Shown here one piece after another: positions 1 through 64,000 of a stretch of 64,000 nucleotides of DNA (the first letter of the stretch is position 1; every line of letters starts with the position of its first letter). Location of the stretch: positions 181,437-245,436 of IMG/VR virus record IMGVR_UViG_3300043410_001471. The stretch is one strand, 5' to 3'. A model generated the notes under the pieces. That model saw only the letters and a list, made by a program, of their open reading frames with translations. It ran no database searches and was not told the origin of the DNA. Both the position numbers and the translations under genes were made by a program.

Positions 1-1727
1 TTATTAAAGAAGTTGCTTATTTAAGAGCTGAGAAACTTCCGTATTGTGTATCAACAATGAACACATATTTTACAGCATATGTTATCAAATGGTCTGATTT
101 AAAGTTCTATCCTAAAAATTATAAAGGCGAACTTCAACCACATGATATTCAAAATTCTCAATCAAATAGAAATCCATCAATTAATGTTAATTCGAAAAAG
201 TTACCTAAGAAATTAGCATATGGAATTCGTATTATGGGAGGTAATTCATCTTTTAATTATTTACCATTGGGTATTTTAGATGATACAATTGCACTTCAAG
301 CTGAAGATAGAGGACATGAGGGTGGTGTATTATTCTTTAATTATGATACTAAATGGCCTATTAAAATTTGGAAAAGAGCTTTACAAATTTTAGAAACGGA
401 AGTTATGGAATCCGAACAAACTTCCAATACAAAATTAATTATAAAATCTTTGAAATCATTGATGAATGATAAGAAAGTAAAGGAATTATCATTTGCGGAA
501 ATTGTTCCATTAGATATAAAGAAAGAAAAAGATAACGCTTATATTCCAATAGAATTGAAAGTATATCCTAATAGAACATTTCATAGAAGAGAAATTTTAG
601 GAATTAATAATAATGAAGATACTTGGCAAACTCACCAAAAAGCAGTAGCTGAAGCTGAAATTGTTTTAGATGCAATTTATGGTGTGGGTAACGATTATTT
701 TGATAAAATATATACACCAGTTGAAGGTAAAGCACTTTTTCAAGGTGAATTAACTATGTTAGCAAAACATGCAGCAGCTGGTCACAAAATGGAAAGATAT
801 GAAGAAGAACCAATTATGCTATGGTTAAGTTCTAGACAATATAGAAAAGATTCTTTGGACATTTATAGAGGATTTGATTGTTCAACATTAAATACTCGCA
901 TTGCTCAATATAAAAAATTAGTTGAATCCATTTCTAAAGATAAAAAATTAGATGAATTAGTTAAAACGGAAGTAGATTTTTTAACTTACATATCAGAATG
1001 TGTTAATATAGACTCATTTGAAACAACGATTGATAATGTTGTTGCTAAATATAAAGGAAAATCTACAACCAACATCAATGACCTTTCTATGACAAAAATG
1101 GATTCGGCTCTTATGATGGCTCAAATTATTAGAGATTATTTAGATACACGAACTGCTAGATTAACAAAAGATGTTGTAATTACAGTTGGTAATAAAGTAT
1201 TGAAAATGGCTTCTGAATTATTGGAGAATGAAAATGTTCAATCCGAATTAATTTCATCATCTACCGGTGCTAATGGAAGATATAAGCAATTTTATATGAA
1301 CTTAGAGGAGGAATTAAATGAATTACCATATGAAGAGGTTAGTGATGTTAAAGAAACATTGATTTCAAAAGCTAAACAGCAAATGGATTCATCTTTAAAT
1401 CCAAATGGAGATATTCCAATGATTGATAGAGATGAAAATGCAAAATCGGTTTTTAAAATTGTTATTGTAAATATTAACAAAGGTATCGGATTTGAAAAAG
1501 GGCATAAGAATGCTGGAATAGATAGTAAAGATATCGATAACTTTTTCTTACAATTTACAGGAGATAATGGATTCTGGTCTAATAAAAGAGATTTTGAACC
1601 AAACACATATTCAGCTGAATATTTAAATTCAATAAAAGAATTTATGAAAACTAATGAGTTGAATGATAATGATGAGTGGCAAGATGCATATCAAAATACT
1701 CGTAAATTTGTAACATCTGTTTGGTAA
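1..1727 (+). CDS. Large hypothetical protein, 5'-truncated by the window edge (>=574 aa)
   Basis: Frame is open from position 3 (ATT AAA GAA...) into the ATG at 57, so the true start probably lies upstream; no recognisable motif. Confidence 0.85.
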   Translation, partial: IKEVAYLRAEKLPYCVSTMNTYFTAYVIKWSDLKFYPKNYKGELQPHDIQNSQSNRNPSINVNSKKLPKKLAYGIRIMGGNSSFNYLPLGILDDTIALQAEDRGHEGGVLFFNYDTKWPIKIWKRALQILETEVMESEQTSNTKLIIKSLKSLMNDKKVKELSFAEIVPLDIKKEKDNAYIPIELKVYPNRTFHRREILGINNNEDTWQTHQKAVAEAEIVLDAIYGVGNDYFDKIYTPVEGKALFQGELTMLAKHAAAGHKMERYEEEPIMLWLSSRQYRKDSLDIYRGFDCSTLNTRIAQYKKLVESISKDKKLDELVKTEVDFLTYISECVNIDSFETTIDNVVAKYKGKSTTNINDLSMTKMDSALMMAQIIRDYLDTRTARLTKDVVITVGNKVLKMASELLENENVQSELISSSTGANGRYKQFYMNLEEELNELPYEEVSDVKETLISKAKQQMDSSLNPNGDIPMIDRDENAKSVFKIVIVNINKGIGFEKGHKNAGIDSKDIDNFFLQFTGDNGFWSNKRDFEPNTYSAEYLNSIKEFMKTNELNDNDEWQDAYQNTRKFVTSVW

Positions 1728-1745
1728 TATAATAGTAAAATTAAT

Positions 1746-2849
1746 ATGAATAAATTTTGGGATTCCGAAATAGGTAATTTTGATAAGAAGGTATTAGTAG
1801 TACCCAATTATACTCACTTTGGTGAAGGTAAAAATATAAACGCAGATTCGTTTGTGTTAGTTATGAAATCATTTTTAGATAACACTAATTATGATAATTT
1901 ACAATTTATAATTCCATATCCAAATGGATATATGCCAACGGATTTTATGAAGTATAAAAATGTAAAACTTATTAATATGGGGAATGTTTCTACATTTCCC
2001 CCATTAATGAGAATTCAATTCCCCGATTCTGCATTTAAAAAGATATTTTCTGAAGAAGGAATTGATATCATTTGGTCACATTTGCCGGAATGGACTAATC
2101 AATTATTAATCGTTCGTAGATACAACACAGTAACTCAACCTGTTTTGGGTTATTGCCATTGGTGGGAGATTCCTGAAAATGGTGCATATAATCATAATTC
2201 CTTTTGGGCAAATGTGCAAGGTATGTTGAAAATGAGTGTATGTGGGGTAAACTCACAATGGGTTAAGAATTTAGTATTAAAAAGAGCAAGTGGGTTTTTG
2301 AATAAAGAACAATTAGAAAAATTAGATACAATCATTCAGCCTTGGTATTTAGGATGCGATGAGTGGCAAGAAGGAATTGTAAAACCAAAAACTATTTTAT
2401 TCAATCATAGAGCAGATGGGTATACCGGTGCTGATTGGTTTTTTGAAGAGATGGATAAGTTGTGGGAACAAAGACAAGATTTTAAAGTTCTTACATCCAT
2501 AGCTAGTGTTTCAAAACCATATACGGAATCAATCCGACATCCTAATAGAGAACATTATAAACAAAATGTAGGAAGCGCTGATATTGGTGTTGGATGTTTT
2601 ACAAAATATTCAGCATGGAGTATGAGTACAACTGATGGGTTGAGTATGAATGTACCATATATTTTACCAAAAGGATTGTGCTATGAAGAAATGGTTGGAG
2701 AAGATTATCCATTACTTTATAATGGTAAAAAGGAATTTGTAAAAATGTTAGTAGATTACTTAGATGGTAAAATAGAAAGACCTAACACAAAAAAAATGGC
2801 TGAGAAGTTATATTGGAAACATAGTTTAGAAAATTGGAAAATTATATAA
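1746..2849 (+). CDS. GT-B fold (GT4-like) glycosyltransferase
   Basis: KTILFNHR strand and C-terminal 'SAWSMSTTDGLSMNVPYILP' resembling the GT4 ExFG..EAM..G.P donor-binding segment. Confidence 0.65.
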   Translation: MNKFWDSEIGNFDKKVLVVPNYTHFGEGKNINADSFVLVMKSFLDNTNYDNLQFIIPYPNGYMPTDFMKYKNVKLINMGNVSTFPPLMRIQFPDSAFKKIFSEEGIDIIWSHLPEWTNQLLIVRRYNTVTQPVLGYCHWWEIPENGAYNHNSFWANVQGMLKMSVCGVNSQWVKNLVLKRASGFLNKEQLEKLDTIIQPWYLGCDEWQEGIVKPKTILFNHRADGYTGADWFFEEMDKLWEQRQDFKVLTSIASVSKPYTESIRHPNREHYKQNVGSADIGVGCFTKYSAWSMSTTDGLSMNVPYILPKGLCYEEMVGEDYPLLYNGKKEFVKMLVDYLDGKIERPNTKKMAEKLYWKHSLENWKII

Positions 2850-2850
2850 T

Positions 2851-4077
2851 ATGAAATTTTGGGATACAGGTGAACAAACCAACACAGAAGTATTTGACTA
2901 CGATGAGATGAAAAAGAAGTTCATTGAGAACTTGGATTATCTTAAAGAAATGTCAGTAGAAGAGCAAACTCTATACAAAAAATGGATGGAGTGGAATGAA
3001 GATTTAATTGGTAATATGCGAAAATTACCTGCTTTACAACAACATTATGATTCGTTGTGGAAACCGACTGATATTATGGATAAGGAATTAACGATAAAAG
3101 AAATCGAAGGATTGCAACCATATATTGAAGTTGTAGAAGATAATCCAAAAGAATCTACTCGTTGGACTGAAATCCGTAGATTAATTCATACTATGGAGTT
3201 TCAGGCAAATCCAGGTCGTAATGTAAAGTGCTATGTTAAAGATAGAACAAGCGGAAAGATATTAGGACAAGTTTGTTTAGGTTCAGACATTACATCATTG
3301 GGTGTGAGAGATGCATACATTGGTTGGCAGAAAGAAGATAAGTTTCAAAATGGTAAATTGAATTGTACTACTATTGCAACTACAATCGTATCAACCCAAC
3401 CATTTGGATATAATTTCTTAGGTGGTAAGTTAATTGCAGCATTGGCAACTGCACCTGAAGTTAGAGATTACTGGCAAAAGAAATACAACAATCCATTGAT
3501 TGGAGTAGGTACAACATCATTGTATGGTATTCACTCACAATACAATGGTATTCCTCATTTCAAAACATTGGGAGAATCTAAAGGTAAGATTTCTACAAAG
3601 CCAGATGATAAGGTATACGACCCATGGCATCAATGGTTGAAAGAAAATCGTTCTGAATGGTATAAGCAACACATTATGGATGAGAGAGAACGAAATGGTG
3701 CTAATATGGGATACGATAGAAACGGACCTGTAAGTGGAATCAAACAAAAGATTATTCAGGCAATTTTTAAAGAGTTGGGAATCAAAGGAAACGCTTATGA
3801 CCACGGATTCCAAAGAGGTGTGTATTTCGCACAAATGTATGAGAATGGTAATGAGTTCCTTTGTTCTAAAATCGAAGAGAAGGATTTAGTTCTTAAAAAG
3901 AAATTCGCTGATGGTAATGATTATACTATCAAATGGTGGAAAGATAAAGCAATTAAGAGATATACTAAATTGCATGAAGAAGGTAAAATTAAACCCGAAG
4001 TTTTATTCTATATTGATGCAATTGGAATGACTTGGGAACAAATGAAAGAACATTACTTAAAAGAAGTGGGAAGATAA
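2851..4077 (+). CDS. DUF4338 / DruA-like protein
   Basis: Motifs PGRN, QPFGYNFLGGKLIAAL, TTSLYG..SQYN, GESKG typical of DUF4338. Confidence 0.7.
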   Translation: MKFWDTGEQTNTEVFDYDEMKKKFIENLDYLKEMSVEEQTLYKKWMEWNEDLIGNMRKLPALQQHYDSLWKPTDIMDKELTIKEIEGLQPYIEVVEDNPKESTRWTEIRRLIHTMEFQANPGRNVKCYVKDRTSGKILGQVCLGSDITSLGVRDAYIGWQKEDKFQNGKLNCTTIATTIVSTQPFGYNFLGGKLIAALATAPEVRDYWQKKYNNPLIGVGTTSLYGIHSQYNGIPHFKTLGESKGKISTKPDDKVYDPWHQWLKENRSEWYKQHIMDERERNGANMGYDRNGPVSGIKQKIIQAIFKELGIKGNAYDHGFQRGVYFAQMYENGNEFLCSKIEEKDLVLKKKFADGNDYTIKWWKDKAIKRYTKLHEEGKIKPEVLFYIDAIGMTWEQMKEHYLKEVGR

Positions 4078-4080
4078 AAT

Positions 4081-6642
4081 ATGTATCAAAATATATACTA
4101 CGAAAGAAGCAAGAATTTAATTCATCTATGGGATGATACCAATGGATACCAAACATTTCCATACCGAAAATATGCCTACAAAAAAGACCCATATGGACAG
4201 CATCGTTCAATGTATGGGGATAAGTTATCTCGTATTTCAAAGTGGGAAAAGGATGAGGCCGAAGATTTATTCGAATCGGATGTACCAGAAACAACGAGAG
4301 TATTGGTAGATATCTATGATAATGATTTACCATCAAAAGGACATACAGTATTAACATTTGACATTGAGGTAGAAATGATATCAGGTCTACCAAACACACG
4401 AGAAGCTCAAAACGAAATCACAGCAATCGCAGCACACGATTCTATTACAAAAGAATATGAAGTGTTCGTATTAGATAAAGAAAGAAAAGTTAAAAACAAT
4501 GCTACTAATTTTAGTAAAAACGGCAGAGAGGTTAAAGTACACATATTTGACAACGAAAGGAATTTATTATTTGCATTTCTTAATTATTACCAACAAGTTG
4601 ACCCGACTATTCTAACGGGTTGGAACATTGATTTTTTCGATATTCCATATCTTTACAATCGTATTAAGAATGTTTGTGGAGAGGGACATGCTAAGAGATT
4701 ATCTCGTATCGGAGAAGCATTCTGGTCACCATATAGAGAGAAGTTTAGTTTTGGTGGTGTGAGTGTATTGGATTACATCAATTTGTATAAAACATACACA
4801 TATACATTGGAAGCATCTTATACATTGAACTACATCGCTACCAAAGAATTGGGTAGAGGTAAGGTGGAGTATGAGGGAAGTTTGGATGATTTATTTGTAA
4901 ACGATTTGGAGAAATTCATTGAGTATAACATTGTCGATGTGGAGTTGGTTGTAGCAATGGATGCCAAATTACAATTCATTGAATTATGTAGAGCCGTTTG
5001 TCACGCTGGATTTGTTCCATATGAAGATTACATATTTTCATCAAAGTGGTTAGAAGGAGCTTGTTTAGGATATCTTAAAAAGAAAGGATTGGTAGCAACC
5101 AATAAACCAAAAGATAGAAAGGAAAGAATGCAAGCTCTTAGAGATAATAACGAAGAGAAATTCATTGGAGCATATGTAAAAGAACCTATCGTTGGTAAGT
5201 ATGATTGGATTTATGATTTGGACTTAACATCTCTATATCCATCAATCATTATGACTTTGAATATCAGTCCCGAAACAAAGATTGGTAAGATTCAGAATTG
5301 GGATGCTGAAGCAAATATCAGAGGGTTAGATACTACATACAAAGTAGTTGGTAAAGATGGTGATACTTATGAATATACGACTCAGGAACTAAAGGAAGTT
5401 ATTAAGGATAGTAATTTAGGTGTTGCGGCAAATGGAGTTCTCTATTCACAAGATTCACCGGGTTTGATTGCCGATATCTTAAATGATTGGTTTCAAAAGC
5501 GTGTTGAGTTCCGTAAATTAGAAAAGAAATATGGTACGGAAGGTGATACTGAAAAGTATGAATTCTATGCTAAAAGACAGCTAGTACAAAAGATTCTTTT
5601 GAACTCAATGTATGGTGTATTGGGTTTACCAGCATTTCGATTCTATGATGTGGATAACGCTGAAGCAGTAACCCTAACAGGTCAAACTGTTATTAAGAAA
5701 ACAGCAGAGATGGCAAACATCAAATATTGGAAAGAACTCGGAACTAAAGAGGATTATAATGTGTACATCGATACTGATTCCATTTATATGATGGCAGAAC
5801 CTTTGGTAAAACATAGATACCCTGAATATAAAACATTTGACCAAAATCGAATGGCTGAAGAGGTAAATACTATTGCCGAAGAAACTCAAACATTTTTGAA
5901 CACATTCTATGATATGTTGGCTGAAAAGTTCTTCTTTATTCCAAAAGAGAAACATAGATTTGAGATTAAGAAAGAATACATTAGTAAAGCAGGATTTTGG
6001 GTAGCAAAGAAGAGATATGCACAATGGATGATTCTAAAAAATGGTGTACCTTGTGATAAGTTGGATGTTAAAGGATTGGATGTGGTTCGTTCATCATTTC
6101 CTAAAGCATTTCAGGACTTTATGGCTAAAATGTTGAAAGATATTTTAATGGGTAAGGATAACGCATTTATGGATGAATCTTTATTGGATTTCAAAAAGAA
6201 TATGATTAATCTACCTGTAAACAAAATAGCAAAGGGTGGAGCAATTAAGGAGTTAAGTAAGTATGATAATGGTAGTTGGAGAAAAGATGGTGGAGAAGCT
6301 ATCGCATCATTTGAAAAGGGAACACCTGCACACGTTAAAGCTGGAATCACTTACAATCGATTATTAAAATTCTTCAATTGTCCATTTAAGCATGAACCAA
6401 TTAGAGATGGTGATAAAGTAAAGTGGGTATATCTTAAAACAAATCCATTGGGATTAGATACTGTTGCATTTAAGGATTATAATGACCCAAAAGAGATTAT
6501 GGATTTCGTAGAACAATATGTTGATAGAGATATGATTTATAAAGCAGAGTTGGAAAACAAAGTAGATGATTTCTATAACGCCTTAAAATGGAGTAAAGCA
6601 TCAACCGAAGCACAAACCGCTAAAAAGTTTTTTAGTTTTTAA
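4081..6642 (+). CDS. Family B DNA polymerase with 3'-5' exonuclease
   Basis: ExoI FDIEV, ExoII GWNIDFFD, polB motifs DLTSLYPS, KILLNSMYG, YIDTDS. Confidence 0.97.
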   Translation: MYQNIYYERSKNLIHLWDDTNGYQTFPYRKYAYKKDPYGQHRSMYGDKLSRISKWEKDEAEDLFESDVPETTRVLVDIYDNDLPSKGHTVLTFDIEVEMISGLPNTREAQNEITAIAAHDSITKEYEVFVLDKERKVKNNATNFSKNGREVKVHIFDNERNLLFAFLNYYQQVDPTILTGWNIDFFDIPYLYNRIKNVCGEGHAKRLSRIGEAFWSPYREKFSFGGVSVLDYINLYKTYTYTLEASYTLNYIATKELGRGKVEYEGSLDDLFVNDLEKFIEYNIVDVELVVAMDAKLQFIELCRAVCHAGFVPYEDYIFSSKWLEGACLGYLKKKGLVATNKPKDRKERMQALRDNNEEKFIGAYVKEPIVGKYDWIYDLDLTSLYPSIIMTLNISPETKIGKIQNWDAEANIRGLDTTYKVVGKDGDTYEYTTQELKEVIKDSNLGVAANGVLYSQDSPGLIADILNDWFQKRVEFRKLEKKYGTEGDTEKYEFYAKRQLVQKILLNSMYGVLGLPAFRFYDVDNAEAVTLTGQTVIKKTAEMANIKYWKELGTKEDYNVYIDTDSIYMMAEPLVKHRYPEYKTFDQNRMAEEVNTIAEETQTFLNTFYDMLAEKFFFIPKEKHRFEIKKEYISKAGFWVAKKRYAQWMILKNGVPCDKLDVKGLDVVRSSFPKAFQDFMAKMLKDILMGKDNAFMDESLLDFKKNMINLPVNKIAKGGAIKELSKYDNGSWRKDGGEAIASFEKGTPAHVKAGITYNRLLKFFNCPFKHEPIRDGDKVKWVYLKTNPLGLDTVAFKDYNDPKEIMDFVEQYVDRDMIYKAELENKVDDFYNALKWSKASTEAQTAKKFFSF

Positions 6643-6643
6643 T

Positions 6644-7402
6644 ATGAAAGGATTAAAATTTTGGAAACCCATATCATTTGATGTTACATCATTTAGATGG
6701 AAATTGAATGAGAGAAAAGGAAGGAGATTTCAAGGTTCAGGTTCAGATAATTCAAATAAGAATGTATACACTTACAACGAACTTGGATTTAGAGGTGATT
6801 CATTTTTAAAAACTGGTTATAAAATTATGAGTGTGGGATGTTCTCACACCGAAGGTATAGGTGTAAATGATGATGAAACTTGGTCGCATTATTTATCAGA
6901 AATGATAGATAGTGGAGTAGATTTAAATTTCGGGCATAGTGGTAGAAGTAATGATTATATAGCAAGAACTATATTAACATTTACTGATAAAGTAAAACCG
7001 GATTTAGTATTGGCGATGTATAGTTATCCATCTCGACGAGAATATTATAAATCAGATGGTGGTATTGAACCATTTGCTTTAAATCCTTGGGGATATTATA
7101 AAGAACATCCGGATGGTATAGGTGAATTTCAAATGTTAGAAAAATTATCAAATGAAGAAGATGATTATATCAATTGGTACAAAAATCATTTGCTAATAAC
7201 ATATTATTTGAAATCAAAAAATATTCCATTTATTTGGAATGGGACATTTGTGAACACCGAATATACAGATGATAATCGATTTGATGGGGAATATAAACAA
7301 TATAGTGATACACATCAGCATGCTACATCGGAAGAAAATAAAAATTATGCAGAAAATTTATATAATCACATAAAAAGACTTGGTATTATCAAAAATTTAT
7401 AG
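6644..7402 (+). CDS. SGNH/GDSL-hydrolase-like protein
   Basis: Block I GCSHTEG, GRSN, C-terminal D..H. Confidence 0.6.
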   Translation: MKGLKFWKPISFDVTSFRWKLNERKGRRFQGSGSDNSNKNVYTYNELGFRGDSFLKTGYKIMSVGCSHTEGIGVNDDETWSHYLSEMIDSGVDLNFGHSGRSNDYIARTILTFTDKVKPDLVLAMYSYPSRREYYKSDGGIEPFALNPWGYYKEHPDGIGEFQMLEKLSNEEDDYINWYKNHLLITYYLKSKNIPFIWNGTFVNTEYTDDNRFDGEYKQYSDTHQHATSEENKNYAENLYNHIKRLGIIKNL

Positions 7403-7410
7403 TATATTTG
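7403..7410 (+). promoter_or_regulatory. Bacteroidota -7 promoter box (also at 12558, 29320, 29571, 33198, 40340, 62732)
   Basis: TAnnTTTG consensus, preceded by TTGG/TTGA, in intergenic gaps upstream of + strand genes. Confidence 0.75.
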
Positions 7411-7445
7411 TAAAACAAAATTAAAATTTAAATAAAACAACAATT

Positions 7446-8159
7446 ATGAACAAAAACAATCTATTACGATTTATCCAAAAGTATTCATTAGGTGGGGTAA
7501 TCGAATCGGTAGCATGGAACGCTGAAGGTAATAAGTTATCAGTTCGTTTCATTTCGGATGACAAGACTATGTTAGGTGAAGTGGATTTTGATGGTTTCAC
7601 ATCAACACCATTTAACATCGGTATTTACACAACTTCTTTATTAAAGAATTTAGTGGGAATTTTAGACAGTGATATCAATTTAAAAGTAGATTCAGTTGGA
7701 GATAAGGCGACTGTATTAAAGTTATCTTCAGATGAAACTGAAACATCTTATCAATTAGCAGATTTGGGAGTTATTCCATCTGTACCTGATTTGAAACAAA
7801 TGCCTGAATTTGGTATTGGTATTGAAATGGCATCTAATATGATTGATAAATTTATCAAAGCAAAAGGTGCATTATCCGATATCGATACATTCACTGTATT
7901 TACTGAAGGTGGTGATTTGAAAATGGCTATTGGTTATTCTTCAATCTCTACAAATAGAGTAACATTTACGGCAACTAAAGGGTTCGATGGTGAAGTAAAA
8001 CCAATTTCATTCTCAGCGAAGTATTTGAAAGAAATCTTAACAGCAAACAAAGAAGCAACTACTGCAAAGTTAAAAGTTTCAACTGATGGTTTAGCGCATG
8101 TTGAATTTAAGATTGATGAATTTACTTGTAAATATTATTTAGTTGAAATCTCAAATTAA
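7446..8159 (+). CDS. Sliding clamp (PCNA/gp45-like)
   Basis: 237 aa, FSAKYLKEIL motif, located between DNA polymerase and clamp-loader genes. Confidence 0.8.
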   Translation: MNKNNLLRFIQKYSLGGVIESVAWNAEGNKLSVRFISDDKTMLGEVDFDGFTSTPFNIGIYTTSLLKNLVGILDSDINLKVDSVGDKATVLKLSSDETETSYQLADLGVIPSVPDLKQMPEFGIGIEMASNMIDKFIKAKGALSDIDTFTVFTEGGDLKMAIGYSSISTNRVTFTATKGFDGEVKPISFSAKYLKEILTANKEATTAKLKVSTDGLAHVEFKIDEFTCKYYLVEISN

Positions 8160-8163
8160 TAGT

Positions 8164-8424
8164 ATGGAAGAGAAATTAGAACAACCTGTTGATATTGTAG
8201 ATGCGGAGTGGTGTTTTCAATTCTTTGATAACGAACCAGTTGTATTTGCATATTCTAACGAAGGGCAAGAAGAAGCTTCCCCATTAGTTCTACAAATTCA
8301 ATCGGTAGAGGGGCAGGGACTGCACTTCAAACACAATGGTATGGAATTTAAAATATTCCCAAGACCAGTTAGTGAAGAAACAAAATTAGAAAGAGTAAAA
8401 TCAAAAGAAAATGACATTCGATAA
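8164..8424 (+). CDS. Hypothetical acidic protein
   Basis: ORF filling the gap; ATG at 8164 just after the clamp stop preferred over 8143. Confidence 0.7.
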   Translation: MEEKLEQPVDIVDAEWCFQFFDNEPVVFAYSNEGQEEASPLVLQIQSVEGQGLHFKHNGMEFKIFPRPVSEETKLERVKSKENDIR

Positions 8425-8710
8425 TTTAATAGAAAATGTATCTCAATGGGCATCTGATAAAGATATCCTAAAGAAAGAAAACGCACCTAAACAATTGTTA
8501 AAGGTGTTAGAAGAAGTTGGCGAAACCGCAGGTGCTTTATTGAAATCCAAAGATGAGGAAATTAAAGATGGTATTGGTGATTCATTTGTAACACTTATCA
8601 TTTTAGCTAAACAATTAGGTTTAGAGCCTGCAGATTGTTTAGAAGCAGCATGGAATGAAATTAAAGATAGAACGGGTAAGACTGTAAATGGCGTATTCGT
8701 AAAAAATTAG
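8411..8710 (+). CDS. MazG-like NTP pyrophosphohydrolase
   Basis: EEVGE...DGIGD acidic helix motifs. Confidence 0.85.
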   Translation: MTFDNLIENVSQWASDKDILKKENAPKQLLKVLEEVGETAGALLKSKDEEIKDGIGDSFVTLIILAKQLGLEPADCLEAAWNEIKDRTGKTVNGVFVKN

Positions 8711-8712
8711 AA

Positions 8713-9663
8713 ATGAATATTTGGGTATCGGAATGGGCTTCAAATGAAATGAAAATGCTGGAATACATAAAGTTTCCAGCAACATTTCATTTAAATAGAA
8801 ACGGATTACCAATTTATAATTGTAATTATGGAGAGTATGATGCGTTTATCTGGTCTACAAAAGAATTTAAACCAGATGAGGTAACATTTTTATTAGAAAA
8901 TAATTGTAAAGTATTTCTTTTTTGTATTCATGGTGATGGGTTTCATTTAGAAAATCGTAAAGAGTTTTTAAAATACGATAATTTTAAAATTATTACCGGT
9001 GCAATAGATGGTGGACTGGCTGGACAAATATTGGAATATCCAAACACATATTTGGATGTTACATTAGTATTAGCTTATTATTATACTCTATTTGCGGTTG
9101 AACTCTATGAATTTCATAAAACAACTTCAAATAAATCATATAAAGTTGGGTTATGGCATAGAGAGGGATATAGACATGATAGAGATTTTTTAATAAAAAA
9201 TATTAGAAATTCCAAACACTCCGAATCATTTAAAATATTAACCCAAAAAGAATTGGATATATATGATGTCCTTATAGGGCGTGATATTGAAAGTAGTTAT
9301 AAACAATGGTCTGTGCAATATTTTAATTTTATGGATTGTGAATTATTTCTAAGTTTCGAATCAGCAAATACGGATTCAACACCATTCTTTTGTTCTGATA
9401 AAATATTGAAAGGATTTATTTTAGAAGCATTGGGTATACCAACTATTCATGTATTACAATCTACTCTTAAGTCTGAATTAGAAAAATATGGGTTTGATAT
9501 AATAGGATATACATCATATCAGGGTGAAATTGTTAATAAATTGATTGATATGAATGTAGATGAATTAAAAGAAAGAAACATCAAATCAAATAATTTGAAG
9601 ATACTTGAAGATATGATAAAGGGTGGACAAATTTTAAACGAATTAAAAAAAATAATGATATGA
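8713..9663 (+). CDS. Hypothetical, GT10 (fucosyltransferase)-like C-terminus
   Basis: FLSFESANTDSTPFFCSDK resembles GT10 FxLxFENS..YxTEK. Confidence 0.4.
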   Translation: MNIWVSEWASNEMKMLEYIKFPATFHLNRNGLPIYNCNYGEYDAFIWSTKEFKPDEVTFLLENNCKVFLFCIHGDGFHLENRKEFLKYDNFKIITGAIDGGLAGQILEYPNTYLDVTLVLAYYYTLFAVELYEFHKTTSNKSYKVGLWHREGYRHDRDFLIKNIRNSKHSESFKILTQKELDIYDVLIGRDIESSYKQWSVQYFNFMDCELFLSFESANTDSTPFFCSDKILKGFILEALGIPTIHVLQSTLKSELEKYGFDIIGYTSYQGEIVNKLIDMNVDELKERNIKSNNLKILEDMIKGGQILNELKKIMI

Positions 9664-10607
9664 GTTTTTTCGCAAACGATATTAGTAAAAGAGAGCATAG
9701 TTTGTGGGTGGAAAAATATCGACCACAAACACTTGCCGATTATGTTGGTAATGAAACCATCAAAGAAACTATTCAACAATATTTGGATAATAATGATATC
9801 CCACATTTATTGTTGTATGGAAAAGCCGGTACTGGTAAAACTACATTAGCAAAGTTAATCGTAAACACAATTAAATGTGACCATATGATTATCAATGCAT
9901 CGGATGAGAACAATGTGGATACAGTCCGTAACAAAGTAAAGAACTTCGCATCATCGGTGGGTTTTGCAGGATTTAAGGTTGTAATTTTGGATGAGTTTGA
10001 TTATATGACTCCAAACGCACAGGCAATCCTAAGAAATTTAATGGAAACATTCTCTAAACATTGTAGATTCATTTTGACTTGTAACTACATTGAGAAGATT
10101 ATTGACCCGATTCAAAGTAGATGTCAATCATTTGCAATCACACCTCCAACTAAAAAGGATGTGGCAGTGCAAGTTAGTAAGATTTTGGATAAAGAAGGTA
10201 TTAAGTACGATTTAAAAAATGTAGCTGATATTATCAGTTCATATTACCCAGATATTCGTAGAATCTTAAATACTTGCCAATTACAATCAGCTAAAGGTGA
10301 ACTGAAAGTGGATAAAGCTATTATGGTTGAATCCGATTTCAAAAATAAATTAGTAGATGCATTGAAGGGTTCGGATGATAAGAGAAATCTTTATTTAAAA
10401 ATAAGACAAATGGTGTTGGATAATCAAATGAATGATTATACCGAAATGTATACATATCTTTATGATAAAGTAGATGATTACGCAGGTGGTAACACAGCAA
10501 ATATCATTTTAGCAATTGCAGATTCTCAAGCAAAAGATGCATTGGTTGTTGATAAAGAAATTGTATTCGCATCATTATTAATTCAAATTATAAACATTAT
10601 AAGATAA
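9660..10607 (+). CDS. Clamp loader AAA+ subunit (RFC small subunit/gp44-like)
   Basis: WVEKYRP, Walker A GKAGTGKTT, DEFD, SRC motif. Confidence 0.95.
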   Translation: MSFFANDISKREHSLWVEKYRPQTLADYVGNETIKETIQQYLDNNDIPHLLLYGKAGTGKTTLAKLIVNTIKCDHMIINASDENNVDTVRNKVKNFASSVGFAGFKVVILDEFDYMTPNAQAILRNLMETFSKHCRFILTCNYIEKIIDPIQSRCQSFAITPPTKKDVAVQVSKILDKEGIKYDLKNVADIISSYYPDIRRILNTCQLQSAKGELKVDKAIMVESDFKNKLVDALKGSDDKRNLYLKIRQMVLDNQMNDYTEMYTYLYDKVDDYAGGNTANIILAIADSQAKDALVVDKEIVFASLLIQIINIIR

Positions 10608-10846
10608 TGGAACAAGGATTACCAATGGGTATCAATTTAAATGATGCCAGAGATATGGATTGTGAATGTGGAAATAAAACATTTATGCCAGGTTATAGAT
10701 TTAAAAAATTAAGTAAAATAATGACTGGTCAGCCACAAGATACAATTATTCCAATAGAAATGTATTTATGTACACAATGTGGTAAACCATTACAGGAATT
10801 ACTACCAAAAGAATTACAAGATAAACAATCATCAATAGGATTATAA
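10607..10846 (+). CDS. Small Zn-ribbon protein
   Basis: CECG ... CTQCG. Confidence 0.7.
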   Translation: MEQGLPMGINLNDARDMDCECGNKTFMPGYRFKKLSKIMTGQPQDTIIPIEMYLCTQCGKPLQELLPKELQDKQSSIGL

Positions 10847-11298
10847 TGGCAGGAAAATCATTATTTGACCATATTAAAGCAATTACAAACGAACAAGACC
10901 CGAAGTACTTTGAAAAATTATCCGATGAAGATAAGAAATCTTGGAGTAACTTTATGATTAATCGTTTTCTTTCAATGAATCCTGAATGGGTAGAATTGAT
11001 TGCAACAATACTACCTTTGACTCAAACACTTGAACCAAAGGATATGTATAAATTGTATATCAACGCTATTCCAAAAGGTAGATACTTTTTAAAATATATG
11101 AAAGGCAAATCTGCCGAAAAGTATGAAGATTTTATAATAGAATTGATTAAAAAGGAATACGATTGTTCAGAATCCCAAGCTATTGAATATTTGGATATAT
11201 TATATTCTAATAGAGAGGGTAGAGAAAATATAAAGTACATTTGTGAAAAATATGGTACTGATAAAAAGCAAATTACAAAATTAAAATTAAAAATATAA
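10846..11298 (+). CDS. Clamp loader small subunit (gp62-like)
   Basis: FMINRFLSM motif; position after the RFC gene. Confidence 0.7.
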   Translation: MAGKSLFDHIKAITNEQDPKYFEKLSDEDKKSWSNFMINRFLSMNPEWVELIATILPLTQTLEPKDMYKLYINAIPKGRYFLKYMKGKSAEKYEDFIIELIKKEYDCSESQAIEYLDILYSNREGRENIKYICEKYGTDKKQITKLKLKI

Positions 11299-12533
11299 TG
11301 AATAAGAGTTTTTGTATATTACCCTTTATACATTTGAATGGTTATATGGATGGGACAGCAAAACCATGCTGCGATTCGCAAAAAGCATTTACTGATATCG
11401 ATTTAAAGGGAACATCAATCGAAGAAGCATTTAATTCAGAAGAATATAAAAAACTTCGATTGGATATGGTAAACGATGTACAAAACGAATATTGTAGTGC
11501 TTGTTATGATTTGGAAAAGCAAGATATAAAATCATCTAGAATTAGATGGAATGAACATCATGCATCGAGATTAAATGATATTGACAAGAAATATGTAAAT
11601 AACGATAAATTTGATGGTACAGTAGCTACGGAATTTGTATCATTGGATTTAAGACCTTCTAATATATGTAATTTTAAATGTAGAACTTGCAACGATTCAT
11701 ATTCAACTAAATGGCAAGAAGAGAAAGAAGATTTCTATAAAACAAATATGGGAGTTCTTGCATTCGGTGAAGAAAAAGTCGAATCATTAAATAAAGTGGA
11801 TTTCAAATTAAATGAGGAATCTATGAAAAATATAGAAGTATTGTATTTTGCAGGAGGTGAACCATTTGTATTGGAAGAGCATTTTAAATTATTAGATTCT
11901 TTGAAAAACAAAAAAGATATTTCTTTAATGTACAATACGAATTTTAGTATTTTAAAATATAAAGGAAAAACTATATTTGAATATTTGAAAGATTTCAGAA
12001 AAGTACACTTTTCAATATCAATCGATGGGTTGGGCGAAATTGGAGAATATGTAAGGACTGGGTTCGATACGAAAGTTTTTAAAAAGAATATGATGGTGTT
12101 GAAATGGGCTATGACTCAATATAAAAATATTACATATGACTTTCAATATACATGCTCATTATTAAATGCATATGATTTTTTTGATTTTATAGAGGAATTG
12201 GATGAATCACACGAATTGATTAATTTTCATTATGTTCGTTTTCCTTGGTGGTATAACCCTGTAAATTTTGATGAACATAGAACAAAATTGATAACATTAT
12301 ATACAGATAAATTAAATACAATTAAGTCTCAAAAATTAAAAGAGTATTTAGAAAAGTATATAAACTATCTGAAAAGTGCCAAAGTTACGAGTTGGGATAG
12401 AGTTAATTCTAAAAAATATTTGATAGCACATACTACACATGGTATGATATTTAATGATACATTTTTACCTGAAAAACTTTCATTTATAGATGATATTATT
12501 AACGAAGATACTCGAAAAAATCCAATCATTTAA
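11298..12533 (+). CDS. Radical SAM protein with N-terminal SPASM/twitch-like Cys motifs
   Basis: CNFKCRTC (CxxxCxxC), FCILPF..PCC, CSAC, FAGGEP. Confidence 0.88.
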   Translation: MNKSFCILPFIHLNGYMDGTAKPCCDSQKAFTDIDLKGTSIEEAFNSEEYKKLRLDMVNDVQNEYCSACYDLEKQDIKSSRIRWNEHHASRLNDIDKKYVNNDKFDGTVATEFVSLDLRPSNICNFKCRTCNDSYSTKWQEEKEDFYKTNMGVLAFGEEKVESLNKVDFKLNEESMKNIEVLYFAGGEPFVLEEHFKLLDSLKNKKDISLMYNTNFSILKYKGKTIFEYLKDFRKVHFSISIDGLGEIGEYVRTGFDTKVFKKNMMVLKWAMTQYKNITYDFQYTCSLLNAYDFFDFIEELDESHELINFHYVRFPWWYNPVNFDEHRTKLITLYTDKLNTIKSQKLKEYLEKYINYLKSAKVTSWDRVNSKKYLIAHTTHGMIFNDTFLPEKLSFIDDIINEDTRKNPII

Positions 12534-12582
12534 TTTGGAAAAATGAAATAAATTGTTTATATTTGTACTATAAACAAATAAT

Positions 12583-13446
12583 ATGGCAAGAGTTTCATTT
12601 TCCCAATATAGTATGTGGAGTAGTTGTCCACAACAATATAAATTAAGTTATATTGATAAGTTATCCGAATCAACTTCAAATATACATTCAGTATTTGGTT
12701 CGGCAATGCATGAAACACTACAAGAATACTTAGATAAATGCCTTCGTATTTCGAAATCGCAGGCCGATAAGATGATGAATCTTAAAGATATGTTGAAAGT
12801 AAAAATGAAAGACATTTATCTAAAGGAATTCGAAGAATATCAAAAACATATTTCAACAAAAGAAGAAATGGTAGAATTTTTGGAAGATGGTAATCTTATT
12901 TTGGATTACTTTCAAAAGCCAAAAAACTTCAACAATTTCTTTTCCCTAAAAGATGATGAGTTAGTTGCTATTGAACAACCAATCAATACTAAGATTGCAG
13001 AAAATGTAAACTTCTTAGGATTTATTGACTTTATCGTTAGAAACAAAAAAACAGGTAGATATCGTATTACCGATTTCAAAACATCTACTAAAGGTTGGAG
13101 TAAATATCAAAAATCAGACCCGGTTAAAAATTCACAAATACTTTTGTATAAGAAATTCTATGCTGAAATGTTAAACATATCACAAGATATGATTGAGGTA
13201 GAATTTATTATCTTAAAAAGAAAAGTAGCAGAGGTAGAAGATTATACAATCCCTCGTATCAGTAAGCATGTGCCAGCAAGTGGTAAACCATCCGTTAATA
13301 AAGCATGGAATGGATTCCTATCGTTTGTAGAATCCGTATTTGATGAAGCTGGTAATTATAGAATGGATATCGAATACCCAAAGAAGCCATCAAAATTATG
13401 TGATTGGTGTGAATTTAAACAAAGAGGAATTTGTGATGGAAAATAA
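12583..13446 (+). CDS. PD-(D/E)XK nuclease (RecB/Cas4-like exonuclease)
   Basis: SFSQY..WSSCP, GFIDF, DFKT, QILLY, C-terminal CDWC..C. Confidence 0.88.
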   Translation: MARVSFSQYSMWSSCPQQYKLSYIDKLSESTSNIHSVFGSAMHETLQEYLDKCLRISKSQADKMMNLKDMLKVKMKDIYLKEFEEYQKHISTKEEMVEFLEDGNLILDYFQKPKNFNNFFSLKDDELVAIEQPINTKIAENVNFLGFIDFIVRNKKTGRYRITDFKTSTKGWSKYQKSDPVKNSQILLYKKFYAEMLNISQDMIEVEFIILKRKVAEVEDYTIPRISKHVPASGKPSVNKAWNGFLSFVESVFDEAGNYRMDIEYPKKPSKLCDWCEFKQRGICDGK

Positions 13447-13487
13447 TTTTATCTATATATATGTATATATATAAATACAAATTAACT

Positions 13488-13685
13488 ATGGCAGATTTAA
13501 AATTAACAACTGTTAAGGTTATACAAAAGTTATACGATGAAGATTTTAAGATAGCCGCAATTCAAGGTGGTATCAATTTCCAAAAACTCGTTAATAGAAG
13601 TTTAGACCTTTACACTAAAAATGAACAATTTAGAAAACAATTAAACGAATACACTACACTACAAATGAGTGGTTCACAATTTTAA
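13488..13685 (+). CDS. Small protein, possible ribbon-helix-helix DNA binder
   Basis: beta-alpha-alpha-like pattern (LTTVKV..LYDEDFK..FQKLVNRSLDLY); ATG 13488 preferred. Confidence 0.55.
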   Translation: MADLKLTTVKVIQKLYDEDFKIAAIQGGINFQKLVNRSLDLYTKNEQFRKQLNEYTTLQMSGSQF

Positions 13686-13699
13686 GAAAGAAAAAAGTT

Positions 13700-15082
13700 A
13701 TGGCAAAGAAGAAGATTCTGTTACTATCGGATGACTTACGAATGGCTAGTGGTATAGCCAATGTTTCCAAACAATTAGTATTAGGTACAGTTGATAAATA
13801 TGATTGGGTACAATTGGGAGCAGCAATTAAACATCCTGAAGCTGGAAAAGTTTTGGATTTAAATGAAAGTGTTAGAGAACAAACCGGTGTAAAGGATGCT
13901 GAAGTAAAAATCTATCCATTTGATGGATATGGTAATGCTGATGTGATTAGACAATTGTTGATGGTTGAAAAGCCAGATGCAATCTTACACTTTACTGACC
14001 CGAGATATTGGATTTGGTTATATGAAATGGAGCACGAAGTTCGTCAATCAGTACCTTTATTCTTTTATCATATTTGGGATGATTTGCCAGACCCAAAATA
14101 TAATAGAGATTATTACGAAAGTTGCGATTGGATTGGAACTATTTCAAAACAAACTTATGGTATTACTAAAAGAGTTTGGGGATGGGATAGAGAAAAACAT
14201 TGGACTAAGCCGGAAGATTGGCAAGTAAGTTATGTACCACATGGTATTAATTCGGATTTGTATAAGCCGGTAGATGTACCTGCTGATTTTAAGAAAAGTA
14301 TATTTGGTGATAAAGAATACGAATTTGTTCTTTATTGGTCAAATCGTAACATCAGAAGAAAACAACCTTTAGATGTAATATTTGCATTTGATAAATTTGT
14401 TCAAGCTTTGCCAGAAGAAAAAAGAGATAAAGTTTGTTTACTAATGCATACTGAACCAGTACAAGAGCATGGAACGGATTTACCACGTAGTATTGAAGAA
14501 TGTTGCTCATCTGAAACAAATGTAATATTTGCACCAAACAAATATTCTGAAATAGAATTAAATTATTTTTACAATATTGCAGATGTAACAATTAACATAG
14601 CATCTAATGAAGGATTTGGATTAGCAACCGCAGAATCAGTAATGGCTGGAACACCGATTATTGTAAATGTAACAGGTGGGTTGCAAGACCAATGTGGATT
14701 CAGAGATAAAGGTACGGGTAAATTATTAACGGCTGAAGATTATGTTGAGATTGGTTCTTTGCATGATAGACATAAGAAAGCAGGTGTAGTTTGGGGAGAT
14801 TGGGTTAAACCAATTTGGCCAGTTCGTTCAACAACAGGTTCAGTTCCTACACCATATATCTTTGATGATAGAGTTGATTTTGAAGATGTAGCTCCTTTAA
14901 TTATGGATTGGTATATGACTCCAAAAGAAGATAGAAAATCCATTGGATTAAAAGGTAGAAAGCATTTCTTAGGTGAAGGTAAATTAAGTAAAGAGGCAAT
15001 GTGTGATGCATTAGTTGAGGGAATGGAAGGCGCATTCGCAAATTGGAAACCAAAACAAAAATTTAAGTTAATAGAGTTATAG
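13700..15082 (+). CDS. GT4 glycosyltransferase
   Basis: KILLLSDD..SGIA, NEGFGLATAESVMAGTP. Confidence 0.9.
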   Translation: MAKKKILLLSDDLRMASGIANVSKQLVLGTVDKYDWVQLGAAIKHPEAGKVLDLNESVREQTGVKDAEVKIYPFDGYGNADVIRQLLMVEKPDAILHFTDPRYWIWLYEMEHEVRQSVPLFFYHIWDDLPDPKYNRDYYESCDWIGTISKQTYGITKRVWGWDREKHWTKPEDWQVSYVPHGINSDLYKPVDVPADFKKSIFGDKEYEFVLYWSNRNIRRKQPLDVIFAFDKFVQALPEEKRDKVCLLMHTEPVQEHGTDLPRSIEECCSSETNVIFAPNKYSEIELNYFYNIADVTINIASNEGFGLATAESVMAGTPIIVNVTGGLQDQCGFRDKGTGKLLTAEDYVEIGSLHDRHKKAGVVWGDWVKPIWPVRSTTGSVPTPYIFDDRVDFEDVAPLIMDWYMTPKEDRKSIGLKGRKHFLGEGKLSKEAMCDALVEGMEGAFANWKPKQKFKLIEL

Positions 15083-15083
15083 T

Positions 15084-16349
15084 ATGAAACCAACATTAGT
15101 ATTTCAAGCACCAGTAGCAACAAGAAGTGGATATGGTGACCACGCGAGAGATTTGTTGCATTCACTTTATAAATTGGATAAGTTTAATATCAAAGTAATC
15201 AGTACTCGTTGGGGACAAACTCCAATGGATGCACTGAATTATGATAACGAATTTCATAAGTGGATTATAGAAAATATAACTCCACAAATTACAGAAAAGC
15301 CAGATATCTACATTCAAGTTACAGTTCCAAATGAATTTCAACCATTAGGATTTTATAATATTGGAATTACTGCCGCAATCGAAACCACACATTGTGCATT
15401 AGATTGGGTACATGGTTGTAATAGAATGGATTTAATCATAGTTCCATCCGAACATTCTAAAGATAGTTTAGTTAAAACTATTTACAATGAACAAGATAAA
15501 AGAACAGGTCAACTGATAGGACAGCATAAAATTACAAAACCAGTTGAAGTTTTATTTGAAGGATTTAATGAAAATTTTGGAAGTGATGAAGTTGCATATG
15601 TAGAACAATTAGACCAAATCAAAGAAGATTTTGCTTTCTTATTCGTAGGACATTGGTTGAGAGGAGATTTAGGAGAAGATAGAAAGAATGTAGGTATGAT
15701 GATTAAAACATTTGCAACTGCATTTAAAAAAGAAAATGTGAAGCCGGCATTGGTATTAAAAACATCTTCGGCCGGATTTAGTATAATTGATAGGGAAAAT
15801 ACAATTAAAAAAATTAGAGAGGTATTGGGTAAAGATTATAAATCAGTACCAATTTATCTTTTACATGGTGATTTAACGGAAGTTGAAATGAATGGATTAT
15901 ATGAACATCCAAAAGTGAAGGCTATGTTAAATTTCACAAAAGGTGAAGGATTTGGTAGACCCCTATTAGAATTCAGTTTGACGGGTAAACCTGTAATAGT
16001 ATCTAATTGGAGTGGGCATCTGGATTTCTTAAAAGAAGGCGCAGTATTGTTGGAAGGTGAATTGAAAAATGTACACGAATCAGCGGCTGACCAATTCTTA
16101 TTAAAAGAATCACAATGGTTTAATGTAAATGTTTCAAAAGCATTGCCTGTAATCAAAGATGTTTATAAAAATTATGATAAATACAAAGTAGCATCATCTA
16201 AATTGGGTAAGCAAAATAAACAAAATTTTAGTTTATCAAAAATGACCGAATTGTTTGATGGTATTTTAAATCAGTATGGTATTTATACTAAGATACAACC
16301 AAAGTTTCAACAACTTCAGTTACCTAAATTGAAAATGTTAAATAAATAA
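15084..16349 (+). CDS. GT4 glycosyltransferase
   Basis: SGYG, GEGFGRPLLEFSLTGKP. Confidence 0.9.
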   Translation: MKPTLVFQAPVATRSGYGDHARDLLHSLYKLDKFNIKVISTRWGQTPMDALNYDNEFHKWIIENITPQITEKPDIYIQVTVPNEFQPLGFYNIGITAAIETTHCALDWVHGCNRMDLIIVPSEHSKDSLVKTIYNEQDKRTGQLIGQHKITKPVEVLFEGFNENFGSDEVAYVEQLDQIKEDFAFLFVGHWLRGDLGEDRKNVGMMIKTFATAFKKENVKPALVLKTSSAGFSIIDRENTIKKIREVLGKDYKSVPIYLLHGDLTEVEMNGLYEHPKVKAMLNFTKGEGFGRPLLEFSLTGKPVIVSNWSGHLDFLKEGAVLLEGELKNVHESAADQFLLKESQWFNVNVSKALPVIKDVYKNYDKYKVASSKLGKQNKQNFSLSKMTELFDGILNQYGIYTKIQPKFQQLQLPKLKMLNK

Positions 16350-16822
16350 TGCCAGTATACAATCCAATATATCGTAGATTCATAGATGATAGGAATATAG
16401 TAATGCCAAATAGAATGGTACGAAATAGTTTTTATTTAATAAAAGAATACGAATATGTAGATGGCACTAAAGGTAAATATAGTGAAGCAAACGCTCCCAT
16501 TATATTTACCTTATTTGTATCTCAATCGAAAGATATAGTACATGCAATAAAAGTATCAAATGTTAGACCTGATTTAATTCAGAAATTTTTTGGTAAGTTT
16601 GCTAATACTGAAACTGAAGAATTAGAAATGAAAGGAGGAGCTAAAGCCTTTTATGAAAAGGTTGTTTCGAAAGTTCCTATAATTACAAACGATTCATATA
16701 GAACTTATAAATTGAGTGGATTTGGTAGAGTTTTTAATTTGGATATGGATGTGAATAAATTGACACCATCGAATAAAACGATAACTGGAATAAATTCAAA
16801 ATCTCAAATAAAGAATAGATAA
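16349..16822 (+). CDS. Hypothetical protein
   Basis: Translationally coupled ORF; no motif. Confidence 0.8.
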   Translation: MPVYNPIYRRFIDDRNIVMPNRMVRNSFYLIKEYEYVDGTKGKYSEANAPIIFTLFVSQSKDIVHAIKVSNVRPDLIQKFFGKFANTETEELEMKGGAKAFYEKVVSKVPIITNDSYRTYKLSGFGRVFNLDMDVNKLTPSNKTITGINSKSQIKNR

Positions 16823-16824
16823 TT

Positions 16825-17235
16825 ATGACATCAAAAGAATATGTTATTTGGCTTAAAGGTTTTGTAGAAGCCTGTCACGAATACGCACCAACTCCAAAAC
16901 AATGGGATGCGTTAAAAGATAAATTAGAAGAAGTTAAAGATGATACAACATCATCGCCTTTTCCGTTTGGAGTTCCTAATACGGCACCGATTGTAACATT
17001 ACCATATATTACACCGGGTCCATCAACAGACCCATATAATCCATATAAAATAACTTGTAGTAGTGGTTCATTTGGAACAATTACAACAACACCTGGAACG
17101 GGATATATTACAACATATAATCCTGTACAATTTGGTAGTGGTTCAATATATAATGTATCAACATCAATGACACGATTTCCAATATCAGGTAGTAGTGTAA
17201 GTTACACAAATGGTGGAAACGATATAAAAGATTAA
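16825..17235 (+). CDS. Hypothetical protein with Pro/Thr/Ser-rich C-terminus
   Basis: ORF in operon; low-complexity tail. Confidence 0.75.
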   Translation: MTSKEYVIWLKGFVEACHEYAPTPKQWDALKDKLEEVKDDTTSSPFPFGVPNTAPIVTLPYITPGPSTDPYNPYKITCSSGSFGTITTTPGTGYITTYNPVQFGSGSIYNVSTSMTRFPISGSSVSYTNGGNDIKD

Positions 17236-17236
17236 A

Positions 17237-18100
17237 ATGAAAAAAGTATTAGTTACGGGTGGCGCAGGTTTTGTTGGATATGCGCTTACATTAGAATTAC
17301 TTAAAAGAAAGTATGAAGTTCATGTGATAGATAATCTTTCTATCGGAAATGAAGCAAGAGTATCTCCATATGTAAAGTTTTTGGGTGGAGATATTAGAGC
17401 AATGGATAATATCAAAAATACACCATATGATTACATTTTTCATTTAGCAGCATTAAGTAGAATACAACCATCGTTTCAAAATCCAACACTAACATTTTCA
17501 GTAAATGTGGATGGCACTAAGCAAGTTGTAGAATATGCATATCATACTAAATCAAAATTAATATATGCAGGTTCATCATCTCGTCATCACAATCCAATGT
17601 TATCACCATATGCTATGAGTAAACATATGGGAGAAGAGTGGATAAAGATGTTTAAAGGGGTATATGGGTTGAATGCGGAGATAGTTAGGTTTTATAATGT
17701 GTATGGACCTGGAGAGTTAGTAGATTCTCATATGGCGGCTGTAATTGGGTTATGGAGAGCAGCTGTAAAAAATGGTACTCCTATTTTAATTCACGGAGAT
17801 GGTAAGCAAAGAAGAGACTTTACTCACATTGATGATATTGTAGATGGTTTAATTCGAATAGCTGAAAGTGATGAAAAGCATGAAGATGCTTGGGAATTGG
17901 GTACAGGCCATAATTACTCTTTAAATGAAGTAGCCAGTTGGTTTGCACCACATCCAATCAGATATGTGGATGATGTTAAAGGGAATTATAGGGAAACCAT
18001 TAGAATTAATGATGATGCCTTAAATAGATTGGGATGGCAACCAAAAGACCAATTAAAAGAATATTTAAATGAAATTAAGTTACGCAATAACGGCTTGTAA
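17237..18100 (+). CDS. NAD-dependent nucleotide-sugar epimerase/dehydratase (extended SDR)
   Basis: TGGAGFVG, YAMSK (YxxxK), RFYNVYGP, RDFTHIDD. Confidence 0.93.
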   Translation: MKKVLVTGGAGFVGYALTLELLKRKYEVHVIDNLSIGNEARVSPYVKFLGGDIRAMDNIKNTPYDYIFHLAALSRIQPSFQNPTLTFSVNVDGTKQVVEYAYHTKSKLIYAGSSSRHHNPMLSPYAMSKHMGEEWIKMFKGVYGLNAEIVRFYNVYGPGELVDSHMAAVIGLWRAAVKNGTPILIHGDGKQRRDFTHIDDIVDGLIRIAESDEKHEDAWELGTGHNYSLNEVASWFAPHPIRYVDDVKGNYRETIRINDDALNRLGWQPKDQLKEYLNEIKLRNNGL

Positions 18101-18692
18101 TGAAGTCGAAGAAACCATTAGATTGGTTAATCAGTTATTAAACTACAAAGAAGAAAATTCAGAAATCGTAGTTCTCTTAGATACTCCAAAAGCACCTACT
18201 GAATTAGTAGAGTATTTGGAATTACAAGCAAACGCAGACCATATTAATCTTATTGAATCTGAATTTGATAATGATTTCGCACAATGGAAAAACTTATTAA
18301 ACTCACAATGTAAAGGTGAGTGGATTTTTCAATTGGATGCGGATGAATATCTTACACCCGATTTGATTGTCAATATGGAAGCTCTATTGGAAGCAAATAC
18401 CGATAAAGACCTTATCTTAGTTCCACGCATCAATACTGTTGAAGGATTGACTGAAGCACATATTCAAAAATGGAGATGGAATGTAAACGAAAAGGGATGG
18501 GTAAACTTTCCCGATGTTCAAACTCGTATCTACAAAAACTCTGATAAAATTGGTTGGAGTGGTAATGTACATGAGAGAATTGTTGGGTTTGAATCATATA
18601 CAAATTTTCCTATGGATGAAATATATTGTATTAAACATCCAAAAACTATCGAAAGACAAGAACGCCAAAATAATTACTACGATACTTTATAA
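18069..18692 (+). CDS. GT2 (GT-A) glycosyltransferase
   Basis: LSYAITACNE, WIFQLDADE, W.G.VHE. Confidence 0.88.
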   Translation: MKLSYAITACNEVEETIRLVNQLLNYKEENSEIVVLLDTPKAPTELVEYLELQANADHINLIESEFDNDFAQWKNLLNSQCKGEWIFQLDADEYLTPDLIVNMEALLEANTDKDLILVPRINTVEGLTEAHIQKWRWNVNEKGWVNFPDVQTRIYKNSDKIGWSGNVHERIVGFESYTNFPMDEIYCIKHPKTIERQERQNNYYDTL

Positions 18693-19324
18693 TGATACAC
18701 ATATATTATCACATATATGCAATCGATGGCGTTGAAGCTATTATAGATGAGCAACTAAATCTAATTAAAAAGCATTTTGATTTCCCATATAAATTAAATA
18801 TTGGTATTTCAATAGCCGATGAAAATAAATCCATTACAAATATACTGAATAAAATTGATATAACATTGGTGAGAGATATTCGAGCTATGGGACATGAGTT
18901 TACTACATTGGATTTATTGGAAAAAGATAAAGAAAAATTTGGAGATTCCGATTATATTTTGTATCTTCACACTAAAGGAGCATCTAAACAAAATGATGAA
19001 AAATATCAGAATATAAAGACATGGCGACATGTTATGAATTATTTTAATATTGAAAAAGTAAATGATGTATTTAAATTATTTGAAAGAAGTTCGTTTAATA
19101 CATATGGAATACTTTTTTATGGATTTTTTTATTCTGGTAATTTTTGGTGGATGAAAGGTGATTATGCTAGAACTATTAATACAACTGGTATGAAGAAAAA
19201 TAGATTTAATGCAGAAATCAAATTTATCCAATCGGGAGAAAATTGGAAGCCATATTCTCCATATGATGTTGAACCGCAAGATAATTATTCTATAAATTTT
19301 AAAAGAGAAGATTATGCAAAATAA
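18692..19324 (+). CDS. Glycosyltransferase-like hypothetical protein
   Basis: YLHTKG and YSGNFWW motifs; located in GT cluster. Confidence 0.5.
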   Translation: MIHIYYHIYAIDGVEAIIDEQLNLIKKHFDFPYKLNIGISIADENKSITNILNKIDITLVRDIRAMGHEFTTLDLLEKDKEKFGDSDYILYLHTKGASKQNDEKYQNIKTWRHVMNYFNIEKVNDVFKLFERSSFNTYGILFYGFFYSGNFWWMKGDYARTINTTGMKKNRFNAEIKFIQSGENWKPYSPYDVEPQDNYSINFKREDYAK

Positions 19325-20183
19325 AATAACATTCATTTTTGATTACAAAGGAGAGGAATGGTGTATGCCATTGGCAATTCTTAATGAATTTAAAGAAAGA
19401 GGATGGGAAACCAATATAGTTTCTATTGCAAATGGTGATGGGTTATTGAAAGAATTTGTAGAAGGACCAGAAGAACCCAATATTGTTATGTTTTTAGATT
19501 GGGGTAGATTTGATTCACCATATTTGGATAAAAATTTAAAACCATCGGCTTGTTGGATACAAGAGAGTGGTGATGACCCACAAAACTTCGAAAGAAATTA
19601 TCCTAAAGCAAATAGATTTCACTACACAATTACTCCTGATAAAATATCAGCAGTAGAATATAGAGAAAGAGGTATAAACGCAGAATGGGTAAATCACTTT
19701 GCAGATACCAAAGTTCAATTTCCAATGAATTTAGAACCAAAATATGTTGCAGTAACGAGTAGAGGTAGGGGTGGTTCTCAATTTTTAGATTATCTTACAA
19801 ATTGGGCAGAAGGTGCGATTGGAAATCAAAATGGAATGGGACCAAAAGAACATACGGAATTTTTGAATAGTGGATTAATGGTTATTCAAAATAGTAGATG
19901 GGGGGAAATCACTCGTAGAATATTCGAAGGTATGGCTTGTGGTAAAATGGTATTAACTGATAGATTAGATGTAATTAGAGGATTGGAAGAGTTGTTCGTA
20001 GATGGTGAAGATATCGTATTATATAATGATATGTTTGATTGTATAGAGAAAATGAACTATTACAATGAAAATGAAGAGGAGAGGGAGAGAATTGCACATA
20101 ATGGTATGATGAAAGTATTGCACAATTATACACAAATACAAATAGTAGATAAATTAATATCAATGTATGAAGGAAGTAGGTAG
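19314..20183 (+). CDS. CgeB-like (Glyco_trans_1_2) glycosyltransferase
   Basis: RRIFEGMACG.MVLTD, F.DGEDIVLY. Confidence 0.8.
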   Translation: MQNKITFIFDYKGEEWCMPLAILNEFKERGWETNIVSIANGDGLLKEFVEGPEEPNIVMFLDWGRFDSPYLDKNLKPSACWIQESGDDPQNFERNYPKANRFHYTITPDKISAVEYRERGINAEWVNHFADTKVQFPMNLEPKYVAVTSRGRGGSQFLDYLTNWAEGAIGNQNGMGPKEHTEFLNSGLMVIQNSRWGEITRRIFEGMACGKMVLTDRLDVIRGLEELFVDGEDIVLYNDMFDCIEKMNYYNENEEERERIAHNGMMKVLHNYTQIQIVDKLISMYEGSR

Positions 20184-20706
20184 TAACACATACGGACATA
20201 ACGACATAAAAATAATACATGGAGGCGAAGGAAAAACACTTCGTATTGGTAAATTTTGCTCAATCGCCGAAGGAGTGGTTGTTTTCTTAGGAGCAAATCA
20301 TAGAATGGATTGGATTACAACATATCCTTTTGGGCATATAAGAGAAAGTGAATTTCCAAAAGTAAAAAAAGACCACGGACACCCATCTACAAAAGGAGAT
20401 GTAACCATTGGCAATGATGTGTGGATTGCAACAAATGCAGTTATTATGAGTGGTCTTAGAATTGGAGATGGAGCAGTAATCGGTGCATATAGTGTAGTTA
20501 CCAAAGATGTACCACCATATACAATCGTAGCTGGAAATCCTGCCAAACAAATTAGAAAAAGATTTAGTGATGAAGTTATTGATAAACTTTTAGAAATGAA
20601 ATGGTGGGATATGCCAGAAAAACAAATAAATGAAATTTCAGATATACTATGTTCAAATAATATAGATAAATTAATAGAAGCATATGAATCGTACAGACAT
20701 AATTAA
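20167..20706 (+). CDS. Hexapeptide-repeat O-acetyltransferase (CatB/Vat-like)
   Basis: IGKFCSIA, IGNDVWI, IGDGAVIGA, VAGNPAK. Confidence 0.92.
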   Translation: MKEVGSNTYGHNDIKIIHGGEGKTLRIGKFCSIAEGVVVFLGANHRMDWITTYPFGHIRESEFPKVKKDHGHPSTKGDVTIGNDVWIATNAVIMSGLRIGDGAVIGAYSVVTKDVPPYTIVAGNPAKQIRKRFSDEVIDKLLEMKWWDMPEKQINEISDILCSNNIDKLIEAYESYRHN

Positions 20707-21277
20707 TATGTTAATTAAAAAATACGAATATAAATCGTATTTAGAAGTTGGAACTCAAGACCCTACATCGAATTTTGATAAAATAGAAGTAGAAAACAAA
20801 GTTTCAATTGACCCATTTCCGAGAGGACGGGTTACATTTGTTGGAACATCGGATGAATATTTTGAATCAATAACCGATGATGTAAAATATGATATCATAT
20901 TCATAGATGGATTACATCATTCAGACCAAGTTCTAAAAGATATCGAAAATTCATTAAACCATTTATCGGAAAACGGAACTATCGTTTGTCACGATTGTTT
21001 ACCTACCACCGAAAAGATGCAAGAACGAGATGACCATGGTGGCGAATGGACTGGAGATGTTTGGAAGGCAATCGCAGAATTGAGGGTTGAGAGTATTGAT
21101 TTAGATATCAGAGTAGTTAATACGGATTATGGATGTGGAATTATTCGTAGAGGTACAAATATACCATATGAAACAACGGATAATTATAAATCATATTATC
21201 ATTATTCTATGAATAAAGGAAGAATGTTAAATGTTATTTCACCAGAACAATTTATACAATGGATAAATATAGTGTAA
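20684..21277 (+). CDS. Class I SAM-dependent methyltransferase (Methyltransf_24-like)
   Basis: YLEVG, DIIFIDGLH, IVCHD. Confidence 0.85.
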   Translation: MNRTDIINMLIKKYEYKSYLEVGTQDPTSNFDKIEVENKVSIDPFPRGRVTFVGTSDEYFESITDDVKYDIIFIDGLHHSDQVLKDIENSLNHLSENGTIVCHDCLPTTEKMQERDDHGGEWTGDVWKAIAELRVESIDLDIRVVNTDYGCGIIRRGTNIPYETTDNYKSYYHYSMNKGRMLNVISPEQFIQWINIV

Positions 21278-21909
21278 TTATACCAACACTTTGGAAATCT
21301 AATAGAACTAAAAAATTACTTTCCGATTTAAGAGAATGCGAATATGTTGATGAAATAATTGTTATAGATAATGAATCACCAGCTGATATGAATTTATTTG
21401 TAGAACCAAAAATGCGAATGATTTCAAAAGGTAAAAACATTTATGTAAATCCTGCATGGAATTGGGGTATTGATTTAGCAAAAAATGAATCAATCGCATT
21501 ATTAAACGATGATATAAATTTTGACCCAAACATTTTTGGTTTAATTACAAATGATGTATTAAATCAATATGGTATTATAGGTATGGGGGAAGGAAATTAT
21601 AGAGGTGAAATTGATGAAGAAAGAGGACCTTATTTAGATGTATGGCAGCCTGGTGTGAATGATTGGGGATGGGGATGTTTCATTATGTTCAATAGAAAAT
21701 ATTGGGTAGATATTCCGAATGATATTAAAATTTGGTATGGTGATAATTTTATTAAAGATGTAAACACATCACCAAAAGCATGTTTAAGGAATTTCAAAGT
21801 AGAAACCGAAATGAGTACAACATCCGATGAAAAAGAATGGGATGAAATTAAGAAACAAGATTATGAGTATTTTATAAATTATTTGCGTTATGGAAAAACT
21901 ACCAATTAG
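21259..21909 (+). CDS. GT2 glycosyltransferase
   Basis: SVIIPT, IIVIDN, LLNDD. Confidence 0.85.
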   Translation: MDKYSVIIPTLWKSNRTKKLLSDLRECEYVDEIIVIDNESPADMNLFVEPKMRMISKGKNIYVNPAWNWGIDLAKNESIALLNDDINFDPNIFGLITNDVLNQYGIIGMGEGNYRGEIDEERGPYLDVWQPGVNDWGWGCFIMFNRKYWVDIPNDIKIWYGDNFIKDVNTSPKACLRNFKVETEMSTTSDEKEWDEIKKQDYEYFINYLRYGKTTN

Positions 21910-22633
21910 TGTAGGAATATTGGCTTGGCATAGTGGACAAGTATTAGTGGATACATTAACTACATATCACAACAACGGATTGTTTGATATGGTAAATGAT
22001 GTTACAATACTATTTCAGGAATTCAATGAACAAGATTATCAAATTGCAAAGCATTTTGGTTTGGATTTTATTGGATTGACACAAAATATTGGTATTGGGC
22101 AAGCATTTATTAAATTAACTGAAAATGCACAAACCGATAATGTTTTGGTATTGGAGCACGATTGGAATCTAATAGAAGATAGAGACACCGCATATGATAG
22201 ATTATCATCTGGTTTAGAATTATTGGATGGTAGCGTTGATGTGGTTAGATACAGACACAGAGTAAACCCTGGATTTCCACATTTTTCATTCAGACATCAA
22301 GGAAATGAATTAACTTATTATGATGATGAAATTGGAGCAACATCACCGCATCTTTTAGATTCGGTTCATTGGTGTGACCCACATAAATCATTTCCAGAAC
22401 AAATAGGCCAATTTGGAGAATACTTTTTGAGTAGTTCTAGATATGGTAATTGGACAAATAATCCTTGCTTATATAGAAAGCAATTCTATTTAGATGTTGT
22501 AAAACCTTTCGCCGGTGATGGAATTTCATTGGAAGGTAACATTGGAAAATGGTGGGTTCAACAAAATTACGGAGTAGCACATGGTGAGGGATTATTCATG
22601 CATAATGATTGGCAAAAATACGGAAGAAGATGA
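21890..22633 (+). CDS. GT-A fold glycosyltransferase
   Basis: NIGIG.A, VLVLEHDW (DxD-like). Confidence 0.7.
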   Translation: MEKLPISVGILAWHSGQVLVDTLTTYHNNGLFDMVNDVTILFQEFNEQDYQIAKHFGLDFIGLTQNIGIGQAFIKLTENAQTDNVLVLEHDWNLIEDRDTAYDRLSSGLELLDGSVDVVRYRHRVNPGFPHFSFRHQGNELTYYDDEIGATSPHLLDSVHWCDPHKSFPEQIGQFGEYFLSSSRYGNWTNNPCLYRKQFYLDVVKPFAGDGISLEGNIGKWWVQQNYGVAHGEGLFMHNDWQKYGRR

Positions 22634-23421
22634 AATATACAATAGTAGGATGTATAACAAAATATGGAGTAGAGCAAATTAAACCATTCGTTGAATCAAT
22701 TGAACGAAGTGGATTTAGTGGTGAAAAATTAATGTTAGTATATGATGTTACACAAGATACACTGGATTATTTAAATGATAAAGGGTGGATATTGGTTCAA
22801 TCAGAACCTCAACAACATATCATCTTACAAAGATTTAGAGATATGTATCAGATATTACATCAATATGAAACAGATGTAATTATTTGGGTCGATGTTAAAG
22901 ATATTATTTTTCAAAAAGACCCAACTGAATGGTTGAATAAATGGATGAGAAGGGATATCCTTGCATTTAGTGAATCATTGAAATTTGGAGATGAGGAATG
23001 GGCAAGATTAAATGCCGGAACATCATTTCCAATGGAATGGGAATGGTTACAAAATGAACAAATATATTGCGCAGGAACTATTGTTGGTAAGAGAGATGCA
23101 ATTAGAGATTTGTTTATTGACATTTATAGATGGAGTTTAACAACATCTAATCCAGAACAATTGGCAGACCAGGCTGCATACAACATTCTTATTCATTTGA
23201 ATCAATTTAAAGATAAGGTTCAATTTGTAAAACAACAAGAGGGATTTGCAGCACAATTACATTTGAAGTTAAAAAAGGGAGATACTTTACCATATACGGA
23301 AGTACTACCAACCATTGATGGTGATGTAATTAAAAATGAAAAAGGTGAATTGTACACATTGATTCATCAATATGATAGAAACGAAGAACTTAAAAAAATC
23401 ATAGAAAATAAATACAAATGA
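22630..23421 (+). CDS. GT-A-like glycosyltransferase
   Basis: WVDVKDIIFQKDP, DQAAYN, IHQYDR; ATG 22630 preferred. Confidence 0.65.
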   Translation: MKYTIVGCITKYGVEQIKPFVESIERSGFSGEKLMLVYDVTQDTLDYLNDKGWILVQSEPQQHIILQRFRDMYQILHQYETDVIIWVDVKDIIFQKDPTEWLNKWMRRDILAFSESLKFGDEEWARLNAGTSFPMEWEWLQNEQIYCAGTIVGKRDAIRDLFIDIYRWSLTTSNPEQLADQAAYNILIHLNQFKDKVQFVKQQEGFAAQLHLKLKKGDTLPYTEVLPTIDGDVIKNEKGELYTLIHQYDRNEELKKIIENKYK

Positions 23422-24314
23422 AAAAAATAGTTATAACATCCTTTGTGATGCCACATGAATTAGATGATTTGGAAAGAGTATTAGTTGATTTAAATAAAAC
23501 TATTAAATATGTAGATGGAAATAACTATGAGTTTTACATATCATTTTCAGTATCCGATTATCTATTTGATTGGGAAAATTCAAAAGTTGATAAGCAATTT
23601 TTTATAGATAGATTTAATTCATTGAAACCATTGACTGATTGGGCATCTAAATCAACATTTCAAATAAGAGATGAAATATATGGAGCATTTCAATGTAAAC
23701 GATATGCACATATGGAATGTAATGATGCAACCCATTTTATTTGGTTAGATACTGATATTTGTTTTGATGATAAAATTCTATTCTATATGGAAAAAGGAAT
23801 AGATGCAATTGAAGAAGGTAATTGGACTAAATATTTTATTACACCCGAAATTGTTAAATATTGGGATACAACTTGGGATTGTTTGGTTAATGAAAATTTT
23901 ATAGATAAACCATTAGATTATTGTAAAACGAATAACCCATTCGAAGATGCAGGGCAATATGGCGATGTGGGAATAGAAACTGTTTATAACAATGTACCCG
24001 GACAACCTATAACGAAATTTGGAGCAGGTTGGTTTACTTTATTATCGAAAGAATTATTGGATAGAATACCTTTGCCAGAATCTATGGGAGCATATGGCCC
24101 AGATGATACATTTTTAATGTGGGGAATCCAAAAATTAAATGAAACGGGTGAATCCATATACCAATTTAAATTAAAAAATCAGGTAGTTTGTGAGAACTAT
24201 ATTTATAGAAATAGAAAACACTATGATTCAATCTTAAAAAGAATCGATAGAAAGGAGGAATTTAAACAAATAGCACACTCCAATTTTCAACAAGAATTAA
24301 ATAAGATAAACTAA
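23418..24314 (+). CDS. GT-A-like glycosyltransferase
   Basis: FIWLDTD DxD motif, YGPDD; located in GT cluster. Confidence 0.55.
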   Translation: MKKIVITSFVMPHELDDLERVLVDLNKTIKYVDGNNYEFYISFSVSDYLFDWENSKVDKQFFIDRFNSLKPLTDWASKSTFQIRDEIYGAFQCKRYAHMECNDATHFIWLDTDICFDDKILFYMEKGIDAIEEGNWTKYFITPEIVKYWDTTWDCLVNENFIDKPLDYCKTNNPFEDAGQYGDVGIETVYNNVPGQPITKFGAGWFTLLSKELLDRIPLPESMGAYGPDDTFLMWGIQKLNETGESIYQFKLKNQVVCENYIYRNRKHYDSILKRIDRKEEFKQIAHSNFQQELNKIN

Positions 24315-24995
24315 ATGAGTAATTTAATTATTTTTGGTGATTCATTTTCAACTCATTTTACAACAGATGATTCTGTTAAGATAGAAGAAAGTTGGCCACA
24401 ATTACTTTCCAATAAATTAAATATGAATGTAATAAATCATTCATTAGTAGGAGGATGTAATGGAGAAATATTAAATAAATTTTTTAAAGAATATCAATGT
24501 ATTAAAAATAATGATATTGTCATTTTAGAAATTGGATTTTTTAATAGATTGTTGGACCATTTTAAAAATACAACAATACATTTAGAATACGATGATAGGT
24601 TTGATGAATTGGATTTTGAATTTTTCAGTAGAAAAGTATTGGATATGGATGAATACATACGACAGGATATAATAAAATATGGATTCATTTGTGAATATTT
24701 GAAGCAAAAAGGTAATAAATTTTACATATGGTGTTTGGATAGAGAACTATCATCTAAGAATGAACCATATGCACATTCACAATTTCATATATCACTTATA
24801 AAACAATTTGAATCAAATTTAATAACATTTAATGGCAAATATAGTTTAATGGATGAGGTAATAGAAAAAACACCTAAATATTGGGTAAATAATTCTGATA
24901 AACATTTCAATAAAACTGGCCATCAATTTTTTTTTCAATATTTATATGATATAATAATGTCTAAAATAGAAAAAGAAAATAAAAAAATAATATGA
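24315..24995 (+). CDS. SGNH-hydrolase-like protein
   Basis: FGDSFS, GGCN, SDKH (DxH). Confidence 0.65.
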   Translation: MSNLIIFGDSFSTHFTTDDSVKIEESWPQLLSNKLNMNVINHSLVGGCNGEILNKFFKEYQCIKNNDIVILEIGFFNRLLDHFKNTTIHLEYDDRFDELDFEFFSRKVLDMDEYIRQDIIKYGFICEYLKQKGNKFYIWCLDRELSSKNEPYAHSQFHISLIKQFESNLITFNGKYSLMDEVIEKTPKYWVNNSDKHFNKTGHQFFFQYLYDIIMSKIEKENKKII

Positions 24996-25369
24996 AATTC
25001 GAAGTAACTAATCCAAAGGCGTGGAAAGCTGTAAATGAAAAAAACATTCCAATGTCTCATAAAATTAAAGTATATGAGAAATTAGGAGGAGCATATCGTT
25101 TAGGTGAAAATGGGGGTGAGCAGGTATTTAACAAAATGACAGAATTGTTAAAACATAAAATAAATGAAGGACCTGAAACACAAGACCACGAAGTATCCAT
25201 GGCAGGTGGTCAATTGGATGATATTATAAGAAACGCAACCGAACTAAAAGGTAAGGTTGGTGAACAAGAAATGAATTTACCTGGTTGGATTCAAGACCAC
25301 ATATCTCAAGCTCAAAATTTTATTAATCAAGCTAATACTGGCTTTCATAAATTAGATGGAGGTGAATAA
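24992..25369 (+). CDS. Hypothetical, possibly virion-associated (DHEVSMA motif)
   Basis: INEG then DHEVSMA; ATATTTATA motif 46 nt upstream. Confidence 0.6.
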   Translation: MKFEVTNPKAWKAVNEKNIPMSHKIKVYEKLGGAYRLGENGGEQVFNKMTELLKHKINEGPETQDHEVSMAGGQLDDIIRNATELKGKVGEQEMNLPGWIQDHISQAQNFINQANTGFHKLDGGE

Positions 25370-25370
25370 T

Positions 25371-25685
25371 ATGGATAATTTATATACAGTCTTAATATCA
25401 ATTGTGACAGTATTGGGTTCAGCAGGAGCTTTTAGATACTATGAAAAAAGACAGATTCATAAAGAAAGAGATGAAGATTTCATCCGTCACGATTGTAAAG
25501 ATAGAATCGCTAAATTAGAAGCTCTATTGGAATCATCTGCAAAAGAAAAAGATGACCTTCGTAATATGGTATTGGCACTTACAAAAGAAGTGGCAGCATT
25601 ATCAGTTAAGGTTGAATTCCTTACAAGAGAAAACGAAGAACTTCATAAAAAGACAAAAACAAAAAAGTCATTATTGAATGGTTAA
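25371..25685 (+). CDS. Membrane-anchored coiled-coil protein
   Basis: N-terminal hydrophobic helix followed by heptad pattern. Confidence 0.7.
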   Translation: MDNLYTVLISIVTVLGSAGAFRYYEKRQIHKERDEDFIRHDCKDRIAKLEALLESSAKEKDDLRNMVLALTKEVAALSVKVEFLTRENEELHKKTKTKKSLLNG

Positions 25686-26520
25686 TAACTTTACATCGGG
25701 TATGTGGAATGGTATGAAAGTGGAATTCGGAAAAGTTTATTCCGGATTAAATACTTTTGCATTTAGACCATTGCAAGAAGCGGGTGAAAAGAAATTGAGA
25801 ATATTTGATTTTGATGATACATTAGTTAAAACAAAATCACACATATACATCACACATAAAGATGGTAAAAAATCTAAACTAACACCTGGTGAATATGCAA
25901 TATACGAACCAAAAGATGGTGACCAATTTGATTTTTCCGATTTTGAAAAGGTAAAACAACCACAAGAAATCAAGGGTGTTACGAGATTACTTAAAAATAT
26001 AGTAAGAGTAGGTGGTTCAGAAATCGTAATATTAACAGCAAGGAGCGCTTATAAACCAATTAAGGATTACTTATCCGATATTGGATTAGATAAGTTATAT
26101 GTGGTGGCATTAGCCGATTCTGACCCACAAAAGAAAGCAGACTGGATAGAGAGTAAAATAAAGAGTGGAGTAACGGATGTATTCTTCATAGATGATTCAC
26201 ATAAGAATGTATCAGCAGTTCAAGCTTTATCTAAAAAATATCCAAACATATCATTAAAGGTAAGACATGTTCAGCACGATATACCAACACCACCAAAACA
26301 AAATGATGATATGAAAACTCAATCAAAACAAAAAGATGTAACTAAACCAACATCAACAAAAGGAAATGATATGAGTTTGAAATCATTATTACCAAAGGAT
26401 TTGGATAAGAAGATTAAGAATCCAGAAACGGGTAAAATGATTAAATTAAAAACAGCATTAGGATACGAAAAAGATACAAAAGCATATAAAGCAGCACAAT
26501 TTGCATTAAAACAAAAATAG
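25678..26520 (+). CDS. HAD-superfamily hydrolase with C-terminal basic module
   Basis: FDFDDTL, ILTAR, FIDDS. Confidence 0.8.
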   Translation: MVNNFTSGMWNGMKVEFGKVYSGLNTFAFRPLQEAGEKKLRIFDFDDTLVKTKSHIYITHKDGKKSKLTPGEYAIYEPKDGDQFDFSDFEKVKQPQEIKGVTRLLKNIVRVGGSEIVILTARSAYKPIKDYLSDIGLDKLYVVALADSDPQKKADWIESKIKSGVTDVFFIDDSHKNVSAVQALSKKYPNISLKVRHVQHDIPTPPKQNDDMKTQSKQKDVTKPTSTKGNDMSLKSLLPKDLDKKIKNPETGKMIKLKTALGYEKDTKAYKAAQFALKQK

Positions 26521-26522
26521 TT

Positions 26523-26909
26523 ATGATTTACCTTTTAACGGGTCAACCTGGGAGTGGTAAAACTACTTTAGGAAAAAAGTTACAAATTTGGTTACAAACG
26601 GATAAAAAAAATTGGCGTAAATCCGTATTCCACATAGATGAACATCAAACAACACACCCTATTGAAGTTGCAAAATATTTGGATAAATGTGGTAATGATG
26701 TTGTAATAAGTTTTGTATTTCCCAATAGAAAAATAAGAGAAAAATTTAAATCCGAAAATAAAGTACAGGAAATCTATTGTCATACTAAAAAAATGAGAAC
26801 GGATTCAATTGTTACTGATTACGAACCACCAATACAATTTTTTGTAGATTTGGATACATCGGATACACCCGATAATACTTTTACAAAATTAATAAAATTG
26901 TTATTATAA
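26523..26909 (+). CDS. Short P-loop kinase (APS kinase/CysC-like)
   Basis: LTGQPGSGKTT, YEPP.. Confidence 0.65.
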   Translation: MIYLLTGQPGSGKTTLGKKLQIWLQTDKKNWRKSVFHIDEHQTTHPIEVAKYLDKCGNDVVISFVFPNRKIREKFKSENKVQEIYCHTKKMRTDSIVTDYEPPIQFFVDLDTSDTPDNTFTKLIKLLL

Positions 26910-27694
26910 TGAAATTCGATAGAATATATGTCAATGGGTGTAGTTTCAGTTGCGCAGGTGGATTACAATGGGATATACATAAAAAATTATACAAAGAAAA
27001 ATTATCAATTGATATAGATAATCATATGGATTTCGCATATCCAACTCTAATTGCAAATCACTTCAATGTACCCGTAATAAATGAATCAATTTCAGGTGGT
27101 TCAATTAATAGATTGATTAGAAAAACTTACGAATATATTTTTAAAAATATTCATAATTTAAAGGGAACTTTAATTATGTTAGAAATTCCACCAATGTGGC
27201 GAGATGAACTTTGGTCTAATAAATTAGATAGAACTTTAAATATTACAAGCGGATTGATAAGTGCACCTGATACCGATTTAACAGATATATCAAATGGATA
27301 TGGTAAGCATGAATTTAAAAAAATATACAATGAAGTTATGGTATATTTTGATTCATTTGTAAACCCCGATTTTGAAGATAAAAAATCGTATAATTCTCTA
27401 ATTGGATTATTATCTTTTATTAAAAGTTTAGAAATAGAATGTATTATTTTGGATAATTCGGAATTCCATCATTATCTTCTTAAAAATAATATGAGAGATA
27501 TTAAATTTAATTTTTGTTTTTTTGAAAACATACAAATGCATAGCTGGTTCAGAATCAAAAAGCTAACCATTGATGATGAATTAAATATGAAAAATATAGA
27601 TGGACATGCTGGAATTAAAGGAAATACGGAAATAAGTAAAACAATAATAAATTATATTAATAAAATTATTTTAGATAAGAAAATAATAATTTGA
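26909..27694 (+). CDS. SGNH-hydrolase-like protein
   Basis: NGCSFS, GGS.N, IDGH (DxH). Confidence 0.6.
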   Translation: MKFDRIYVNGCSFSCAGGLQWDIHKKLYKEKLSIDIDNHMDFAYPTLIANHFNVPVINESISGGSINRLIRKTYEYIFKNIHNLKGTLIMLEIPPMWRDELWSNKLDRTLNITSGLISAPDTDLTDISNGYGKHEFKKIYNEVMVYFDSFVNPDFEDKKSYNSLIGLLSFIKSLEIECIILDNSEFHHYLLKNNMRDIKFNFCFFENIQMHSWFRIKKLTIDDELNMKNIDGHAGIKGNTEISKTIINYINKIILDKKIII

Positions 27695-27727
27695 TATACT
27701 TATTAGTATAATCAAATAGTTATTAGT

Positions 27728-28303
27728 ATGGAAAACGAAGAAATGGAAGGATTCTTTCCAAATATCGAAGAAACAAGTAGAATCACAAAAAGAGGGTTAG
27801 GTGCTAAACCCATATTAGAATCACAAATAAAAGCAGCACAAGAAAAATCTCGTTCAGCATTCGAAGCAGCGAGAACATTGGGTATCTCATATAACACATA
27901 TAAGAAGTATGCCAAATTATATGGTATTTTTGAAGATTTAAAAAACCCATATGGCATTGGTATTGAGAGAGCCAAAAAAATCAAAAACAAAAAGTATCAT
28001 ATTGATGATTTAATTGCAGGGAAGCATTTAAAATATCCTCTATTCAAGTTCAAAAACAAATTGTTTGATAGTGGGTATTTACCAAAGGTATGTTCAAGTT
28101 GTGGATTCAGCGAAGAAAGAGTTACTGATGGAAAAATGCCATTATTGATTGATTTTTTAGATGGTAATCTAAATAATAGAAAGTTAGAAAACATTAGAGC
28201 ATTATGTTATAATTGTTTCTTCTTATTGGTAGGAGAACGAAATGTAAAGAATTGGTATGCAGAAAACGGAAATCCAGAAGATGAAGAAAATATACAGGAG
28301 TAA
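27728..28303 (+). CDS. HTH + degenerate HNH-fold protein
   Basis: AARTLGISYNTYKKYA helix-turn-helix; CSSC...IDFLDGN..N..LENIRALCYNC. Confidence 0.7.
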   Translation: MENEEMEGFFPNIEETSRITKRGLGAKPILESQIKAAQEKSRSAFEAARTLGISYNTYKKYAKLYGIFEDLKNPYGIGIERAKKIKNKKYHIDDLIAGKHLKYPLFKFKNKLFDSGYLPKVCSSCGFSEERVTDGKMPLLIDFLDGNLNNRKLENIRALCYNCFFLLVGERNVKNWYAENGNPEDEENIQE

Positions 28304-29309
28304 AGTCCCATTCAGGATTAGTTTTGGAGGTGGGGGTACTGATATGCCCGAATATACCAAATCACATATTGGTGCGGTAATCAATACTACTATTCGTTTA
28401 TTTACACATACATCTCTACAATTGAGAGATGATACCAAAGTTACATTTAAATGGATAAATAAGGATGAATTTGAGGAGCATGAGTTCAGTAGTGAGTTAG
28501 ATTGTTCGTATGGATTAAAACTCTTTAAAGCAACTCATAATCACATTTGCAAACGATTTAAGATAGAACCAATTGGATATGATATAGTTACCAATCAAGA
28601 TGTGCCAACTGGTAGTGGATTAGGAACTTCATCTACTCTTATAGTTTCTCTCATTGGTGTTTATATGGAATTATTCAACTTACCACTGGGTGAATATGAT
28701 ATCGCTGAAATGGCTATTCAAATTGAAAGAGTTGAATTGAAAGAAAATGGCGGTAAGCAAGACCAATACGCAGCAGCATTTGGTGGATTCAACTATATGG
28801 AATTTAGAGGAAATGATGTTATTGTAAATCCAATTAGAATCAGAGATAAGGTACAAGATGAAATTGAAAATAATATAGTTTTGTATTTTACAAATTTCAC
28901 TCGAAAGAGTTCCGATGTATTAGAAGAGCAAGTTAAAAAAATGGCTGATAATAACACAACATCGTTACTTTCATTACACGCATTGGTTGAACAAGCAAAA
29001 ATGATTAAAGATTGTCTTATTAAGGGAAACATTGATGAATTGGGTGAAATATTGGATTACGGATTTCAGCAAAAGAAATTATTAGCAAAAGGAATCAGTA
29101 CAACTGAAATAGAGCTATTATACAAAACTGCATTGGAGGCAGGGGCAACCGGTGGTAAGATAAGTGGAGCCGGTGGTGGGGGATTTATGTTCTTCTATTG
29201 TCCAAATAATACCAAATATAATGTTATTAAAGCATTGGATTCATTGAAGATGGGATATCATCAGCCATTTACTTGGAATAAATTTGGTATGAGGACTTGG
29301 CAAATATAA
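28281..29309 (+). CDS. GHMP kinase, HddA-like (heptose-7-phosphate/sugar kinase)
   Basis: PFRISFGGGGTD, PTGSGLGTSS, GKQDQYAAAFGG, KISGAGGGG. Confidence 0.88.
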   Translation: MKKIYRSKVPFRISFGGGGTDMPEYTKSHIGAVINTTIRLFTHTSLQLRDDTKVTFKWINKDEFEEHEFSSELDCSYGLKLFKATHNHICKRFKIEPIGYDIVTNQDVPTGSGLGTSSTLIVSLIGVYMELFNLPLGEYDIAEMAIQIERVELKENGGKQDQYAAAFGGFNYMEFRGNDVIVNPIRIRDKVQDEIENNIVLYFTNFTRKSSDVLEEQVKKMADNNTTSLLSLHALVEQAKMIKDCLIKGNIDELGEILDYGFQQKKLLAKGISTTEIELLYKTALEAGATGGKISGAGGGGFMFFYCPNNTKYNVIKALDSLKMGYHQPFTWNKFGMRTWQI

Positions 29310-29344
29310 AAATTATTCGTATATTTGAATATTAAGAAATTATT

Positions 29345-29545
29345 ATGTCTCTAAAAGTAACTAAAGAAAACAATAGTAAAACGGAAAAACCAACAAAATT
29401 TGAATACATATTCGAAGATGAGGAATGTAAATCCATATGGAAGTATGACCTTAAAAAATCAACCGCTGGACCGATATCAGTTGAATATCATTGGAAGGCT
29501 CACTATTTAAAGGAGCTAGAACTTAGAAGAAAAAGAGGAAGATAA
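29345..29545 (+). CDS. Hypothetical protein
   Basis: ORF directly after a TATATTTG promoter. Confidence 0.7.
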   Translation: MSLKVTKENNSKTEKPTKFEYIFEDEECKSIWKYDLKKSTAGPISVEYHWKAHYLKELELRRKRGR

Positions 29546-29597
29546 ATTTGGTAATTCAAAAAAATCTCCTTATATTTGTATAACTAAAACCAAAAGT

Positions 29598-29768
29598 ATG
29601 AGTAAAAAGCAAGAATTATTCGAACAAATGAACAAATTGTGGAACACCTTTGTGGAAGAGCACAATAAAACAACAAAAGTATCTCAAAAGAATGCCCGAA
29701 CGGCGATTGGTGACTTGAAAAAGTTAGTAACTGATTATAGACAGGCTTCGGTTGAGGAATCAAAGTAG
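29598..29768 (+). CDS. 56-aa histone-like (Hc1-type) protein, absent from the ORF track
   Basis: MSKKQELFEQMNKLWNTFVEEHNKTTKVSQKNARTAIGDLKKLVTDYRQASVEESK; own promoter (29571) and terminator (29779). Confidence 0.65.
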   Translation: MSKKQELFEQMNKLWNTFVEEHNKTTKVSQKNARTAIGDLKKLVTDYRQASVEESK

Positions 29769-29778
29769 TAAACCCAAT

Positions 29779-29805
29779 GGGGTACATGAAAGTGTACCCC
29801 TTTTT
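29779..29805 (+). terminator. Rho-independent terminator
   Basis: GGGGTACA/TGTACCCC stem followed by T-run. Confidence 0.85.
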
Positions 29806-29848
29806 ATTTTAACAATTAAACAATTTTTTTAACAAAAACAAAACAAGT

Positions 29849-32800
29849 ATGAAAAAAGTGATTTTATCGCTTCTCCTTTCAGTATCAGCTTTTGTAGGAT
29901 TTGGACAAGTAACCACTTCCTCAATTTCAGGTGTTGTGAAGAATGAGAAAAACGAAGTGTTGGTTGGAGCAACAATCCAAGCAGTACACACTCCAACTGG
30001 TACGAAGTATTCTACATCTACCAATAAGTTGGGTAGTTATGTGTTACCGGCGGTTAGAGTAGGAGGACCTTACACAATTCAAGCAACATTTGTTGGTACG
30101 AAGAAAGACGAGGTTACAGATGTTAATACCCAATTAGGTACTACATCAAATGTGAATTTTTTATTAGTTGATGAGAACAAAACCTTAAAAGAGGTTGTTG
30201 TAGTTTCTACTCGAAATAACATTATATCGAGAGAAAGAACAGGTGCATCTCAACAATTCACTCGTAGAGATTTACAAAACATCCCAATTACGGGAGCAAG
30301 AACAATCGATGGTATTACAAAGTACAATCCAAACGGAAACGGAAACTCATTCGGAGCACAAGATTCTCGTTTGAATAACTTTACAATTGATGGTTCTCAA
30401 TTCAATAATGGATTCGGTTTAGGTTCATCAGCACAAGCGGGTGGTAGAACCGGAGCATCGGCAATTTCTTTAGATGCTATTGAGCAACTTCAGGTTAATA
30501 TTGCACCTTTTGATATTCGTCAGAGTGGGTTTACTGGCGCAGGTATCAATGCAGTAACAAGAAGTGGTACAAACGAAATTGAAGGTAGTGTTTATCAAAC
30601 ACAAAGAGATAATAGTTCTACATATGTAGGTGATAACGCAAGAGGAACAAAAGTAACTGCATCTAAATTTGATGAGAAAGTACAAGGTTTCCGTTTAGGT
30701 GCACCAATCATTAAGAACAAATTGTTCATCTTTGGTAACTACGAACAAATTGAGAAAACTGAACCAGGTACAACTTGGATTTCAACAGGTTCTCCATTGA
30801 CAGGTTCACAAATTAGTAGACCAACTTATACACAATTATCAGACTTATCTAAATTTATGCAAGATAAGTTTAATTACACAACAGGTCCATTCGAAGGATA
30901 TTCTAACACAAACGCATCTAAGAAATTCTTAGTTCGTATGGATTGGAACATCAACGACAAACATAAATTAACGGCTCGTTATGTGCATCACGATTCTGAA
31001 GCAGAGATTAATATTTCAAACTCTACATCAGCAGGATTCGGTAATAGAACAACTTCAGCATTAGCAATGAGTTTCCAAAATAGTGGTTATATCATTATGG
31101 ATAACACTCGTTCTTATGTATTGGAATTAAACTCTAAATTATCAAATACTTTACATAATAACTTAATCGTTGGTTATGATAAGCAAATTGAGGATAGAGC
31201 ATATCGTTCTCAAATGTTCCCAACAATCGATATTAAGGATGGTGCAACAACTCTTACATCAGTAGGTTTTGACCCATTCACTCCAGGAAATAAGTTAGAT
31301 TACAATACTTTCCACATTACAAACAACTTAACAAAGTACGCTGATAAGCACACTTTGACATTAGGTTTTAATTATGAGAAATACCAATCTAATAACTTAT
31401 TCTTCCCAGCATCTAATGGTGTTTATATTTTCAATAGTTTAAGTGATTTCTACACTGCAGCTAATCAATCATTAGCAAATGGTGGAGCACCTTCAACATT
31501 AGTTCCAGCTCGTTTCCAATTCCGTTATTCGGCATTACCGGGAGCAGTTGAACCAATGCAAACTTTGAAAACTGATAGATTAGATGTTTACGGACAAGAT
31601 GAGTTCCAAGCAACTGAAAACTTAAAGTTCACTTTTGGTTTAAGAGCAGCAATCATCTCATTCGAACAAACTGCATTGGAAAATCCAGCAGTAACCGCAA
31701 TGACATTTGCAGGTGGATTGAAGTTTAACACAGGTGTATTACCAAAAACACAAACACTTTTCGAACCTCGTTTCGGATTTAACCATGATGTATTTGGTGA
31801 TAGAAAAACACAAGTTAGAGGTGGTACGGGTATCTTCACTGGTCGTCCTCCATATGTGTTTATCTCAAACCAAGTGGGTAACAATGGTGTATTGACAGGG
31901 TATATTGATGTGAGTGGTTCTGCGGCAGCTAAATATGGTTTCACTGCAGACCCTAATAAATACTTTATCCCATCAACTCCAACTTTACCATCTACATTTG
32001 ATTTAGCATTTACGGAAGAGAACTATAAGTTCCCACAAGTTTGGAAATCAAACATCGCAGTTGACCAAAAGTTACCATTCGGTTTCATAGGTACTGCTGA
32101 ATATATCCAAAATGTAAACTTAAACGCAGTTCATTATTACAACGCAAACTTTGGTGTTCCAACTGGCGTATTCGCAGGTGTTGATAAGAGAGCAAAGTAT
32201 GCAGGAACTGATGCAGGTGTTAGAGTAAATGGTAATGTTTCAAACGCAATCGTATTAGCTAATTCAGATAATACTCGTTTCAGTTCATTAACATTGAAAT
32301 TAGAATATCCTTACCAAAAAGGTATCTTCGGTTCATTTGCATGGACAGTATCGGATGCTAAAGACTTTATGAGCGCGGGTTCAATCGCTTCAGGTAGTTG
32401 GACAGGTGCTAGAAGTATCAATGGTAACAACGAATTAAACTTAGCTAATTCTGATAACTTATCTCCAAATCGTTTAGTTGGTTTGTTAGGATATAGATTA
32501 GAATATGGTAAAGGTTTAGGTGGAGCAACTTCATTCACATTAGGTTATGTAGGAAATCAGGGTAATCCATTCTCTTACACAATTGGTGGTGATATGAATG
32601 GTGATAGAATTGCAGGTAACGAATTAATCTTCGTTCCATCACAAATGAGTGATATCAAATTCGCACCATTGACAGTTGGTACAAGAACTTATACTGAAGC
32701 TGAACAACAAGCAGCATTTTGGTCTTACATCGAGCAAGACGAATACTTATCTACTCGTAGAGGTCAATATGCTGAAAGAAATGGTTCATTCTTACCAATG

Positions 32801-33121
32801 TTACATAGATTCGACTTATCAGTTGTACAAGATATCTATGTAAAGGTTAAAGGTAAAAAGAATACAATTCAAATCAGAGCAGATATCTTAAACTTTGGTA
32901 ACTTATTGAACAATGAGTGGGGTGTTTCTCAAAGAGCAACTATCCCAACTATCTTAAACTATTCAACTACTAATTCGGCAGGTGAACCAGTTTATAAGTT
33001 AGCAACTCAAAAATTAGCAGATGGTTCTACTATCTTAGCTAGAGATACTTATCAATATAATTCATCAGTATTTGATGTATGGTCAGCACAATTAGGAATT
33101 CGTTATATTTTTGGAAAATAA
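29849..33121 (+). CDS. TonB-dependent outer-membrane receptor (Oar/SusC-like, N-terminal carboxypeptidase-regulatory-like domain)
   Basis: Signal peptide (FG|Q), plug motif NNFTIDG...GGINAVTRSG, C-terminal QLGIRYIF. Confidence 0.92.
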   Translation: MKKVILSLLLSVSAFVGFGQVTTSSISGVVKNEKNEVLVGATIQAVHTPTGTKYSTSTNKLGSYVLPAVRVGGPYTIQATFVGTKKDEVTDVNTQLGTTSNVNFLLVDENKTLKEVVVVSTRNNIISRERTGASQQFTRRDLQNIPITGARTIDGITKYNPNGNGNSFGAQDSRLNNFTIDGSQFNNGFGLGSSAQAGGRTGASAISLDAIEQLQVNIAPFDIRQSGFTGAGINAVTRSGTNEIEGSVYQTQRDNSSTYVGDNARGTKVTASKFDEKVQGFRLGAPIIKNKLFIFGNYEQIEKTEPGTTWISTGSPLTGSQISRPTYTQLSDLSKFMQDKFNYTTGPFEGYSNTNASKKFLVRMDWNINDKHKLTARYVHHDSEAEINISNSTSAGFGNRTTSALAMSFQNSGYIIMDNTRSYVLELNSKLSNTLHNNLIVGYDKQIEDRAYRSQMFPTIDIKDGATTLTSVGFDPFTPGNKLDYNTFHITNNLTKYADKHTLTLGFNYEKYQSNNLFFPASNGVYIFNSLSDFYTAANQSLANGGAPSTLVPARFQFRYSALPGAVEPMQTLKTDRLDVYGQDEFQATENLKFTFGLRAAIISFEQTALENPAVTAMTFAGGLKFNTGVLPKTQTLFEPRFGFNHDVFGDRKTQVRGGTGIFTGRPPYVFISNQVGNNGVLTGYIDVSGSAAAKYGFTADPNKYFIPSTPTLPSTFDLAFTEENYKFPQVWKSNIAVDQKLPFGFIGTAEYIQNVNLNAVHYYNANFGVPTGVFAGVDKRAKYAGTDAGVRVNGNVSNAIVLANSDNTRFSSLTLKLEYPYQKGIFGSFAWTVSDAKDFMSAGSIASGSWTGARSINGNNELNLANSDNLSPNRLVGLLGYRLEYGKGLGGATSFTLGYVGNQGNPFSYTIGGDMNGDRIAGNELIFVPSQMSDIKFAPLTVGTRTYTEAEQQAAFWSYIEQDEYLSTRRGQYAERNGSFLPMLHRFDLSVVQDIYVKVKGKKNTIQIRADILNFGNLLNNEWGVSQRATIPTILNYSTTNSAGEPVYKLATQKLADGSTILARDTYQYNSSVFDVWSAQLGIRYIFGK

Positions 33122-33144
33122 TTTCAAATATAAACTAAATTTTA

Positions 33145-33172
33145 ATGGGGGGAAGAAATTCTCCCCATTTTT
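33145..33172 (+). terminator. Rho-independent terminator
   Basis: ATGGGGGGAA-GAAA-TTCTCCCCAT + TTTT. Confidence 0.85.
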
Positions 33173-33186
33173 ATTTGGAAAATTAA

Positions 33187-34854
<1,668 letters not shown>

Positions 34855-34888
34855 AATTTAAATTAATATAAACAAAAAACAAACAATT

Positions 34889-35095
34889 ATGGCAAAGTTT
34901 TATTCAGTACAAGTAGCAATCGAAGTTGAAGATGCTAAAGGTAAAATCAAAAAACAAAAGGAAAATTATTTAGTAGATGCAATGTCTGTAACAGAAGCAG
35001 AAGCTAAGTTAGTTAAGAAGTTCGTATCGGAAGGTGTAAACTTAGAATACGAAGTAGTAAAAGTTTCCGAAACAAATATTATTGAAGTATTCTAA
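34889..35095 (+). CDS. DUF4494-like small protein
   Basis: ENYLVDAMSVTEAEAK resembles the Bacteroidota DUF4494 YLVDA.SFTEAE motif. Confidence 0.7.
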   Translation: MAKFYSVQVAIEVEDAKGKIKKQKENYLVDAMSVTEAEAKLVKKFVSEGVNLEYEVVKVSETNIIEVF

Positions 35096-35096
35096 T

Positions 35097-35345
35097 ATGG
35101 AAAAAGAACTCAAAGAAGAGAAGGTATTAGTTCTCAAACGAGTTCCACCAGGGGATAGATGGGTATTTGCCGATGGTAGTCAAAAAGGTATTTACCCATC
35201 TCTTACCGATGCTTTAGAAGGTTGGTTTCAAATCAATGGAGATACCAACTTTTATATTGAAGCAAGAAAGGGAACGGTGGAAATCATAAAGCAGGAAGAG
35301 GTAGAAAAGATAGTACGAAAATTCTCATTATATGGCGAAGACTAA
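35097..35345 (+). CDS. Hypothetical protein
   Basis: Coupled ORF, ATG 35097. Confidence 0.7.
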   Translation: MEKELKEEKVLVLKRVPPGDRWVFADGSQKGIYPSLTDALEGWFQINGDTNFYIEARKGTVEIIKQEEVEKIVRKFSLYGED

Positions 35346-35769
35346 AACATTGGTAATAGCAAGTGGTTATTTCAATCCCGTTCATAAAGGACATATAGAA
35401 TATTTGATTAGAAGCAAGGAGCTGGGAGACCAACTCTTTGTTATTGTCAATTCTGATTTACAAAGAGAGCAGAAAGGTTCAAAAGAATTTATGGAAGAAT
35501 ATGAAAGGAAATTTGTCATTGAATCATTAAAGCCCGTAGATAAATCATTTATTGCTATTGATAGAGATAGATTGTGTAATAAAACTATCGAAATGATATA
35601 CAATATGTATAAGGATAAATTTGATAAATTCATATTTACTAATGGAGGTGACCAAACAGCTGAAACTATTGGTGAGGGTGATGTGTGTAATAGATTAGGA
35701 ATAGAAATGATTTTTGGATTAGGTGATAAAATCCAATCATCATCTTGGTTATTAAATGATAAAAAATGA
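35332..35769 (+). CDS. Cytidylyltransferase-family nucleotidyltransferase (RfaE-II/TagD/RibL-like)
   Basis: SGYFNPVHKGH (HxGH), KIQSSS. Confidence 0.88.
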   Translation: MAKTKTLVIASGYFNPVHKGHIEYLIRSKELGDQLFVIVNSDLQREQKGSKEFMEEYERKFVIESLKPVDKSFIAIDRDRLCNKTIEMIYNMYKDKFDKFIFTNGGDQTAETIGEGDVCNRLGIEMIFGLGDKIQSSSWLLNDKK

Positions 35770-36137
35770 TAAGAACGCCAATAAAAGTAGAAAAAGCCTG
35801 GGGGCACGAAATATGGATTCACAATGATGAAGAATATTGTGGAAAATTATTAGTATTTGAGAAAGTAAAAAATAAATTTTCAATGCATTACCATTTAAAA
35901 AAGAAAGAAACATGGTATGTACAAAAGGGGGGATTTATTTTTGATTGGATTGATACTGAAAATGGTAAATTAAATACTAAAATCTTAGCAATAGGAGATA
36001 GTGTTGTGATAGAAAGAGGATTACCACATCAATTGGAAGCTATGATGGATGGTTCTACTATTTTTGAAGTATCTACTCAGCATTTTGATGATGATTCGTA
36101 TCGAATTTATAAAGATTCACCAAATGATTTAAAATGA
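35766..36137 (+). CDS. Cupin (sugar isomerase-like)
   Basis: KAWG.E, SMHYH..KKETWYV, HQLEA. Confidence 0.85.
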   Translation: MIRTPIKVEKAWGHEIWIHNDEEYCGKLLVFEKVKNKFSMHYHLKKKETWYVQKGGFIFDWIDTENGKLNTKILAIGDSVVIERGLPHQLEAMMDGSTIFEVSTQHFDDDSYRIYKDSPNDLK

Positions 36138-36451
36138 GTTTTATAATTGGAAAAAGTTGTGTTGGATGTGTTGATACATCGTGTGTTGATGCTTGTCCTG
36201 TTGATTGTATAAACGGACCTATTCATATTGATAGAATGGGAGCCGAAGTAAAATCAATGTCAAAGGAAGAACTAATTGATAAGCAACTTTACATAGACCC
36301 AACAATGTGTATATTATGTGGCGCTTGTATTCCGGAATGTCCTGTTGATGCCATTTACAGAGATGAGAAGGAAGCAATCGATTTAGATGATGAAGAATCT
36401 ATACATAAAAATTACGAATTTTACGGACAAGTATTTTCCAAAAAAAATTAA
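36134..36451 (+). CDS. Dicluster Fe-S ferredoxin
   Basis: CVGCVDTSCVDACPVDC and CILCGACIPECP. Confidence 0.9.
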   Translation: MSFIIGKSCVGCVDTSCVDACPVDCINGPIHIDRMGAEVKSMSKEELIDKQLYIDPTMCILCGACIPECPVDAIYRDEKEAIDLDDEESIHKNYEFYGQVFSKKN

Positions 36452-36459
36452 TATTTATA
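36451..36459 (+). promoter_or_regulatory. Putative phage late-promoter motif ATA(T/C)TTAT(A/T) (also 24938, 27696, 41657, 48347, 51095, 52422, 54855)
   Basis: Recurrent motif upstream of operon starts lacking TAnnTTTG. Confidence 0.5.
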
Positions 36460-36493
36460 TTTAAAATAAATCGTTCACTAAAACAAACAAACA

Positions 36494-36724
36494 ATGGGAT
36501 TATTTTCATTTCTAAAAAACCTTTTCAAAAAAGCAGATGCTATTGAGAAACAGGTAGAAACTTTTGTAGAAGAAGTAGCAGAAAAAGCTCCTGAAGTAAT
36601 TAAGGAAGTTAAAAAAGTAACTACAAAAGCTAAGAAAGCAAAAGCAGAAGCAGAGGCTGCCGTTGCACAAGTTGAAGCATCAGTTGCTAAAGTAAGAGCT
36701 AAGAAAGCTAAAGCAACTAAGTAA
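36494..36724 (+). CDS. Small Lys/Ala/Glu-rich protein
   Basis: MGLFSFLKNLF amphipathic N-terminus, KAKKAK repeats. Confidence 0.7.
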   Translation: MGLFSFLKNLFKKADAIEKQVETFVEEVAEKAPEVIKEVKKVTTKAKKAKAEAEAAVAQVEASVAKVRAKKAKATK

Positions 36725-36756
36725 TAAAGTAAAGTAAAAAATCAGAGAATAACAAA

Positions 36757-36897
36757 ATGGCAAAAGCAAAATCATCTGCTGCATCGCAGAAAGTTTCATT
36801 TGGTAAGAGAAGAACAGGCCCAGGTTCCGGTACAAAGAGTTATGGTCCAAAAGCACAGAAACCAAAGAAATACAGAGGACAAGGTAAGATAAACTAA
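36757..36897 (+). CDS. 46-aa basic microprotein (KKYRGQG), absent from the ORF track
   Basis: MAKAKSSAASQKVSFGKRRTGPGSGTKSYGPKAQKPKKYRGQGKIN; stop 1 nt before the next ATG. Confidence 0.7.
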   Translation: MAKAKSSAASQKVSFGKRRTGPGSGTKSYGPKAQKPKKYRGQGKIN

Positions 36898-36898
36898 T

Positions 36899-37864
36899 AT
36901 GATTAGATTAAAATCCTTATTAAAGGAAGAAGAAGTTGTAAAAAACAAAAAAACAGGTAATGTTTATGTGGTTCAAACTTTTGACCCATCTAAACACGAT
37001 AAACCAAGCTCCGTTGAAATTGAAAAAGCTAAAGCAGCTAATAATGGGCAACTTCCTAAAGGAGAACCTCAACCTATTCAAACTCCAAAAAATACTGCAC
37101 CTACAAAATCAGGTCAAAAATTGGGTGGTAGTGATTTCAAATCATCAGCCGAAACTCCAAAAGGAAATGGCATCCCTAAGTTAAAGGATTTGATGCCGGG
37201 TGCAGATTTTTCTAACAAACCACTATCTCAAGTAACTCCCGTAGAAAGACAACAAATTTCTACTATTATTGATAAGTTAGCAGAATTAGGAAATCAGGCA
37301 AAACAAAGTGGTGAAAAAGCACCAAATTTTAATTTATGTAAGGTTTCAATTCCAGGTACTAACTTATATTGCGATGGTAACAAAGGTATTCCTCGTGAGG
37401 ATATGCCACAATTCAAAGGAACACCTGAACCAGGTTCTCCAGCCGATAAGTTACCAAAAGATAAAAATGGAGAAGCTGATACTGAAGAATTCTTTAAACA
37501 AATGTTAGAGAAAGAAGGTATAAATGTATCTAATCCTGCAGCAGTTCCACCTGATAGATTAAAAGCAACTCAATCTGAATTGGTTGGTGTTAAAGTAGCA
37601 GGTATGAGTAAAGCATTGGAAGAAAACCCACAACATCCAGCAATCACCGCACCTATATATGTTTCAAATGATGGATATGTGTTAGATGGACATCATAGAT
37701 GGGCAGCAGTTGTAGCATACAATGCGGCACATCCTAAAGAACAAATTCCAATGAATGTTAGAGTGATTGATGAACCGATTGTACCATTAGTACATCGTTC
37801 AAATAAATTTGCGGAAGCAATTGGTATTAAAGCAAAAGCCGCTGATACCGGCGCAAGAGGATAA
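36899..37864 (+). CDS. ParB/sulfiredoxin-like domain protein with LKSLLxE N-terminus
   Basis: PIYVSNDGYVLDGHHRWAA. Confidence 0.75.
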   Translation: MIRLKSLLKEEEVVKNKKTGNVYVVQTFDPSKHDKPSSVEIEKAKAANNGQLPKGEPQPIQTPKNTAPTKSGQKLGGSDFKSSAETPKGNGIPKLKDLMPGADFSNKPLSQVTPVERQQISTIIDKLAELGNQAKQSGEKAPNFNLCKVSIPGTNLYCDGNKGIPREDMPQFKGTPEPGSPADKLPKDKNGEADTEEFFKQMLEKEGINVSNPAAVPPDRLKATQSELVGVKVAGMSKALEENPQHPAITAPIYVSNDGYVLDGHHRWAAVVAYNAAHPKEQIPMNVRVIDEPIVPLVHRSNKFAEAIGIKAKAADTGARG

Positions 37865-37866
37865 TT

Positions 37867-38637
37867 ATGTACCCAGTTAGAGGATATTACAAACCGGAAG
37901 CACTATTTCATACTATCTCCCAATGGGAAGAGATAGCTAACGAGTTTTTGGCATTAGAAAAGCAAGGGTATGATACAAGAGGTGGTGTTATTGATAATAA
38001 CGCTACATTAGTAGGATTAATCAATAAGTACTTTGGTTATCAGCTATATGTTGAAACTGAATTGTACGATGAATATACAAAAAAGCAAGTATTGGATTTC
38101 ATTGAAGATTTCGTAAATCATAGAGCATGGGGATTGAAAGATGAATTTGGAAAATACATTGCAAATATTGATAATGATAAAATAGCATTCTTCTATTCAA
38201 GAGGAGCATTAGAACCTTATGTATTATTGGATAAGGAATTTACACAAGAAACATATGGTAGTACTGATATCGAAGTAGAAACTCTACATTGGGCATCAGA
38301 GCAAGGATTAAAGAATATTATAGATGGAATTGAACAAGGATTTCAATATTCCATTTCAACATTTACTACACAAGCTAAAGAGTTTTTCAGACCTGAAAGT
38401 AATGTGTTAGTTAAAGTAAAAGGTAAGTTAGTAGCAGCTTTTCAATCTGATGCTAAGACTTTGGTTACAGACCGTGGCAATAGAGCCGCTAATCTATTTC
38501 GTTTTTCCTACCCAGATAATGAAAACAATCTTTGTAGGAATTGGGAACAATGTAAGAATGATAAAACATATCTTTGGAACGAAATAGTTGTTAAACCAAT
38601 ATCTATATTAGATTATAAAAAAGTAGAAAAATACTAA
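37867..38637 (+). CDS. Hypothetical protein, possible ADP-ribosyltransferase-like fold
   Basis: TLHWASEQGLKNII / SISTFT / WNEIVV spacing resembles H-S-E of ARTs (weak). Confidence 0.4.
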   Translation: MYPVRGYYKPEALFHTISQWEEIANEFLALEKQGYDTRGGVIDNNATLVGLINKYFGYQLYVETELYDEYTKKQVLDFIEDFVNHRAWGLKDEFGKYIANIDNDKIAFFYSRGALEPYVLLDKEFTQETYGSTDIEVETLHWASEQGLKNIIDGIEQGFQYSISTFTTQAKEFFRPESNVLVKVKGKLVAAFQSDAKTLVTDRGNRAANLFRFSYPDNENNLCRNWEQCKNDKTYLWNEIVVKPISILDYKKVEKY

Positions 38638-38649
38638 ACTTAAATTACT

Positions 38650-39498
38650 ATGTTGTTAAGAAAAGGTGATAATAACGAAGATGTAAAAAAATTACAAGCT
38701 AAATTGGGTGTAGAACCTATGGGTAATTTCGGACCAAAAACCGAAGAAGCCGTTAAAGCTTGGCAACTGAAGAATGGTTTAACTCCGGATGGTATTGTAG
38801 GACCGGCAACTTGGGCAAAGATAATGGGAGAATCCATAACTGCACAAGTTTCAAATACACAATCAGTAGCATCAACTCCAGCACCACAAGTTGCAGGATT
38901 AAAATTAGATAAACTTAAAGGACATGTTCCTCAAGTTGTAATAGATTCAATTCCAGAAGTTGCTTCTAAATTTGGTATCAACACTCCATTGAGAGTTGCA
39001 CACTTTTTAGCACAATGTGGACACGAAAGTGGTGGATTCAGAGTAACGCAAGAAAACTTAAACTATTCAGCAAAAGGTTTGAATGGTATATTCAAAAAGT
39101 ATTTCCCAACTGAAGCTGCAGCAGCGGCTTATGCTAGAAATCCACAAAAGATTGCTAACAAAGTTTACTCTAATAGAATGGGTAACGGAACTGAAGCAAG
39201 TGGAGATGGATACAAATTCAGAGGACGTGGTTATATTCAATTGACAGGTAAAGATAACTACACTGCATTTGGTAAATCAATCGGAGTGGATATTCCAAAC
39301 AATCCCGATTTAGTAGCATCTAAATATGCATTAGCATCAGCAGCTTGGTTCTTCTCTAAGAACGGATTACATAAGATGGCAGATGAGGGGGCAAGTGATG
39401 TAGTTGTAACAAAGATTACAAAAAGAGTAAATGGTGGGACAATTGGATTGCCAGATAGAATCAAACACTTCAAAGAATATTATCATTTATTAGCATAA
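38650..39498 (+). CDS. Endolysin: peptidoglycan-binding domain + GH19
   Basis: DGIVGPATW, AHFLAQCGHES, FRGRGYIQLTGKDNY, TKRVNGG. Confidence 0.92.
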   Translation: MLLRKGDNNEDVKKLQAKLGVEPMGNFGPKTEEAVKAWQLKNGLTPDGIVGPATWAKIMGESITAQVSNTQSVASTPAPQVAGLKLDKLKGHVPQVVIDSIPEVASKFGINTPLRVAHFLAQCGHESGGFRVTQENLNYSAKGLNGIFKKYFPTEAAAAAYARNPQKIANKVYSNRMGNGTEASGDGYKFRGRGYIQLTGKDNYTAFGKSIGVDIPNNPDLVASKYALASAAWFFSKNGLHKMADEGASDVVVTKITKRVNGGTIGLPDRIKHFKEYYHLLA

Positions 39499-40328
39499 TG
39501 AGTAATAAAAAAAGGTTATATTGGAATAGTTGTTCTTTTTTAGATAATGATTGTATTGTTGATGAATTTGCGGATTTATCAACAATATTTAGTACATCTT
39601 ATCCCGATATTACCAAAATAAAACAAAGTTATAAAGCATCTATTGGTGGTAGTAGTAATGAATCTATATTCAGACGAACACTTATAGAATGCTCTAAAAA
39701 TCATTTCGACTTTGCTTTAGTAGCTTGGTCGCATCCCGAAAGATATTTTATAACCGATTGGAAGCATGAACTTGATTATAATAAATTAAGAGCTGATGCC
39801 GATTCTCTTTATTTCCCAACTAGATGGGATGAAACTCATATGTATGGGTATCAATCTCAAATTCCACATGAATTAAACGATATTGTTAAACATACAAATA
39901 TTCTAAAATTAGAACCAAAGGGTACTGATGATACTATATTTTATACTATAAGTTTACACAATTTTTTTAAACAAAAGGGGATACCACATTTATTTCTTAA
40001 TATGGGTAAATTGGATTCTGATGTATTATGGGCTAGAGAGAGTTGGTTGAATGAAATAGACCCTAAAAATTATTTATCGATAAATGATAATGATACTATT
40101 TTACAAAAAATGCAATTTTCATTTGTAGAATATTTTTTAAAATTGGATAATGGTATCTTAATGAAAGATGTAGAAATAAATCGATTACAACATTTAGGAA
40201 ACTTAGATAACTCCAAAAAAGATAAAATATATACAAGTGATGAATCTGGTCATTTAACCGATATGGGCTACAAACTGATATCTAAATATATTTGTGATTA
40301 TATTATGAAACATAATTTGGTTTTGTAA
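39498..40328 (+). CDS. SGNH-hydrolase-like protein
   Basis: NSCSF, GGSSNESI, DESGHL. Confidence 0.5.
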   Translation: MSNKKRLYWNSCSFLDNDCIVDEFADLSTIFSTSYPDITKIKQSYKASIGGSSNESIFRRTLIECSKNHFDFALVAWSHPERYFITDWKHELDYNKLRADADSLYFPTRWDETHMYGYQSQIPHELNDIVKHTNILKLEPKGTDDTIFYTISLHNFFKQKGIPHLFLNMGKLDSDVLWARESWLNEIDPKNYLSINDNDTILQKMQFSFVEYFLKLDNGILMKDVEINRLQHLGNLDNSKKDKIYTSDESGHLTDMGYKLISKYICDYIMKHNLVL

Positions 40329-40369
40329 CATTTTTTTCGTATATTTGTTACAACAATAATAATAAAAAT

Positions 40370-40573
40370 ATGTTAGGACTTAAAATTAGAATAGTATTAA
40401 ATGTATTATTCATCACATCTATCATAGGATTAGCAATATCCTATATCACAATCTTATTACCACAAATACCTGATTTAAACTTTTTAGAATCAGTTGGTTT
40501 ATATTGTATGTTATTACCTGTAAATGAGTTTTTAAAATCTATAATGGAGGGAGATGATGAACAACATAGATAA
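40370..40573 (+). CDS. Small two-helix membrane protein
   Basis: Two hydrophobic stretches; promoter at 40340. Confidence 0.65.
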   Translation: MLGLKIRIVLNVLFITSIIGLAISYITILLPQIPDLNFLESVGLYCMLLPVNEFLKSIMEGDDEQHR

Positions 40574-41624
40574 AAAATATCAGCAATTACTTTCAGATAT
40601 TATTGAATTTGGAGTAGAGAAAGAAGATAGAACCGGAACGGGTACTATTTCATTATTTGGAGAACAAATTCGCCATAAAATGAGTGAAGGGTTTCCCTTA
40701 CTTACTACAAAGAAAATGGCGTGGAAAACAATAGTAACTGAATTGAAGTGGTTTTTACAAGGTGATACCAATATCAAATACCTTGTTGATAACGATTGTC
40801 ACATTTGGGATGGTGATGCATATAAAAACTATTCCGAAACTTGGAATGCAGAAAATCCACCATTCGCCGGTCCTTATACCGATGTTGAACCATTTCTTAC
40901 TAAAGAGGAATTCATTAAAAGAATCAAAGAAGATTCAGATTTTGCAAATACATATGGTGAGTTAGGACCAATCTATGGCGCACAATGGAGAAGATGGACT
41001 TGGGATTTAAACCCAGACCCAATTGACCAAATCCAAAATTTAATCAATGAATTAAAAACAAATCCAGATAGTAGAAGATTGATGGTAAGTGCTTGGAATG
41101 TCGGTGCGTTAGAATCAATGGTACTTCCACCTTGTCATTATGGATTTCAAGTTTATACAAGAGAGTTGAGTTTGAATGAAAGAGGTGAATTGTTTAGAAA
41201 AACATATCCAAACAAATCTGTTGATGACTTCAAACCAAATGGAATGGAAATCCAATCAATGACACACCAATTAGACACAAGATACACTAACGCAAATATC
41301 CCAACCAGAGCAATCTCTTTAATGTGGAATCAACGAAGTGTAGATACATTCTTAGGATTACCATTCAATATCGCATCATATGGATTATTATTGTTAATGA
41401 TTGCAGATGAAGTAAATATGGTTCCTGATGAATTGATTGGTAATTTAGGTGATGTTCATTTGTATAAGAATCACATTGAACAGGCTAAAGAACAAATCAG
41501 TAGAAAACCAATGGAATTACCATCGGTTCATATTATGGATGGCATATATTCATTTATGCCAGGCGATGTCATATTAGAAAATTATAATTCACATCCAACA
41601 ATTAAAGCACCTTTAAGTAATTAA
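40554..41624 (+). CDS. thyA: Thymidylate synthase
   Basis: DRTGTG, LPPCH, QRSVDTFLGLPFNIASY. Confidence 0.97.
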   Translation: MMNNIDKKYQQLLSDIIEFGVEKEDRTGTGTISLFGEQIRHKMSEGFPLLTTKKMAWKTIVTELKWFLQGDTNIKYLVDNDCHIWDGDAYKNYSETWNAENPPFAGPYTDVEPFLTKEEFIKRIKEDSDFANTYGELGPIYGAQWRRWTWDLNPDPIDQIQNLINELKTNPDSRRLMVSAWNVGALESMVLPPCHYGFQVYTRELSLNERGELFRKTYPNKSVDDFKPNGMEIQSMTHQLDTRYTNANIPTRAISLMWNQRSVDTFLGLPFNIASYGLLLLMIADEVNMVPDELIGNLGDVHLYKNHIEQAKEQISRKPMELPSVHIMDGIYSFMPGDVILENYNSHPTIKAPLSN

Positions 41625-41682
41625 CAAATAAATAATTTCGATTTGAATTATTTCCTATATTTATAGATGATAATAATCATTT

Positions 41683-42333
41683 ATGAAACAGGCGGTATTA
41701 CATTTGAGAAATAATATTTTAGATTACTTAGTACAAGGATTCGCATACTTTGTATGTGTATGGATTGTATTTGCACTATGTTTTCAACTATTCTTTGTTT
41801 ACTTACATTTTTCAGGTAAAGATGTTTTGGCAGGCCAGATATCAAATGAAATAATGTGGAGAATTGATGGTACATTCAAAAATAATCCAAACAACATTAT
41901 GTATAACGCCGAAGACCATATATGGGTTGAATCGGTAACCAATCAGGTTAAAATCGGTAAGTTAGCCGGTAATAGAAATTTAGAATTCGGTTTAAAAAAT
42001 ATATTAGAAGAATTTTTACAAGAGAAGGGATTGGATTTAGCTCCATCTGCAACTCAAAGATTAAAAGTGGACATCATTTATTTAGATGTTCTGACTACAA
42101 AAAAGAATATATCAGTATTCCACTCTAATGAGGAGGAAGTTGTTATCCGTTTAAGAGGTACACTCTATAAGGATGGTAAAAAAGACAAAGAGGTTATGGT
42201 TGAAGAAAGTTCATCTGAAATCTCAATGTCAACTCTCATAGTAGATGAAGGTGGTAAGTTCAACCAAACATCATTGTCAAATGCATTGAAAAAAGGTTGC
42301 GATAAACTTATCACTAAACTACTAGGAAAGTAA
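41683..42333 (+). CDS. Membrane-anchored protein, CsgG-like fold suspected
   Basis: N-terminal TM; C-terminus KFNQTSLSNALKK resembles KFNQSTISIATKK of 48381 ORF. Confidence 0.55.
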   Translation: MKQAVLHLRNNILDYLVQGFAYFVCVWIVFALCFQLFFVYLHFSGKDVLAGQISNEIMWRIDGTFKNNPNNIMYNAEDHIWVESVTNQVKIGKLAGNRNLEFGLKNILEEFLQEKGLDLAPSATQRLKVDIIYLDVLTTKKNISVFHSNEEEVVIRLRGTLYKDGKKDKEVMVEESSSEISMSTLIVDEGGKFNQTSLSNALKKGCDKLITKLLGK

Positions 42334-42334
42334 A

Positions 42335-43987
42335 ATGAAAAAATTAATTATGTTTTTAGGGATACTATTGATATCCTTAACTTCTTATGGACAATTGACA
42401 ATCAGTCAATCTCTATCACCTAACTCAAATTTAAAAGTGGGTGATACTATTACAGTATCTTACAATTTAACCAAAGGACAGGTAATCAAAAATCCTCGTT
42501 ATCTTTGGTTTAGATATCAGTACAATAACAAAGCATTGGCTTATGTATCTACTGCATTTAATCAAGGAACATCTGCACAAACTTTCTACACTGGTTGGAG
42601 TAACTACAAATTTACTTTCAATGGTGGTGCGAGTGATAATGATTTAGATGTTCAGTACGGATTGACCCCTTGGAATTATGCAGTAAACGCAGATTGGAAT
42701 GTTGGACAATTGACAGTTCAAAGAGCAGATGCATCTATTAGTGGTTTAATTGCTACTCAAAAGTATATCTTAAAAGACCAAAACACTTACAACAACATTT
42801 TCAAAATAGATTTAGCAACTGGTACTGATACAACAGGTGCAGCGGTTGGAACAATCTATGGTGGTGGTTGGTCATCATTGGTAGGTGTAAAAGGTAATAC
42901 ATCTCAATTCAAAGTAAAAGTTCTTTATCCACAAGGATACACTATTACTGACCATAGTGTTCAATTAATGAGATTGAAATCGGATGGTAGTGGTATGATT
43001 GATTGGTCACAACAACCTATTGCACAATTACCATTGGATGCAAGTGGTGAAGCACTTTTCACAACACAAGTTAAAGTTGGTGATTCAGTTGGTGTATTTG
43101 TTGGACCTGCATTTCAAAAAAGTTGGATGAATAACATTGTGACCGTATCCGATGCATATAAGGCATTTTTAGGACATGCACAAACTGATATTAGTGGAAC
43201 TGCAAACTTCTTTACATATCCTACATTGGAAAAAAGAGTTGGTAAAATAACCACTAATTCAAATCCATTTGGTGAAGGTGATTCATATGCATTATTTGCA
43301 CATGTAATGGGACAAGATATGACATCAGTATCAATGATTCCAACATCAACATCATCATCTATTAGATGGCAAAGTGGTTTGTTGAATCAAAGTTGGTTAG
43401 ATGGCACACCTACAAGTAGAGTGTTAATTGATTCTCCTATAAAAGAAGTATACGCAGTATATGCTTGGGGTGGTGATTTAAACTGGTCACACTCATCAGA
43501 ACCATCTGCGATTGTAGCTAAAATAAGTGCAGGACAATATACAAATGCAGTAAGTGATAAATCGGTAAATACAATCAAATCTATGAGTACTGCTCCAATG
43601 GCATACCAAACTTTGGCAGTAGAAACGGCTAAATTAAGTGTAACATCTACATTGGAAGGTGGTAAAGTAGTATTAACTACAAATTTAACAAAAGAAGGTT
43701 TAGCAGGTTTACAAGTGATTATGAACTACGATGAATCTAAATTAACATTGGATAATGTGATATTTGATGCAGGAAGTACAATCACAAACTTCTCAACACA
43801 TAAAGATGGTAGATTAACATTTGGTTCTATTGACCAATTGAAAACTGCGAGAATCAAAGTTGGTACTCCATACAAATTAATATTCACACCAAAAACACCA
43901 TTAACAAATACAGCAGGATTATTCTATTTTGTATTATCGGATGCAGTAGATGCTAGTGGTAATAAAATCGACTTAATAGTTGAATAA
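42335..43987 (+). CDS. Secreted beta-rich protein with cohesin-like domain(s)
   Basis: Signal peptide (SYG|Q); GLQVIMNYDESKL cohesin-like strand pattern. Confidence 0.65.
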   Translation: MKKLIMFLGILLISLTSYGQLTISQSLSPNSNLKVGDTITVSYNLTKGQVIKNPRYLWFRYQYNNKALAYVSTAFNQGTSAQTFYTGWSNYKFTFNGGASDNDLDVQYGLTPWNYAVNADWNVGQLTVQRADASISGLIATQKYILKDQNTYNNIFKIDLATGTDTTGAAVGTIYGGGWSSLVGVKGNTSQFKVKVLYPQGYTITDHSVQLMRLKSDGSGMIDWSQQPIAQLPLDASGEALFTTQVKVGDSVGVFVGPAFQKSWMNNIVTVSDAYKAFLGHAQTDISGTANFFTYPTLEKRVGKITTNSNPFGEGDSYALFAHVMGQDMTSVSMIPTSTSSSIRWQSGLLNQSWLDGTPTSRVLIDSPIKEVYAVYAWGGDLNWSHSSEPSAIVAKISAGQYTNAVSDKSVNTIKSMSTAPMAYQTLAVETAKLSVTSTLEGGKVVLTTNLTKEGLAGLQVIMNYDESKLTLDNVIFDAGSTITNFSTHKDGRLTFGSIDQLKTARIKVGTPYKLIFTPKTPLTNTAGLFYFVLSDAVDASGNKIDLIVE

Positions 43988-43988
43988 T

Positions 43989-46283
43989 ATGAAACACTTA
44001 TTAGTTACATTATTCTTATTCATATCATTTTTAGGGTTCGGACAGAGTGTATCTGCTCCGGACTCTAAATCGTTTATACCATCCACAACTGCACAAGATG
44101 CAAGTGGATTTGTATTGAGTGGATTCAATTCTACATCAACTCTATTAGCATCAATCAGTTTAGTAGAATACCCATCAGGTACTACATTCTATCTAACTAC
44201 CACAACAGGTTTAACTGCGGCAAGTGGATTTACATTGTCGGGAAATAAAACTCGATTAGTTGTAACGGGAACGATGGCTAATATCAATACGGCATTGGCA
44301 TCCCTAAAAGTAAATACTGGTTCGGTAGTAGGAAATGTTAAATTATCAGTAGCAGCAACAGTCAATCCAATCGGTTACTATTATAATGGTGTAAACGGAC
44401 ACTTTTACAAACCTGTATATCCTGGAACAACTTATACTAATGCAAGAGCAATATCTTTAACAACAACATTCAAAGGACAACAGGGATATTTGGTAACAAT
44501 TACATCAGCTTCGGAAGATGCTTTTATTCAAGCCAATGTTCCTCAAACCAATATATGGTTCGCCGCAACGGATGAAGTAATAGATGGAACTTGGGTAATA
44601 GATGCTGGTCCTGAAAAGGGAACTGTAATGAAAACAAGGAATGGTAATCTTAATGGAAACATTCCAGGTGTATATAACAACTGGGCAAGTGGTGAACCAA
44701 ATGGTAGTAATCATACTGAGGATTATGCGGTAACAAAATGGAATGGTAATTTATGGAACGATTTAAATAACAATTGGAATAATGCGTATGTAATTGAATA
44801 TGGAACTTGGAGTAATCCAGATGACCAAACATTTACCGAATTTTATACCAATTCAGTAAATCACTCAAATGGCTCAGTATTAAGAACTCAATTTAATTTT
44901 GATTTTGGTGGGAATGTAGATGAAACTAAATTCTCAGCAAAAGCAAACACTTATGTAAATAATGTATGGGGAACAACAAATTCAACTGCAAGAGCATTAA
45001 GTGGGTTAGGTAAAGTTGATATTACAAGTGATTTGGATACTGTTAAAATAAGTGGTAATGGTGTAAAAGCATCAACAACTGCTGGATATGCTGAATGGTG
45101 TGTAATATACGAATATGAAGTAACAAACCAAAGATATAGAGTTGGAATCGATAGTAGAGAGGTTACAGGTATTTTATCTGACCCATCAACAATCAGTAGT
45201 TTACAATTATTTGATTTATGGAATGGACCAGTTACCTATGGTAGTTATGACTCGAATGGTTGGACAGAGGTTTATATCTATACCACAACACCATTGAATT
45301 TCGCTGGTTCATCTTATACATCTAATATTAGAAATGGTGGTTCATATTATGCATTAACTGCAGAATTTACATTTTCACCAATTCAAAGTTACAAACAACA
45401 TGGAATTGAAATTGTTGCGAATTCACAAACTGAATTAAACACTTTATATACGAATATTGTAACAGTATCAGATGTTTATTTAGCATTTAAAGAATTATCG
45501 AATGGTGGTATATTGGGAAACCAAAGTGGATTGGAATTTGGAAATGGTATCCAATATATGAATGCGGATGTGGATGGTAATGGTTCATTTAATGAAGCAG
45601 ATACTTACAAACTATTACAACATTTGAGTGGGATTGCACCACTAACACAATATTCAGCATTAACTTATTTGATGAAATTATATAACAAATCAGATTATGA
45701 TGTAATAACAAAATCAAATTGGAATACACAATTAAATTCAACAAGAAGTTTGATTCCATTTAATTTGAACACTGGTGCATTGAATAACACTTACAATATA
45801 AATGTAACATGGGTAGGTGATGTAAACCTTTCACATTCAGCACAACAAACCCAAAGTAGTGTTGCAACTAATTCAATTAGAACTATGAGTTTGACAACTA
45901 ATTCGGTTTCAAATATCATAAACGCAGAATTGATGGGCGAAAATGTGGGTGGTAAGTTAGTTGTAACAATTACATTAGACCCGTTACAACAAGAAGTGGT
46001 TGGAACTCAATTTAATTTGAATTATGATAATACTGCTCTTAAATTTGAAAAAGTAGATTTTGTAACAAAGGGTAATCCTACCAATTTTGGAACTGATAAG
46101 GGAACATCTATAATATTTGGTTCTTTAATTACGGATGGTTCAACTACATTGGATAAAACGACTCAATACAAAATAACATTTGCACCACTAATGATGCTAG
46201 GTGATAATTTGGGATTAACATCTATATCACTAACTGATGCGGTTAATAAGAATGGTACACAATTAAAAGTAAAGTTAAACTAA
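43989..46283 (+). CDS. Secreted protein: C-type lectin + dockerin/EF-hand-like + cohesin-like domains
   Basis: Signal peptide (GFG|Q); YLVTITS..WF..W..YNNWASGEPN..WNDL lectin motif; DVDGNGSFNEAD; GTQFNLNYD. Confidence 0.75.
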   Translation: MKHLLVTLFLFISFLGFGQSVSAPDSKSFIPSTTAQDASGFVLSGFNSTSTLLASISLVEYPSGTTFYLTTTTGLTAASGFTLSGNKTRLVVTGTMANINTALASLKVNTGSVVGNVKLSVAATVNPIGYYYNGVNGHFYKPVYPGTTYTNARAISLTTTFKGQQGYLVTITSASEDAFIQANVPQTNIWFAATDEVIDGTWVIDAGPEKGTVMKTRNGNLNGNIPGVYNNWASGEPNGSNHTEDYAVTKWNGNLWNDLNNNWNNAYVIEYGTWSNPDDQTFTEFYTNSVNHSNGSVLRTQFNFDFGGNVDETKFSAKANTYVNNVWGTTNSTARALSGLGKVDITSDLDTVKISGNGVKASTTAGYAEWCVIYEYEVTNQRYRVGIDSREVTGILSDPSTISSLQLFDLWNGPVTYGSYDSNGWTEVYIYTTTPLNFAGSSYTSNIRNGGSYYALTAEFTFSPIQSYKQHGIEIVANSQTELNTLYTNIVTVSDVYLAFKELSNGGILGNQSGLEFGNGIQYMNADVDGNGSFNEADTYKLLQHLSGIAPLTQYSALTYLMKLYNKSDYDVITKSNWNTQLNSTRSLIPFNLNTGALNNTYNINVTWVGDVNLSHSAQQTQSSVATNSIRTMSLTTNSVSNIINAELMGENVGGKLVVTITLDPLQQEVVGTQFNLNYDNTALKFEKVDFVTKGNPTNFGTDKGTSIIFGSLITDGSTTLDKTTQYKITFAPLMMLGDNLGLTSISLTDAVNKNGTQLKVKLN

Positions 46284-46624
46284 TGAAGAAGATAATATTA
46301 ATATCGTTAATTTTGTTAGTAGGATGTACTAAACCAGAATTACCAACACCAGTATTGCCTGTTGAAAAAATATTTAATGCAACTGAAAGTTCAGTAACAA
46401 ATGGACAATCTATACACTTTGATTTACCATCGGTAGGAGTGTATACATTAACTTTAATAGATAAAGAAAGTGGGCAAGTTGTAAGTAGAGAAAGATTTAA
46501 TGGTATAAGTGGTGAAAATGTAAAAAAGATTTATACGAAATCATTACAAAGTAGATATTTATATTTGTTATTGGAAGATGTTACTAAAAAAGAATTAGGT
46601 AAAACAACAATAATAATAAACTAA
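46283..46624 (+). CDS. Lipoprotein with T9SS-CTD-like Ig domain
   Basis: Lipobox LLVG|C; C-terminal ~70-aa beta-sandwich pattern. Confidence 0.6.
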   Translation: MKKIILISLILLVGCTKPELPTPVLPVEKIFNATESSVTNGQSIHFDLPSVGVYTLTLIDKESGQVVSRERFNGISGENVKKIYTKSLQSRYLYLLLEDVTKKELGKTTIIIN

Positions 46625-46993
46625 ATGAAAAAATTAATTTTAACATTTGCGATAGCAGCTTTATTGGTAGGATGTAGTAAAGAAGATATCATCCCAACAC
46701 CTCAATCGGTATCGGAAGATTTGAAGATTGCAAGTTCGGTGGGTATCAAAGTACAATCACACTTTGTAACATCGGAAGTTGCAATGAATGTAAAAACTGA
46801 AACTGCTCAATCAGTAACGATTAAAATATTCGATATTGGAAATAGAGTAGTATCAAAAGAAACAATGAATGTAGTAGCAGGTGATAATGTACTTAAAGTA
46901 TATACATCAGCATTACCATCATCTGCATATAGAATAGGATTATTCGATGCAAGTGGTAGACAATTAGGAATAACAGATTTTAACAAATTATAA
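46625..46993 (+). CDS. Lipoprotein with T9SS type-A sorting-domain-like C-terminus
   Basis: Lipobox LLVG|C-SKED; IKIFDIGNRVV..G.N..LPSSAY. Confidence 0.7.
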   Translation: MKKLILTFAIAALLVGCSKEDIIPTPQSVSEDLKIASSVGIKVQSHFVTSEVAMNVKTETAQSVTIKIFDIGNRVVSKETMNVVAGDNVLKVYTSALPSSAYRIGLFDASGRQLGITDFNKL

Positions 46994-47006
46994 AAAACAA
47001 TTTACA

Positions 47007-47327
47007 ATGGCAGAAGAACAAGAAGAAAAAGGTGGTACTTCAATTAAAAGTATCTTAATCGGTTTAGTGAGTACTATCACATTAGGAGTTGGTGGTTTCA
47101 TTACAAACAAATTAACAGGTGGTGAAGAAGAAAAACCTGCAGTACAACAAGCTGCACCTGTTATCAATATTCAAAACACTCAAAATCAATCTCAATCGGC
47201 AGGTGGTAAGACTGTAATCATTAAAGAGAAAGCAGTTGGTGGTGGAAATGCTCAACCAGCACAACCTCAACCAAAGCCTAAGAAGAAAGAAGGCGATGAG
47301 TTCAAAGAAGAAGCACCAAAGTGGTAA
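47007..47327 (+). CDS. Single-TM protein with Gln/Pro-rich tail
   Basis: Hydrophobic segment at residues ~14-33. Confidence 0.7.
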   Translation: MAEEQEEKGGTSIKSILIGLVSTITLGVGGFITNKLTGGEEEKPAVQQAAPVINIQNTQNQSQSAGGKTVIIKEKAVGGGNAQPAQPQPKPKKKEGDEFKEEAPKW

Positions 47328-47416
47328 TTTATAAATTAGGCGTAGTTGTAGTTATGTTAATGTTATTAGCAAGTGCAATCTATGTAGGATTAAAACAACA
47401 AAAAGAAAATGAGTAA
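47321..47416 (+). CDS. 31-aa single-TM microprotein, absent from the ORF track
   Basis: GTG start; VIYKLGVVVVMLMLLASAIYVGLKQQKENE; overlaps both neighbours. Confidence 0.45.
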   Translation: MVIYKLGVVVVMLMLLASAIYVGLKQQKENE

Positions 47417-48014
47417 TCAACAACCGCCAAGCGGATTTAAGGATTTATTAAATTCAATGATGTCCAGAAGATGGTACATCACTGCGTTAGTATTGGGTTC
47501 ATTCATATTAATCATCGGAGGTATTTTCGGTGCAATTACATCGAATACGGCAGCATCGGCAGAATGGAAAGAACTTCTATTATTAATGTTGGGTGCTTTC
47601 ATTGGTTCTTATGGTAAAATCATTGACTATTGGTTTAGTGATACCGATAAGGATAAAATGTTAGTTCAGAAAATGGATGAAGAAGATGGTACATCGTTAA
47701 GTAATACGGCGGATATGCCAGATACTCCAATCGTTCCTATGAGTGTAGCACCATTAGTATTACCAAATACCGAAGAATCAGTAGTATCACTACCAAAAAC
47801 TGAAGAAAAACAAACCGAAAAGAAAGGTGTTGAAATTGATGAAGATGGCGATGGCGTAATGGATGGTTTAGATTTCGATGGTGATGGTAAGATTGATGAA
47901 TACTTCGCACATAGACAATGTGAGCATGTATGGGGAGATTTGGATGGCGATGGTGAAGAAGAATGTTTAAAATGTGGTAAAATCAGAGATGATGATGCCG
48001 AAATGGTAGGATAA
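47409..48014 (+). CDS. Two-TM protein with DxDGDG (Ca-binding-like) repeats
   Basis: Two TM helices; DEDGDG, DFDGDG, DLDGDG; CEH..CLKC. Confidence 0.7.
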   Translation: MSNQQPPSGFKDLLNSMMSRRWYITALVLGSFILIIGGIFGAITSNTAASAEWKELLLLMLGAFIGSYGKIIDYWFSDTDKDKMLVQKMDEEDGTSLSNTADMPDTPIVPMSVAPLVLPNTEESVVSLPKTEEKQTEKKGVEIDEDGDGVMDGLDFDGDGKIDEYFAHRQCEHVWGDLDGDGEEECLKCGKIRDDDAEMVG

Positions 48015-48051
48015 ATAGGTTACATAGTATTAACAATTTAAATGTAAAACT

Positions 48052-48309
48052 ATGACTTTTAAAGAATGGGTAATTGATTTATTCAAAGATGAAAGAGGAG
48101 CAATATCAGTAAAACCTGTAATTGCATTCGTTGGAGCATTATTCTTATGTGGAACAATGTTAGTGAACTCTTTCTCACATGGTGATATCAAACCAGCAGC
48201 AGAATTGGTAAACGCAGTAATGGTAATCACAGCAATCGGAATGGGAGCTGATACATTAGATAAGTTTACACATAAAAAGAGTGAACCTAAAGAAGAAGAA
48301 TTAGGATAA
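48052..48309 (+). CDS. Small two-TM membrane protein (holin-like)
   Basis: Two hydrophobic helices, charged C-terminus. Confidence 0.6.
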   Translation: MTFKEWVIDLFKDERGAISVKPVIAFVGALFLCGTMLVNSFSHGDIKPAAELVNAVMVITAIGMGADTLDKFTHKKSEPKEEELG

Positions 48310-48318
48310 TAATTGAAA

Positions 48319-48346
48319 AGGGAGAACATAGTTTCTCCCTTTTTTT
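48319..48346 (+). terminator. Rho-independent terminator
   Basis: AGGGAGAA/TTCTCCCT stem + T-run. Confidence 0.8.
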
Positions 48347-48380
48347 ATACTTATACATAAACGAACAAACTCATTTATGT

Positions 48381-49103
48381 ATGAAAAATTTATTAGTATT
48401 ATTAAGTTTCTTTTTGTTAAGCAGTGTTGCGGGTGTTGCTCAAACAATAGGAAGCACTAAAACAGAGCAGTACAAAGCATCCTTCGAAACAAAATCGGAC
48501 ATTAGTCAATTTTTAAATTATGAAGGAAAGCAAATTCCGATTCAAATCCTTAAATGTGGTATTGGTGATGAAGTTTATGACCAATATCCGGAGCTCAAGG
48601 AAAAGAGAGTTGGTTTGGGTGTGGCTAATATCACGCTTGAATATTTGGATAATCTTAACCGATTTACATTTACGGAAGATAAAACTGAAATTAAAAACAG
48701 AATGGTTAAGCAGTTTCAGGCATCTCAAGCAGGCATTTCGGAAGATAAATTGGATGGTAGAGGAAAAATCCGTTTAGCACATTACTTTGTTGAAATAGAA
48801 GTATATGACTATTCCGTTTCCGAAGATGAAACAATCAATTTAAAAGATGGTATCAAAGATAATATGGTAACTCGTTTAGGTTTACAGGTTAGATTCACAA
48901 ACGCAGAGAATGGTACTATTATCGCAGCATCTGGTTTAGGTGAAGCAACTACAAAAAGAGAATTAACTCTATTATCAGATGCAACTATTGACCCTATAAA
49001 ATTCAACCAATCAACTATTAGTATTGCAACAAAGAAAGCATTGGATATCGCTTGTGCAAATATATTAGGTAAAATGGTTAAAAAGGGAGTATTTGAAAAA
49101 TAA
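48381..49103 (+). CDS. CsgG/HfaB-family protein
   Basis: Signal peptide (GVA|Q); LGLQVRFTNAENGTII..SGLGEA CsgG-like strand. Confidence 0.65.
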   Translation: MKNLLVLLSFFLLSSVAGVAQTIGSTKTEQYKASFETKSDISQFLNYEGKQIPIQILKCGIGDEVYDQYPELKEKRVGLGVANITLEYLDNLNRFTFTEDKTEIKNRMVKQFQASQAGISEDKLDGRGKIRLAHYFVEIEVYDYSVSEDETINLKDGIKDNMVTRLGLQVRFTNAENGTIIAASGLGEATTKRELTLLSDATIDPIKFNQSTISIATKKALDIACANILGKMVKKGVFEK

Positions 49104-49108
49104 TTATT

Positions 49109-49327
49109 ATGAAATATATTACATTCCTTATATTCTTATTTTTAGTTAGTTGTACGCCTGTTAGAAAAGTAAATGTTTATAGCAAACACAATTATTATCA
49201 AAGACATAGAACCAACACATATACATCTCCAACTTGGATTCCAGGTAGAGGTATCATATTGGAAACACATATACATAAGTTACCCAAAAGAAGTTACGCC
49301 CCTAAAGTTAGAAGAGGAAGGCATTAA
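49109..49327 (+). CDS. Small basic lipoprotein
   Basis: Lipobox FLVS|C. Confidence 0.65.
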   Translation: MKYITFLIFLFLVSCTPVRKVNVYSKHNYYQRHRTNTYTSPTWIPGRGIILETHIHKLPKRSYAPKVRRGRH

Positions 49328-50868
49328 TGAAAAAATGGTTAGTAAGTTTATCAATAATGGTTATGTTCATATTTGCTCAAGAAGCGAAAGGGCAAACCTA
49401 TACCCAAACATTCGTAGATAAATGTAGTGGACAAATCAAAACGGCAACAACTACTATGGTTAATGGTAACGCCGTTGTTTCCTTTTATGACCAAGTTAAA
49501 GTATTTACTCCATTGGAAGTACAAAGTGGAGCAGTTAAACTTTGGTTAAACGCAACATATTTAGCATATTCAACAATGGGTTGTCCTACTAACATAGTAG
49601 TTCAGCAAACAGTCCAACAAACTGTAAATAACGCAGTATCACAGGCAGCATCATCTGCGGCAACTCAAGCGGCTAGTGCGGCAGCAAGTTCAGCAGCTTC
49701 ATCAGCTGCGAGTTCAGCCGCATCAACTGCAGCAAGTTCAGCCGCAAGTTCGGCGGCATCTTCATCGGCATCTACGGCAGCAAGTAATAGTGCAAGTTCA
49801 GCGGCATCATCATCCGCTAGTTCTGCATCATCAACTGCGGCAAGTAGTGGTGCAACGGCATCTACATCATCAACTGCTTCAACTCCACCACCAGCAAGTA
49901 GTAGTTCATCATCTACGAATTCATCGAGTAGCAGTTCATCGAATAATAGTAATTCATCATCATCTTCATCCGAAACTAAATCGGAAAGTAGTAGTTCATC
50001 ATCATCTTCATCTGAATCAAAATCAGAGACTAAATCGGAAACAAAGAGTGAATCTAAATCCGAATCAAAATCTGAAAGTAAGAGTGAGGAAAAGAAAGAG
50101 GAATCTAAATCAGAATCTAAAAAGGAAGAGAAAAAAGAAGAATCTAAAAAAGAAGAAAAGAAAGAGGAGAAGAAGGAAGAGAAAAAAGAGGAAAAGAAAC
50201 AAAAGGCTCAAAATATGAATCCGTTGTTAATAGCATCGGATTTAACAACCGCTGAAGACCAGGATGGTACATACAATGCAATCGCATCGGTAGGTATTAG
50301 TAGAAGTTCAATGGCTGGAGATGTAACCTATTCCCTAAACTCTATGATATGGAGTTCATTAGACCAATTCGCATTAAGTAGTGGTATAACTAAAATGAAC
50401 TTTGAAGGTGGTAAGTTATCATCTATCAATTCATACTCATTGACATCGGCATATCTTAAAGGTAGTTGGATGGGATTGATGGGGTATACCTATATCAAAC
50501 CACATCCTAAATTGGGAGTATATGGATACAATGTGGGAGCAGTGATGTTAATGATGCCAGGTAGTAAACAAAAATGGGATGTATCCCTATCTACATCGGC
50601 AGTAGCATTTTGGACCAAACCATTTCAGTATAGTAAGAAATTAACACTTTCACCGCAAGTATTCGCAATGTATTCTCCAATTGGATATAATACATTTACC
50701 GGAAATACTGCAGTAGGTAGACACTTTGGATTTTTGGTAGGTTCTTCGGTTGATTATAAAATCAGTAGAAGATTTGGATTCTCATTTAACTATAAGTTGA
50801 ATATGAATACACAACCTGGTCAGAAATTTACAAGTAACTTTTTGATTGGAACAAGAATGATGCTTTAA
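49327..50868 (+). CDS. Secreted protein with Ser/Ala and Glu/Lys low-complexity stalk and beta-barrel-like C-terminus
   Basis: Signal peptide (AKG|Q); ASSAA and KKEE repeats; amphipathic beta-strands in the last ~210 aa. Confidence 0.75.
   Translation: MKKWLVSLSIMVMFIFAQEAKGQTYTQTFVDKCSGQIKTATTTMVNGNAVVSFYDQVKVFTPLEVQSGAVKLWLNATYLAYSTMGCPTNIVVQQTVQQTVNNAVSQAASSAATQAASAAASSAASSAASSAASTAASSAASSAASSSASTAASNSASSAASSSASSASSTAASSGATASTSSTASTPPPASSSSSSTNSSSSSSSNNSNSSSSSSETKSESSSSSSSSSESKSETKSETKSESKSESKSESKSEEKKEESKSESKKEEKKEESKKEEKKEEKKEEKKEEKKQKAQNMNPLLIASDLTTAEDQDGTYNAIASVGISRSSMAGDVTYSLNSMIWSSLDQFALSSGITKMNFEGGKLSSINSYSLTSAYLKGSWMGLMGYTYIKPHPKLGVYGYNVGAVMLMMPGSKQKWDVSLSTSAVAFWTKPFQYSKKLTLSPQVFAMYSPIGYNTFTGNTAVGRHFGFLVGSSVDYKISRRFGFSFNYKLNMNTQPGQKFTSNFLIGTRMML
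49640..50200 (+). repeat. Coding low-complexity tandem repeats (ASSAA / SES(K) / KKEE)
   Basis: Degenerate codon-level repeats inside the 49327 ORF. Confidence 0.85.
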
Positions 50869-50990
50869 TCCAATTTTAAAGGTTCAGTATGTTCTCTTTG
50901 TTTTCTGAATCCATACTCTTTTGTTGTTTTTGAAATCATCGCTCCGAATGAGCTACACATTAATGTAAGGGCTATAAGTAAGTTTATCAT
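50865..50990 (-). CDS. Possible 41-aa membrane peptide (only plausible minus-strand CDS)
   Basis: MINLLIALTLMCSSFGAMISKTTKEYGFRKQREHTEPLKLD fills an otherwise empty gap. Confidence 0.35.
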   Translation of the reverse strand: MINLLIALTLMCSSFGAMISKTTKEYGFRKQREHTEPLKLD

Positions 50991-51122
50991 ATATTATATT
51001 ATTTTAATATATATATCGACCTAAATTGTAAAAAAGTAAGAAAAATAGGATTTTCCAAATAAGTTGATGAAAGTTCCTTAAATTGTACAATTATATATTT
51101 ATTCAAAATTAAACACAAATAA

Positions 51123-51758
51123 ATGAAGAGAATTTTATCCATTGTTATGCTATTGGTTATAGCAACAACATTAAACGCACAAGATGTAGTACAATTGAAA
51201 CATCTTAATTACACATCACATTTCAGTAAATCAAAAAAATACCCTGTAATGGTAGAATGGTGGGAAACTAAAATCAAAGTTGGATGCGCAACTCCACTTC
51301 CTCGTAAGGATAACTTTAAGCCAGACCCATTATTACCAAAAGAAACTAACATCGGACAAGATTATGTAAATAGTGGATACGATAGAGGTCATTTAATGCC
51401 AGCAAAATCAAACCAATGTCAAACAACATTTGTACAAGATGAGTGTTTCTATTATTCTAATATGGCTGCACAAACACATAGATTAAATGCAGGAGATTGG
51501 AAATCATTGGAAACTCTAACAAGAGAATGGGCAGTAGTACAAGATTCGGTGCATGTGTGGGCTGGAAATGTTGGTGAGATTAAAAAAATAGGTACAACAT
51601 CAGTTCCAAAACAATGTTGGAAAGTAGTACATATTAAGAAAACAAATGAGTGGTTCTTTTACTTATTTGAGAATGATTTATCAGCACCAGATGGTATCAA
51701 TAACAATAAGGTGTTAAGAGAAGATATAGAGAAATTGACAGGTTTTAAATTCCAATAG
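51123..51758 (+). CDS. Secreted DNA/RNA non-specific endonuclease (NucA/EndA family)
   Basis: Signal peptide (LNA|Q); YDRGHL, SNMAAQ..LN..W. Confidence 0.92.
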   Translation: MKRILSIVMLLVIATTLNAQDVVQLKHLNYTSHFSKSKKYPVMVEWWETKIKVGCATPLPRKDNFKPDPLLPKETNIGQDYVNSGYDRGHLMPAKSNQCQTTFVQDECFYYSNMAAQTHRLNAGDWKSLETLTREWAVVQDSVHVWAGNVGEIKKIGTTSVPKQCWKVVHIKKTNEWFFYLFENDLSAPDGINNNKVLREDIEKLTGFKFQ

Positions 51759-51806
51759 GGGGAGGGGCTGGGGTAACGCAGTCGTAAACCCAAAATTTTT
51801 GATAGT

Positions 51807-51896
51807 ATGCAACAAAACGATATTTGCCCTAAATGCTCTTCGGTAATCGGTTCGGAGGGGATTTGTTGGGGGTGTATGATTAAAAGAAATAATTAG
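51807..51896 (+). CDS. 29-aa four-Cys microprotein, absent from the ORF track
   Basis: MQQNDICPKCSSVIGSEGICWGCMIKRNN; stop 2 nt before the next ATG. Confidence 0.5.
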   Translation: MQQNDICPKCSSVIGSEGICWGCMIKRNN

Positions 51897-51898
51897 GT

Positions 51899-52411
51899 AT
51901 GAGAACCACTAAATTCGTAACACAAACGGAAGAAACGGAACTAATCCATAAGTTGGGGGATAGACTTTTGGAATCGGGCTATAACGCTTCGAATTCGGTA
52001 ATAGTGATAGTGAGTACGGATTATTCATCCATAGTAGGTCAAATCCTACGACATTATCTTTCCCATAACGGAGAGGTGTGTGAGGGGTTTGGAATCGATG
52101 TTCCATATCCGGATGAAACTTGGAATAGAAGGTATGTTGATGAAATGTATGAAACCTTTCGAATACACTCCAATTCTTTTAGAGGAAAGGCTCTGATATT
52201 TGTGGAGGCTGGTGTAATTAGAGGTGGAAATTATACATATATTATGGATTGGATTAAAAAGCGTTTAGAAACTGGGAAACGACTTGTAACTCTAACTCTT
52301 TTTGAAAATGTGGGTTCGAAGTTCAAATCAGATTTTGTAGGCGAATACTATGATGATTCTAAAGAAGATTTAACTTTTTGGTGGGAAAGGTATAATAATC
52401 ATTGGAAATGA
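51899..52411 (+). CDS. Phosphoribosyltransferase-fold protein
   Basis: LIFVEAGVIRGGNY resembles a degenerate PRPP-binding loop. Confidence 0.5.
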   Translation: MRTTKFVTQTEETELIHKLGDRLLESGYNASNSVIVIVSTDYSSIVGQILRHYLSHNGEVCEGFGIDVPYPDETWNRRYVDEMYETFRIHSNSFRGKALIFVEAGVIRGGNYTYIMDWIKKRLETGKRLVTLTLFENVGSKFKSDFVGEYYDDSKEDLTFWWERYNNHWK

Positions 52412-52453
52412 AAAAAATTATATATTTATTATAGAAACTAAAATAACAAAACT

Positions 52454-52648
52454 ATGGAAGAAAAAGAATTAGATAAAGGGCCATTTAAAATATGTTTGGC
52501 TTGTACATCTACTCCAGTTGAAGGATGTGAATCTATGACAATGGATGAAGCATTAGAATGGTTAAATGCGAACAATGAAACTTTAGAAGAACCGGCTGAA
52601 TGTGGTGATTTAAAGAAGTACATTGTATTGGATGCGAATCATAACTAA
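52454..52648 (+). CDS. Small acidic Cys-containing protein
   Basis: ORF after an ATATTTATT motif. Confidence 0.6.
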   Translation: MEEKELDKGPFKICLACTSTPVEGCESMTMDEALEWLNANNETLEEPAECGDLKKYIVLDANHN

Positions 52649-52670
52649 TATAGTAAAAACATATATTGTG

Positions 52671-52749
52671 TAACTGATTGATAACCAATTAGTTAGATAA
52701 CCCATTGATTTTTAACGACTTATAACTCGTTGATTTTCAATGGGTTATA
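52671..52749. repeat. Two adjacent imperfect palindromes
   Basis: TAACTGATTG-5-CAATTAGTTA (52671-52695) and ATAACCCATTGA...TCAATGGGTTAT (52697-52749). Confidence 0.8.
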
Positions 52750-52831
52750 TTTTTTTGTAAAAAAAGTACCTCAAAAATTTGGCAGTATCGACATTTATTC
52801 GTATATTTACTATGTAATAAATGATAAAGAT

Positions 52832-53059
52832 ATGAATATTAAGCAATTTTATTTGGAAAGTTACCCAACTGATGAATTGGGTGTTGAAATTAATTCACAA
52901 GCTACATTCGGTGGTTTATGGGCCGCAATTCGTGGTGGTATTGTTTACGAATATATTGGTGTTTTTGATTCCGTAATTAGAGAGAGGGTTTTTGAGAAAT
53001 TCTCCGAAATTACAGGTCATGATTATGATTACATTTATCAAGAATGGATAAATTCTTAA
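52832..53059 (+). CDS. Hypothetical protein
   Basis: ATG 52832 downstream of a promoter; the 52730 start overlaps the palindrome and promoter. Confidence 0.7.
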   Translation: MNIKQFYLESYPTDELGVEINSQATFGGLWAAIRGGIVYEYIGVFDSVIRERVFEKFSEITGHDYDYIYQEWINS

Positions 53060-53160
53060 AAAATAATTGAGAAAAAGCTTGACTTGTGTTCAATTTTTTT
53101 GTATATTGTAAGGTAATTGAGAGTGAGAGTTAAAATCGTTAAAATCTAAAATTTAAAAAT

Positions 53161-53739
53161 ATGAAATCTAAAATGAAATTTACTTGGTTGGGTGTTAATT
53201 TTGAATTACCATCAGAGTGTTTAAGAACTACTTCTTATTGGGGTGAGAAATTAGAAACTCCTTATATTTCTATCGGACGTAAAGAAGTTCCCCTTTTGTT
53301 CAAACAATATGTTAAAGCTAAATATCCTGATTTTTTAGTGTGGGGTAAATCATCCACTTTCGCTAATGGTTCTTCTTCTGATTTGTATGTGTGTAAAGCC
53401 AATGGTGATGAACTTGATTATAGTTCTAAAGAATACAATGATTTAAGTTCATTCGCTAATATGATGCAAGGCGGTCGTTACAATGGTATGGAAGATATCT
53501 ACGAATACGGGGAGTCTGGTCAAACTGATAACGGAACTAGATTGGAATTTAATTCCAAATATGTTCATTTCCAACCTAAAGCTCCTTTCGCTTCTTGGCC
53601 AGATGTAAAGAGAATGTTAATCGATATGCAAGAAGGTAAGTATGTTTGGGGCCCGATTTCATTGGAGAAAGCAATTGAGAAAGTTAAGGGTTACAAAGCT
53701 AAAGATTCTGATATTCAGAAAGCATTACAATACATTTAA
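53161..53739 (+). CDS. Hypothetical, LPD29-like domain
   Basis: SSTFANGSS ... GRYNGMEDIYEY resembles LPD29 (G.FDGM.D.Y.Y). Confidence 0.5.
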   Translation: MKSKMKFTWLGVNFELPSECLRTTSYWGEKLETPYISIGRKEVPLLFKQYVKAKYPDFLVWGKSSTFANGSSSDLYVCKANGDELDYSSKEYNDLSSFANMMQGGRYNGMEDIYEYGESGQTDNGTRLEFNSKYVHFQPKAPFASWPDVKRMLIDMQEGKYVWGPISLEKAIEKVKGYKAKDSDIQKALQYI

Positions 53740-53765
53740 TTCCTTAAACTTTAAAATCTAAAATT

Positions 53766-53975
53766 ATGAATAAGATAGAAGAATTAATATCGGTAATTGG
53801 AAAAGAGGTTTCACAAAACCAATCACCAACATTGAGAGGTAAGTTAATAAAAGTAAATAAAAAGACTTGTACTTTTGAGGTAGTAAAATCACCATATCGT
53901 TCAGGCGATGAAAGTAGAATCGGTGAAAGATATTTAGTACCAATTAGTTGGGCTTGGAACGCATTTTTCTTCTAA
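53766..53975 (+). CDS. Small SH3/KOW-like hypothetical protein
   Basis: LRGKLIKVNKKTCTFEV beta pattern. Confidence 0.65.
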   Translation: MNKIEELISVIGKEVSQNQSPTLRGKLIKVNKKTCTFEVVKSPYRSGDESRIGERYLVPISWAWNAFFF

Positions 53976-54057
53976 AATAATTTAAAAATAAATGACAAAA
54001 AGCTTGGCATTATCAAGCTTTTTTCGTACATTTACTAAGTAATAAGAGATAAACATT

Positions 54058-54438
54058 ATGAAAAAAGAACAAGGATACAAAACAATTTTTAGTGATATCG
54101 ATGGGACTCTAATTGAGCAAGTTAGTTTCGAAGAGTTAGACCCAAATGTGGTAAATGTTTTACCAGGTGTTAAAGAGAAAATGAATGAATGGTACAATGC
54201 CGGACATTACATCGTTTTAACTACTGCAAGACCAGAACATTTGAGAGAGATTACTGAAATTCAAATGAACAAAGCAGGTATCAGATTTGACCAATTGGTT
54301 ATGGGTATCGGTAGAGAGGAACGAATTTTAATCAATAACAACTCTTCAAAAGACCCACAACGAAACCGAGCATTTGGAGTGCCAGTTGCTAGAGACGGTG
54401 GGTTTAATCAAATTGATTTTGAATCTGTTGGTTTATAA
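54058..54438 (+). CDS. Cap-less HAD phosphatase
   Basis: FSDIDGTL, LTTAR. Confidence 0.8.
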   Translation: MKKEQGYKTIFSDIDGTLIEQVSFEELDPNVVNVLPGVKEKMNEWYNAGHYIVLTTARPEHLREITEIQMNKAGIRFDQLVMGIGREERILINNNSSKDPQRNRAFGVPVARDGGFNQIDFESVGL

Positions 54439-54465
54439 TTAAAATATAATATATATAACAACAAT

Positions 54466-54839
54466 GGGGATGCCCGGTATTGACAGGTATGAAGTGTTAG
54501 TACAATTGATGCAAGCAGGATTAGATGGAAATCCTTAAACACCTATCGAACAATAAACGCAGTAGAATTATCTACAATGACCTTCGAAGATGCTATGGCA
54601 TTCGTTGGTGCTGATTTAGCAGTAGCTGCCTAATCTCTCCCGCACACATCGTGGGACTTGAAATAGAATGTGAACCCAGGTGGATACCAATTGAACCCGA
54701 AATCGAATTGGAAACATTAATGATAACGAATGTATAAATCTTTATCTATTTTGTCAGTTAAGAAAAACTGACTAAGCTTGTGAATGAGGTTTATTAAACC
54801 ATATTTTGGACGAGGGTTCGACTCCCTCCATCTCCACCA
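54466..54839 (+). ncRNA. ssrA: tmRNA; predicted tag (A)AVELSTMTFEDAMAFVGADLAVAA*
   Basis: GGGGATG/CATCTCC-ACCA acceptor with G3.U70, TTGAC after the 5' end, GGGTTCGACTCCC T-arm, tag ORF 54559-54633 ending AVAA. Confidence 0.93.
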
Positions 54840-54866
54840 TTTTGAAAAAAATTTATACTTATTAGT

Positions 54867-55121
54867 ATGATAAAACTAACGGATTTAATAAGTGAAGCAA
54901 CTACATCTTGGTCAAGAATGATGCAAGGTGTTAGAGCTGGTGGTTCAGGCCCTTGGTCTTTAGTTGCAATTGAGTACAACAAAGTAGTTGCTCAAAAGAA
55001 TAACATTAAAGATAAGAATCTTTTACCTGCTCACTTCGAAGCAATGAGAAGAGAAAATCCAAAAGCTAAAATCCATATCGAAGATGCGGGTGGACAAGTA
55101 GTTTGGAATGAAAAAAAATAA
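54867..55121 (+). CDS. Small protein with MIKLTDLISE N-terminus
   Basis: ORF after ATACTTATTAGTA motif. Confidence 0.75.
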   Translation: MIKLTDLISEATTSWSRMMQGVRAGGSGPWSLVAIEYNKVVAQKNNIKDKNLLPAHFEAMRRENPKAKIHIEDAGGQVVWNEKK

Positions 55122-55125
55122 TACA

Positions 55126-55509
55126 ATGAAACTAAAAGACTTATTAAACGAAAGTGTAGTTGCCAAAGATGGTAAAGTAACATCAAGTGGTAATCTTATC
55201 GGTTATTATGAATTCGATAGAGATTCAGATTCTTTTTGGGTAGATGATGTAAAGAAAGGCAAAGGTCAATTATCATTTGAAACCAAAAAGGAAGTTGAAG
55301 ATTACTTTAAGAAGAATGAAAAAGATGCTATCAAACATTTAGGAAAATTGAGAGAATCCATTCCAGAAGCAACAATGCATGATATGACAAGAGAAAAGGC
55401 ATTGGATAATCTTAAAGATGTAATTCATAATATCAGACCTTATAGTAAGGAAGTAGTTAAACATTGTGAAGCAGCTATTGCAATCATAGAGAAATTTGAA
55501 AAACGATAA
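55126..55509 (+). CDS. Small protein with MKLKDLLNE N-terminus
   Basis: ATG 55126 preferred; second LRES site internally. Confidence 0.75.
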   Translation: MKLKDLLNESVVAKDGKVTSSGNLIGYYEFDRDSDSFWVDDVKKGKGQLSFETKKEVEDYFKKNEKDAIKHLGKLRESIPEATMHDMTREKALDNLKDVIHNIRPYSKEVVKHCEAAIAIIEKFEKR

Positions 55510-56261
55510 TGATTAAGTTAAAAGATTTATTAAATTCAAACATATTAAATGAGGGTGTAGATGACCCGGGTATTCTTAAATGTGTATTTTTAGCAGGAGG
55601 ACCTGGTAGTGGTAAATCGAAGGTAGCTGCAGATTTGTTTGGTGTACAAGGTATAGCAACATTTTCGGCAAGTGGATTGAAGATGGTGAATTCTGATATC
55701 GCATTTGAAGCTCAATTAAAAAAGAGTGGTATTGACCCAAAAGATTTAGGTAAAATTGAAAAGGAAGACCCTGCATTATGGGATTTCATTACTAAATCAA
55801 AAGAAGGTCCGAGAGAAACGGGAAAAGGAATTACTCAAAAAACCAAAGCATTTTATGAAGAGGGTAGATTGGGTATGATTATAGATGGTACGGGTGATGA
55901 TGTGGCTAAAATCAGAAAGCAAAAAGCAAGAGCAGAAGAGTTAGGATACGATACATATATGGTATTTGTGAATACATCATTGGAAATAGCTCAGGCTCGT
56001 AACGCTAAAAGAAGTAGAAGTTTGCCAGAATCATTGGTTAATGATATATGGAAAGAATGTCAGCACAATTTAGGAGCATTTCAAACCCTATTTAGTGGTA
56101 ATTTCCGTATCATAGATAACACAAAGGATGGTAACAATATAACATCAAGCATTCAAAAAGCAGTTGATGGATTCATAAGAGAACCATTGAGAAATGCAGT
56201 TGGTAAGAAATGGGTAACGAATGCAAGAATTTTAAAAAACGCAAATATAATTAAGAAATGA
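55509..56261 (+). CDS. Zeta-toxin/AAA_33-like P-loop kinase with MIKLKDLL N-terminus
   Basis: LAGGPGSGKS, MIIDGT, ARNAKRSR. Confidence 0.75.
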   Translation: MIKLKDLLNSNILNEGVDDPGILKCVFLAGGPGSGKSKVAADLFGVQGIATFSASGLKMVNSDIAFEAQLKKSGIDPKDLGKIEKEDPALWDFITKSKEGPRETGKGITQKTKAFYEEGRLGMIIDGTGDDVAKIRKQKARAEELGYDTYMVFVNTSLEIAQARNAKRSRSLPESLVNDIWKECQHNLGAFQTLFSGNFRIIDNTKDGNNITSSIQKAVDGFIREPLRNAVGKKWVTNARILKNANIIKK

Positions 56262-56959
56262 TAAAGGCAGGTAGATACGATTTAAACGAAGCATCATTAG
56301 GTAGAATATATCAACATGTGGTTTCAAATCCTAAAATGAAAAATTGGGGAGTAGTAACTGCAAGTAGAGGTGAATTGACACCTGCTGAAAACAAACAAAG
56401 AAACAAAGAGTTAGAAAACGATTTGCGTAAATTGGGATACGGGTTTGTTCATGTAGATGGTATGTGGCAGGAATGTAGACAACCAAATACGGAATATAAG
56501 GATTGTCCAGAAGATATGAAAGTACCAACTGAAGAGAAATCTTTATTTGTACCTAACATATCACAACAACATATTCAGGCATTAGGTAAGAAGTATCAAC
56601 AAGATAGTGTATTATTTGCGGATGAAGCAACTAAAGCCAAAGGTGAAGCAACATTTATTGATTCAAAATCAGGTGAAGCATTCAACATTGGTAAGTTTGC
56701 ACCTGGCAAAATAGCACAAGGTTATTCTAAAATGAAAGGTGGTAAAGTATTCACATTTGAACCACAAGAAGAGCCTAAAGAAGAACCAAAGGATGATATG
56801 AAGTTGAAATCTTTATTACCTAAAGGAATATTGGATAAAACTGTTATGAATCCTGATACAGGTAAAATGATTAAGGTTAAATCGGCGTTGAAATACGATG
56901 ATGACCATAAGGTTAAGCAGGCTGCAAAATCAATGATTAAAACTGCTTTACATAAATAA
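56258..56959 (+). CDS. Conserved-looking phage protein with C-terminal basic module
   Basis: LNEASLGR; TASR..EN..RN..L..DLR..GYG; LGKKYQQDSVL. Confidence 0.7.
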   Translation: MIKAGRYDLNEASLGRIYQHVVSNPKMKNWGVVTASRGELTPAENKQRNKELENDLRKLGYGFVHVDGMWQECRQPNTEYKDCPEDMKVPTEEKSLFVPNISQQHIQALGKKYQQDSVLFADEATKAKGEATFIDSKSGEAFNIGKFAPGKIAQGYSKMKGGKVFTFEPQEEPKEEPKDDMKLKSLLPKGILDKTVMNPDTGKMIKVKSALKYDDDHKVKQAAKSMIKTALHK

Positions 56960-56964
56960 ATTTT

Positions 56965-58197
56965 GTGAAAATTGGTTATTTGAATAAATGTGTATTTTAC
57001 ACATTCCAAGGTAGTAATGTATTATCCGATTTGGAAAAATTGGAATACGATATTACGCAATATCAAATCGATGAATCATTTGATTATGATTCCATCGATA
57101 CAGAGAAAACCAATTTCTTAATTTTTAATTGGAGTAGGTATTTTACCGAGTATTACGATGACCCTATTGATAAAGAGGAATATCGTAAACAAGGTTTTGT
57201 ATTTACTAAAAAGTTTTTTGAAATAGTTGAAATATTATCTGAAAAGGGATTTAATTTTTTGATAGATAATGTAATGGAAGCTGATGTGTATATAACTCCG
57301 GAATTAGTTTTCTTCTTGGAAAAATTCCATCAGATGAAAATTAATTCGAATAGATTAGCTATGATTTATAACAATAGTATAAACATGGGTAGTTCTATTG
57401 TTAGAATTAGAAATTTTGAATTAAATACCTTTCATTTTCCTCATTTTTTCATATCCACATTATTTGAATTACCAGATATAGTAGATTGTAAATTTGAAAA
57501 GGAAACGGATTTTTTAATTCTAAATAGAAGATTGGGATTAAATAAATTTAAATTATTAAAAACCATATCTGATAGGGGATTATTGGATAAATGTTTATAT
57601 ACGATTCTATCGATTTTGCCAGATACTACTTATAATTTAAATAAGTATGCTGAATTGAATGAAGTGGCAAAACATATAGGATTGGATAGATTACCAATAA
57701 CATTATCCGATGATATTGCTGATGTAAACGATGTATTAAAAGATGATACATATTTGTATAGATTAAATACAAATGTATTTTTTAAGACAAAAGTTAATAT
57801 CATACCTGAAACATTTTTAGATTATAGAATTGATGATAGATTTACAAATACAATTCATATTACTGAAAAAACATGGAAAGCAATATATATAGGAGTCCCA
57901 TTTGTAGTAAGCGCTACAAACGGACATATTGAAACTTTACATAAGTTTGGATTCAAAACTTTTAACAATGTAATTGATGAAAGTTATGATTTGGAAGAAG
58001 ATGTTGATATTAAATTAGATAAGATAGTAACATCAGCAATTCAATTACTTGATAAGTACAATACAAATGAAGTATTGGATATTATTGAGTACAATAAAGC
58101 CCTTTTTAAGAATATTGAGCATAAAAAAAGTATTATTGAAGAATACTTTATAAAAGATTTTCAAAATATTTTTAAAAAAAATAAAAAATATATATAG
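56965..58197 (+). CDS. Hypothetical, GT10-like C-terminus
   Basis: GTG start; NIIPET..ITEKTWKAI..PF. Confidence 0.5.
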   Translation: MKIGYLNKCVFYTFQGSNVLSDLEKLEYDITQYQIDESFDYDSIDTEKTNFLIFNWSRYFTEYYDDPIDKEEYRKQGFVFTKKFFEIVEILSEKGFNFLIDNVMEADVYITPELVFFLEKFHQMKINSNRLAMIYNNSINMGSSIVRIRNFELNTFHFPHFFISTLFELPDIVDCKFEKETDFLILNRRLGLNKFKLLKTISDRGLLDKCLYTILSILPDTTYNLNKYAELNEVAKHIGLDRLPITLSDDIADVNDVLKDDTYLYRLNTNVFFKTKVNIIPETFLDYRIDDRFTNTIHITEKTWKAIYIGVPFVVSATNGHIETLHKFGFKTFNNVIDESYDLEEDVDIKLDKIVTSAIQLLDKYNTNEVLDIIEYNKALFKNIEHKKSIIEEYFIKDFQNIFKKNKKYI

Positions 58198-58253
58198 ATA
58201 TATTTGGAAGTTAAAAAAAACTTTCGTATATTTGTATCAACAAAAGAGAAAAA

Positions 58254-58264
58254 GTTCTTTAACA
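58254..58264 (+). promoter_or_regulatory. boxA-like antiterminator GTTCTTT(A/G)A (also 58951, 62744)
   Basis: Resembles rrn boxA (TGCTCTTTAACA); each copy lies between a promoter and a stable-RNA gene. Confidence 0.55.
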
Positions 58265-58270
58265 TTATAT

Positions 58271-58341
58271 CGTGGGGTAGTGTAACGGTAGCATATTGGG
58301 CTCATAACCCTAAGACGGAGGTTCGAATCCTCCCCCCGCAA
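58271..58341 (+). tRNA. tRNA-fMet(CAT)
   Basis: C1.A72 mismatch, GGG/CCC anticodon stem, cloverleaf. Confidence 0.92.
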
Positions 58342-58967
58342 CTAAAGTAAAAAAATTTACAAATAAATTAGGAAATGTGAAAATGTTTTCGTATATTTGT
58401 AAAACAAAATGAGATAGTGGTTGAAGCCAACATCTAATAAAACCGAATGTGTGAACATCTTTCCAACATATTAGCGGAGGGGTTAAAAAGCCGGATATCA
58501 CTAATTCATTTTGAAAAATATAATAATTGTGGGAGAGTAGACTAATTGTAAATAAGACGCCCGTAAAATGTACAACATTTCAATTATTATTACAAATAAT
58601 TTGGAAGTTTGAAAAAACTTTCGTATATTTGTAAAGTTGTTCAGAAGTAGGAAGTATATATGGTGTAAGTAAACATAGCTGAAAATGTTCAACAAAAAAA
58701 ATTAAAATAAATTTGAAAGTTTATTTGGAATTGTGAAAAAAAAGTATTATCTTTACATAGTAAATGAGAAACTTATAGGCGATGAAAGATACTCGGTATT
58801 CAAATTTATAAAAAAATAATTGTAAAAATATTAGGAAGTTTGGAAAAGTTTTCGTATCTTTACAAAGTAATCAGAAATCGTAAAAACATACCTGAAGTAA
58901 GAGTAACAAAGTTTACTATACCAAATGGTTGAAATCTGATTACAAAAAATGTTCTTTAAAATACTGA

Positions 58968-59837
58968 AAAGATTATACATAGTAGATTCGTTCTACATAG
59001 TATAACAACGGCCGCCTATGGTCGTGAAATAAACTACGAAAGTAGGATAAAGTGGGTACATTGGTTAATGTAACTGCGGCTACTCCCCCGTAAGGGAGCA
59101 AGCTTGAGTAGGCAAGTGAGATATCATTCTGACTTTGTAGGTGGGGGTAACACTATCATCGAAGAGCCGGAATGACTGGGCAAATGTAGATTGTTCAGTT
59201 GAGATGGGAACATCAATAAGAATAACTCATAGAATTATTGTGAAAAGTAAGGACTTAATCTCTCCTTATTATTGCGTGATTCAATACAAAAGTGGTCTTG
59301 AGAATCAAGCTATCCGAAAGGACGTGAGATAAGATAATGTACGAGTGGTGTCGTTATTATCCTTTAGACTGGGACACCAATCCCTTCTATTGAAGATGAC
59401 TTGAAGTATGGTGATAGGGATATCACATTGAGTAGTATAGTATTCTGTTGTTCAAAAGATAACGGAGCTGGTGGCAAACCACTACTCGAATCCATCTACA
59501 AACCAAAACTCATTTGCATTTTGACGCAAAATCATAAATCAAGTAAGCAAAAGTGTTTGCCAGTTTCAGATGAAAGGTGTGTACATAGTAGGGAGTTGTT
59601 CCTTGCCACGATACCTCCGCAAGAGGTCTGTGATTCTTTTGAAAGGTTTCTAGCATCGCAAGTGTGAATCAGCTCGGCAGGGTTGAAGAAAATAAGTAGG
59701 AAGAGAGTAATCTGAAACTCTAAGAGTGGTTGGCTATACTAACCCACATTGAATTGGTACATCTCAAAAGGGTGTGGAAAAGAAAGGAAACAATAATCTT
59801 TCGAAAGCTGGTTCACAAAAAGGAGTATTCTCATCCT
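58968..59837 (+). ncRNA. Large structured ncRNA, GOLLD-like (boundaries approximate)
   Basis: ~870 nt, GC-richer than flanks, no convincing ORF, many short hairpins (CTAC-GAAA-GTAG 59034, CTCCC..GGGAG 59083, ACCTC-CGCAA-GAGGT 59613), directly upstream of the tRNA array. Confidence 0.7.
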
Positions 59838-59844
59838 TATATAA

Positions 59845-59915
59845 GCGAGATTAGTGTAACGGTAGCACAGCAGCCGTCCAGGTTGCAAGATGGGGTTCAA
59901 TTCCTTGGTTTCGCT
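59845..59915 (+). tRNA. Atypical tRNA-Gly(TCC), G33, weak T-stem
   Basis: GCGAGAT/GTTTCGC-T acceptor; anticodon loop CG-TCC-AG. Confidence 0.65.
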
Positions 59916-60131
59916 CTTCGTAGTGGTTTACGGCAGATAGGTTGGGTGTATCTCTCCAATAACTGGAAATCCACTTTAAAAAAAATGACAAATAGTGTGA
60001 AGATATGGTTTTCGTAGGGGATTTTCGCCTTAAACAATCTCAACCAATACGAATTAGTGTTGATGGTAAAAGCGGCTGTAGCTAGGCCTTTGAAAGTACC
60101 ACCCTACAAATCTTTCTTTTATAGCTTATAA

Positions 60132-60202
60132 GCGGTGGAAGTGTAATGTTTGCACACCTAGCGTCCAGCTAGGGGGAGGTGGTTCGAATCCACACCACCG
60201 CT
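60132..60202 (+). tRNA. Atypical tRNA-Gly(TCC), G33
   Basis: Perfect GCGGTGG/CCACCGC-T acceptor; CCTAG/CTAGG stem; loop CG-TCC-AG. Confidence 0.75.
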
Positions 60203-60326
60203 CAATTAACTAATTTATTGAGGATGATAATAACCGGTGCATGACACGACGTGGCGTATTTTGAAGATGAATTAGTTTATTTTATAAAAAAATAACTTTT
60301 AATAAATTTTTACATATATATTAACA

Positions 60327-60485
60327 ATGAAAACTCTTAACATACATACAAATTGTTCATTAGCGGCTCAAAGAAATGAGTGGCAAGGGCTTGGTATGTT
60401 TAGTACGATAGCAAATCCGGCAGTCTTGAATTTAGGCAAGGTGGATTATATTGGAAAAAAGTTAAGGGACACTGATGTAGGATAG
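60327..60485 (+). CDS. 52-aa possible leader peptide
   Basis: MKTLNIHTNCSLAAQRNEWQGLGMFSTIANPAVLNLGKVDYIGKKLRDTDVG, followed by a terminator. Confidence 0.45.
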   Translation: MKTLNIHTNCSLAAQRNEWQGLGMFSTIANPAVLNLGKVDYIGKKLRDTDVG

Positions 60486-60517
60486 TAGTGTAAGATTTAG
60501 ATAAAAGATATTTAAAG

Positions 60518-60556
60518 AACCCCTTAACTAATTAAAAAAAGTTAAGGGGTTTTTTG
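60518..60556 (+). terminator. Rho-independent terminator immediately before tRNA-Asn
   Basis: AACCCCTTAAC/GTTAAGGGGTT 11-bp stem + T-run. Confidence 0.85.
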
Positions 60557-60560
60557 TTTT

Positions 60561-60632
60561 GGGATGGTAGCTCAGAGGCAGAGCAGATGACTGTTAATCA
60601 TCAGGTCGAGATTTCGAAATTCTCCCTTCCCT
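60561..60632 (+). tRNA. tRNA-Asn(GTT)
   Basis: Cloverleaf, GATGA-CTGTTAA-TCATC; single mismatches in the acceptor and T stems. Confidence 0.8.
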
Positions 60633-60638
60633 CAAAAT

Positions 60639-60716
60639 AGAAGATTAGCTCAGTCGGTTCAGAGCAATTCGTTTACACCGAATAGGTCATAGGTTCGAAT
60701 CCTATATCTTCTACCA
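60639..60716 (+). tRNA. tRNA-Val(TAC), CCA encoded
   Basis: Canonical cloverleaf. Confidence 0.93.
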
Positions 60717-60722
60717 TTTAAC

Positions 60723-60804
60723 GCCGACGTCGCATAGTGGCAATTGCAAGGGACTGTAAATCCCTCCTCTTCGGAGTTCGTAGGTTCGAGTCCTACCGGC
60801 GGCA
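60723..60804 (+). tRNA. tRNA-Tyr(GTA)
   Basis: AGGGA-CTGTAAA-TCCCT, long variable arm. Confidence 0.92.
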
Positions 60805-60810
60805 CAAAAT

Positions 60811-60883
60811 GGAGCTTTGGTATAGCTGGTGCGTACGCTAGTCTGAAGAACTAGAGGATAAGGTTCGATTCCTTGAGGCTCCA
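60811..60883 (+). tRNA. tRNA-Phe(GAA)
   Basis: CTAGT-CTGAAGA-ACTAG. Confidence 0.9.
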
Positions 60884-60978
60884 CAATGAATTGGCTAAGA
60901 CATCGTAAAATCGATGGGTGGTGATTCCGAATTTATTTGTGAGCCACTTAAACACTGATAGCAATGTCAATTCAATTT

Positions 60979-61052
60979 GAACTCGTAGCTCAGTCGGTTA
61001 GAGCACCTCACTTTTAATGAGGGAGTCAATGGTTCGAGTCCATTCGGGTTCA
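60979..61052 (+). tRNA. tRNA-Lys(TTT)
   Basis: CCTCA-CTTTTAA-TGAGG. Confidence 0.93.
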
Positions 61053-61107
61053 CATAGTAGTTTTGAGGTTGGCGAATTCTACTTTAAAAAAATAATCCAT
61101 CCACCAT

Positions 61108-61180
61108 AGGGTAGTTGACTAATGGTTAAGTCACTTGCTTTGGGAGCAAGACGATGGAGGTTCGAGTCCTCTCTACCCTA
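61108..61180 (+). tRNA. tRNA-Pro(TGG)
   Basis: CTTGC-TTTGGGA-GCAAG. Confidence 0.9.
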
Positions 61181-61186
61181 CAACAC

Positions 61187-61260
61187 TGGTAGTTAGCTCA
61201 TTTGGTTAGAGCATCTCGCTGATACCGAGAAGGTGGCAGGTTCGAATCCCGCACTACCAA
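61187..61260 (+). tRNA. tRNA-Ile(GAT)
   Basis: TCTCG-CTGATAC-CGAGA. Confidence 0.9.
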
Positions 61261-61338
61261 CAATACGAATCAACCGGGTGGCTGAAACCTGACTAGTAGT
61301 GGAGAATACCCACAACCCGGTCAATGTTCGTATTAACT

Positions 61339-61409
61339 ATGGGTATGGTGCAATGGTAGCATACCGGTCTCCAAAACCGATGATGTGGGTTCGAATCCTA
61401 CTACCCGTG
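61339..61409 (+). tRNA. tRNA-Trp(CCA)
   Basis: CTCCAAA loop, G73. Confidence 0.88.
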
Positions 61410-61471
61410 CTAAATGATAAAACTATGAAACAATTATTTGACAAGCATTAGGTAACAAAACCTAATGTATT

Positions 61472-61675
61472 ATGACAAACAAAGAGTATCGAGTAAAACG
61501 AATGAAGCAATCGTATGATTATTGCTACATTTGTCAGAAAAGAAACGGGAGTTGGTATTATGATTGTTCGCCCACATTTGTATATGGTAGACATGGAAGT
61601 GGGAAACCAATTGAATCATTCAAAGTAAGAAGATTCAGAAGTTGGAAATACAATCGTAAAACTCAATGGAAGTAA
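61472..61675 (+). CDS. Small basic Cys-containing protein within the tRNA array
   Basis: CYIC; C-terminal RSWKYNRKTQWK. Confidence 0.65.
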   Translation: MTNKEYRVKRMKQSYDYCYICQKRNGSWYYDCSPTFVYGRHGSGKPIESFKVRRFRSWKYNRKTQWK

Positions 61676-61679
61676 AGTT

Positions 61680-61751
61680 GGTTCTATGGTGTAATGGATA
61701 GCACTCTTCACTACGGATGAAGCAGTTTGGGTTCGAATCCTAATAGAACTA
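61680..61751 (+). tRNA. tRNA-Arg(ACG)
   Basis: CTTCA-CTACGGA-TGAAG. Confidence 0.9.
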
Positions 61752-61759
61752 CATTAAAT

Positions 61760-61831
61760 GTCAGGTTGGCCGAGTTGGTTAGGCGGAGGACTGCAAATCC
61801 TTTTACATTGGTTCGAATCCAATACGTGACT
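61760..61831 (+). tRNA. tRNA-Cys(GCA)
   Basis: GAGGA-CTGCAAA-TCCTT, U73. Confidence 0.9.
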
Positions 61832-61839
61832 CGATAAAG

Positions 61840-61886
61840 GATACTGGTTGTATCGCCTGACGAGGAGAGTGTGGTTCGATTCCACA
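61840..61886 (+). pseudogene. tRNA-like fragment without acceptor stem
   Basis: GATAC-TGGTT-GTATC hairpin and perfect T-arm TGTGG-TTCGATT-CCACA. Confidence 0.45.
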
Positions 61887-61890
61887 AAAC

Positions 61891-61960
61891 TGCATGGCTT
61901 AGTGGAAAAGAGTTATCTCTCATAAGGATGACCAAATGAGTTCGAACCTCATACATGCAA
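61891..61960 (+). tRNA. Atypical tRNA(CAT)
   Basis: TGCATG/CATGCA acceptor, extended 7-bp anticodon stem, shortened 8-9 connector. Confidence 0.5.
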
Positions 61961-61965
61961 CATAT

Positions 61966-62042
61966 GGTGTTTATAGTGTCAGCGGTTAGCACTTCAGTTT
62001 GTGGTACTGATAGCATGGGTTCGAATCCCATTAAACACCCCA
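61966..62042 (+). tRNA. tRNA-His(GTG), G-1:C73 and CCA encoded
   Basis: 8-bp acceptor, TTGTGGT loop. Confidence 0.93.
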
Positions 62043-62044
62043 AT

Positions 62045-62130
62045 AGAGAGTTACCCAAGTTGGTGAAGGGGCTTGTTTGCTAAACAAGTAGGATGTAAAA
62101 GTCGCAAGGGTTCGAACCCCTTACTCTCTA
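62045..62130 (+). tRNA. tRNA-Ser(GCT)
   Basis: CTTGT-TTGCTAA-ACAAG, long variable arm. Confidence 0.9.
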
Positions 62131-62139
62131 CGGAAACAC

Positions 62140-62214
62140 ACCCGTATGGCGGAATTGGAATACGCAGTGGCTTTAGACACCACACAATTGAAGGTTCGAG
62201 TCCTTCTATGGGTA
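62140..62214 (+). tRNA. tRNA-Leu(TAG), short variable region
   Basis: ACCCGTA/TATGGGT acceptor; loop TT-TAG-AC; lacks the usual long arm. Confidence 0.75.
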
Positions 62215-62231
62215 CAATAAATAACAATGAT

Positions 62232-62687
62232 ATGGTTTATAGAAAACTACATGATGGAACAAAAGTTGAATTAGAAACATATATCGCTGAATATATGAAT
62301 GAACATGAAGGAGTTGAAATACTAATTGGATGTGATTCACAAAACTTCAGAGATAAAACTATCTATGCGATTGTTGTAGCATTATATACGCCAGGTAGAG
62401 GAGCGCATGTATTGTATAATCGGTGGAATGCACCGAGAGAGTACACTCGTTCAGTAAGATTATTAAATGAAGTTTGGTTTGCAGTTGAAGTAGCAGAAGA
62501 ATTACGAAATGCCGGAGTTCAAAAAGCAACTTGGATTGATGTGGATTTAAATCCAGACCCTAAATACAAATCTAATGAAGTGTTCAGACAAGCAGTAGGT
62601 ATGGTTGAAGGTATGGGTTATAATGTACGATACAAAACTTTAGGTCCAATCGCAACATATTGTGCGGACCATTTAGTAAAAATGTAG
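62232..62687 (+). CDS. YkuK/DUF458 RNase H-like protein
   Basis: ILIGCDSQ, RLLNEVW, IDVD, ADH; ATG 62232 (the ORF-track extension overlaps tRNAs). Confidence 0.85.
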   Translation: MVYRKLHDGTKVELETYIAEYMNEHEGVEILIGCDSQNFRDKTIYAIVVALYTPGRGAHVLYNRWNAPREYTRSVRLLNEVWFAVEVAEELRNAGVQKATWIDVDLNPDPKYKSNEVFRQAVGMVEGMGYNVRYKTLGPIATYCADHLVKM

Positions 62688-62773
62688 AAAATAAATATAT
62701 AGAATTAGTTGACATTATAAAAAACTTTTCGTATATTTGTAATGTTCTTTGAAATAATGGTTTAGTAAGTAAC

Positions 62774-62847
62774 GCTCCGTTGGACAAATCGGTTAAGTCG
62801 CATCCCTTTCACGGATGAGATTAGGGGTTCGAGCCCCCTACGGAGTA
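62774..62847 (+). tRNA. tRNA-Glu(TTC)
   Basis: CATCC-CTTTCAC-GGATG. Confidence 0.93.
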
Positions 62848-62955
62848 CAACTCACATATCAAACACTTTAATTCGGTCAAGCCACATTGAGCCGTTAGTA
62901 TGTGAATAGGTAAGAGAGAGGTGGTGGCTGGTACATCTCTCTTACTACAACTTTT

Positions 62956-63028
62956 GCCTCCGTAGCTCATTTGGTAGAGCAGCTGATTTGTAATCAGCAG
63001 GTGGTTGGTTCGAGCCCGACCGGAGGCT
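62956..63028 (+). tRNA. tRNA-Thr(TGT)
   Basis: GCTGA-TTTGTAA-TCAGC. Confidence 0.93.
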
Positions 63029-63163
63029 CAATGATTACTGAAATTGAATGATACGAGCCCCGAAAGTTCGAAATGAGTCAATTGGTAATCATAGAGTGGA
63101 TTCATCAGTTGATGAAAACCAATCGGGGGTTGTCCCACTAGAATGGAAACATCCCCTGCAATC

Positions 63164-63237
63164 GGTACTTTGGTGTAGAGGCCTAACATGCTTCCCTGTC
63201 ACGGAAGAGACCACGGGTTCGAATCCCGTAAGTACCG
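63164..63237 (+). tRNA. tRNA-Asp(GTC)
   Basis: CTTCC-CTGTCAC-GGAAG, G73. Confidence 0.93.
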
Positions 63238-63426
63238 CGAAACCTGTTTTGATGGTAAATCCCAACATAATCCATCATCGTATAAGGGGTTGGGCAGATT
63301 GAGAAGCTGTCTTCGCTACGAAAGCGGAAAATATCTACAAATAAGATGAATAGAACACACTTTTGAGTTAGTGGCATGCTAAAGGTTCTCATCTGGTACA
63401 CAAGACCAGAGTTCATCTTATTATTT

Positions 63427-63500
<74 letters not shown>

Positions 63501-63512
63501 CATTAGAGTAAT

Positions 63513-63597
63513 GCTCGGGTGGTGTAATGGTAGCCACGAGGGACTTAAAATCCCTTGAACCGAAAGGTTCGTGCCGGTTCGAGTCCGGCCCCGAGTA
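63513..63597 (+). tRNA. tRNA-Leu(TAA)
   Basis: AGGGA-CTTAAAA-TCCCT, long variable arm. Confidence 0.93.
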
Positions 63598-63604
63598 CTG
63601 AAAC

Positions 63605-63677
63605 GGGGGTATGGTATAGTTGGCTAACACACTTGCCTTGCACGCAGGAATCCAGAGTTCGAATCTCTGTACCTCCA
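63605..63677 (+). tRNA. tRNA-Ala(TGC)
   Basis: G3.U70, CTTGCAC loop. Confidence 0.9.
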
Positions 63678-63729
63678 CTATCGTTGAAATATACGATAAA
63701 AACTATTATCGTTCATAATAACGATATTC

Positions 63730-63803
63730 GGACTTGTAGCTCAGTCGGTTAGAGCACCGCACTCATAATGCGTAGGTCGTTGGTTCGAGCCCAGCCTGGT
63801 CCA
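63730..63803 (+). tRNA. tRNA(CAT), elongator Met or Ile2
   Basis: CTCATAA loop, paired G1-C72. Confidence 0.88.
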
Positions 63804-63808
63804 CATAA

Positions 63809-63880
63809 GCAGATATCGTATAATGGTTATTACTCTAGCCTTCCAAGCCTGAGATGTCAGTTCGATTCTGACTATCTGCT
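63809..63880 (+). tRNA. tRNA-Gly(TCC), canonical loop
   Basis: GCAGATA/TATCTGC-T; CT-TCC-AA loop; two mismatches in the anticodon stem. Confidence 0.8.
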
Positions 63881-63961
63881 CAACTCAAGTACCCATACCG
63901 CTAACGATGGGCTAAGTAAGATACAATTCCGTACTGCGGGGAGTAGAATGCTTGAGATTAT

Positions 63962-64000
63962 TGCCCGATGGTGTAGCGGTAGCACAAATGTTTTTGGTGC
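63962..64000 (+). tRNA. tRNA-Gln(TTG), truncated by the window end
   Basis: TGCCCGA-TG-GTGT..GCAC D-arm, TT-TTG-GT loop. Confidence 0.7.

What the first reader, a model, noticed from the sequence alone, without database searches (positions are those of the whole stretch)
42335..46283. Two adjacent secreted paralogues share a TVSD...GDxNxSHS + cohesin-like C-terminal module
Seen: 42335 has IVTVSDAYKAF / WGGDLNWSHS / GGKVVLT..GLQVIMNYD, and 43989 has IVTVSDVYLAF / WVGDVNLSHS / GGKLVVT..GTQFNLNYD plus a DVDGNGSFNEAD dockerin/EF-hand-like loop. Their N-terminal parts differ, and only 43989 has the lectin. Inference: a conserved interaction or polymerisation module (cohesin-dockerin-like) carrying variable heads, i.e. 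a cellulosome-like or filament assembly encoded by a phage.
Basis: partly seen in the sequence, partly recalled or inferred. Interest (0 to 1): 0.62.

Follow-up and report, generated by a model that had tools for sequence, protein, structure and literature searches.

The report
Phage-encoded cohesin-dockerin lectin proteins
Two neighbouring genes of a 245-kb freshwater phage of Bacteroidota encode exported proteins that end in the same dockerin-like plus cohesin unit, one carrying a sugar-binding lectin and the other a second cohesin, so the phage probably assembles a sugar-binding protein complex in its host's envelope.

Summary
The last ~285 residues of the two adjacent ORFs are homologous (26% identity, E 3e-18). 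This unit is a dockerin-like subdomain, a flexible linker and a true cohesin fold (AF2 pLDDT 90.7; Z 14.6 to solved cohesins). ORF2 carries a C-type lectin with an intact EPN/WND calcium and sugar site. ORF1's different head is itself a second cohesin plus an Ig-like domain. Both proteins have Bacteroidota-type signal peptides.

The module defines a phage family of 217 clusters at 50% identity. It is always C-terminal, and the heads are swapped among C-type lectin, PA14/GLEYA and LCCL. Related phage proteins and giant Bacteroidota surface proteins carry dockerin-cohesin followed by a T9SS sorting domain. These two proteins lack that domain, but each module gene is accompanied by one small lipoprotein whose domain resembles a T9SS sorting domain (hhalign 81%, E 1e-5).

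"Cellulosome" (no enzymes) and "filament" are not shown. Binding in trans has only weak in-silico support.

Most likely these are exported glycan-binding complexes tethered in the host envelope. What they do there is inferred, not shown. This is a new variant of non-cellulosomal cohesin-dockerin systems.

The parts
42335..43987 (+). Gene P1 (550 aa): signal peptide, N-terminal cohesin, Ig-like domain, dockerin-like subdomain, linker, C-terminal cohesin
   Evidence: ORF list and translation. More than 3300 clusters at 90% identity hold orthologues in metagenomes.
42335..42391 (+). P1 signal peptide (residues 1-19; the mature protein begins with Gln)
   Evidence: Read directly from the sequence. 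The same pattern occurs in 77 of 81 family representatives.
42392..42892 (+). P1 N-terminal cohesin (residues 20-186)
   Evidence: AF2 model of residues 20-262, pLDDT 92.8. VIA-align Z 13.7, rmsd 2.2 A over 130 residues to 6kgc_A, and the top 19 rows are all cohesins. Foldseek best hit is 2w1n, 7e-8. Profile against PDB: 1g1k cohesin, E 0.007.
42899..43120 (+). P1 Ig-like / FN3-like beta-sandwich (residues 189-262)
   Evidence: All-beta in the model. The best Foldseek hit is a cohesin+FN3 double module. A language-model lead points to CarboxypepD_reg-like. This domain was not searched on its own.
43130..43495 (+). P1 dockerin-like subdomain (residues 266-387). The second calcium loop is degenerate (43247-43282). 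It ends in GDLNWSHS (43472-43495).
   Evidence: Alignments A1 and A3. No Dockerin_1 hit was found for P1 itself.
43613..43984 (+). P1 C-terminal cohesin (residues 427-550)
   Evidence: Homologous to the P2 cohesin. Pfam Cohesin 20.8 bits, below the 24.1 cut-off.
43989..46283 (+). Gene P2 (764 aa from the ATG at 43989, one base after the P1 stop): signal peptide, N-domain, C-type lectin, middle domain, dockerin-like subdomain, linker, cohesin
   Evidence: The database copy P0003 starts at this ATG. More than 2400 clusters at 90% identity hold orthologues.
44403..44804 (+). P2 C-type lectin domain (residues about 142-275), with EPN at 44694-44702 and WND at 44754-44762
   Evidence: Pfam Lectin_C 26.6 bits against 22.6. 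It aligns to the calcium/sugar site of CD23 and mannose-binding protein. EPN...WND is kept in 116 of 120 orthologues.
44814..45425 (+). P2 middle domain (residues 279-482). It is shared by all lectin-bearing family members and its fold is unknown.
   Evidence: jackhmmer among the family representatives. A profile search found no PDB hit.
45450..45839 (+). P2 dockerin-like subdomain (residues 491-620): helix of repeat 1 (45456-45488), canonical calcium loop plus helix of repeat 2 (45567-45602 onward), beta extension, and the near-invariant GDVNLSHS (45816-45839)
   Evidence: Profile A3 hits solved dockerins at E 5e-4. Pfam Dockerin_1 scores 15.5-16.4 bits, below the 22.9 cut-off, but it hits 24 of 81 family members.
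45840..45908 (+). P2 low-confidence linker rich in Ser, Thr and Gln
   Evidence: pLDDT is below 50 at model residues 152-160.
45909..46280 (+). P2 C-terminal cohesin (residues 644-767)
   Evidence: AF2 pLDDT 90.7. All of the Foldseek top 50 are cohesins, E 2e-7. VIA-align Z 14.6, rmsd 2.1 A over 122 residues. Pfam Cohesin 24.9 bits, and 29.1 bits in the genome search, above the 24.1 cut-off.
46283..46993 (+). Two paralogous small lipoproteins (113 and 122 aa) whose beta-sandwich domain resembles a T9SS sorting domain. One such lipoprotein accompanies each module protein.
   Evidence: A lipobox Cys is invariant. Sub-threshold Pfam hits: DUF3244 in 22 of 45 members and Por_Secre_tail in 14 of 45. 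hhalign against 30 bacterial T9SS sorting domains: probability 81%, E 1.2e-5. One-to-one pairing is seen in distant phages.
41683..42333 (+). Upstream membrane protein (216 aa), the first gene of the conserved envelope cassette
   Evidence: It sits directly upstream of the module gene in all fully flanked loci and in the distant phage L086, E 1.6e-66.
47007..50868 (+). Rest of the conserved envelope cassette: single-pass membrane protein, two-pass membrane protein with Asp-rich loops, small membrane protein, secreted 240-aa protein, and a Ser-rich secreted protein whose C-terminus looks like a beta-barrel
   Evidence: Synteny across 80 IMG/VR loci and in L086 and L103.

Best explanation
P1 and P2 are Sec-exported, non-enzymatic modular proteins of a jumbo phage that infects a freshwater member of the Bacteroidota. 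Each ends in a unit of about 285 residues, inherited from the same stock as the 'dockerin - cohesin - T9SS sorting domain' tail of giant Bacteroidota surface proteins. Here that tail lacks the sorting domain.

The unit works as a protein-protein docking device. The calcium-type dockerin-like subdomain packs on a cohesin, either its own or that of the neighbouring paralogue. P1 offers one further free cohesin. P2 contributes a calcium-dependent C-type lectin of the mannose/GlcNAc type (EPN).

The resulting multivalent lectin complex is most likely held at the outer membrane by the two small lipoproteins encoded next to it, whose domain resembles a T9SS sorting domain. There is one such lipoprotein per module protein. 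The complex binds glycans of the host envelope during infection. The most plausible purpose is to mask or remodel the cell surface, that is, to exclude further phages or to stop released progeny from sticking to debris.

Shown here: homology of the modules, the folds, the lectin motifs, the signal peptides, the synteny, the relatives with a fused sorting domain, and the swapping of heads.

Inferred: export, contact in trans, anchoring by the lipoproteins, the glycan target and the biological purpose.
For: - Module homology: E 3e-18.
- Cohesin fold: Z 14.6, rmsd 2.1 A over 122 residues, and all of the Foldseek top 50 are cohesins.
- Dockerin-like half: profile hits to solved dockerins at E 5e-4 and to cohesins at E 1.3e-7. 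Dockerin_1 is the only recurrent Pfam hit, in 24 of 81 members. Loop 2 has the canonical form D-x-N-x-D-G-x-F-D-x-x-D in most members.
- One compact unit: pTM 0.88 despite a disordered linker.
- P1 head is a second cohesin: Z 13.7.
- Lectin: Pfam hit above its cut-off, with EPN/WND kept in 116 of 120 orthologues.
- Heads of the family: PA14 in 17, GLEYA in 12, Lectin_C in 5 and LCCL in 1 of 73 members.
- Signal peptides in 77 of 81 representatives.
- The cassette order is kept in 80 IMG/VR loci and in distant phages.
- One lipoprotein per module gene, and the lipoproteins resemble T9SS sorting domains (hhalign 81%, E 1.2e-5).
- Phage relatives have Doc-Coh-Por_Secre_tail, and bacterial relatives have Dockerin_1-Cohesin-TIGR04183.
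- Trans test of the P2 dockerin-like part against the P1 C-terminal cohesin: weak support. Score 0.54, best of 3 controls 0.02. The mark was reached by 58 of 80 solved complexes and 2 of 110 mismatched pairs, but at 0.60 or under by only 7 of those 80 and by both mismatches that passed. The runs agree in at least 94% of contacts and the partner's pLDDT is 71-73.
Against: - There is no experimental or expression evidence. No RNA run holds the stretch.
- P1 and P2 have no recognisable route across the outer membrane: no T9SS sorting domain. They may therefore stay in the periplasm.
- The dockerin-like part is below Pfam's cut-off in P2 and undetected in P1, whose calcium loop 2 is lost.
- Its fold was not tested on its own, because cohesin matches filled the fold-search lists.
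- The compact monomer model is equally consistent with a closed contact in cis and no assembly.
- The complex score is weak, and because cohesin-dockerin complexes are solved it may reflect the model's memory of them.
- The lipoprotein link rests on gene order and a moderate profile match.
- The purpose (masking, exclusion) has no direct evidence.
Confidence: 0.5

Rival explanations
1. Closed stalk. The dockerin-like subdomain binds only its own cohesin within the chain, so the module is a rigid, inert spacer or stability unit at the base of a lectin. There is no pairing between the paralogues and no higher assembly.
For: The AF2 monomer model gives one compact unit (pTM 0.88) with a linker of about 24 residues, long enough for contact in cis. 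The same dockerin-cohesin tandem sits next to the sorting domain in single bacterial proteins. Distant phages can carry just one module protein.
Against: P1 carries an extra N-terminal cohesin with no partner in cis. P1 and P2 are adjacent in all 80 related loci. Some Bacteroidota proteins end in the dockerin-like domain alone, without a cohesin, as true dockerin-bearing subunits do. The trans test gave weak support.
Confidence: 0.3
2. Periplasmic role tied to lysis. The proteins stay in the periplasm and bind peptidoglycan or O-glycosylated envelope proteins through their lectin heads, as accessory parts of the lysis or envelope-disruption cassette.
For: No outer-membrane export signal was found. 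An EPN-type lectin can bind GlcNAc (established knowledge of C-type lectins). In some relatives the GH19 endolysin gene lies inside the cassette (L015, L017 and L062). Membrane proteins and lipoproteins flank the genes.
Against: Lysis proteins are not known to need interchangeable lectin heads. Relatives with a fused T9SS sorting domain point to the cell surface as the family's destination. The lipoproteins have an acidic motif after the Cys that resembles the Bacteroidota surface-export signal (this consensus is recalled from memory).
Confidence: 0.15
3. T9SS-secreted surface adhesins, like their relatives. P1 and P2 cross the outer membrane through the host's type IX system and are displayed on the surface.
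For: Structural neighbours in phages carry Por_Secre_tail in 72-98% of cluster members. The best BFVD hit is named as a secretion-system sorting-domain protein. Bacterial homologues pass the TIGR04183 cut-off.
Against: Tested and not met for these two proteins. There is no TIGR04183 or PF18962 hit at E up to 1. The terminal cohesin is unrelated to sorting domains (hhalign probability 0.4%). No such domain occurs anywhere in the phage genome.
Confidence: 0.1
4. Virion proteins. They are lectin-type receptor-binding or decoration proteins of the phage particle, and the cohesin-like folds are merely Ig-like virion domains.
For: Lectin, Ig-like and beta-sandwich domains are common on phage particles. 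P1 has a faint, non-significant match to the TP901-1 baseplate protein ORF48 (E 0.16).
Against: Cleavable-type signal peptides are conserved across the family. There is no PHROG hit of any kind. The genes are embedded among lipoprotein and membrane-protein genes, not among structural genes.
Confidence: 0.05

Closest known systems
Dockerin - cohesin - T9SS type A sorting domain tails of giant Bacteroidota surface proteins (found here: L098 5453-9547 minus strand, 1365 aa; L099 4487-8917 minus strand, 1477 aa)
   Same: The order and spacing of Dockerin_1 then Cohesin are the same. The motif GD[IV]N[GN]S follows the dockerin. A CarboxypepD_reg-like or Ig-like domain precedes it, as in P1. The family profile matches at E 2e-11 to 3e-11.
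   Different: The bacterial proteins are 1300-4700 aa and end in a T9SS sorting domain that passes the TIGR04183 cut-off. P1 and P2 are short and phage-encoded, carry lectin or cohesin heads, and end with the cohesin. As far as I could find, the function of the bacterial tandem is itself undescribed.
Phage protein clusters with Cohesin, Dockerin_1 and Por_Secre_tail (ESM Atlas rows 7, 9 and 10; BFVD A0A6J5M064 from an uncultured Caudovirales phage)
   Same: The predicted structure aligns over 250-260 of the 288 module residues (TM by query 0.74-0.76; BFVD E 9e-13). All members are viral.
   Different: Those proteins carry a T9SS sorting domain after the module. Here that domain is missing from the protein, and a similar domain sits on separate lipoproteins next door.
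Non-cellulosomal cohesin-dockerin pairs of Clostridium perfringens glycoside hydrolases (NagH/NagJ type; PDB 2o4e, 2ozn, 2jh2, 2w1n, 2vo8)
   Same: Cohesin and dockerin are used outside a cellulosome to join secreted carbohydrate-directed proteins. These cohesins are among the best structural matches.
   Different: Those are enzymes of a Gram-positive bacterium, with dockerin and cohesin on separate chains. Here the proteins are lectins of a phage of a Gram-negative host, with both modules on one chain.
Cellulosomal adaptor scaffoldins that carry cohesins and a dockerin in one chain (for example ScaA and ScaB of Acetivibrio cellulolyticus; PDB 3l8q, 4ums, 5nrk)
   Same: There are several cohesins plus one dockerin per chain (P1 has 2 cohesins and 1 dockerin-like part). 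They are the best profile hit (3l8q, E 1.3e-7) and fold hits at Z about 14.
   Different: No CAZyme subunits, no CBM and no S-layer-homology anchor are present. The first calcium loop of the dockerin is incomplete at the N-terminus. The host is Bacteroidota, not Clostridia.

Membership tests
Cohesin (Pfam PF00963; cohesin fold) | Nine-stranded beta-sandwich that superposes on solved cohesins | tested here: met
   P2 644-767: Z 14.6, rmsd 2.1 A over 122 residues to 6kgc_A. The top 15 VIA-align rows and the top 38 Foldseek rows are all cohesins. P1 20-186: Z 13.7, rmsd 2.2 A over 130 residues.
Cohesin (Pfam PF00963; cohesin fold) | Score above the Pfam gathering cut-off (24.1 bits) | tested here: met
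   P2 scores 24.9 bits, and 29.1 bits in the genome search. The P1 C-terminal cohesin scores only 20.8 and 14.6 bits, below the cut-off. At E up to 0.001, 30 of 73 family members match, best 3.3e-10.
Cohesin (Pfam PF00963; cohesin fold) | Binds a dockerin | tested here: inconclusive
   In silico only: weak support, score 0.54 against a best control of 0.02. This lies in the band where 7 of 80 solved complexes and both passing mismatches (of 110 mismatched pairs) fall.
Type I dockerin (Pfam PF00404) | Two repeats of about 22 residues, each a 12-residue calcium loop followed by a helix | tested here: inconclusive
   Repeat 2 of P2 is canonical (DVDGNGSFNEAD plus helix). Repeat 1 keeps only loop positions 5-12 (D-D-I-V-T-V-S-D). 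In P1, loop 2 is degenerate. The near-invariant GDxNxS at the end of the subdomain may supply the missing half of loop 1. That is an inference and is untested.
Type I dockerin (Pfam PF00404) | Score above the Pfam gathering cut-off (22.9 bits) | tested here: not met
   P2 scores 15.5-16.4 bits and P1 has no hit. At family level, 24 of 81 members match at E up to 0.1, best 5e-5. The bacterial homologue in L099 passes with 24.6 bits. Profile A3 hits solved dockerins at E 5e-4.
Type I dockerin (Pfam PF00404) | Calcium-dependent folding and cohesin binding | not testable with these tools
   Needs purified protein tested with calcium and with EDTA.
Cellulosome | Dockerin-bearing carbohydrate-active enzymes assembled on a multi-cohesin scaffoldin that has a CBM or a cell anchor | tested here: not met
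   No catalytic domain or CBM was found in P1, P2 or 73 family members. The heads are Lectin_C, PA14, GLEYA, LCCL or cohesin.
T9SS cargo (type A C-terminal sorting domain, TIGR04183 / PF18962) | Sorting domain at the extreme C-terminus | tested here: not met
   No hit at E up to 1 in P1 or P2. The terminal cohesin compared with 30 sorting domains gives hhalign probability 0.4%. None occurs anywhere in the phage genome. The feature is met in related phage clusters and in bacterial homologues.
C-type lectin domain (Pfam PF00059), P2 only | Pfam gathering cut-off, and the calcium site 2 / sugar ligands (EPN, Glu, WND) | tested here: met
   26.6 bits against a cut-off of 22.6. E239-P-N241, E247 and W259-N-D261 are spaced as in mannose-binding protein. 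The motif is kept in 116 of 120 orthologues. Sugar binding itself is not testable here.
Phage structural or receptor-binding proteins (PHROGs) | Match to any PHROG of the tail, baseplate or head categories | tested here: not met
   No PHROG matches at E up to 0.1. No tblastn hit was found in 50,697 deposited phage records.

The most novel reading that the evidence does not exclude
The phage builds a 'lectinosome' outside the cytoplasm. Lectin subunits (P2-type, with interchangeable C-type, PA14/GLEYA or LCCL heads) and a two-cohesin adaptor (P1-type) assemble through a circularly permuted, calcium-dependent dockerin and cohesins. The assembly is tethered by dedicated lipoproteins that are split-off versions of the T9SS sorting domain. 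It plugs into, or mimics, the host's own T9SS-displayed dockerin-cohesin surface proteins. In this way the phage re-programmes or masks the glycan surface of the infected cell.
Probability: 0.15. Interest if true: 0.8.

Novelty: new variant of a known kind. Interest (0 to 1): 0.55.

Why it matters
Cohesin-dockerin pairs are the textbook glue of cellulosomes. Outside cellulosomes their roles are mostly unknown, and I found no paper describing them in phages.

Here they define a large protein family that appears confined to phages. It is abundant in lake metagenomes: thousands of clusters at 90% identity, on contigs of 200-340 kb. The family combines exported lectins with a docking module borrowed from the host phylum's surface proteins.

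If the model holds, it gives three things:
- A concrete, testable example of a phage remodelling the surface of a Bacteroidota cell with its own secreted protein complex.
- A natural set of orthogonal cohesin-dockerin pairs and lectin heads for protein engineering.
- A hint at what the undescribed dockerin-cohesin tandem in front of T9SS sorting domains does in the bacteria themselves.

Tried and rejected
- NCBIfam and PHROGs gave nothing for P1 or P2.
- megablast and tblastn against deposited phage genomes gave no match.
- A pattern scan of 185,579 species genomes found only a 3.4-kb contig binned into a Schleiferiaceae MAG from Lake Mendota. It carries the same P1-P2 pair, so it is most likely phage DNA in the bin and not evidence of a bacterial gene.
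- The P2 middle domain (279-482) has no PDB relative by profile search.
- The idea that the terminal cohesin is a disguised T9SS sorting domain was rejected (hhalign probability 0.4%).
- The faint P1 match to the TP901-1 baseplate protein (E 0.16) was treated as noise.
- The 'moraphage' paper on aquatic Bacteroidota jumbo phages mentions none of these genes. Whether this phage belongs to that lineage was not tested.
- The preprint on envelope proteins of huge phages does not mention cohesin, dockerin or lectins.
- No RNA run holds the region, so read laying was not used and expression is unknown.
I therefore could not check which cohesin face the dockerin-like part touches, or whether GDxNxS lies next to the first helix's V-T-x-x-D.
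- No other genetic code was needed.

Full report
**Setting**

The window is the last 64 kb (181437-245436) of a 245,436-bp IMG/VR virus record bounded by direct terminal repeats, with an estimated completeness of 100%. All long ORFs lie on the + strand, and G+C is about 31%. The window encodes:
- a family B DNA polymerase, a GroEL-type chaperonin, a radical-SAM protein and two glycosyltransferases;
- a GH19 endolysin with a peptidoglycan-binding domain, at 38650-39498;
- a ThyA-like ORF at 40554-41624, judged from reading;
- an array of 23 tRNA genes at 58271-63881.

Runs that hold the stretch are freshwater and aquatic metagenomes. One orthologue is named after a Sediminibacterium MAG. The only hit in 185,579 species genomes is a 3.4-kb contig in a Schleiferiaceae MAG from Lake Mendota. 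The host is therefore most likely a freshwater member of the Bacteroidota. The signal peptides, which end in small-residue/Gln, agree with this (the 'Q-rule' of Bacteroidota signal peptidase I substrates, from my own knowledge).

**The observation**

Both ORFs and every quoted motif are present. The true start of the second gene is the ATG at 43989, one base after the stop of the first. The database copy and all orthologues begin there.

BLASTP aligns P1 267-547 with P2 492-764 at 26% identity, E 3e-18. With 12 orthologues of each paralogue, 44 columns are invariant between the two families. The phage genome holds only these two copies.

**What the shared module is**

- *Sequence profiles.* A profile of 81 diverse members (A3) hits solved cohesins with its second half (3l8q, E 1.3e-7). 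It hits solved dockerins with positions 41-81 (8ajy, 6kg9 and others, E about 5e-4).
- *Predicted structure.* AlphaFold2 on this alignment gives pLDDT 90.7 and pTM 0.88. Only residues 152-160, in the linker, are disordered.
- *Second half is a cohesin.* Model residues 165-288 (P2 644-767) superpose on type I cohesins at Z 14.6, rmsd 2.1 A over 122 residues. The top 15 entries of an unbiased scan of 48,161 chains, and the top 38 Foldseek rows, are cohesins.
- *First half is dockerin-like.* It is helical with a small beta extension. Pfam Dockerin_1 is the only family that recurs on it (24 of 81 members at E up to 0.1, best 5e-5). P2 itself stays below the cut-off at 15.5-16.4 bits against 22.9.
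- *Calcium loops.* Column statistics show a canonical EF-hand-type loop and helix in repeat 2. Repeat 1 retains only loop positions 5-12. P1 and its close orthologues have lost loop 2.
- *The GD motif.* The subdomain ends in the near-invariant G-D-[VL]-[ND]-x-S-H-S. Bacterial homologues keep GD[IV]N[GN]S at the same place.
- *My inference, untested.* This terminal segment supplies positions 1, 3 and 5 of the first calcium loop. That would make the domain a circularly permuted dockerin closed by a shared calcium site.

I could not search the fold of the first half alone.

**The heads**

P2 carries a C-type lectin domain (Pfam 26.6 bits against 22.6). It has E239-P-N, E247 and W259-N-D spaced as in mannose-binding protein, and the motif is conserved in 116 of 120 orthologues. 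By established knowledge of C-type lectins, EPN/WND predicts calcium-dependent binding of sugars of the mannose, GlcNAc, glucose or fucose type.

P1's head is not an unrelated domain. Residues 20-186 are a second cohesin (pLDDT 92.8; Z 13.7, rmsd 2.2 A over 130 residues; profile hit 1g1k, E 0.007). They are followed by an Ig-like or FN3-like sandwich.

P1 is therefore cohesin - Ig-like - dockerin-like - cohesin. P2 is N-domain - lectin - middle domain - dockerin-like - cohesin.

**The family**

An exhaustive profile search of 1.84 billion cluster representatives found only 217 clusters at E up to 0.001. In every full-length member the module is at the C-terminus. In one distant subgroup, 12-15 further residues follow it. 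77 of 81 full-length members show a signal peptide.

There are two architectures:
- P1-type: about 500-600 aa, with an N-terminal cohesin head.
- P2-type: about 640-880 aa, with the shared middle domain preceded by interchangeable heads. Of 73 members scanned, PA14 occurs in 17, GLEYA in 12, Lectin_C in 5 and LCCL in 1.

All ten nearest cluster sets in the ESM Atlas by shape are 100% viral.

**Relatives with a sorting domain**

- Three of those viral cluster sets (546-633 aa) align over 250-260 of the 288 residues. They carry Por_Secre_tail in 72-98% of members, together with Cohesin and Dockerin_1.
- The best BFVD match (E 9e-13, TM by query 0.69) is a protein of an uncultured Caudovirales phage named after that sorting domain.
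- In a sample of 401 Bacteroidota genomes, 38 have weak matches (E 1e-4 to 2e-11) inside open frames that are mostly 500 to 4700 aa long.
- Two of these that I examined read '... Dockerin_1 - Cohesin - TIGR04183', with the sorting domain above its cut-off. One has a CarboxypepD_reg-like domain just before the dockerin, as in P1.
- A third, a subtilase with RTX repeats, simply ends in the dockerin-like domain.

P1 and P2 have no sorting domain. Their cohesin is unrelated to sorting domains (hhalign probability 0.4%). The phage genome has none at all.

**Context**

In all 80 related IMG/VR loci the order is: membrane protein (41683), P1, P2, then 0-2 kb of optional genes, then two small lipoproteins, then membrane and secreted proteins. 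The optional genes encode secreted proteins that end in an aromatic residue, like outer-membrane barrels.

A phage whose module protein is barely recognisable (E 1e-10) keeps the neighbours almost unchanged (E 4.5e-108, 5e-80 and 1.6e-66). The module protein is therefore the fast-evolving member of a conserved envelope cassette.

The number of small lipoproteins follows the number of module genes:
- two and two in the window;
- one and one in L084, L085 and L086;
- in L103, the P1-type and P2-type genes lie 4.5 kb apart and each is directly followed by its own lipoprotein.

These lipoproteins are paralogues with an invariant lipobox Cys, followed in one family by [ST]-K-[DE]-[DE]. That resembles the Bacteroidota lipoprotein surface-export signal, as I recall it from the literature. 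Their domain matches T9SS type A sorting domains profile-to-profile (probability 81%, E 1.2e-5, sorting-domain positions 12-69 of 73). Pfam hits are sub-threshold: DUF3244 in 22 of 45 and Por_Secre_tail in 14 of 45.

Taken with the fused relatives, this is a fusion/fission argument that a module protein and its lipoprotein act together.

**Do the modules bind in trans?**

I made one test: the P2 dockerin-like part against the P1 C-terminal cohesin, each supplied with its 81-row alignment. The verdict was weak support.
- Score 0.54 (runs 0.57, 0.51, 0.54), best of 3 controls 0.02.
- The mark was reached by 58 of 80 solved complexes and 2 of 110 mismatched pairs.
- At 0.60 or under it was reached by only 7 of those 80, and by both mismatches that passed.
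- The runs agree in at least 94% of contacts, and the partner's pLDDT is 71-73.
- My own alignments were used, so these counts hold only roughly.
- Cohesin-dockerin complexes are solved, so the pass may reflect likeness to them rather than binding.

The test cannot separate contact in cis from contact in trans.

**Verdict**

The structural reading (cohesin plus dockerin-like, modular, phage-encoded, secreted) is well supported. 'Cellulosome' and 'filament' are not shown.

The most likely mechanism is an exported, lipoprotein-tethered, multivalent lectin complex that acts on the host envelope. Its purpose is inferred only. I found no description of such phage proteins in the searched literature.

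I file it as a new variant of non-cellulosomal cohesin-dockerin systems, of moderate to good interest.

Noticed in passing
window 46283-46993: Two paralogous small lipoproteins whose single domain resembles a T9SS type A sorting domain without its first strand (hhalign probability 81%, E 1.2e-5). One accompanies each module gene in every phage examined. The motif after the Cys, [ST]-K-[DE]-[DE], resembles a surface-export signal.
   Followed up: yes
window 41683-50868; L086 197-6637; L103 1-8999: A conserved cassette of envelope proteins: membrane proteins, lipoproteins and secreted proteins. It is kept in gene order across distant jumbo phages and is much better conserved than the module proteins inside it.
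   Followed up: partly
L009 8858-9625; L011 9160-10053; L013 8858-9751; L066 10050-10814: Relatives carry one or two extra genes between P2 and the lipoproteins. These encode 255-297-aa secreted proteins that end in ...NF[QKN]F, as outer-membrane beta-barrels do. This window lacks them.
   Followed up: no
window 47409-48014: A membrane protein with two Asp-rich loops of D-x-D-G-D-G type, followed by a Cys-x2-Cys pair. The region looks like calcium-binding loops plus a zinc ribbon, but Dockerin_1 did not match it. It is highly conserved (E 5e-80 in L086).
   Followed up: no
window 49327-50868: A secreted protein with a long low-complexity stretch rich in Ser, Ala and Lys/Glu. Its C-terminal half looks like a beta-barrel, and homologues sit in the same cassette elsewhere.
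   Followed up: no
window 38650-39498; L015, L017 and L062 around 9606: The endolysin (peptidoglycan-binding domain plus GH19) lies 3 kb upstream here. In some relatives it sits inside the cassette, between the lipoproteins and the membrane proteins, which hints at a link between the cassette and lysis.
   Followed up: no
window 58271-63881 and 54466-54839: An array of 23 tRNA genes at the genome end explains the rise in G+C to 0.40-0.42 there. ARAGORN also calls a tmRNA-like gene at 54466-54839.
   Followed up: no
L003 (JBIPMA010000251.1, 3368 bp): A contig carrying the same P1-P2 pair (67-77% identity) is binned in a Schleiferiaceae MAG from Lake Mendota. It is probably phage DNA in the bin and at most a weak hint to the host.
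   Followed up: partly
L100 4657-9609 (minus strand); genomes G055, G327, G391, G375, G279: Some Bacteroidota genomes hold 5-6 large proteins each with the dockerin-like domain, some at the extreme C-terminus without a cohesin (for example a subtilase with RTX repeats). This suggests undescribed non-cellulosomal cohesin-dockerin systems in these bacteria.
   Followed up: partly
G000:C1:125544-125615 (outside the window): A second sub-threshold Dockerin_1 match (16.4 bits) lies in a 104-aa ORF elsewhere in the phage genome. It is a possible further partner for the cohesins.
   Followed up: no

What the first reader, a model, noticed from the sequence alone, without database searches (positions are those of the whole stretch)
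46283..46993. Tandem lipoproteins consisting almost only of a T9SS C-terminal-domain-like fold
Seen: both have an LLVG|C lipobox (46625 continues C-S-K-E-D, like the Bacteroidota lipoprotein surface-export signal) followed by a ~70-aa segment resembling the type-A T9SS sorting domain. Known: T9SS CTDs normally sit at the end of large SPI cargo. Inference: cargo-less lipid-anchored CTDs could act as decoys for host T9SS components (affecting gliding or receptor display) or as adaptors for the neighbouring secreted proteins.
Basis: inference. Interest (0 to 1): 0.6.

Follow-up and report, generated by a model that had tools for sequence, protein, structure and literature searches.

The report
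Phage lipoproteins with T9SS-tail fold
A 245-kb phage of Bacteroidota encodes two small outer-membrane lipoproteins whose only folded part is a relative of the type IX secretion sorting domain. They most likely tether the large secreted lectin-type proteins encoded just upstream to the host envelope, rather than acting as free-standing decoys.

Summary
ORFs 46283-46624 (113 aa) and 46625-46993 (122 aa) both carry an LLVGC lipobox and are paralogues (36% identity). Each folds into one 7-stranded beta-sandwich.

A profile of the family matches genuine type-A T9SS C-terminal domains (CTDs) at hhalign 98.4%, E 4.7e-15. It stays under the curated Pfam and TIGRFAM cut-offs and lacks the PNP motif. 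The host is Bacteroidota: 7 of 8 Sec signal peptides follow the Q-rule, and the phage GroEL is of Bacteroidota type. The family is large and was not found in 401 sampled Bacteroidota genomes.

The new point is a conserved gene module. In 8 of 8 divergent contexts the lipoprotein gene abuts a 550/767-family secreted protein that ends in a cohesin-like domain. A complex prediction of the 767-aa protein's C-terminal region with the 113-aa lipoprotein passed (ipSAE 0.79, best control 0.00). The predicted contacts fall on the family's conserved residues.

Best reading: these are cognate lipid anchors or docks for the co-encoded lectin/cohesin proteins. Whether the host T9SS is involved, as decoy target or export route, was not tested. 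I rate it a new variant of a known domain kind, with moderate to high interest.

The parts
46283..46624 (+). P0001, a 113-aa lipoprotein. Signal peptide with lipobox LLVG-C15, a Pro-rich tether (residues 16-29), and a CTD-like 7-strand beta-sandwich (residues about 30-113, nt 46370-46621). After Cys15 comes T-K-P-E, which is not a canonical LES. The Lys before the last strand (K107) is at least 90% conserved.
46625..46993 (+). P0002, a 122-aa lipoprotein. Lipobox LLVG-C17, then LES-type S-K-E-D (nt 46676-46687), then a CTD-like beta-sandwich (residues 40-122, nt 46742-46990).
43980..46283 (+). The 767-aa secreted protein; the likely true start is the ATG at 43989. It has an SPI signal exposing Gln, a C-type-lectin domain, a dockerin-like loop and a C-terminal cohesin-like domain. 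Its stop overlaps the P0001 start (TAATG). The predicted contact surface for P0001 is residues 651-767 (nt 45930-46280).
42335..43987 (+). The 550-aa secreted paralogue of the 767-aa protein, sharing the C-terminal ~300 aa with the dockerin-like loop and cohesin-like domain. In distant clades its orthologue is followed directly by the P0002-type lipoprotein.
47007..47327 (+). A 106-aa single-pass membrane protein: acidic N-terminus, one TM segment, a P/Q/K-rich tail, and a conserved C-terminal ...EEAPKW. It follows the P0002-type lipoprotein in nearly all relatives and may be a third module member.
48315..48344 (+). The only strong terminator-like hairpin (12 pairs plus a T run) between 42335 and 51200. 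It suggests one transcription unit covering 550, 767, P0001, P0002, 106, 201 and 85.

Best explanation
P0001 and P0002 are phage-encoded outer-membrane lipoproteins made in infected Bacteroidota cells. Their single domain descends from the type-A T9SS C-terminal sorting domain but has been re-used as a protein-docking module. Each binds the cohesin-like C-terminal domain of a cognate large Sec-exported protein: P0001 with the 767-aa C-type-lectin protein, and P0002 with the 550-aa paralogue. This tethers those proteins to the host outer membrane through the N-terminal lipid.

Shown by sequence or tools: the lipobox, the LES in P0002, CTD homology and fold, the conserved gene pairing, a passed complex prediction, and interface conservation on the lipoprotein side.

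Inferred: actual lipidation, the membrane face, binding in the cell, and the P0002-550 pairing (from synteny and shared invariant residues only).

Speculative: the biological pay-off. A lectin coat on the infected cell could mask receptors or glycans (superinfection exclusion, or protection of progeny from debris), or could act with the adjacent lysis genes.
For: Lipoprotein and LES:
- LLVGC is present in both proteins.
- C-x-K-[DE][DE] occurs in 97/120 P0002 orthologues and 0/117 P0001 orthologues. The experimentally defined optimum is C-X-K-(D/E)2-X (PMC5080379).

Bacteroidota host:
- 7 of 8 SPI-like signal peptides in the 245-kb genome expose Gln at +1 (Q-rule, PMC5837995).
- GroEL's best 80 genome hits are almost all Bacteroidota, at 65-73% identity.

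CTD homology:
- hhalign 98.4%, E 4.7e-15.
- In 401 Bacteroidota genomes, 10 of the 12 loci fetched for the profile's matches have the match within 32 residues of the stop of a large ORF whose tail reads as a type-A CTD.
- Structural matches to the mirolase, PorU and NucA CTDs, and Atlas neighbours carrying PF18962.

Module:
- In divergent contigs L105, L107, L108 (two pairs), L190, L192, L193 and L194, every lipoprotein gene starts within 10 nt of, or overlaps, the stop of a 550/767-family gene (A3 profile E 1e-38 to 1e-70).
- 77 of 77 IMG/VR loci with enough downstream sequence keep 767...P0001-P0002.
- There is no terminator-like site inside the unit.

Binding:
- 767 C-terminal 298 aa plus mature P0001 gave ipSAE 0.79 (runs 0.85, 0.77, 0.79). 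The best of 3 controls was 0.00.
- That mark was reached by 58 of 80 solved complexes and 2 of 110 mismatched pairs.
- The runs agree in at least 88% of contacts, and partner pLDDT is at least 87.
- All contacts lie in the cohesin-like part and include the invariant N-Y-D and L-G-L motifs.
- On P0001 the contacts include S68, E70, K82, Y84 and T85, which are invariant across both paralogue families.
- Interface entropy is 0.74 bits against 1.32 bits for the rest of the domain, permutation p = 0.004.
Against: - The complex score is a model's own confidence. My own alignments were used, with rows from the same 61 phage genomes in the same order. The controls do not control for shared phylogeny, and the calibration counts hold only roughly.
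- No cross-pair control was possible (for example 767 with P0002), and the 550-P0002 pair was not folded.
- The interface on the 767 side is not more conserved than the rest of its domain.
- In about half of the close relatives an extra ~297-aa OMP-like gene sits between 767 and P0001, so adjacency is not absolute.
- If P0002 is surface-exposed, its CTD-less SPI partner has no known route across the outer membrane.
- The cohesin assignment is marginal: Pfam 24.9 bits against a cut-off of 24.1 for 767, and 20.8 bits for 550. The best PDB cohesin hit has E 0.0015.
- No expression data were found.
Confidence: 0.5

Rival explanations
1. T9SS decoy or plug. The lipid-tethered CTD mimic occupies the CTD-binding site of the SprA translocon, or the PorV shuttle or PorU attachment complex. 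This would shut down type-A secretion, gliding adhesins or receptor display in the infected cell.
For: The domain is a true CTD homologue, and its best structural matches include a CTD caught in the translocon (8glk_D, Z 9.4). P0001 keeps a near-invariant Lys before the last strand, like the almost invariant Lys of type-A CTDs that contacts PorV (PMC10994853). Translocon recognition is largely shape-based and plastic (same paper). Flavobacterium phage resistance maps to gliding and T9SS genes (10.1101/2020.10.02.323337 and PMC9804748), so T9SS-dependent surface structures are plausible receptors worth masking.
Against: No binding test against PorV or SprA was run; the single complex job went to the neighbour pair. 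The invariant PNP motif of CTDs is missing and the last strand did not align. P0002 lacks the Lys at the canonical position. The residues that are invariant across both paralogue families map to the predicted cohesin interface, not to a CTD-typical surface. This model also does not explain the strict pairing with a 550/767-family gene. CTD-like domains occur as internal repeats with no sorting role.
Confidence: 0.13
2. Split T9SS signal. The lipoprotein binds the CTD-less large protein in the periplasm and supplies the CTD in trans. The folded complex is then exported by the host T9SS and remains lipid-anchored, bypassing PorU and A-LPS attachment.
For: This uses the same binding evidence as the best explanation plus the CTD homology. 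It would solve how SPI proteins without a CTD reach the surface. In canonical cargo the CTD packs against the preceding domain, and disrupting that contact blocks secretion (PMC11285876). Phage-encoded T9SS cargo has a precedent (PMC7468147).
Against: No fused cargo-CTD ancestor of 550-800 aa was seen among 150 representatives. A lipid anchor passing through the translocon is unprecedented. P0002 already carries an LES for the separate lipoprotein export route. The CTD motifs are degenerate.
Confidence: 0.13
3. Lysis-cassette component. The lipoprotein is an o-spanin-like outer-membrane partner of the 106-aa single-pass inner-membrane protein and helps disrupt the outer membrane at lysis.
For: The P0002-type gene is followed by the 106-like TM protein in nearly all relatives. 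It lies next to a GH19/PG_binding endolysin in L004-L007 and in 3 of the 77 IMG/VR loci, and near a holin-like 2-TM protein plus the endolysin in L108. PHROGs gives only weak N-terminal similarity to Rz-like spanins and Cor (E 0.002-0.2, signal peptide only).
Against: The endolysin is 7 kb away in this phage (38650-39498) and its position is variable. The gene order is lipoprotein before TM protein, not i-spanin first. The mature proteins are well-folded sandwiches with no Cys and are not short Pro-rich peptides. The LES predicts surface rather than periplasmic exposure. The 106-aa protein has no coiled-coil periplasmic domain.
Confidence: 0.1
4. Stand-alone receptor-masking lipoproteins, analogous to T5 Llp or the Cor proteins. 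They would bind a host outer-membrane protein to exclude superinfecting phages, independently of the neighbouring genes.
For: They are small phage OM lipoproteins in a variable envelope-gene island. There is a weak PHROG Cor hit (E 0.002-0.004).
Against: The Cor hit covers only the signal peptide (residues 1-28). This model does not explain the conserved pairing or the complex prediction.
Confidence: 0.08

Closest known systems
Type-A T9SS C-terminal sorting domain (TIGR04183 / Pfam PF18962 Por_Secre_tail)
   Same: A 7-stranded 3+4 beta-sandwich at the extreme C-terminus. It shares the D...G-[RQ]-x-V, G-x-N and L..G.Y-type pattern, with profile-profile homology of 98.4%. P0001 keeps the Lys before the last strand.
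   Different: There is no cargo domain. The signal peptide is SPII (lipoprotein) rather than SPI. The PNP motif is absent. Scores fall below both curated cut-offs. The conserved surface is predicted to bind a cohesin-like domain. The family was found in phage contigs and not in 401 sampled Bacteroidota genomes.
DUF3244 (PF11589; PDB 4g5a, 3d33, 3sd2), small Bacteroides beta-sandwich proteins
   Same: Small, single-domain, CTD-like Ig sandwich proteins of Bacteroidota. Structural Z is 8.2-8.9 to P0002, and there is a sub-threshold Pfam hit (E 0.006).
   Different: The score is below the family cut-off (16.9 against 25 bits). DUF3244 has no known function or partner, and no phage or cohesin-module context is known for it.
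Type-B CTD cargo with a cognate PorP/SprF-like anchor encoded next to it (PMC9143113)
   Same: The logic matches: a large secreted protein and its dedicated small outer-membrane anchor are encoded as an adjacent pair, duplicated as pairs.
   Different: The anchor here is a lipoprotein beta-sandwich, not a PorP-type barrel. The cargo has no recognisable type-B CTD (no CHU_C or TIGR04131 hit).
Cohesin-based anchoring scaffoldins of cellulosomes
   Same: A cohesin-like beta-sandwich is used as a docking site to hold a protein on the cell surface. The same phage proteins also carry a dockerin-like Ca-loop motif (D-V-D-G-N-G-x-F-N-E-x-D).
   Different: The predicted ligand of the cohesin-like domain is an Ig-like sandwich, not a dockerin. 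The host is Gram-negative and the attachment is a lipid anchor. Similarity is marginal (E 1.5e-3 to PDB cohesins).
Phage-encoded T9SS cargo ('Cryophage', PMC7468147)
   Same: A phage of a Bacteroidota host carrying type-A sorting-domain sequences.
   Different: Those are ordinary enzymes with a covalent CTD. Here the CTD-like domain is a separate lipoprotein.
Phage OM lipoproteins Llp/Cor and o-spanins
   Same: Small SPII lipoproteins expressed by lytic phages in the host outer membrane.
   Different: There is no sequence or fold relation beyond the signal peptide. The architecture and predicted partner differ.

Membership tests
T9SS type-A CTD (TIGR04183 / PF18962) | Score above the curated family cut-off | tested here: not met
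   P0002 scores 15 bits (cut-off 27) on PF18962 and 13.3 bits (cut-off 23) on TIGR04183. P0001 has no hit.
T9SS type-A CTD (TIGR04183 / PF18962) | Homology to bona fide CTDs by profile comparison | tested here: met
   hhalign of A1 against A2 gives 98.4%, E 4.7e-15, 76 columns. Caveat: the A2 members were picked because the A1 profile hit them.
T9SS type-A CTD (TIGR04183 / PF18962) | 7-stranded 3+4 beta-sandwich at the extreme C-terminus | tested here: met
   AF2 models. Best solved match of P0002 is the mirolase CTD, Z 10.5. For P0001 the CTD matches are tied with generic Ig folds.
T9SS type-A CTD (TIGR04183 / PF18962) | Conserved PNP motif in the first strand | tested here: not met
   PNP is invariant in the 11 reference CTDs. 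It is aligned to QSHFVTSE or similar and is absent in both families.
T9SS type-A CTD (TIGR04183 / PF18962) | Near-invariant Lys in the last strand (PMC10994853, PMC11285876) | tested here: inconclusive
   P0001 has K107 at least 90% conserved, 7 residues from the end. P0002 has Ile at that column and a Lys at position -2. The last strand was not included in the hhalign match.
T9SS type-A CTD (TIGR04183 / PF18962) | Follows an SPI-exported cargo domain in the same polypeptide | tested here: not met
   There is an SPII lipobox and only a 15-25-residue tether before the domain.
T9SS type-A CTD (TIGR04183 / PF18962) | T9SS-dependent export and PorU cleavage | not testable with these tools
   This needs a host and T9SS mutants.
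Bacteroidota surface-exposed lipoprotein (LES-bearing) | Lipobox followed by C-X-K-(D/E)2-X (PMC5080379) | tested here: met
   P0002 has C-S-K-E-D, and 97 of 120 orthologues fit. P0001 has C-T-K-P-E and 0 of 117 fit, so it is not met for P0001. More distant P0001-type proteins (for example in L108) do carry C-S-K-D-E.
DUF3244 (PF11589) | Score above the Pfam gathering cut-off | tested here: not met
   16.9 bits against 25. The fold is similar, Z 8.2-8.9.
Two-component spanin, o-spanin | Small, Pro-rich, largely unstructured periplasmic OM lipoprotein encoded within or after an i-spanin gene with a coiled-coil periplasmic domain | tested here: not met
   The proteins are confidently folded sandwiches with no Cys beyond the lipid Cys. 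The gene precedes the TM protein, whose tail is low-complexity. P0002 carries an LES.

The most novel reading that the evidence does not exclude
The CTD has been split from its cargo. A lipidated, trans-acting T9SS sorting domain binds the cohesin-like end of CTD-less phage lectins in the periplasm. It escorts the folded complex through the host T9SS and leaves it lipid-anchored on the surface, independent of the PorU sortase and A-LPS. This would be a phage-invented way to hijack type IX secretion.
Probability: 0.13. Interest if true: 0.85.

Novelty: new variant of a known kind. Interest (0 to 1): 0.6.

Why it matters
T9SS sorting domains are known only as covalent C-terminal tags on Sec/SPI cargo. 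This work finds a very large, apparently phage-restricted family in which the same fold stands alone behind a lipoprotein signal. The family is genetically locked to secreted proteins with a cohesin-like end.

If the predicted binding is real, it defines a new docking pair: a CTD-derived sandwich with a cohesin-like domain. It would also show how abundant freshwater jumbo phages redecorate the Bacteroidota envelope. The same genome neighbourhood adds an OM barrel, a secreted nuclease, further lipoproteins and lysis genes. The finding makes a concrete question testable: can a CTD act in trans, or block the translocon?

Tried and rejected
- DNA and tblastn searches of cultured phage records found nothing for this region or for P0002. 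The nearest cultured relative, by PolB only, is Microcystis phage Mel-JY01 at 50%.
- A sequence search of the PDB with the family profile gave only noise (E at least 0.47).
- Foldseek against the PDB gave generic Ig-like hits without CTDs on top. The exhaustive VIA search was needed.
- The giant multi-repeat proteins that the profile hits score through many weak repeats of at most 17 bits each, so I did not use them as proof of homology.
- No curated PF18962 match exists anywhere in the 245-kb genome.
- Pfam found nothing for the ~297-aa and 254-aa OMP-like inserts, or for the C-terminal part of the 513-aa protein. There was no PorP/SprF or PorV signal.
- RNA evidence: one freshwater run guessed to be RNA holds 5% of the sampled words, stored as contigs only. 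I did not lay reads on it because contigs cannot show expression.
- Sigma-70 promoter matches were below the shuffle expectation (43 against 53.8) and are uninformative for Bacteroidota.
- A PorV test was prepared: PorV genes were located in four Bacteroidota genomes. It was not run because the single complex job went to the pair with the stronger genomic support.
Full report
**What is there**

The window is the last 64 kb of a 245,436-bp virus record with direct terminal repeats. Genes run almost entirely on the + strand. The phage has a T4-type PolB, a GroEL, ThyA, glycosyltransferases, 23 tRNAs and a tmRNA.

The two ORFs of the finding are real. P0001 is 46283-46624 (113 aa) and P0002 is 46625-46993 (122 aa). 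Both begin MKK, followed by a hydrophobic stretch and L-L-V-G-C. They are paralogues at 36% identity, E 8e-13.

The P0001 start codon overlaps the stop of the preceding 767-aa ORF (TAATG). The P0002 start directly follows the P0001 stop.

**The host is Bacteroidota**

- Of eight SPI-like N-termini in the whole genome, seven have Gln right after the predicted cleavage site. This is the Bacteroidetes Q-rule (PMC5837995). It has also been seen in Porphyromonas phages (PMC10367356).
- The phage GroEL's best 80 matches among species genomes are almost all Bacteroidota, at 65-73% identity.
- Genome GC is 31.7%.
- The sample of the one sequencing run that holds part of the stretch is a freshwater metagenome.

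**The family is large and restricted to phages**

Word searches found more than 3,500 (P0002) and more than 1,300 (P0001) clusters at 90% identity. All come from metagenomes, on contigs up to 288 kb.

An exhaustive profile search of 1.84 billion representatives found 173 relatives. Nearly all are 100-130-aa proteins with a lipobox.

In 401 evenly sampled Bacteroidota genomes no small homologue was found. There were only weak hits of at most 32 bits. Ten of the twelve loci fetched for these hits have the match within 32 residues of the stop of a large ORF. Their tails read as type-A CTDs, with PNP near the start and a ...G-V-Y-F-Y...T-K-K-M-x-L-x-K type end.

**Is the domain a T9SS CTD?**

By the curated thresholds it is not. 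P0002 reaches 15 of 27 bits on PF18962 and 13.3 of 23 bits on TIGR04183. P0001 scores nothing.

By homology and fold it is. The family profile (A1) aligned to eleven genuine CTDs (A2) gives hhalign probability 98.4%, E 4.7e-15, over 76 columns. The caveat is that A2 was selected by A1 hits.

AF2 gives confident seven-strand sandwiches. For P0002 the best of 48,161 solved chains are:
- the Tannerella mirolase CTD (Z 10.5, rmsd 1.9, 77 aligned);
- the PorU CTD (Z 10.0);
- the NucA CTD bound in the F. johnsoniae translocon (Z 9.4).

Complement MG domains score nearly as well at Z 9.8. In the ESM Atlas every nearest cluster outside the family is a Bacteroidota Por_Secre_tail protein. For P0001 the CTD matches (Z 7.0-7.9) are not separable from generic Ig folds.

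The differences from canonical CTDs are clear. The invariant PNP motif is missing, and the last strand is not part of the profile match. There is no cargo, and the signal peptide is SPII.

Type-A CTDs carry an almost invariant C-terminal Lys that contacts PorV (PMC10994853; PMC11285876). It has a counterpart in P0001 (K107, at least 90% conserved). P0002 has none at that column.

CTD-like domains also occur as 6-17 internal repeats in giant proteins. The fold by itself therefore does not imply sorting.

**Lipoprotein sorting**

The experimentally defined Bacteroidota lipoprotein export signal is optimally C-X-K-(D/E)2-X (PMC5080379). P0002 has C-S-K-E-D, and 97 of 120 orthologues fit. P0001 has C-T-K-P-E, and 0 of 117 orthologues fit.

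More distant P0001-type proteins do carry K-D-E. I therefore predict surface exposure for P0002 and leave the topology of P0001 open.

**The decisive context**

Upstream lie two paralogous secreted proteins of 550 and 767 aa. They share a C-terminal region of about 300 aa. It contains a dockerin-like loop and a cohesin-like domain. The evidence for these assignments is:
- Pfam Cohesin at 24.9 bits (cut-off 24.1) for the 767-aa protein and 20.8 bits for the 550-aa protein;
- PDB cohesins as best profile hits, E 1.5e-3;
- a dockerin-bearing protease aligned to the loop.

The 767-aa protein also has a C-type-lectin domain.

I looked up eight divergent family members on their contigs. In every case the lipoprotein gene starts within 10 nt of, or overlaps, the stop of a 550/767-family gene:
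- L105: 767-like followed by P0001-like.
- L107: 550-like followed by P0002-like.
- L108: both pairs, separated by lysis genes.
- L190, L192, L193, L194: A3 profile E 1e-38 to 1e-70.

The window's order (550, 767, P0001, P0002) therefore looks like one two-gene module nested in another, not a local duplication of the lipoprotein.

In the window's own clade, 77 of 77 IMG/VR loci with enough sequence keep P0001-P0002 downstream of 767. About half have an extra ~297-aa gene between 767 and P0001. That gene has a Q-rule signal and ends ...NFQF, like an OM barrel. Variable genes are also inserted after P0002, including a GH19 endolysin.

A 106-aa single-pass membrane protein with a conserved ...EEAPKW end almost always follows the P0002-type gene. 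The only strong terminator-like hairpin in 10 kb is at 48315-48344.

**Binding prediction**

I gave the single complex job to the pair with the best genomic support. That was the last 298 residues of the 767-aa protein (alignment A4) and mature P0001 (A5, residues 16-113).

- The score was ipSAE 0.79 (runs 0.85, 0.77, 0.79), with the best of three controls at 0.00.
- The mark was reached by 58 of 80 solved complexes and 2 of 110 mismatched pairs.
- The runs agree in at least 88% of contacts, and partner pLDDT is at least 87.

This supports binding but does not show it. My own alignments were used, so the calibration holds only roughly. Their rows come from the same phages, and the controls do not test for that.

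The contacts lie wholly in the cohesin-like part (767 residues 651-767). They include the invariant N-Y-D and L-G-L motifs shared by the 550 and 767 paralogues.

On P0001 the contacts cover strands 3-5 and include S68, E70, K82, Y84 and T85. These residues are invariant across both lipoprotein families but are not CTD hallmarks. Interface positions of P0001 are more conserved than the rest of the domain (0.74 against 1.32 bits, permutation p = 0.004). The 767 side shows no such excess.

**Interpretation**

The best-supported reading (about 0.5) is that these are cognate lipid anchors or docks for the co-encoded lectin/cohesin proteins, built from a re-purposed CTD fold. The arrangement resembles type-B CTD cargo with its adjacent PorP/SprF-type anchor (PMC9143113), and cohesin-based anchoring.

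The purpose of the tethered lectins is inference only. Receptor or glycan masking, adhesion, or a role with the neighbouring lysis genes are all possible.

A split, trans-acting T9SS signal is the most novel reading not excluded (about 0.13). A spanin-like role (about 0.1) is suggested by the recurrent neighbourhood of endolysin, holin-like and single-pass proteins. It fits poorly with the folded, Cys-free, LES-bearing proteins.

**Limits**

No host is known and no expression data were found. The 550-P0002 pairing rests on synteny and shared invariant residues. All functional steps beyond sequence features are predictions.

Noticed in passing
window 29849-33121 (+): A phage-encoded 1,090-aa outer-membrane protein. 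It has a Q-rule signal peptide, a CarboxypepD_reg domain and a full OMP_b-brl_4 barrel (E 1e-52), an architecture I recognise as SusC/TonB-dependent-receptor-like. This is unusual cargo for a phage.
   Followed up: partly
window 33205-34854 (+): A phage GroEL (PHROG 5725, E 2e-173). It is 65-73% identical to Bacteroidota chaperonins, with Cytophagales and Flavobacteriales on top.
   Followed up: partly
window 54466-54839 and 58271-63881 (+): A tmRNA gene (tag ends ...ADLAVAA) and a block of 23 tRNA genes at the right end of the genome.
   Followed up: no
window 51123-51758 (+): A secreted non-specific endonuclease (Endonuclease_NS, E 9e-32) with a Q-rule signal peptide and no CTD. The F. johnsoniae nuclease NucA is a T9SS substrate, so how this one exits the cell is an open question.
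   Followed up: no
window 42335-46283; motif near 45560-45620: The 550- and 767-aa secreted paralogues carry a dockerin-like Ca-loop motif (D-V-D-G-N-G-x-F-N-E-x-D-x-Y-x-L-L-x-H) upstream of their cohesin-like domain. They might also self-associate or chain.
   Followed up: partly
L115:3897-4790, L171:5089-5853 and about 40 other IMG/VR loci: The junctions 767|P0001 and P0002|106 are insertion hot spots. A ~297-aa OMP-like gene (Q-rule signal, ends ...NFQF), a 254-aa OMP-like gene, an 85-aa lipoprotein, a Cys-rich 239-aa protein, or the GH19 endolysin appear there in different relatives. None has a Pfam match.
   Followed up: partly
window 38650-39498 (+) versus L004:6393-7250: The endolysin (PG_binding_1 + GH19) lies directly after P0002 in a 288-kb relative but 7 kb upstream in this genome. 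The lysis genes move relative to the lipoprotein module.
   Followed up: yes
window 47007-47327 (+): A 106-aa single-pass membrane protein whose last ~15 residues (...KKKEGDEFKEEAPKW) are almost identical across relatives that otherwise differ. Distant versions also end in W. This looks like a binding tail; the partner is unknown.
   Followed up: partly
window 48052-48309 (+) and 49109-49327 (+): An 85-aa two-TM, charged-tail protein looks holin-like and sits just before the strong terminator. A 72-aa basic lipoprotein (FLVSC) follows the secreted 240-aa protein. The true spanin or holin set of this phage is unassigned.
   Followed up: no
window 49327-50868 (+): A 513-aa secreted protein with a long Ser/Ala, then Ser/Lys/Glu low-complexity stretch. 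Its conserved C-terminal ~220 aa ends in a barrel-like pattern. A homologue follows the P0001-type gene in L108.
   Followed up: partly
G000:C1:24945-25463 (outside the window): A third LES-type lipoprotein in the same genome (172 aa, ...VFVSC-T-K-D-E). It was not examined further.
   Followed up: no

Follow-up and report, generated by a model that had tools for sequence, protein, structure and literature searches.

Results

Genomic setting of the locus

The window analyzed here, i.e. the whole stretch of 64 kb, is the final part (181437-245436) of a 245,436-bp IMG/VR virus record. With direct terminal repeats and a completeness rating of 100%, this record represents a jumbo phage, as the initial annotation had proposed. 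A thymidylate synthase gene of the phage shows 82% DNA identity to its counterpart in Flavobacterium phages. From 54466 to 63881, the window carries 22 tRNAs, two tRNA-like elements, and a tmRNA, and a GOLLD RNA lies within this island, in agreement with the location near tRNA genes known for GOLLD in phages. This RNA had been thought to head the tRNA array; in fact, it occupies the second place in the RNA island, behind a tRNA-Met at 58271, and a hairpin and a small open reading frame (ORF) stand between it and the main array. The tmRNA gene (54466-54839) is located between a PNK-phosphatase-like ORF (54058-54438) and an AAA_33/polynucleotide-kinase-like ORF (55509-56261). These PNK-like ORFs beside the tmRNA and the RNA island may possibly constitute an RNA-repair set.

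The longest ORF in any frame between 58200 and 60500 comprises 95 amino acids; a protein-coding reading of the region was therefore rejected, and the earlier observation of a long region without a credible ORF holds. The region is also richer in GC than its surroundings, with a GC content of 0.36-0.43 across 58850-60200 as compared to 0.20-0.29 in the upstream flank. Hairpin loops of the GNRA type, likewise noticed at first inspection, are present at 59038-59041 (GAAA), 59090-59093 (GUAA), 59316-59319 (GAAA), 59619-59622 (GCAA), and 59658-59661 (GCAA).

Identification of the GOLLD RNA and its 3' domain

Covariance-model searches identified the RNA as a member of the GOLLD family. The Rfam model RF02032, which covers only the conserved 3' domain and hence the 3' half of the RNA, matched 59428-59837 (+) with 301.7 bits and an E-value of 2.3e-85, about twice the gathering cut-off of 150. 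The match spans the full model (1-416 of 416), contains very few non-canonical pairs, and ends exactly at 59837, the end coordinate that the initial annotation had given. It represents the only GOLLD copy in the whole 245-kb genome. The models of ROOL, OLE, RNase P, and group I/II introns gave no match at gathering score in the whole window and nothing at E ≤ 1 with lax filters in 58200-60650; thus, GOLLD alone matched and no competing family was found.

Within the RF02032 match, a 10-bp long-range helix is formed by 59562-59571 with 59709-59718 (+). The covariance-model alignment furthermore revealed an A-rich unpaired linker at 59490-59560 (+), the counterpart of a linker that lies disordered within the cage formed by the GOLLD RNA env-38 (PMC12286853). 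No tRNA is embedded in this linker, which distinguishes it from Mycobacterium GOLLDs, where the linker contains one. The hairpin loop at 59657-59661, self-complementary and of the GC type, reads CGCAA and alternates with UCGAA among relatives (tabulated in 18 loci with a strict pattern). A GC/CG switch was reported for the self-kissing loop L21a of GOLLD (PMC12286853); the alternation observed here would match this switch, a mapping made by analogy and from few loci.

The 5' domain and its relation to env-38

The 5' domain (59009-59427, +) was delimited by alignment of relatives, covariation, and homology to env-38, and is of the env-38/lake type. It aligns with the GOLLD loci of the uncultured phages LR745206 (635 kb) and LR756502 (642 kb). 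These two rank among the largest known uncultured phage genomes, and each encodes one GOLLD with the same type of 5' domain adjoining a tRNA (LR756502, L001 3038-3444; LR745206, L002 3440-3845). Further related loci were gathered by DNA pattern scans. At least 120 IMG/VR contigs, many with a length of 100-320 kb, contain a universally conserved 28-nt motif (59027-59054 in the window; AAATAAAC NNN GAAAG NN GGATAAAGTG), and in nearly all of them motifs of the 3' domain follow at the expected distance.

The 5' domains of the window and 61 phage loci (62 non-redundant sequences with <90% mutual identity) were aligned, and a consensus structure was calculated with RNAalifold. It consists of 94 pairs, 73 of which show at least one compensatory double change, so that covariation across related phages supports the predicted fold. 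Standard pairs occupy 97.2% of the cells as compared to 36-43% when the 3' partner was slid by 1-3 columns; these slid controls still gave 25-35 apparently compensated pairs.

The cryo-EM construct of env-38 opens with GG-AT-GGCCGCTATGGTCGTCAAATAAA..., equivalent to the window from about 59008-59010, and the start GGCCGC...AAAUAAA..CGAAAG..GGAUAAAGUG is common to both RNAs. The same helices are found over the first ~480 nt of env-38, i.e. throughout the 5' domain and as far as the beginning of the 3' domain, and include a GAAA-tipped arm located at 59314-59321 in the window. Shared start and helices place the structural GOLLD at about 59009-59837, with a length of roughly 830 nt as compared to 833 nt for env-38. 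The RNA had previously been described as about 870 nt long and starting at 58968; its end could be retained, but the RNA proper starts about 40 nt later, at about 59006-59010. The 40 nt between 58968 and the conserved RNA correspond to a leader hairpin.

Transcripts and RNA ends

Contigs of three freshwater metatranscriptome runs (X5, X14, and X21) and of the DNA run X3 were analyzed across 58000-61000 at ≥88% identity. Summed word depth over the GOLLD bins (59010-59817) was 1396-10757 in X5, 1908-9238 in X14, and 14-128 in X21. In the upstream flank (58303-59009), the respective values were 41-127, 0-142, and 0-0.7, and in the bin of the adjacent tRNA-like element (59818-59918) 0, 0, and 1.4. 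The DNA run remained flat at 20-141 across the same bins. Hence, GOLLD depth exceeded that of the upstream flank roughly 10-260-fold in the three lake metatranscriptomes, where contig depth pools related phages from mixed communities, contigs are without strand, and the DNA control is a different sample. Several RNA contigs were identical to the window.

Furthermore, X21 contigs joined to the Illumina adapter ended at 59006, 59016, and 59825, the last of these 12 nt short of the end of the RF02032 match, which points to defined RNA ends near the env-38 boundaries. The depth step over 59010-59817 with flat DNA indicates a mature RNA of about 830 nt. A discrete and abundant GOLLD RNA is expressed in the lake metatranscriptomes, where it represents pooled related phages.

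Promoters and leader hairpin

Upstream of the GOLLD RNA, a promoter-bearing repeat of about 48-70 nt occurs in five copies within 58202-58880, starting at 58202, 58367, 58599, ~58714, and 58830. Two of these copies contain the exact Bacteroidota-type consensus TTTG-N20-TAnnTTTG, at 58203-58234 and 58600-58631. The latter (TTTG-N20-TATATTTG, +) accounts for the promoter that the initial annotation had seen before the RNA, and is followed by two weaker promoter-like units at 58724-58755 (TTTG N20 TATCTTTA, +) and, nearest to GOLLD, at 58831-58862 (TTAG N20 TATCTTTA, +). Relatives present in the RNA and DNA runs possess one unit as compared to three in front of GOLLD in the window (joint 58588->58967). 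A scan for sigma-70 promoters gave 15 sites as compared to 9.2 expected; for Bacteroidota, such a scan carries no information.

A hairpin at 58973-59005 (+; z = -3.75) separates boxA, described below, from the GOLLD core. It is under-represented in the RNA libraries and is therefore probably removed from the RNA.

An rRNA-type boxA in the leader

A boxA-like site had been noted in front of the RNA. The sequence at 58950-58962 (TGTTCTTTAAAAT, +), located upstream of GOLLD and of the leader hairpin, indeed corresponds to the boxA of Bacteroidota rRNA leaders. Of the 90 related loci with enough flanking sequence, 87 (~97%) have its core GTTCTTTRA in sense orientation in the 150 nt that precede the GOLLD motif, at distances of 27-139 nt. 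For comparison, 91 Bacteroidota rRNA loci were fetched with a pattern for the 5' end of 16S rRNA. In 44 of them, the 410 nt preceding 16S contained the same 9-mer, mostly at positions -95 to -150, with a background of 0.035 per kb. There, it stands in the context A(A/C)GTTCTTTGAAnnnATTGA, with the same AAnnATTG extension as in the phages. The 18-mer of the window, TGTTCTTTAAAATACTGA (58950-58967), differs by two mismatches from AGTTCTTTAAAATATTGA in one 16S leader of Owenweeksia.

Of 80 unique leaders, 68 contain the -7 box TAnnTTTG at most 110 nt before boxA (background 0.11 per 110 nt), with a modal gap of 26-28 nt between both elements. In the window, the nearest promoter unit is an imperfect match at a distance of 88 nt from boxA, as compared to the usual 26-28 nt. 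The occurrence of Bacteroidota-type promoters before GOLLD, both here and in these 68 leaders, supports the earlier assignment of the phage to Bacteroidota.

Additionally, the boxA motif precedes tRNA or tmRNA genes in 35 of 128 non-GOLLD hits in the phage loci, as compared to 2.3% expected. Within the window, GTTCTTTRA is present at 58254-58262, 17 nt before the tRNA-Met (58271), and at 62744-62752, 30 nt before a tRNA-Glu (62774). The distribution of the motif suggests that the tRNA island may contain several Nus-dependent RNA operons. An exact Bacteroidota promoter (46016-46047) and a boxA-like 9-mer (46120-46128) were also found inside the 3' end of an ORF encoding a lectin/cohesin-like protein of 767 amino acids.

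The tRNA-like element downstream of GOLLD

Seven nucleotides past the end of GOLLD, an element begins that ARAGORN classified as tRNA-Gly(tcc) (59845-59916, +), so that the RNA is followed by a tRNA as first described; this tRNA is, however, weak and unusual. The Rfam tRNA model gave 34.1 bits (cut-off 29) and detected it only with lax filters, whereas the other tRNAs of the window reached 50-74 bits. A second tRNA-Gly-like element is located at 60132-60202 (+; 37.2 bits). Both copies fold as cloverleaves, which is also the minimum-free-energy fold of 59845-59916, and both possess the anticodon loop CGUCCAG, in which position 33 is a G. A U at this position is nearly universal in tRNAs. A better tRNA-Gly(UCC) with U33 is encoded at 63809-63881 (57.6 bits).

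The slot downstream of GOLLD was compared among the closest relatives. It is occupied by a normal tRNA-Gly with a CUUCCAG loop and U33 in L108 and L122. In L043, L036, L045, L082, and L048, acceptor and D arms are kept, the T loop is absent, and the anticodon loop has 8 nt; in L024 and L063, only an acceptor/T-arm minihelix is present. Altogether, a tRNA or tRNA-like element 8-18 nt past the end of GOLLD was detected in the window and about a dozen of 90 loci. The position of this slot is conserved and its decoding features are not; we therefore propose that the tRNA-like element may serve as a processing signal for RNase P. As a tRNA directly after GOLLD is detectable in a minority of loci, release by RNase P cannot be a general rule.

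Between the two tRNA-Gly-like elements, a conserved and expressed RNA of about 215 nt, here termed RNA "X", is located at 59917-60131 (+). Its 5' and 3' ends pair (GUAGUGGU/ACCACCCUAC), and its summed word depth was 550-650 in X5 and 178 in X14; it is probably co-transcribed. It had no match in Rfam, and homologues in IMG/VR were confined to three loci (L024, L063, and L246). Further downstream, a long AT-rich hairpin with a T-rich run behind it (60208-60277, +) is kept after the tRNA-like element in relatives; its fold is no better than that of shuffled sequences. A canonical intrinsic terminator was not found in 58100-60600, and the hairpin possibly marks the end of the operon. The small ORF at 60327-60485 encodes 52 amino acids (MKTLN...) without a family match; it is conserved in relatives and lies directly behind GOLLD in L017.

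Discussion

The window RNA is a newly recognized member of GOLLD, a known family reportedly first described by Weinberg et al. 2009. Taken as a whole, the segment from about 59009 to 59837 (+) is very probably a gene for a GOLLD RNA, carried by a freshwater phage of 245 kb whose hosts are probably Bacteroidota. GOLLD RNAs are found in prophages of Lactobacillales, tRNA arrays of Mycobacterium, and lake and marine metagenomes, usually near tRNAs (PMC12286853, PMC6582537, PMC12990946). The locus shares the phage context and the tRNA-island neighborhood described in these reports and differs in the probable host phylum and in belonging to a jumbo phage. Its closest known counterpart in structure is env-38, a GOLLD RNA from a marine metagenome that forms a 14-mer nanocage (Kretsch et al. 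2025, PMC12286853); family and type of 5' domain are common to both. In env-38, the 5' region constitutes the cap and the 3' region the ring of a cage with D7 symmetry (PMC12286853). Both RNAs possess the arm with the GAAA tip, a linker that is unpaired and follows the first helix of the 3' domain, and a 3' domain matching RF02032. Both also adjoin a tRNA, with env-38 located downstream of a tRNA-Met and the window RNA in front of the G33 tRNA-Gly-like element. The two sequences have diverged, however; the env-38 cage was seen by cryo-EM, and a cage of the window RNA is predicted from homology to env-38.

Its general appearance, long, devoid of ORFs, rich in GNRA loops, and adjacent to tRNAs, is common to ROOL, and the RNA might on this basis be assigned to ROOL, to OLE, RNase P RNA, or a group I/II intron, or to an unrelated new RNA. 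The covariance-model searches refute such an assignment: none of these families appeared at either threshold, GOLLD matched over the full model at twice its cut-off, and the 5' half aligns with env-38, which leaves this reading a practically negligible probability. A decaying or silent GOLLD remnant without a role for the phage is very improbable as well. In a family without an assigned function, there is no functional residue to check; however, the full-length match with its very few non-canonical pairs, a fold maintained through compensatory changes with respect to 61 relatives, and the abundance of the RNA in three metatranscriptomes, with some contigs identical to the window, all argue against decay.

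The two elements flanking the RNA are open to more debate. GTTCTTTRA is short and AT-rich and occurs within AT-rich genomes, five times in the window as compared to 2.2 expected, and 93 of its 248 hits in related loci precede no recognized RNA gene; it may thus belong to the fold of the GOLLD precursor, mark a site of processing, or bind a phage protein and only look like boxA. A fixed structural role is hard to reconcile with the variable distance to the first GOLLD helix (27-139 nt). Furthermore, Bacteroidota 16S genes have the 9-mer with its flanks as their leader motif; the 9-mer keeps a stereotyped spacing from the -7 box, and it also stands before tRNA-Met and tRNA-Glu here and before tRNAs of relatives about 12 times as often as expected by chance. 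We consider an identity other than boxA rather doubtful, though of appreciable weight, and prefer the reading as boxA. Similarly, the element at 59845-59916 may be an ordinary decoding tRNA-Gly that adjoins GOLLD because both belong to the same island, with the 3' end of GOLLD being made otherwise. Its cloverleaf fold and its score above the Rfam cut-off agree with this assumption, as do the normal CUUCCAG loops in the same slot of L108 and L122 and the majority of GOLLD loci in which no tRNA follows directly. Against it stand the replacement of U33 by G33 in this element and in the second copy at 60132, the better tRNA-Gly(UCC) already present at 63809, and the slots of the closest relatives with a missing T loop, an 8-nt anticodon loop, or an acceptor/T minihelix. 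Additionally, GOLLD and the next bin differ more than 1000-fold in the RNA runs, which indicates that the two RNAs are separated. A purely decoding role therefore appears somewhat improbable, and we favor a tRNA-like element acting as a processing signal.

In rRNA operons, boxA RNA binds NusB-S10 and nucleates a complex of Nus factors that renders transcription Rho-resistant and aids co-transcriptional folding (PMC10931766). From sequence identity and position, we infer that the boxA in the GOLLD leader would serve as a device for the same factors. The locus resembles a bacterial rRNA operon in its tandem promoters, in a boxA with the same sequence as in Bacteroidota 16S leaders, in its long, untranslated, and highly structured product, and in its downstream tRNA punctuation. 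In contrast to an rRNA operon, the product is a phage RNA; furthermore, no boxC was found at the locus, nor a long stem between leader and trailer for RNase III. A long stable RNA followed by a tRNA-like structure, at which cleavage by RNase P sets the 3' end, is also known from MALAT1-mascRNA. This system is eukaryotic, unrelated in sequence, and relevant as an analogy only; the version proposed for the window is deduced from position and decayed decoding features. ROOL, which is likewise encoded by phages near tRNA islands and forms an RNA-only cage, presumably has a related kind of role; its sequence and fold are unrelated to GOLLD, and the window contains no ROOL match.

An unannotated GOLLD was also detected in a cultured phage, Acinetobacter phage vB_AciJM_313 (PX050566.1, 106 kb; L247 2259-2642, 207 bits), in a gap of 985 nt between the annotated genes for tRNA-Gln and tRNA-Pro. 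No boxA is present directly upstream of this GOLLD, which is located in the middle of an array; its absence fits the idea that boxA marks operon heads only.

Production of the RNA may be pictured as follows. Quite likely, host RNA polymerase would start at the tandem Bacteroidota sigma-A-type promoters, 90-350 nt upstream of the RNA. In the nascent leader, the boxA typical of host rRNA operons would then recruit NusB-S10 and Nus factors and thereby allow fast, Rho-resistant, and folding-competent elongation, a step that we hold to be slightly better than an even prospect. The leader including the hairpin 58973-59005 would be trimmed, and a cut by RNase P at the 5' end of the tRNA-like element would release the 3' end; the chances for and against this processing route seem evenly balanced. 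Since the RNA is homologous to env-38, it is likely that its ~830 nt would fold as separate 5' and 3' domains and self-assemble into a similar closed multimeric cage. The cage would act during lytic growth in connection with the neighboring island of tRNA, tmRNA, and RNA-repair genes. Among conceivable roles, holding or shielding a translation-related RNA or protein may be the best candidate, a tentative suggestion that by itself is rather unlikely to be right.

GOLLD belongs to the largest bacterial and phage non-coding RNAs without a known function, and the structure of its cage was solved in 2025. The present locus adds the context of a complete jumbo phage and Bacteroidota as the probable host phylum for the abundant lake-type GOLLDs. 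New are the corrected boundaries, the metatranscriptome data that show an abundant ~830-nt RNA, and the location of lake-type GOLLDs behind Bacteroidota promoters and an rRNA-type boxA, often with tRNA-like punctuation to follow. A link between GOLLD and boxA was not found in the literature searched, which returned unrelated plant papers only; nor was tRNA-like punctuation at the 3' end of GOLLD found there.

Freshwater Bacteroidota phages may have shaped their GOLLD genes as mimics of rRNA operons, with sigma-A promoters of the host (in tandem in the window), the rrn boxA of the host at a stereotyped distance, a giant RNA, and a tRNA-like punctuation with decayed decoding features; the phage would borrow the antitermination and folding machinery of host rRNA as well as RNase P to mass-produce and release a self-assembling RNA cage. 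We regard this proposal as standing about midway between doubt and acceptance. The boxA leader and the tRNA-like punctuation suggest ways to perturb GOLLD production in vivo, and vB_AciJM_313, as a cultured phage, offers a tractable system for a GOLLD knock-out. If the mimicry of rRNA operons holds true, the boxA leader would provide a handle to switch off GOLLD while leaving the RNA itself untouched.
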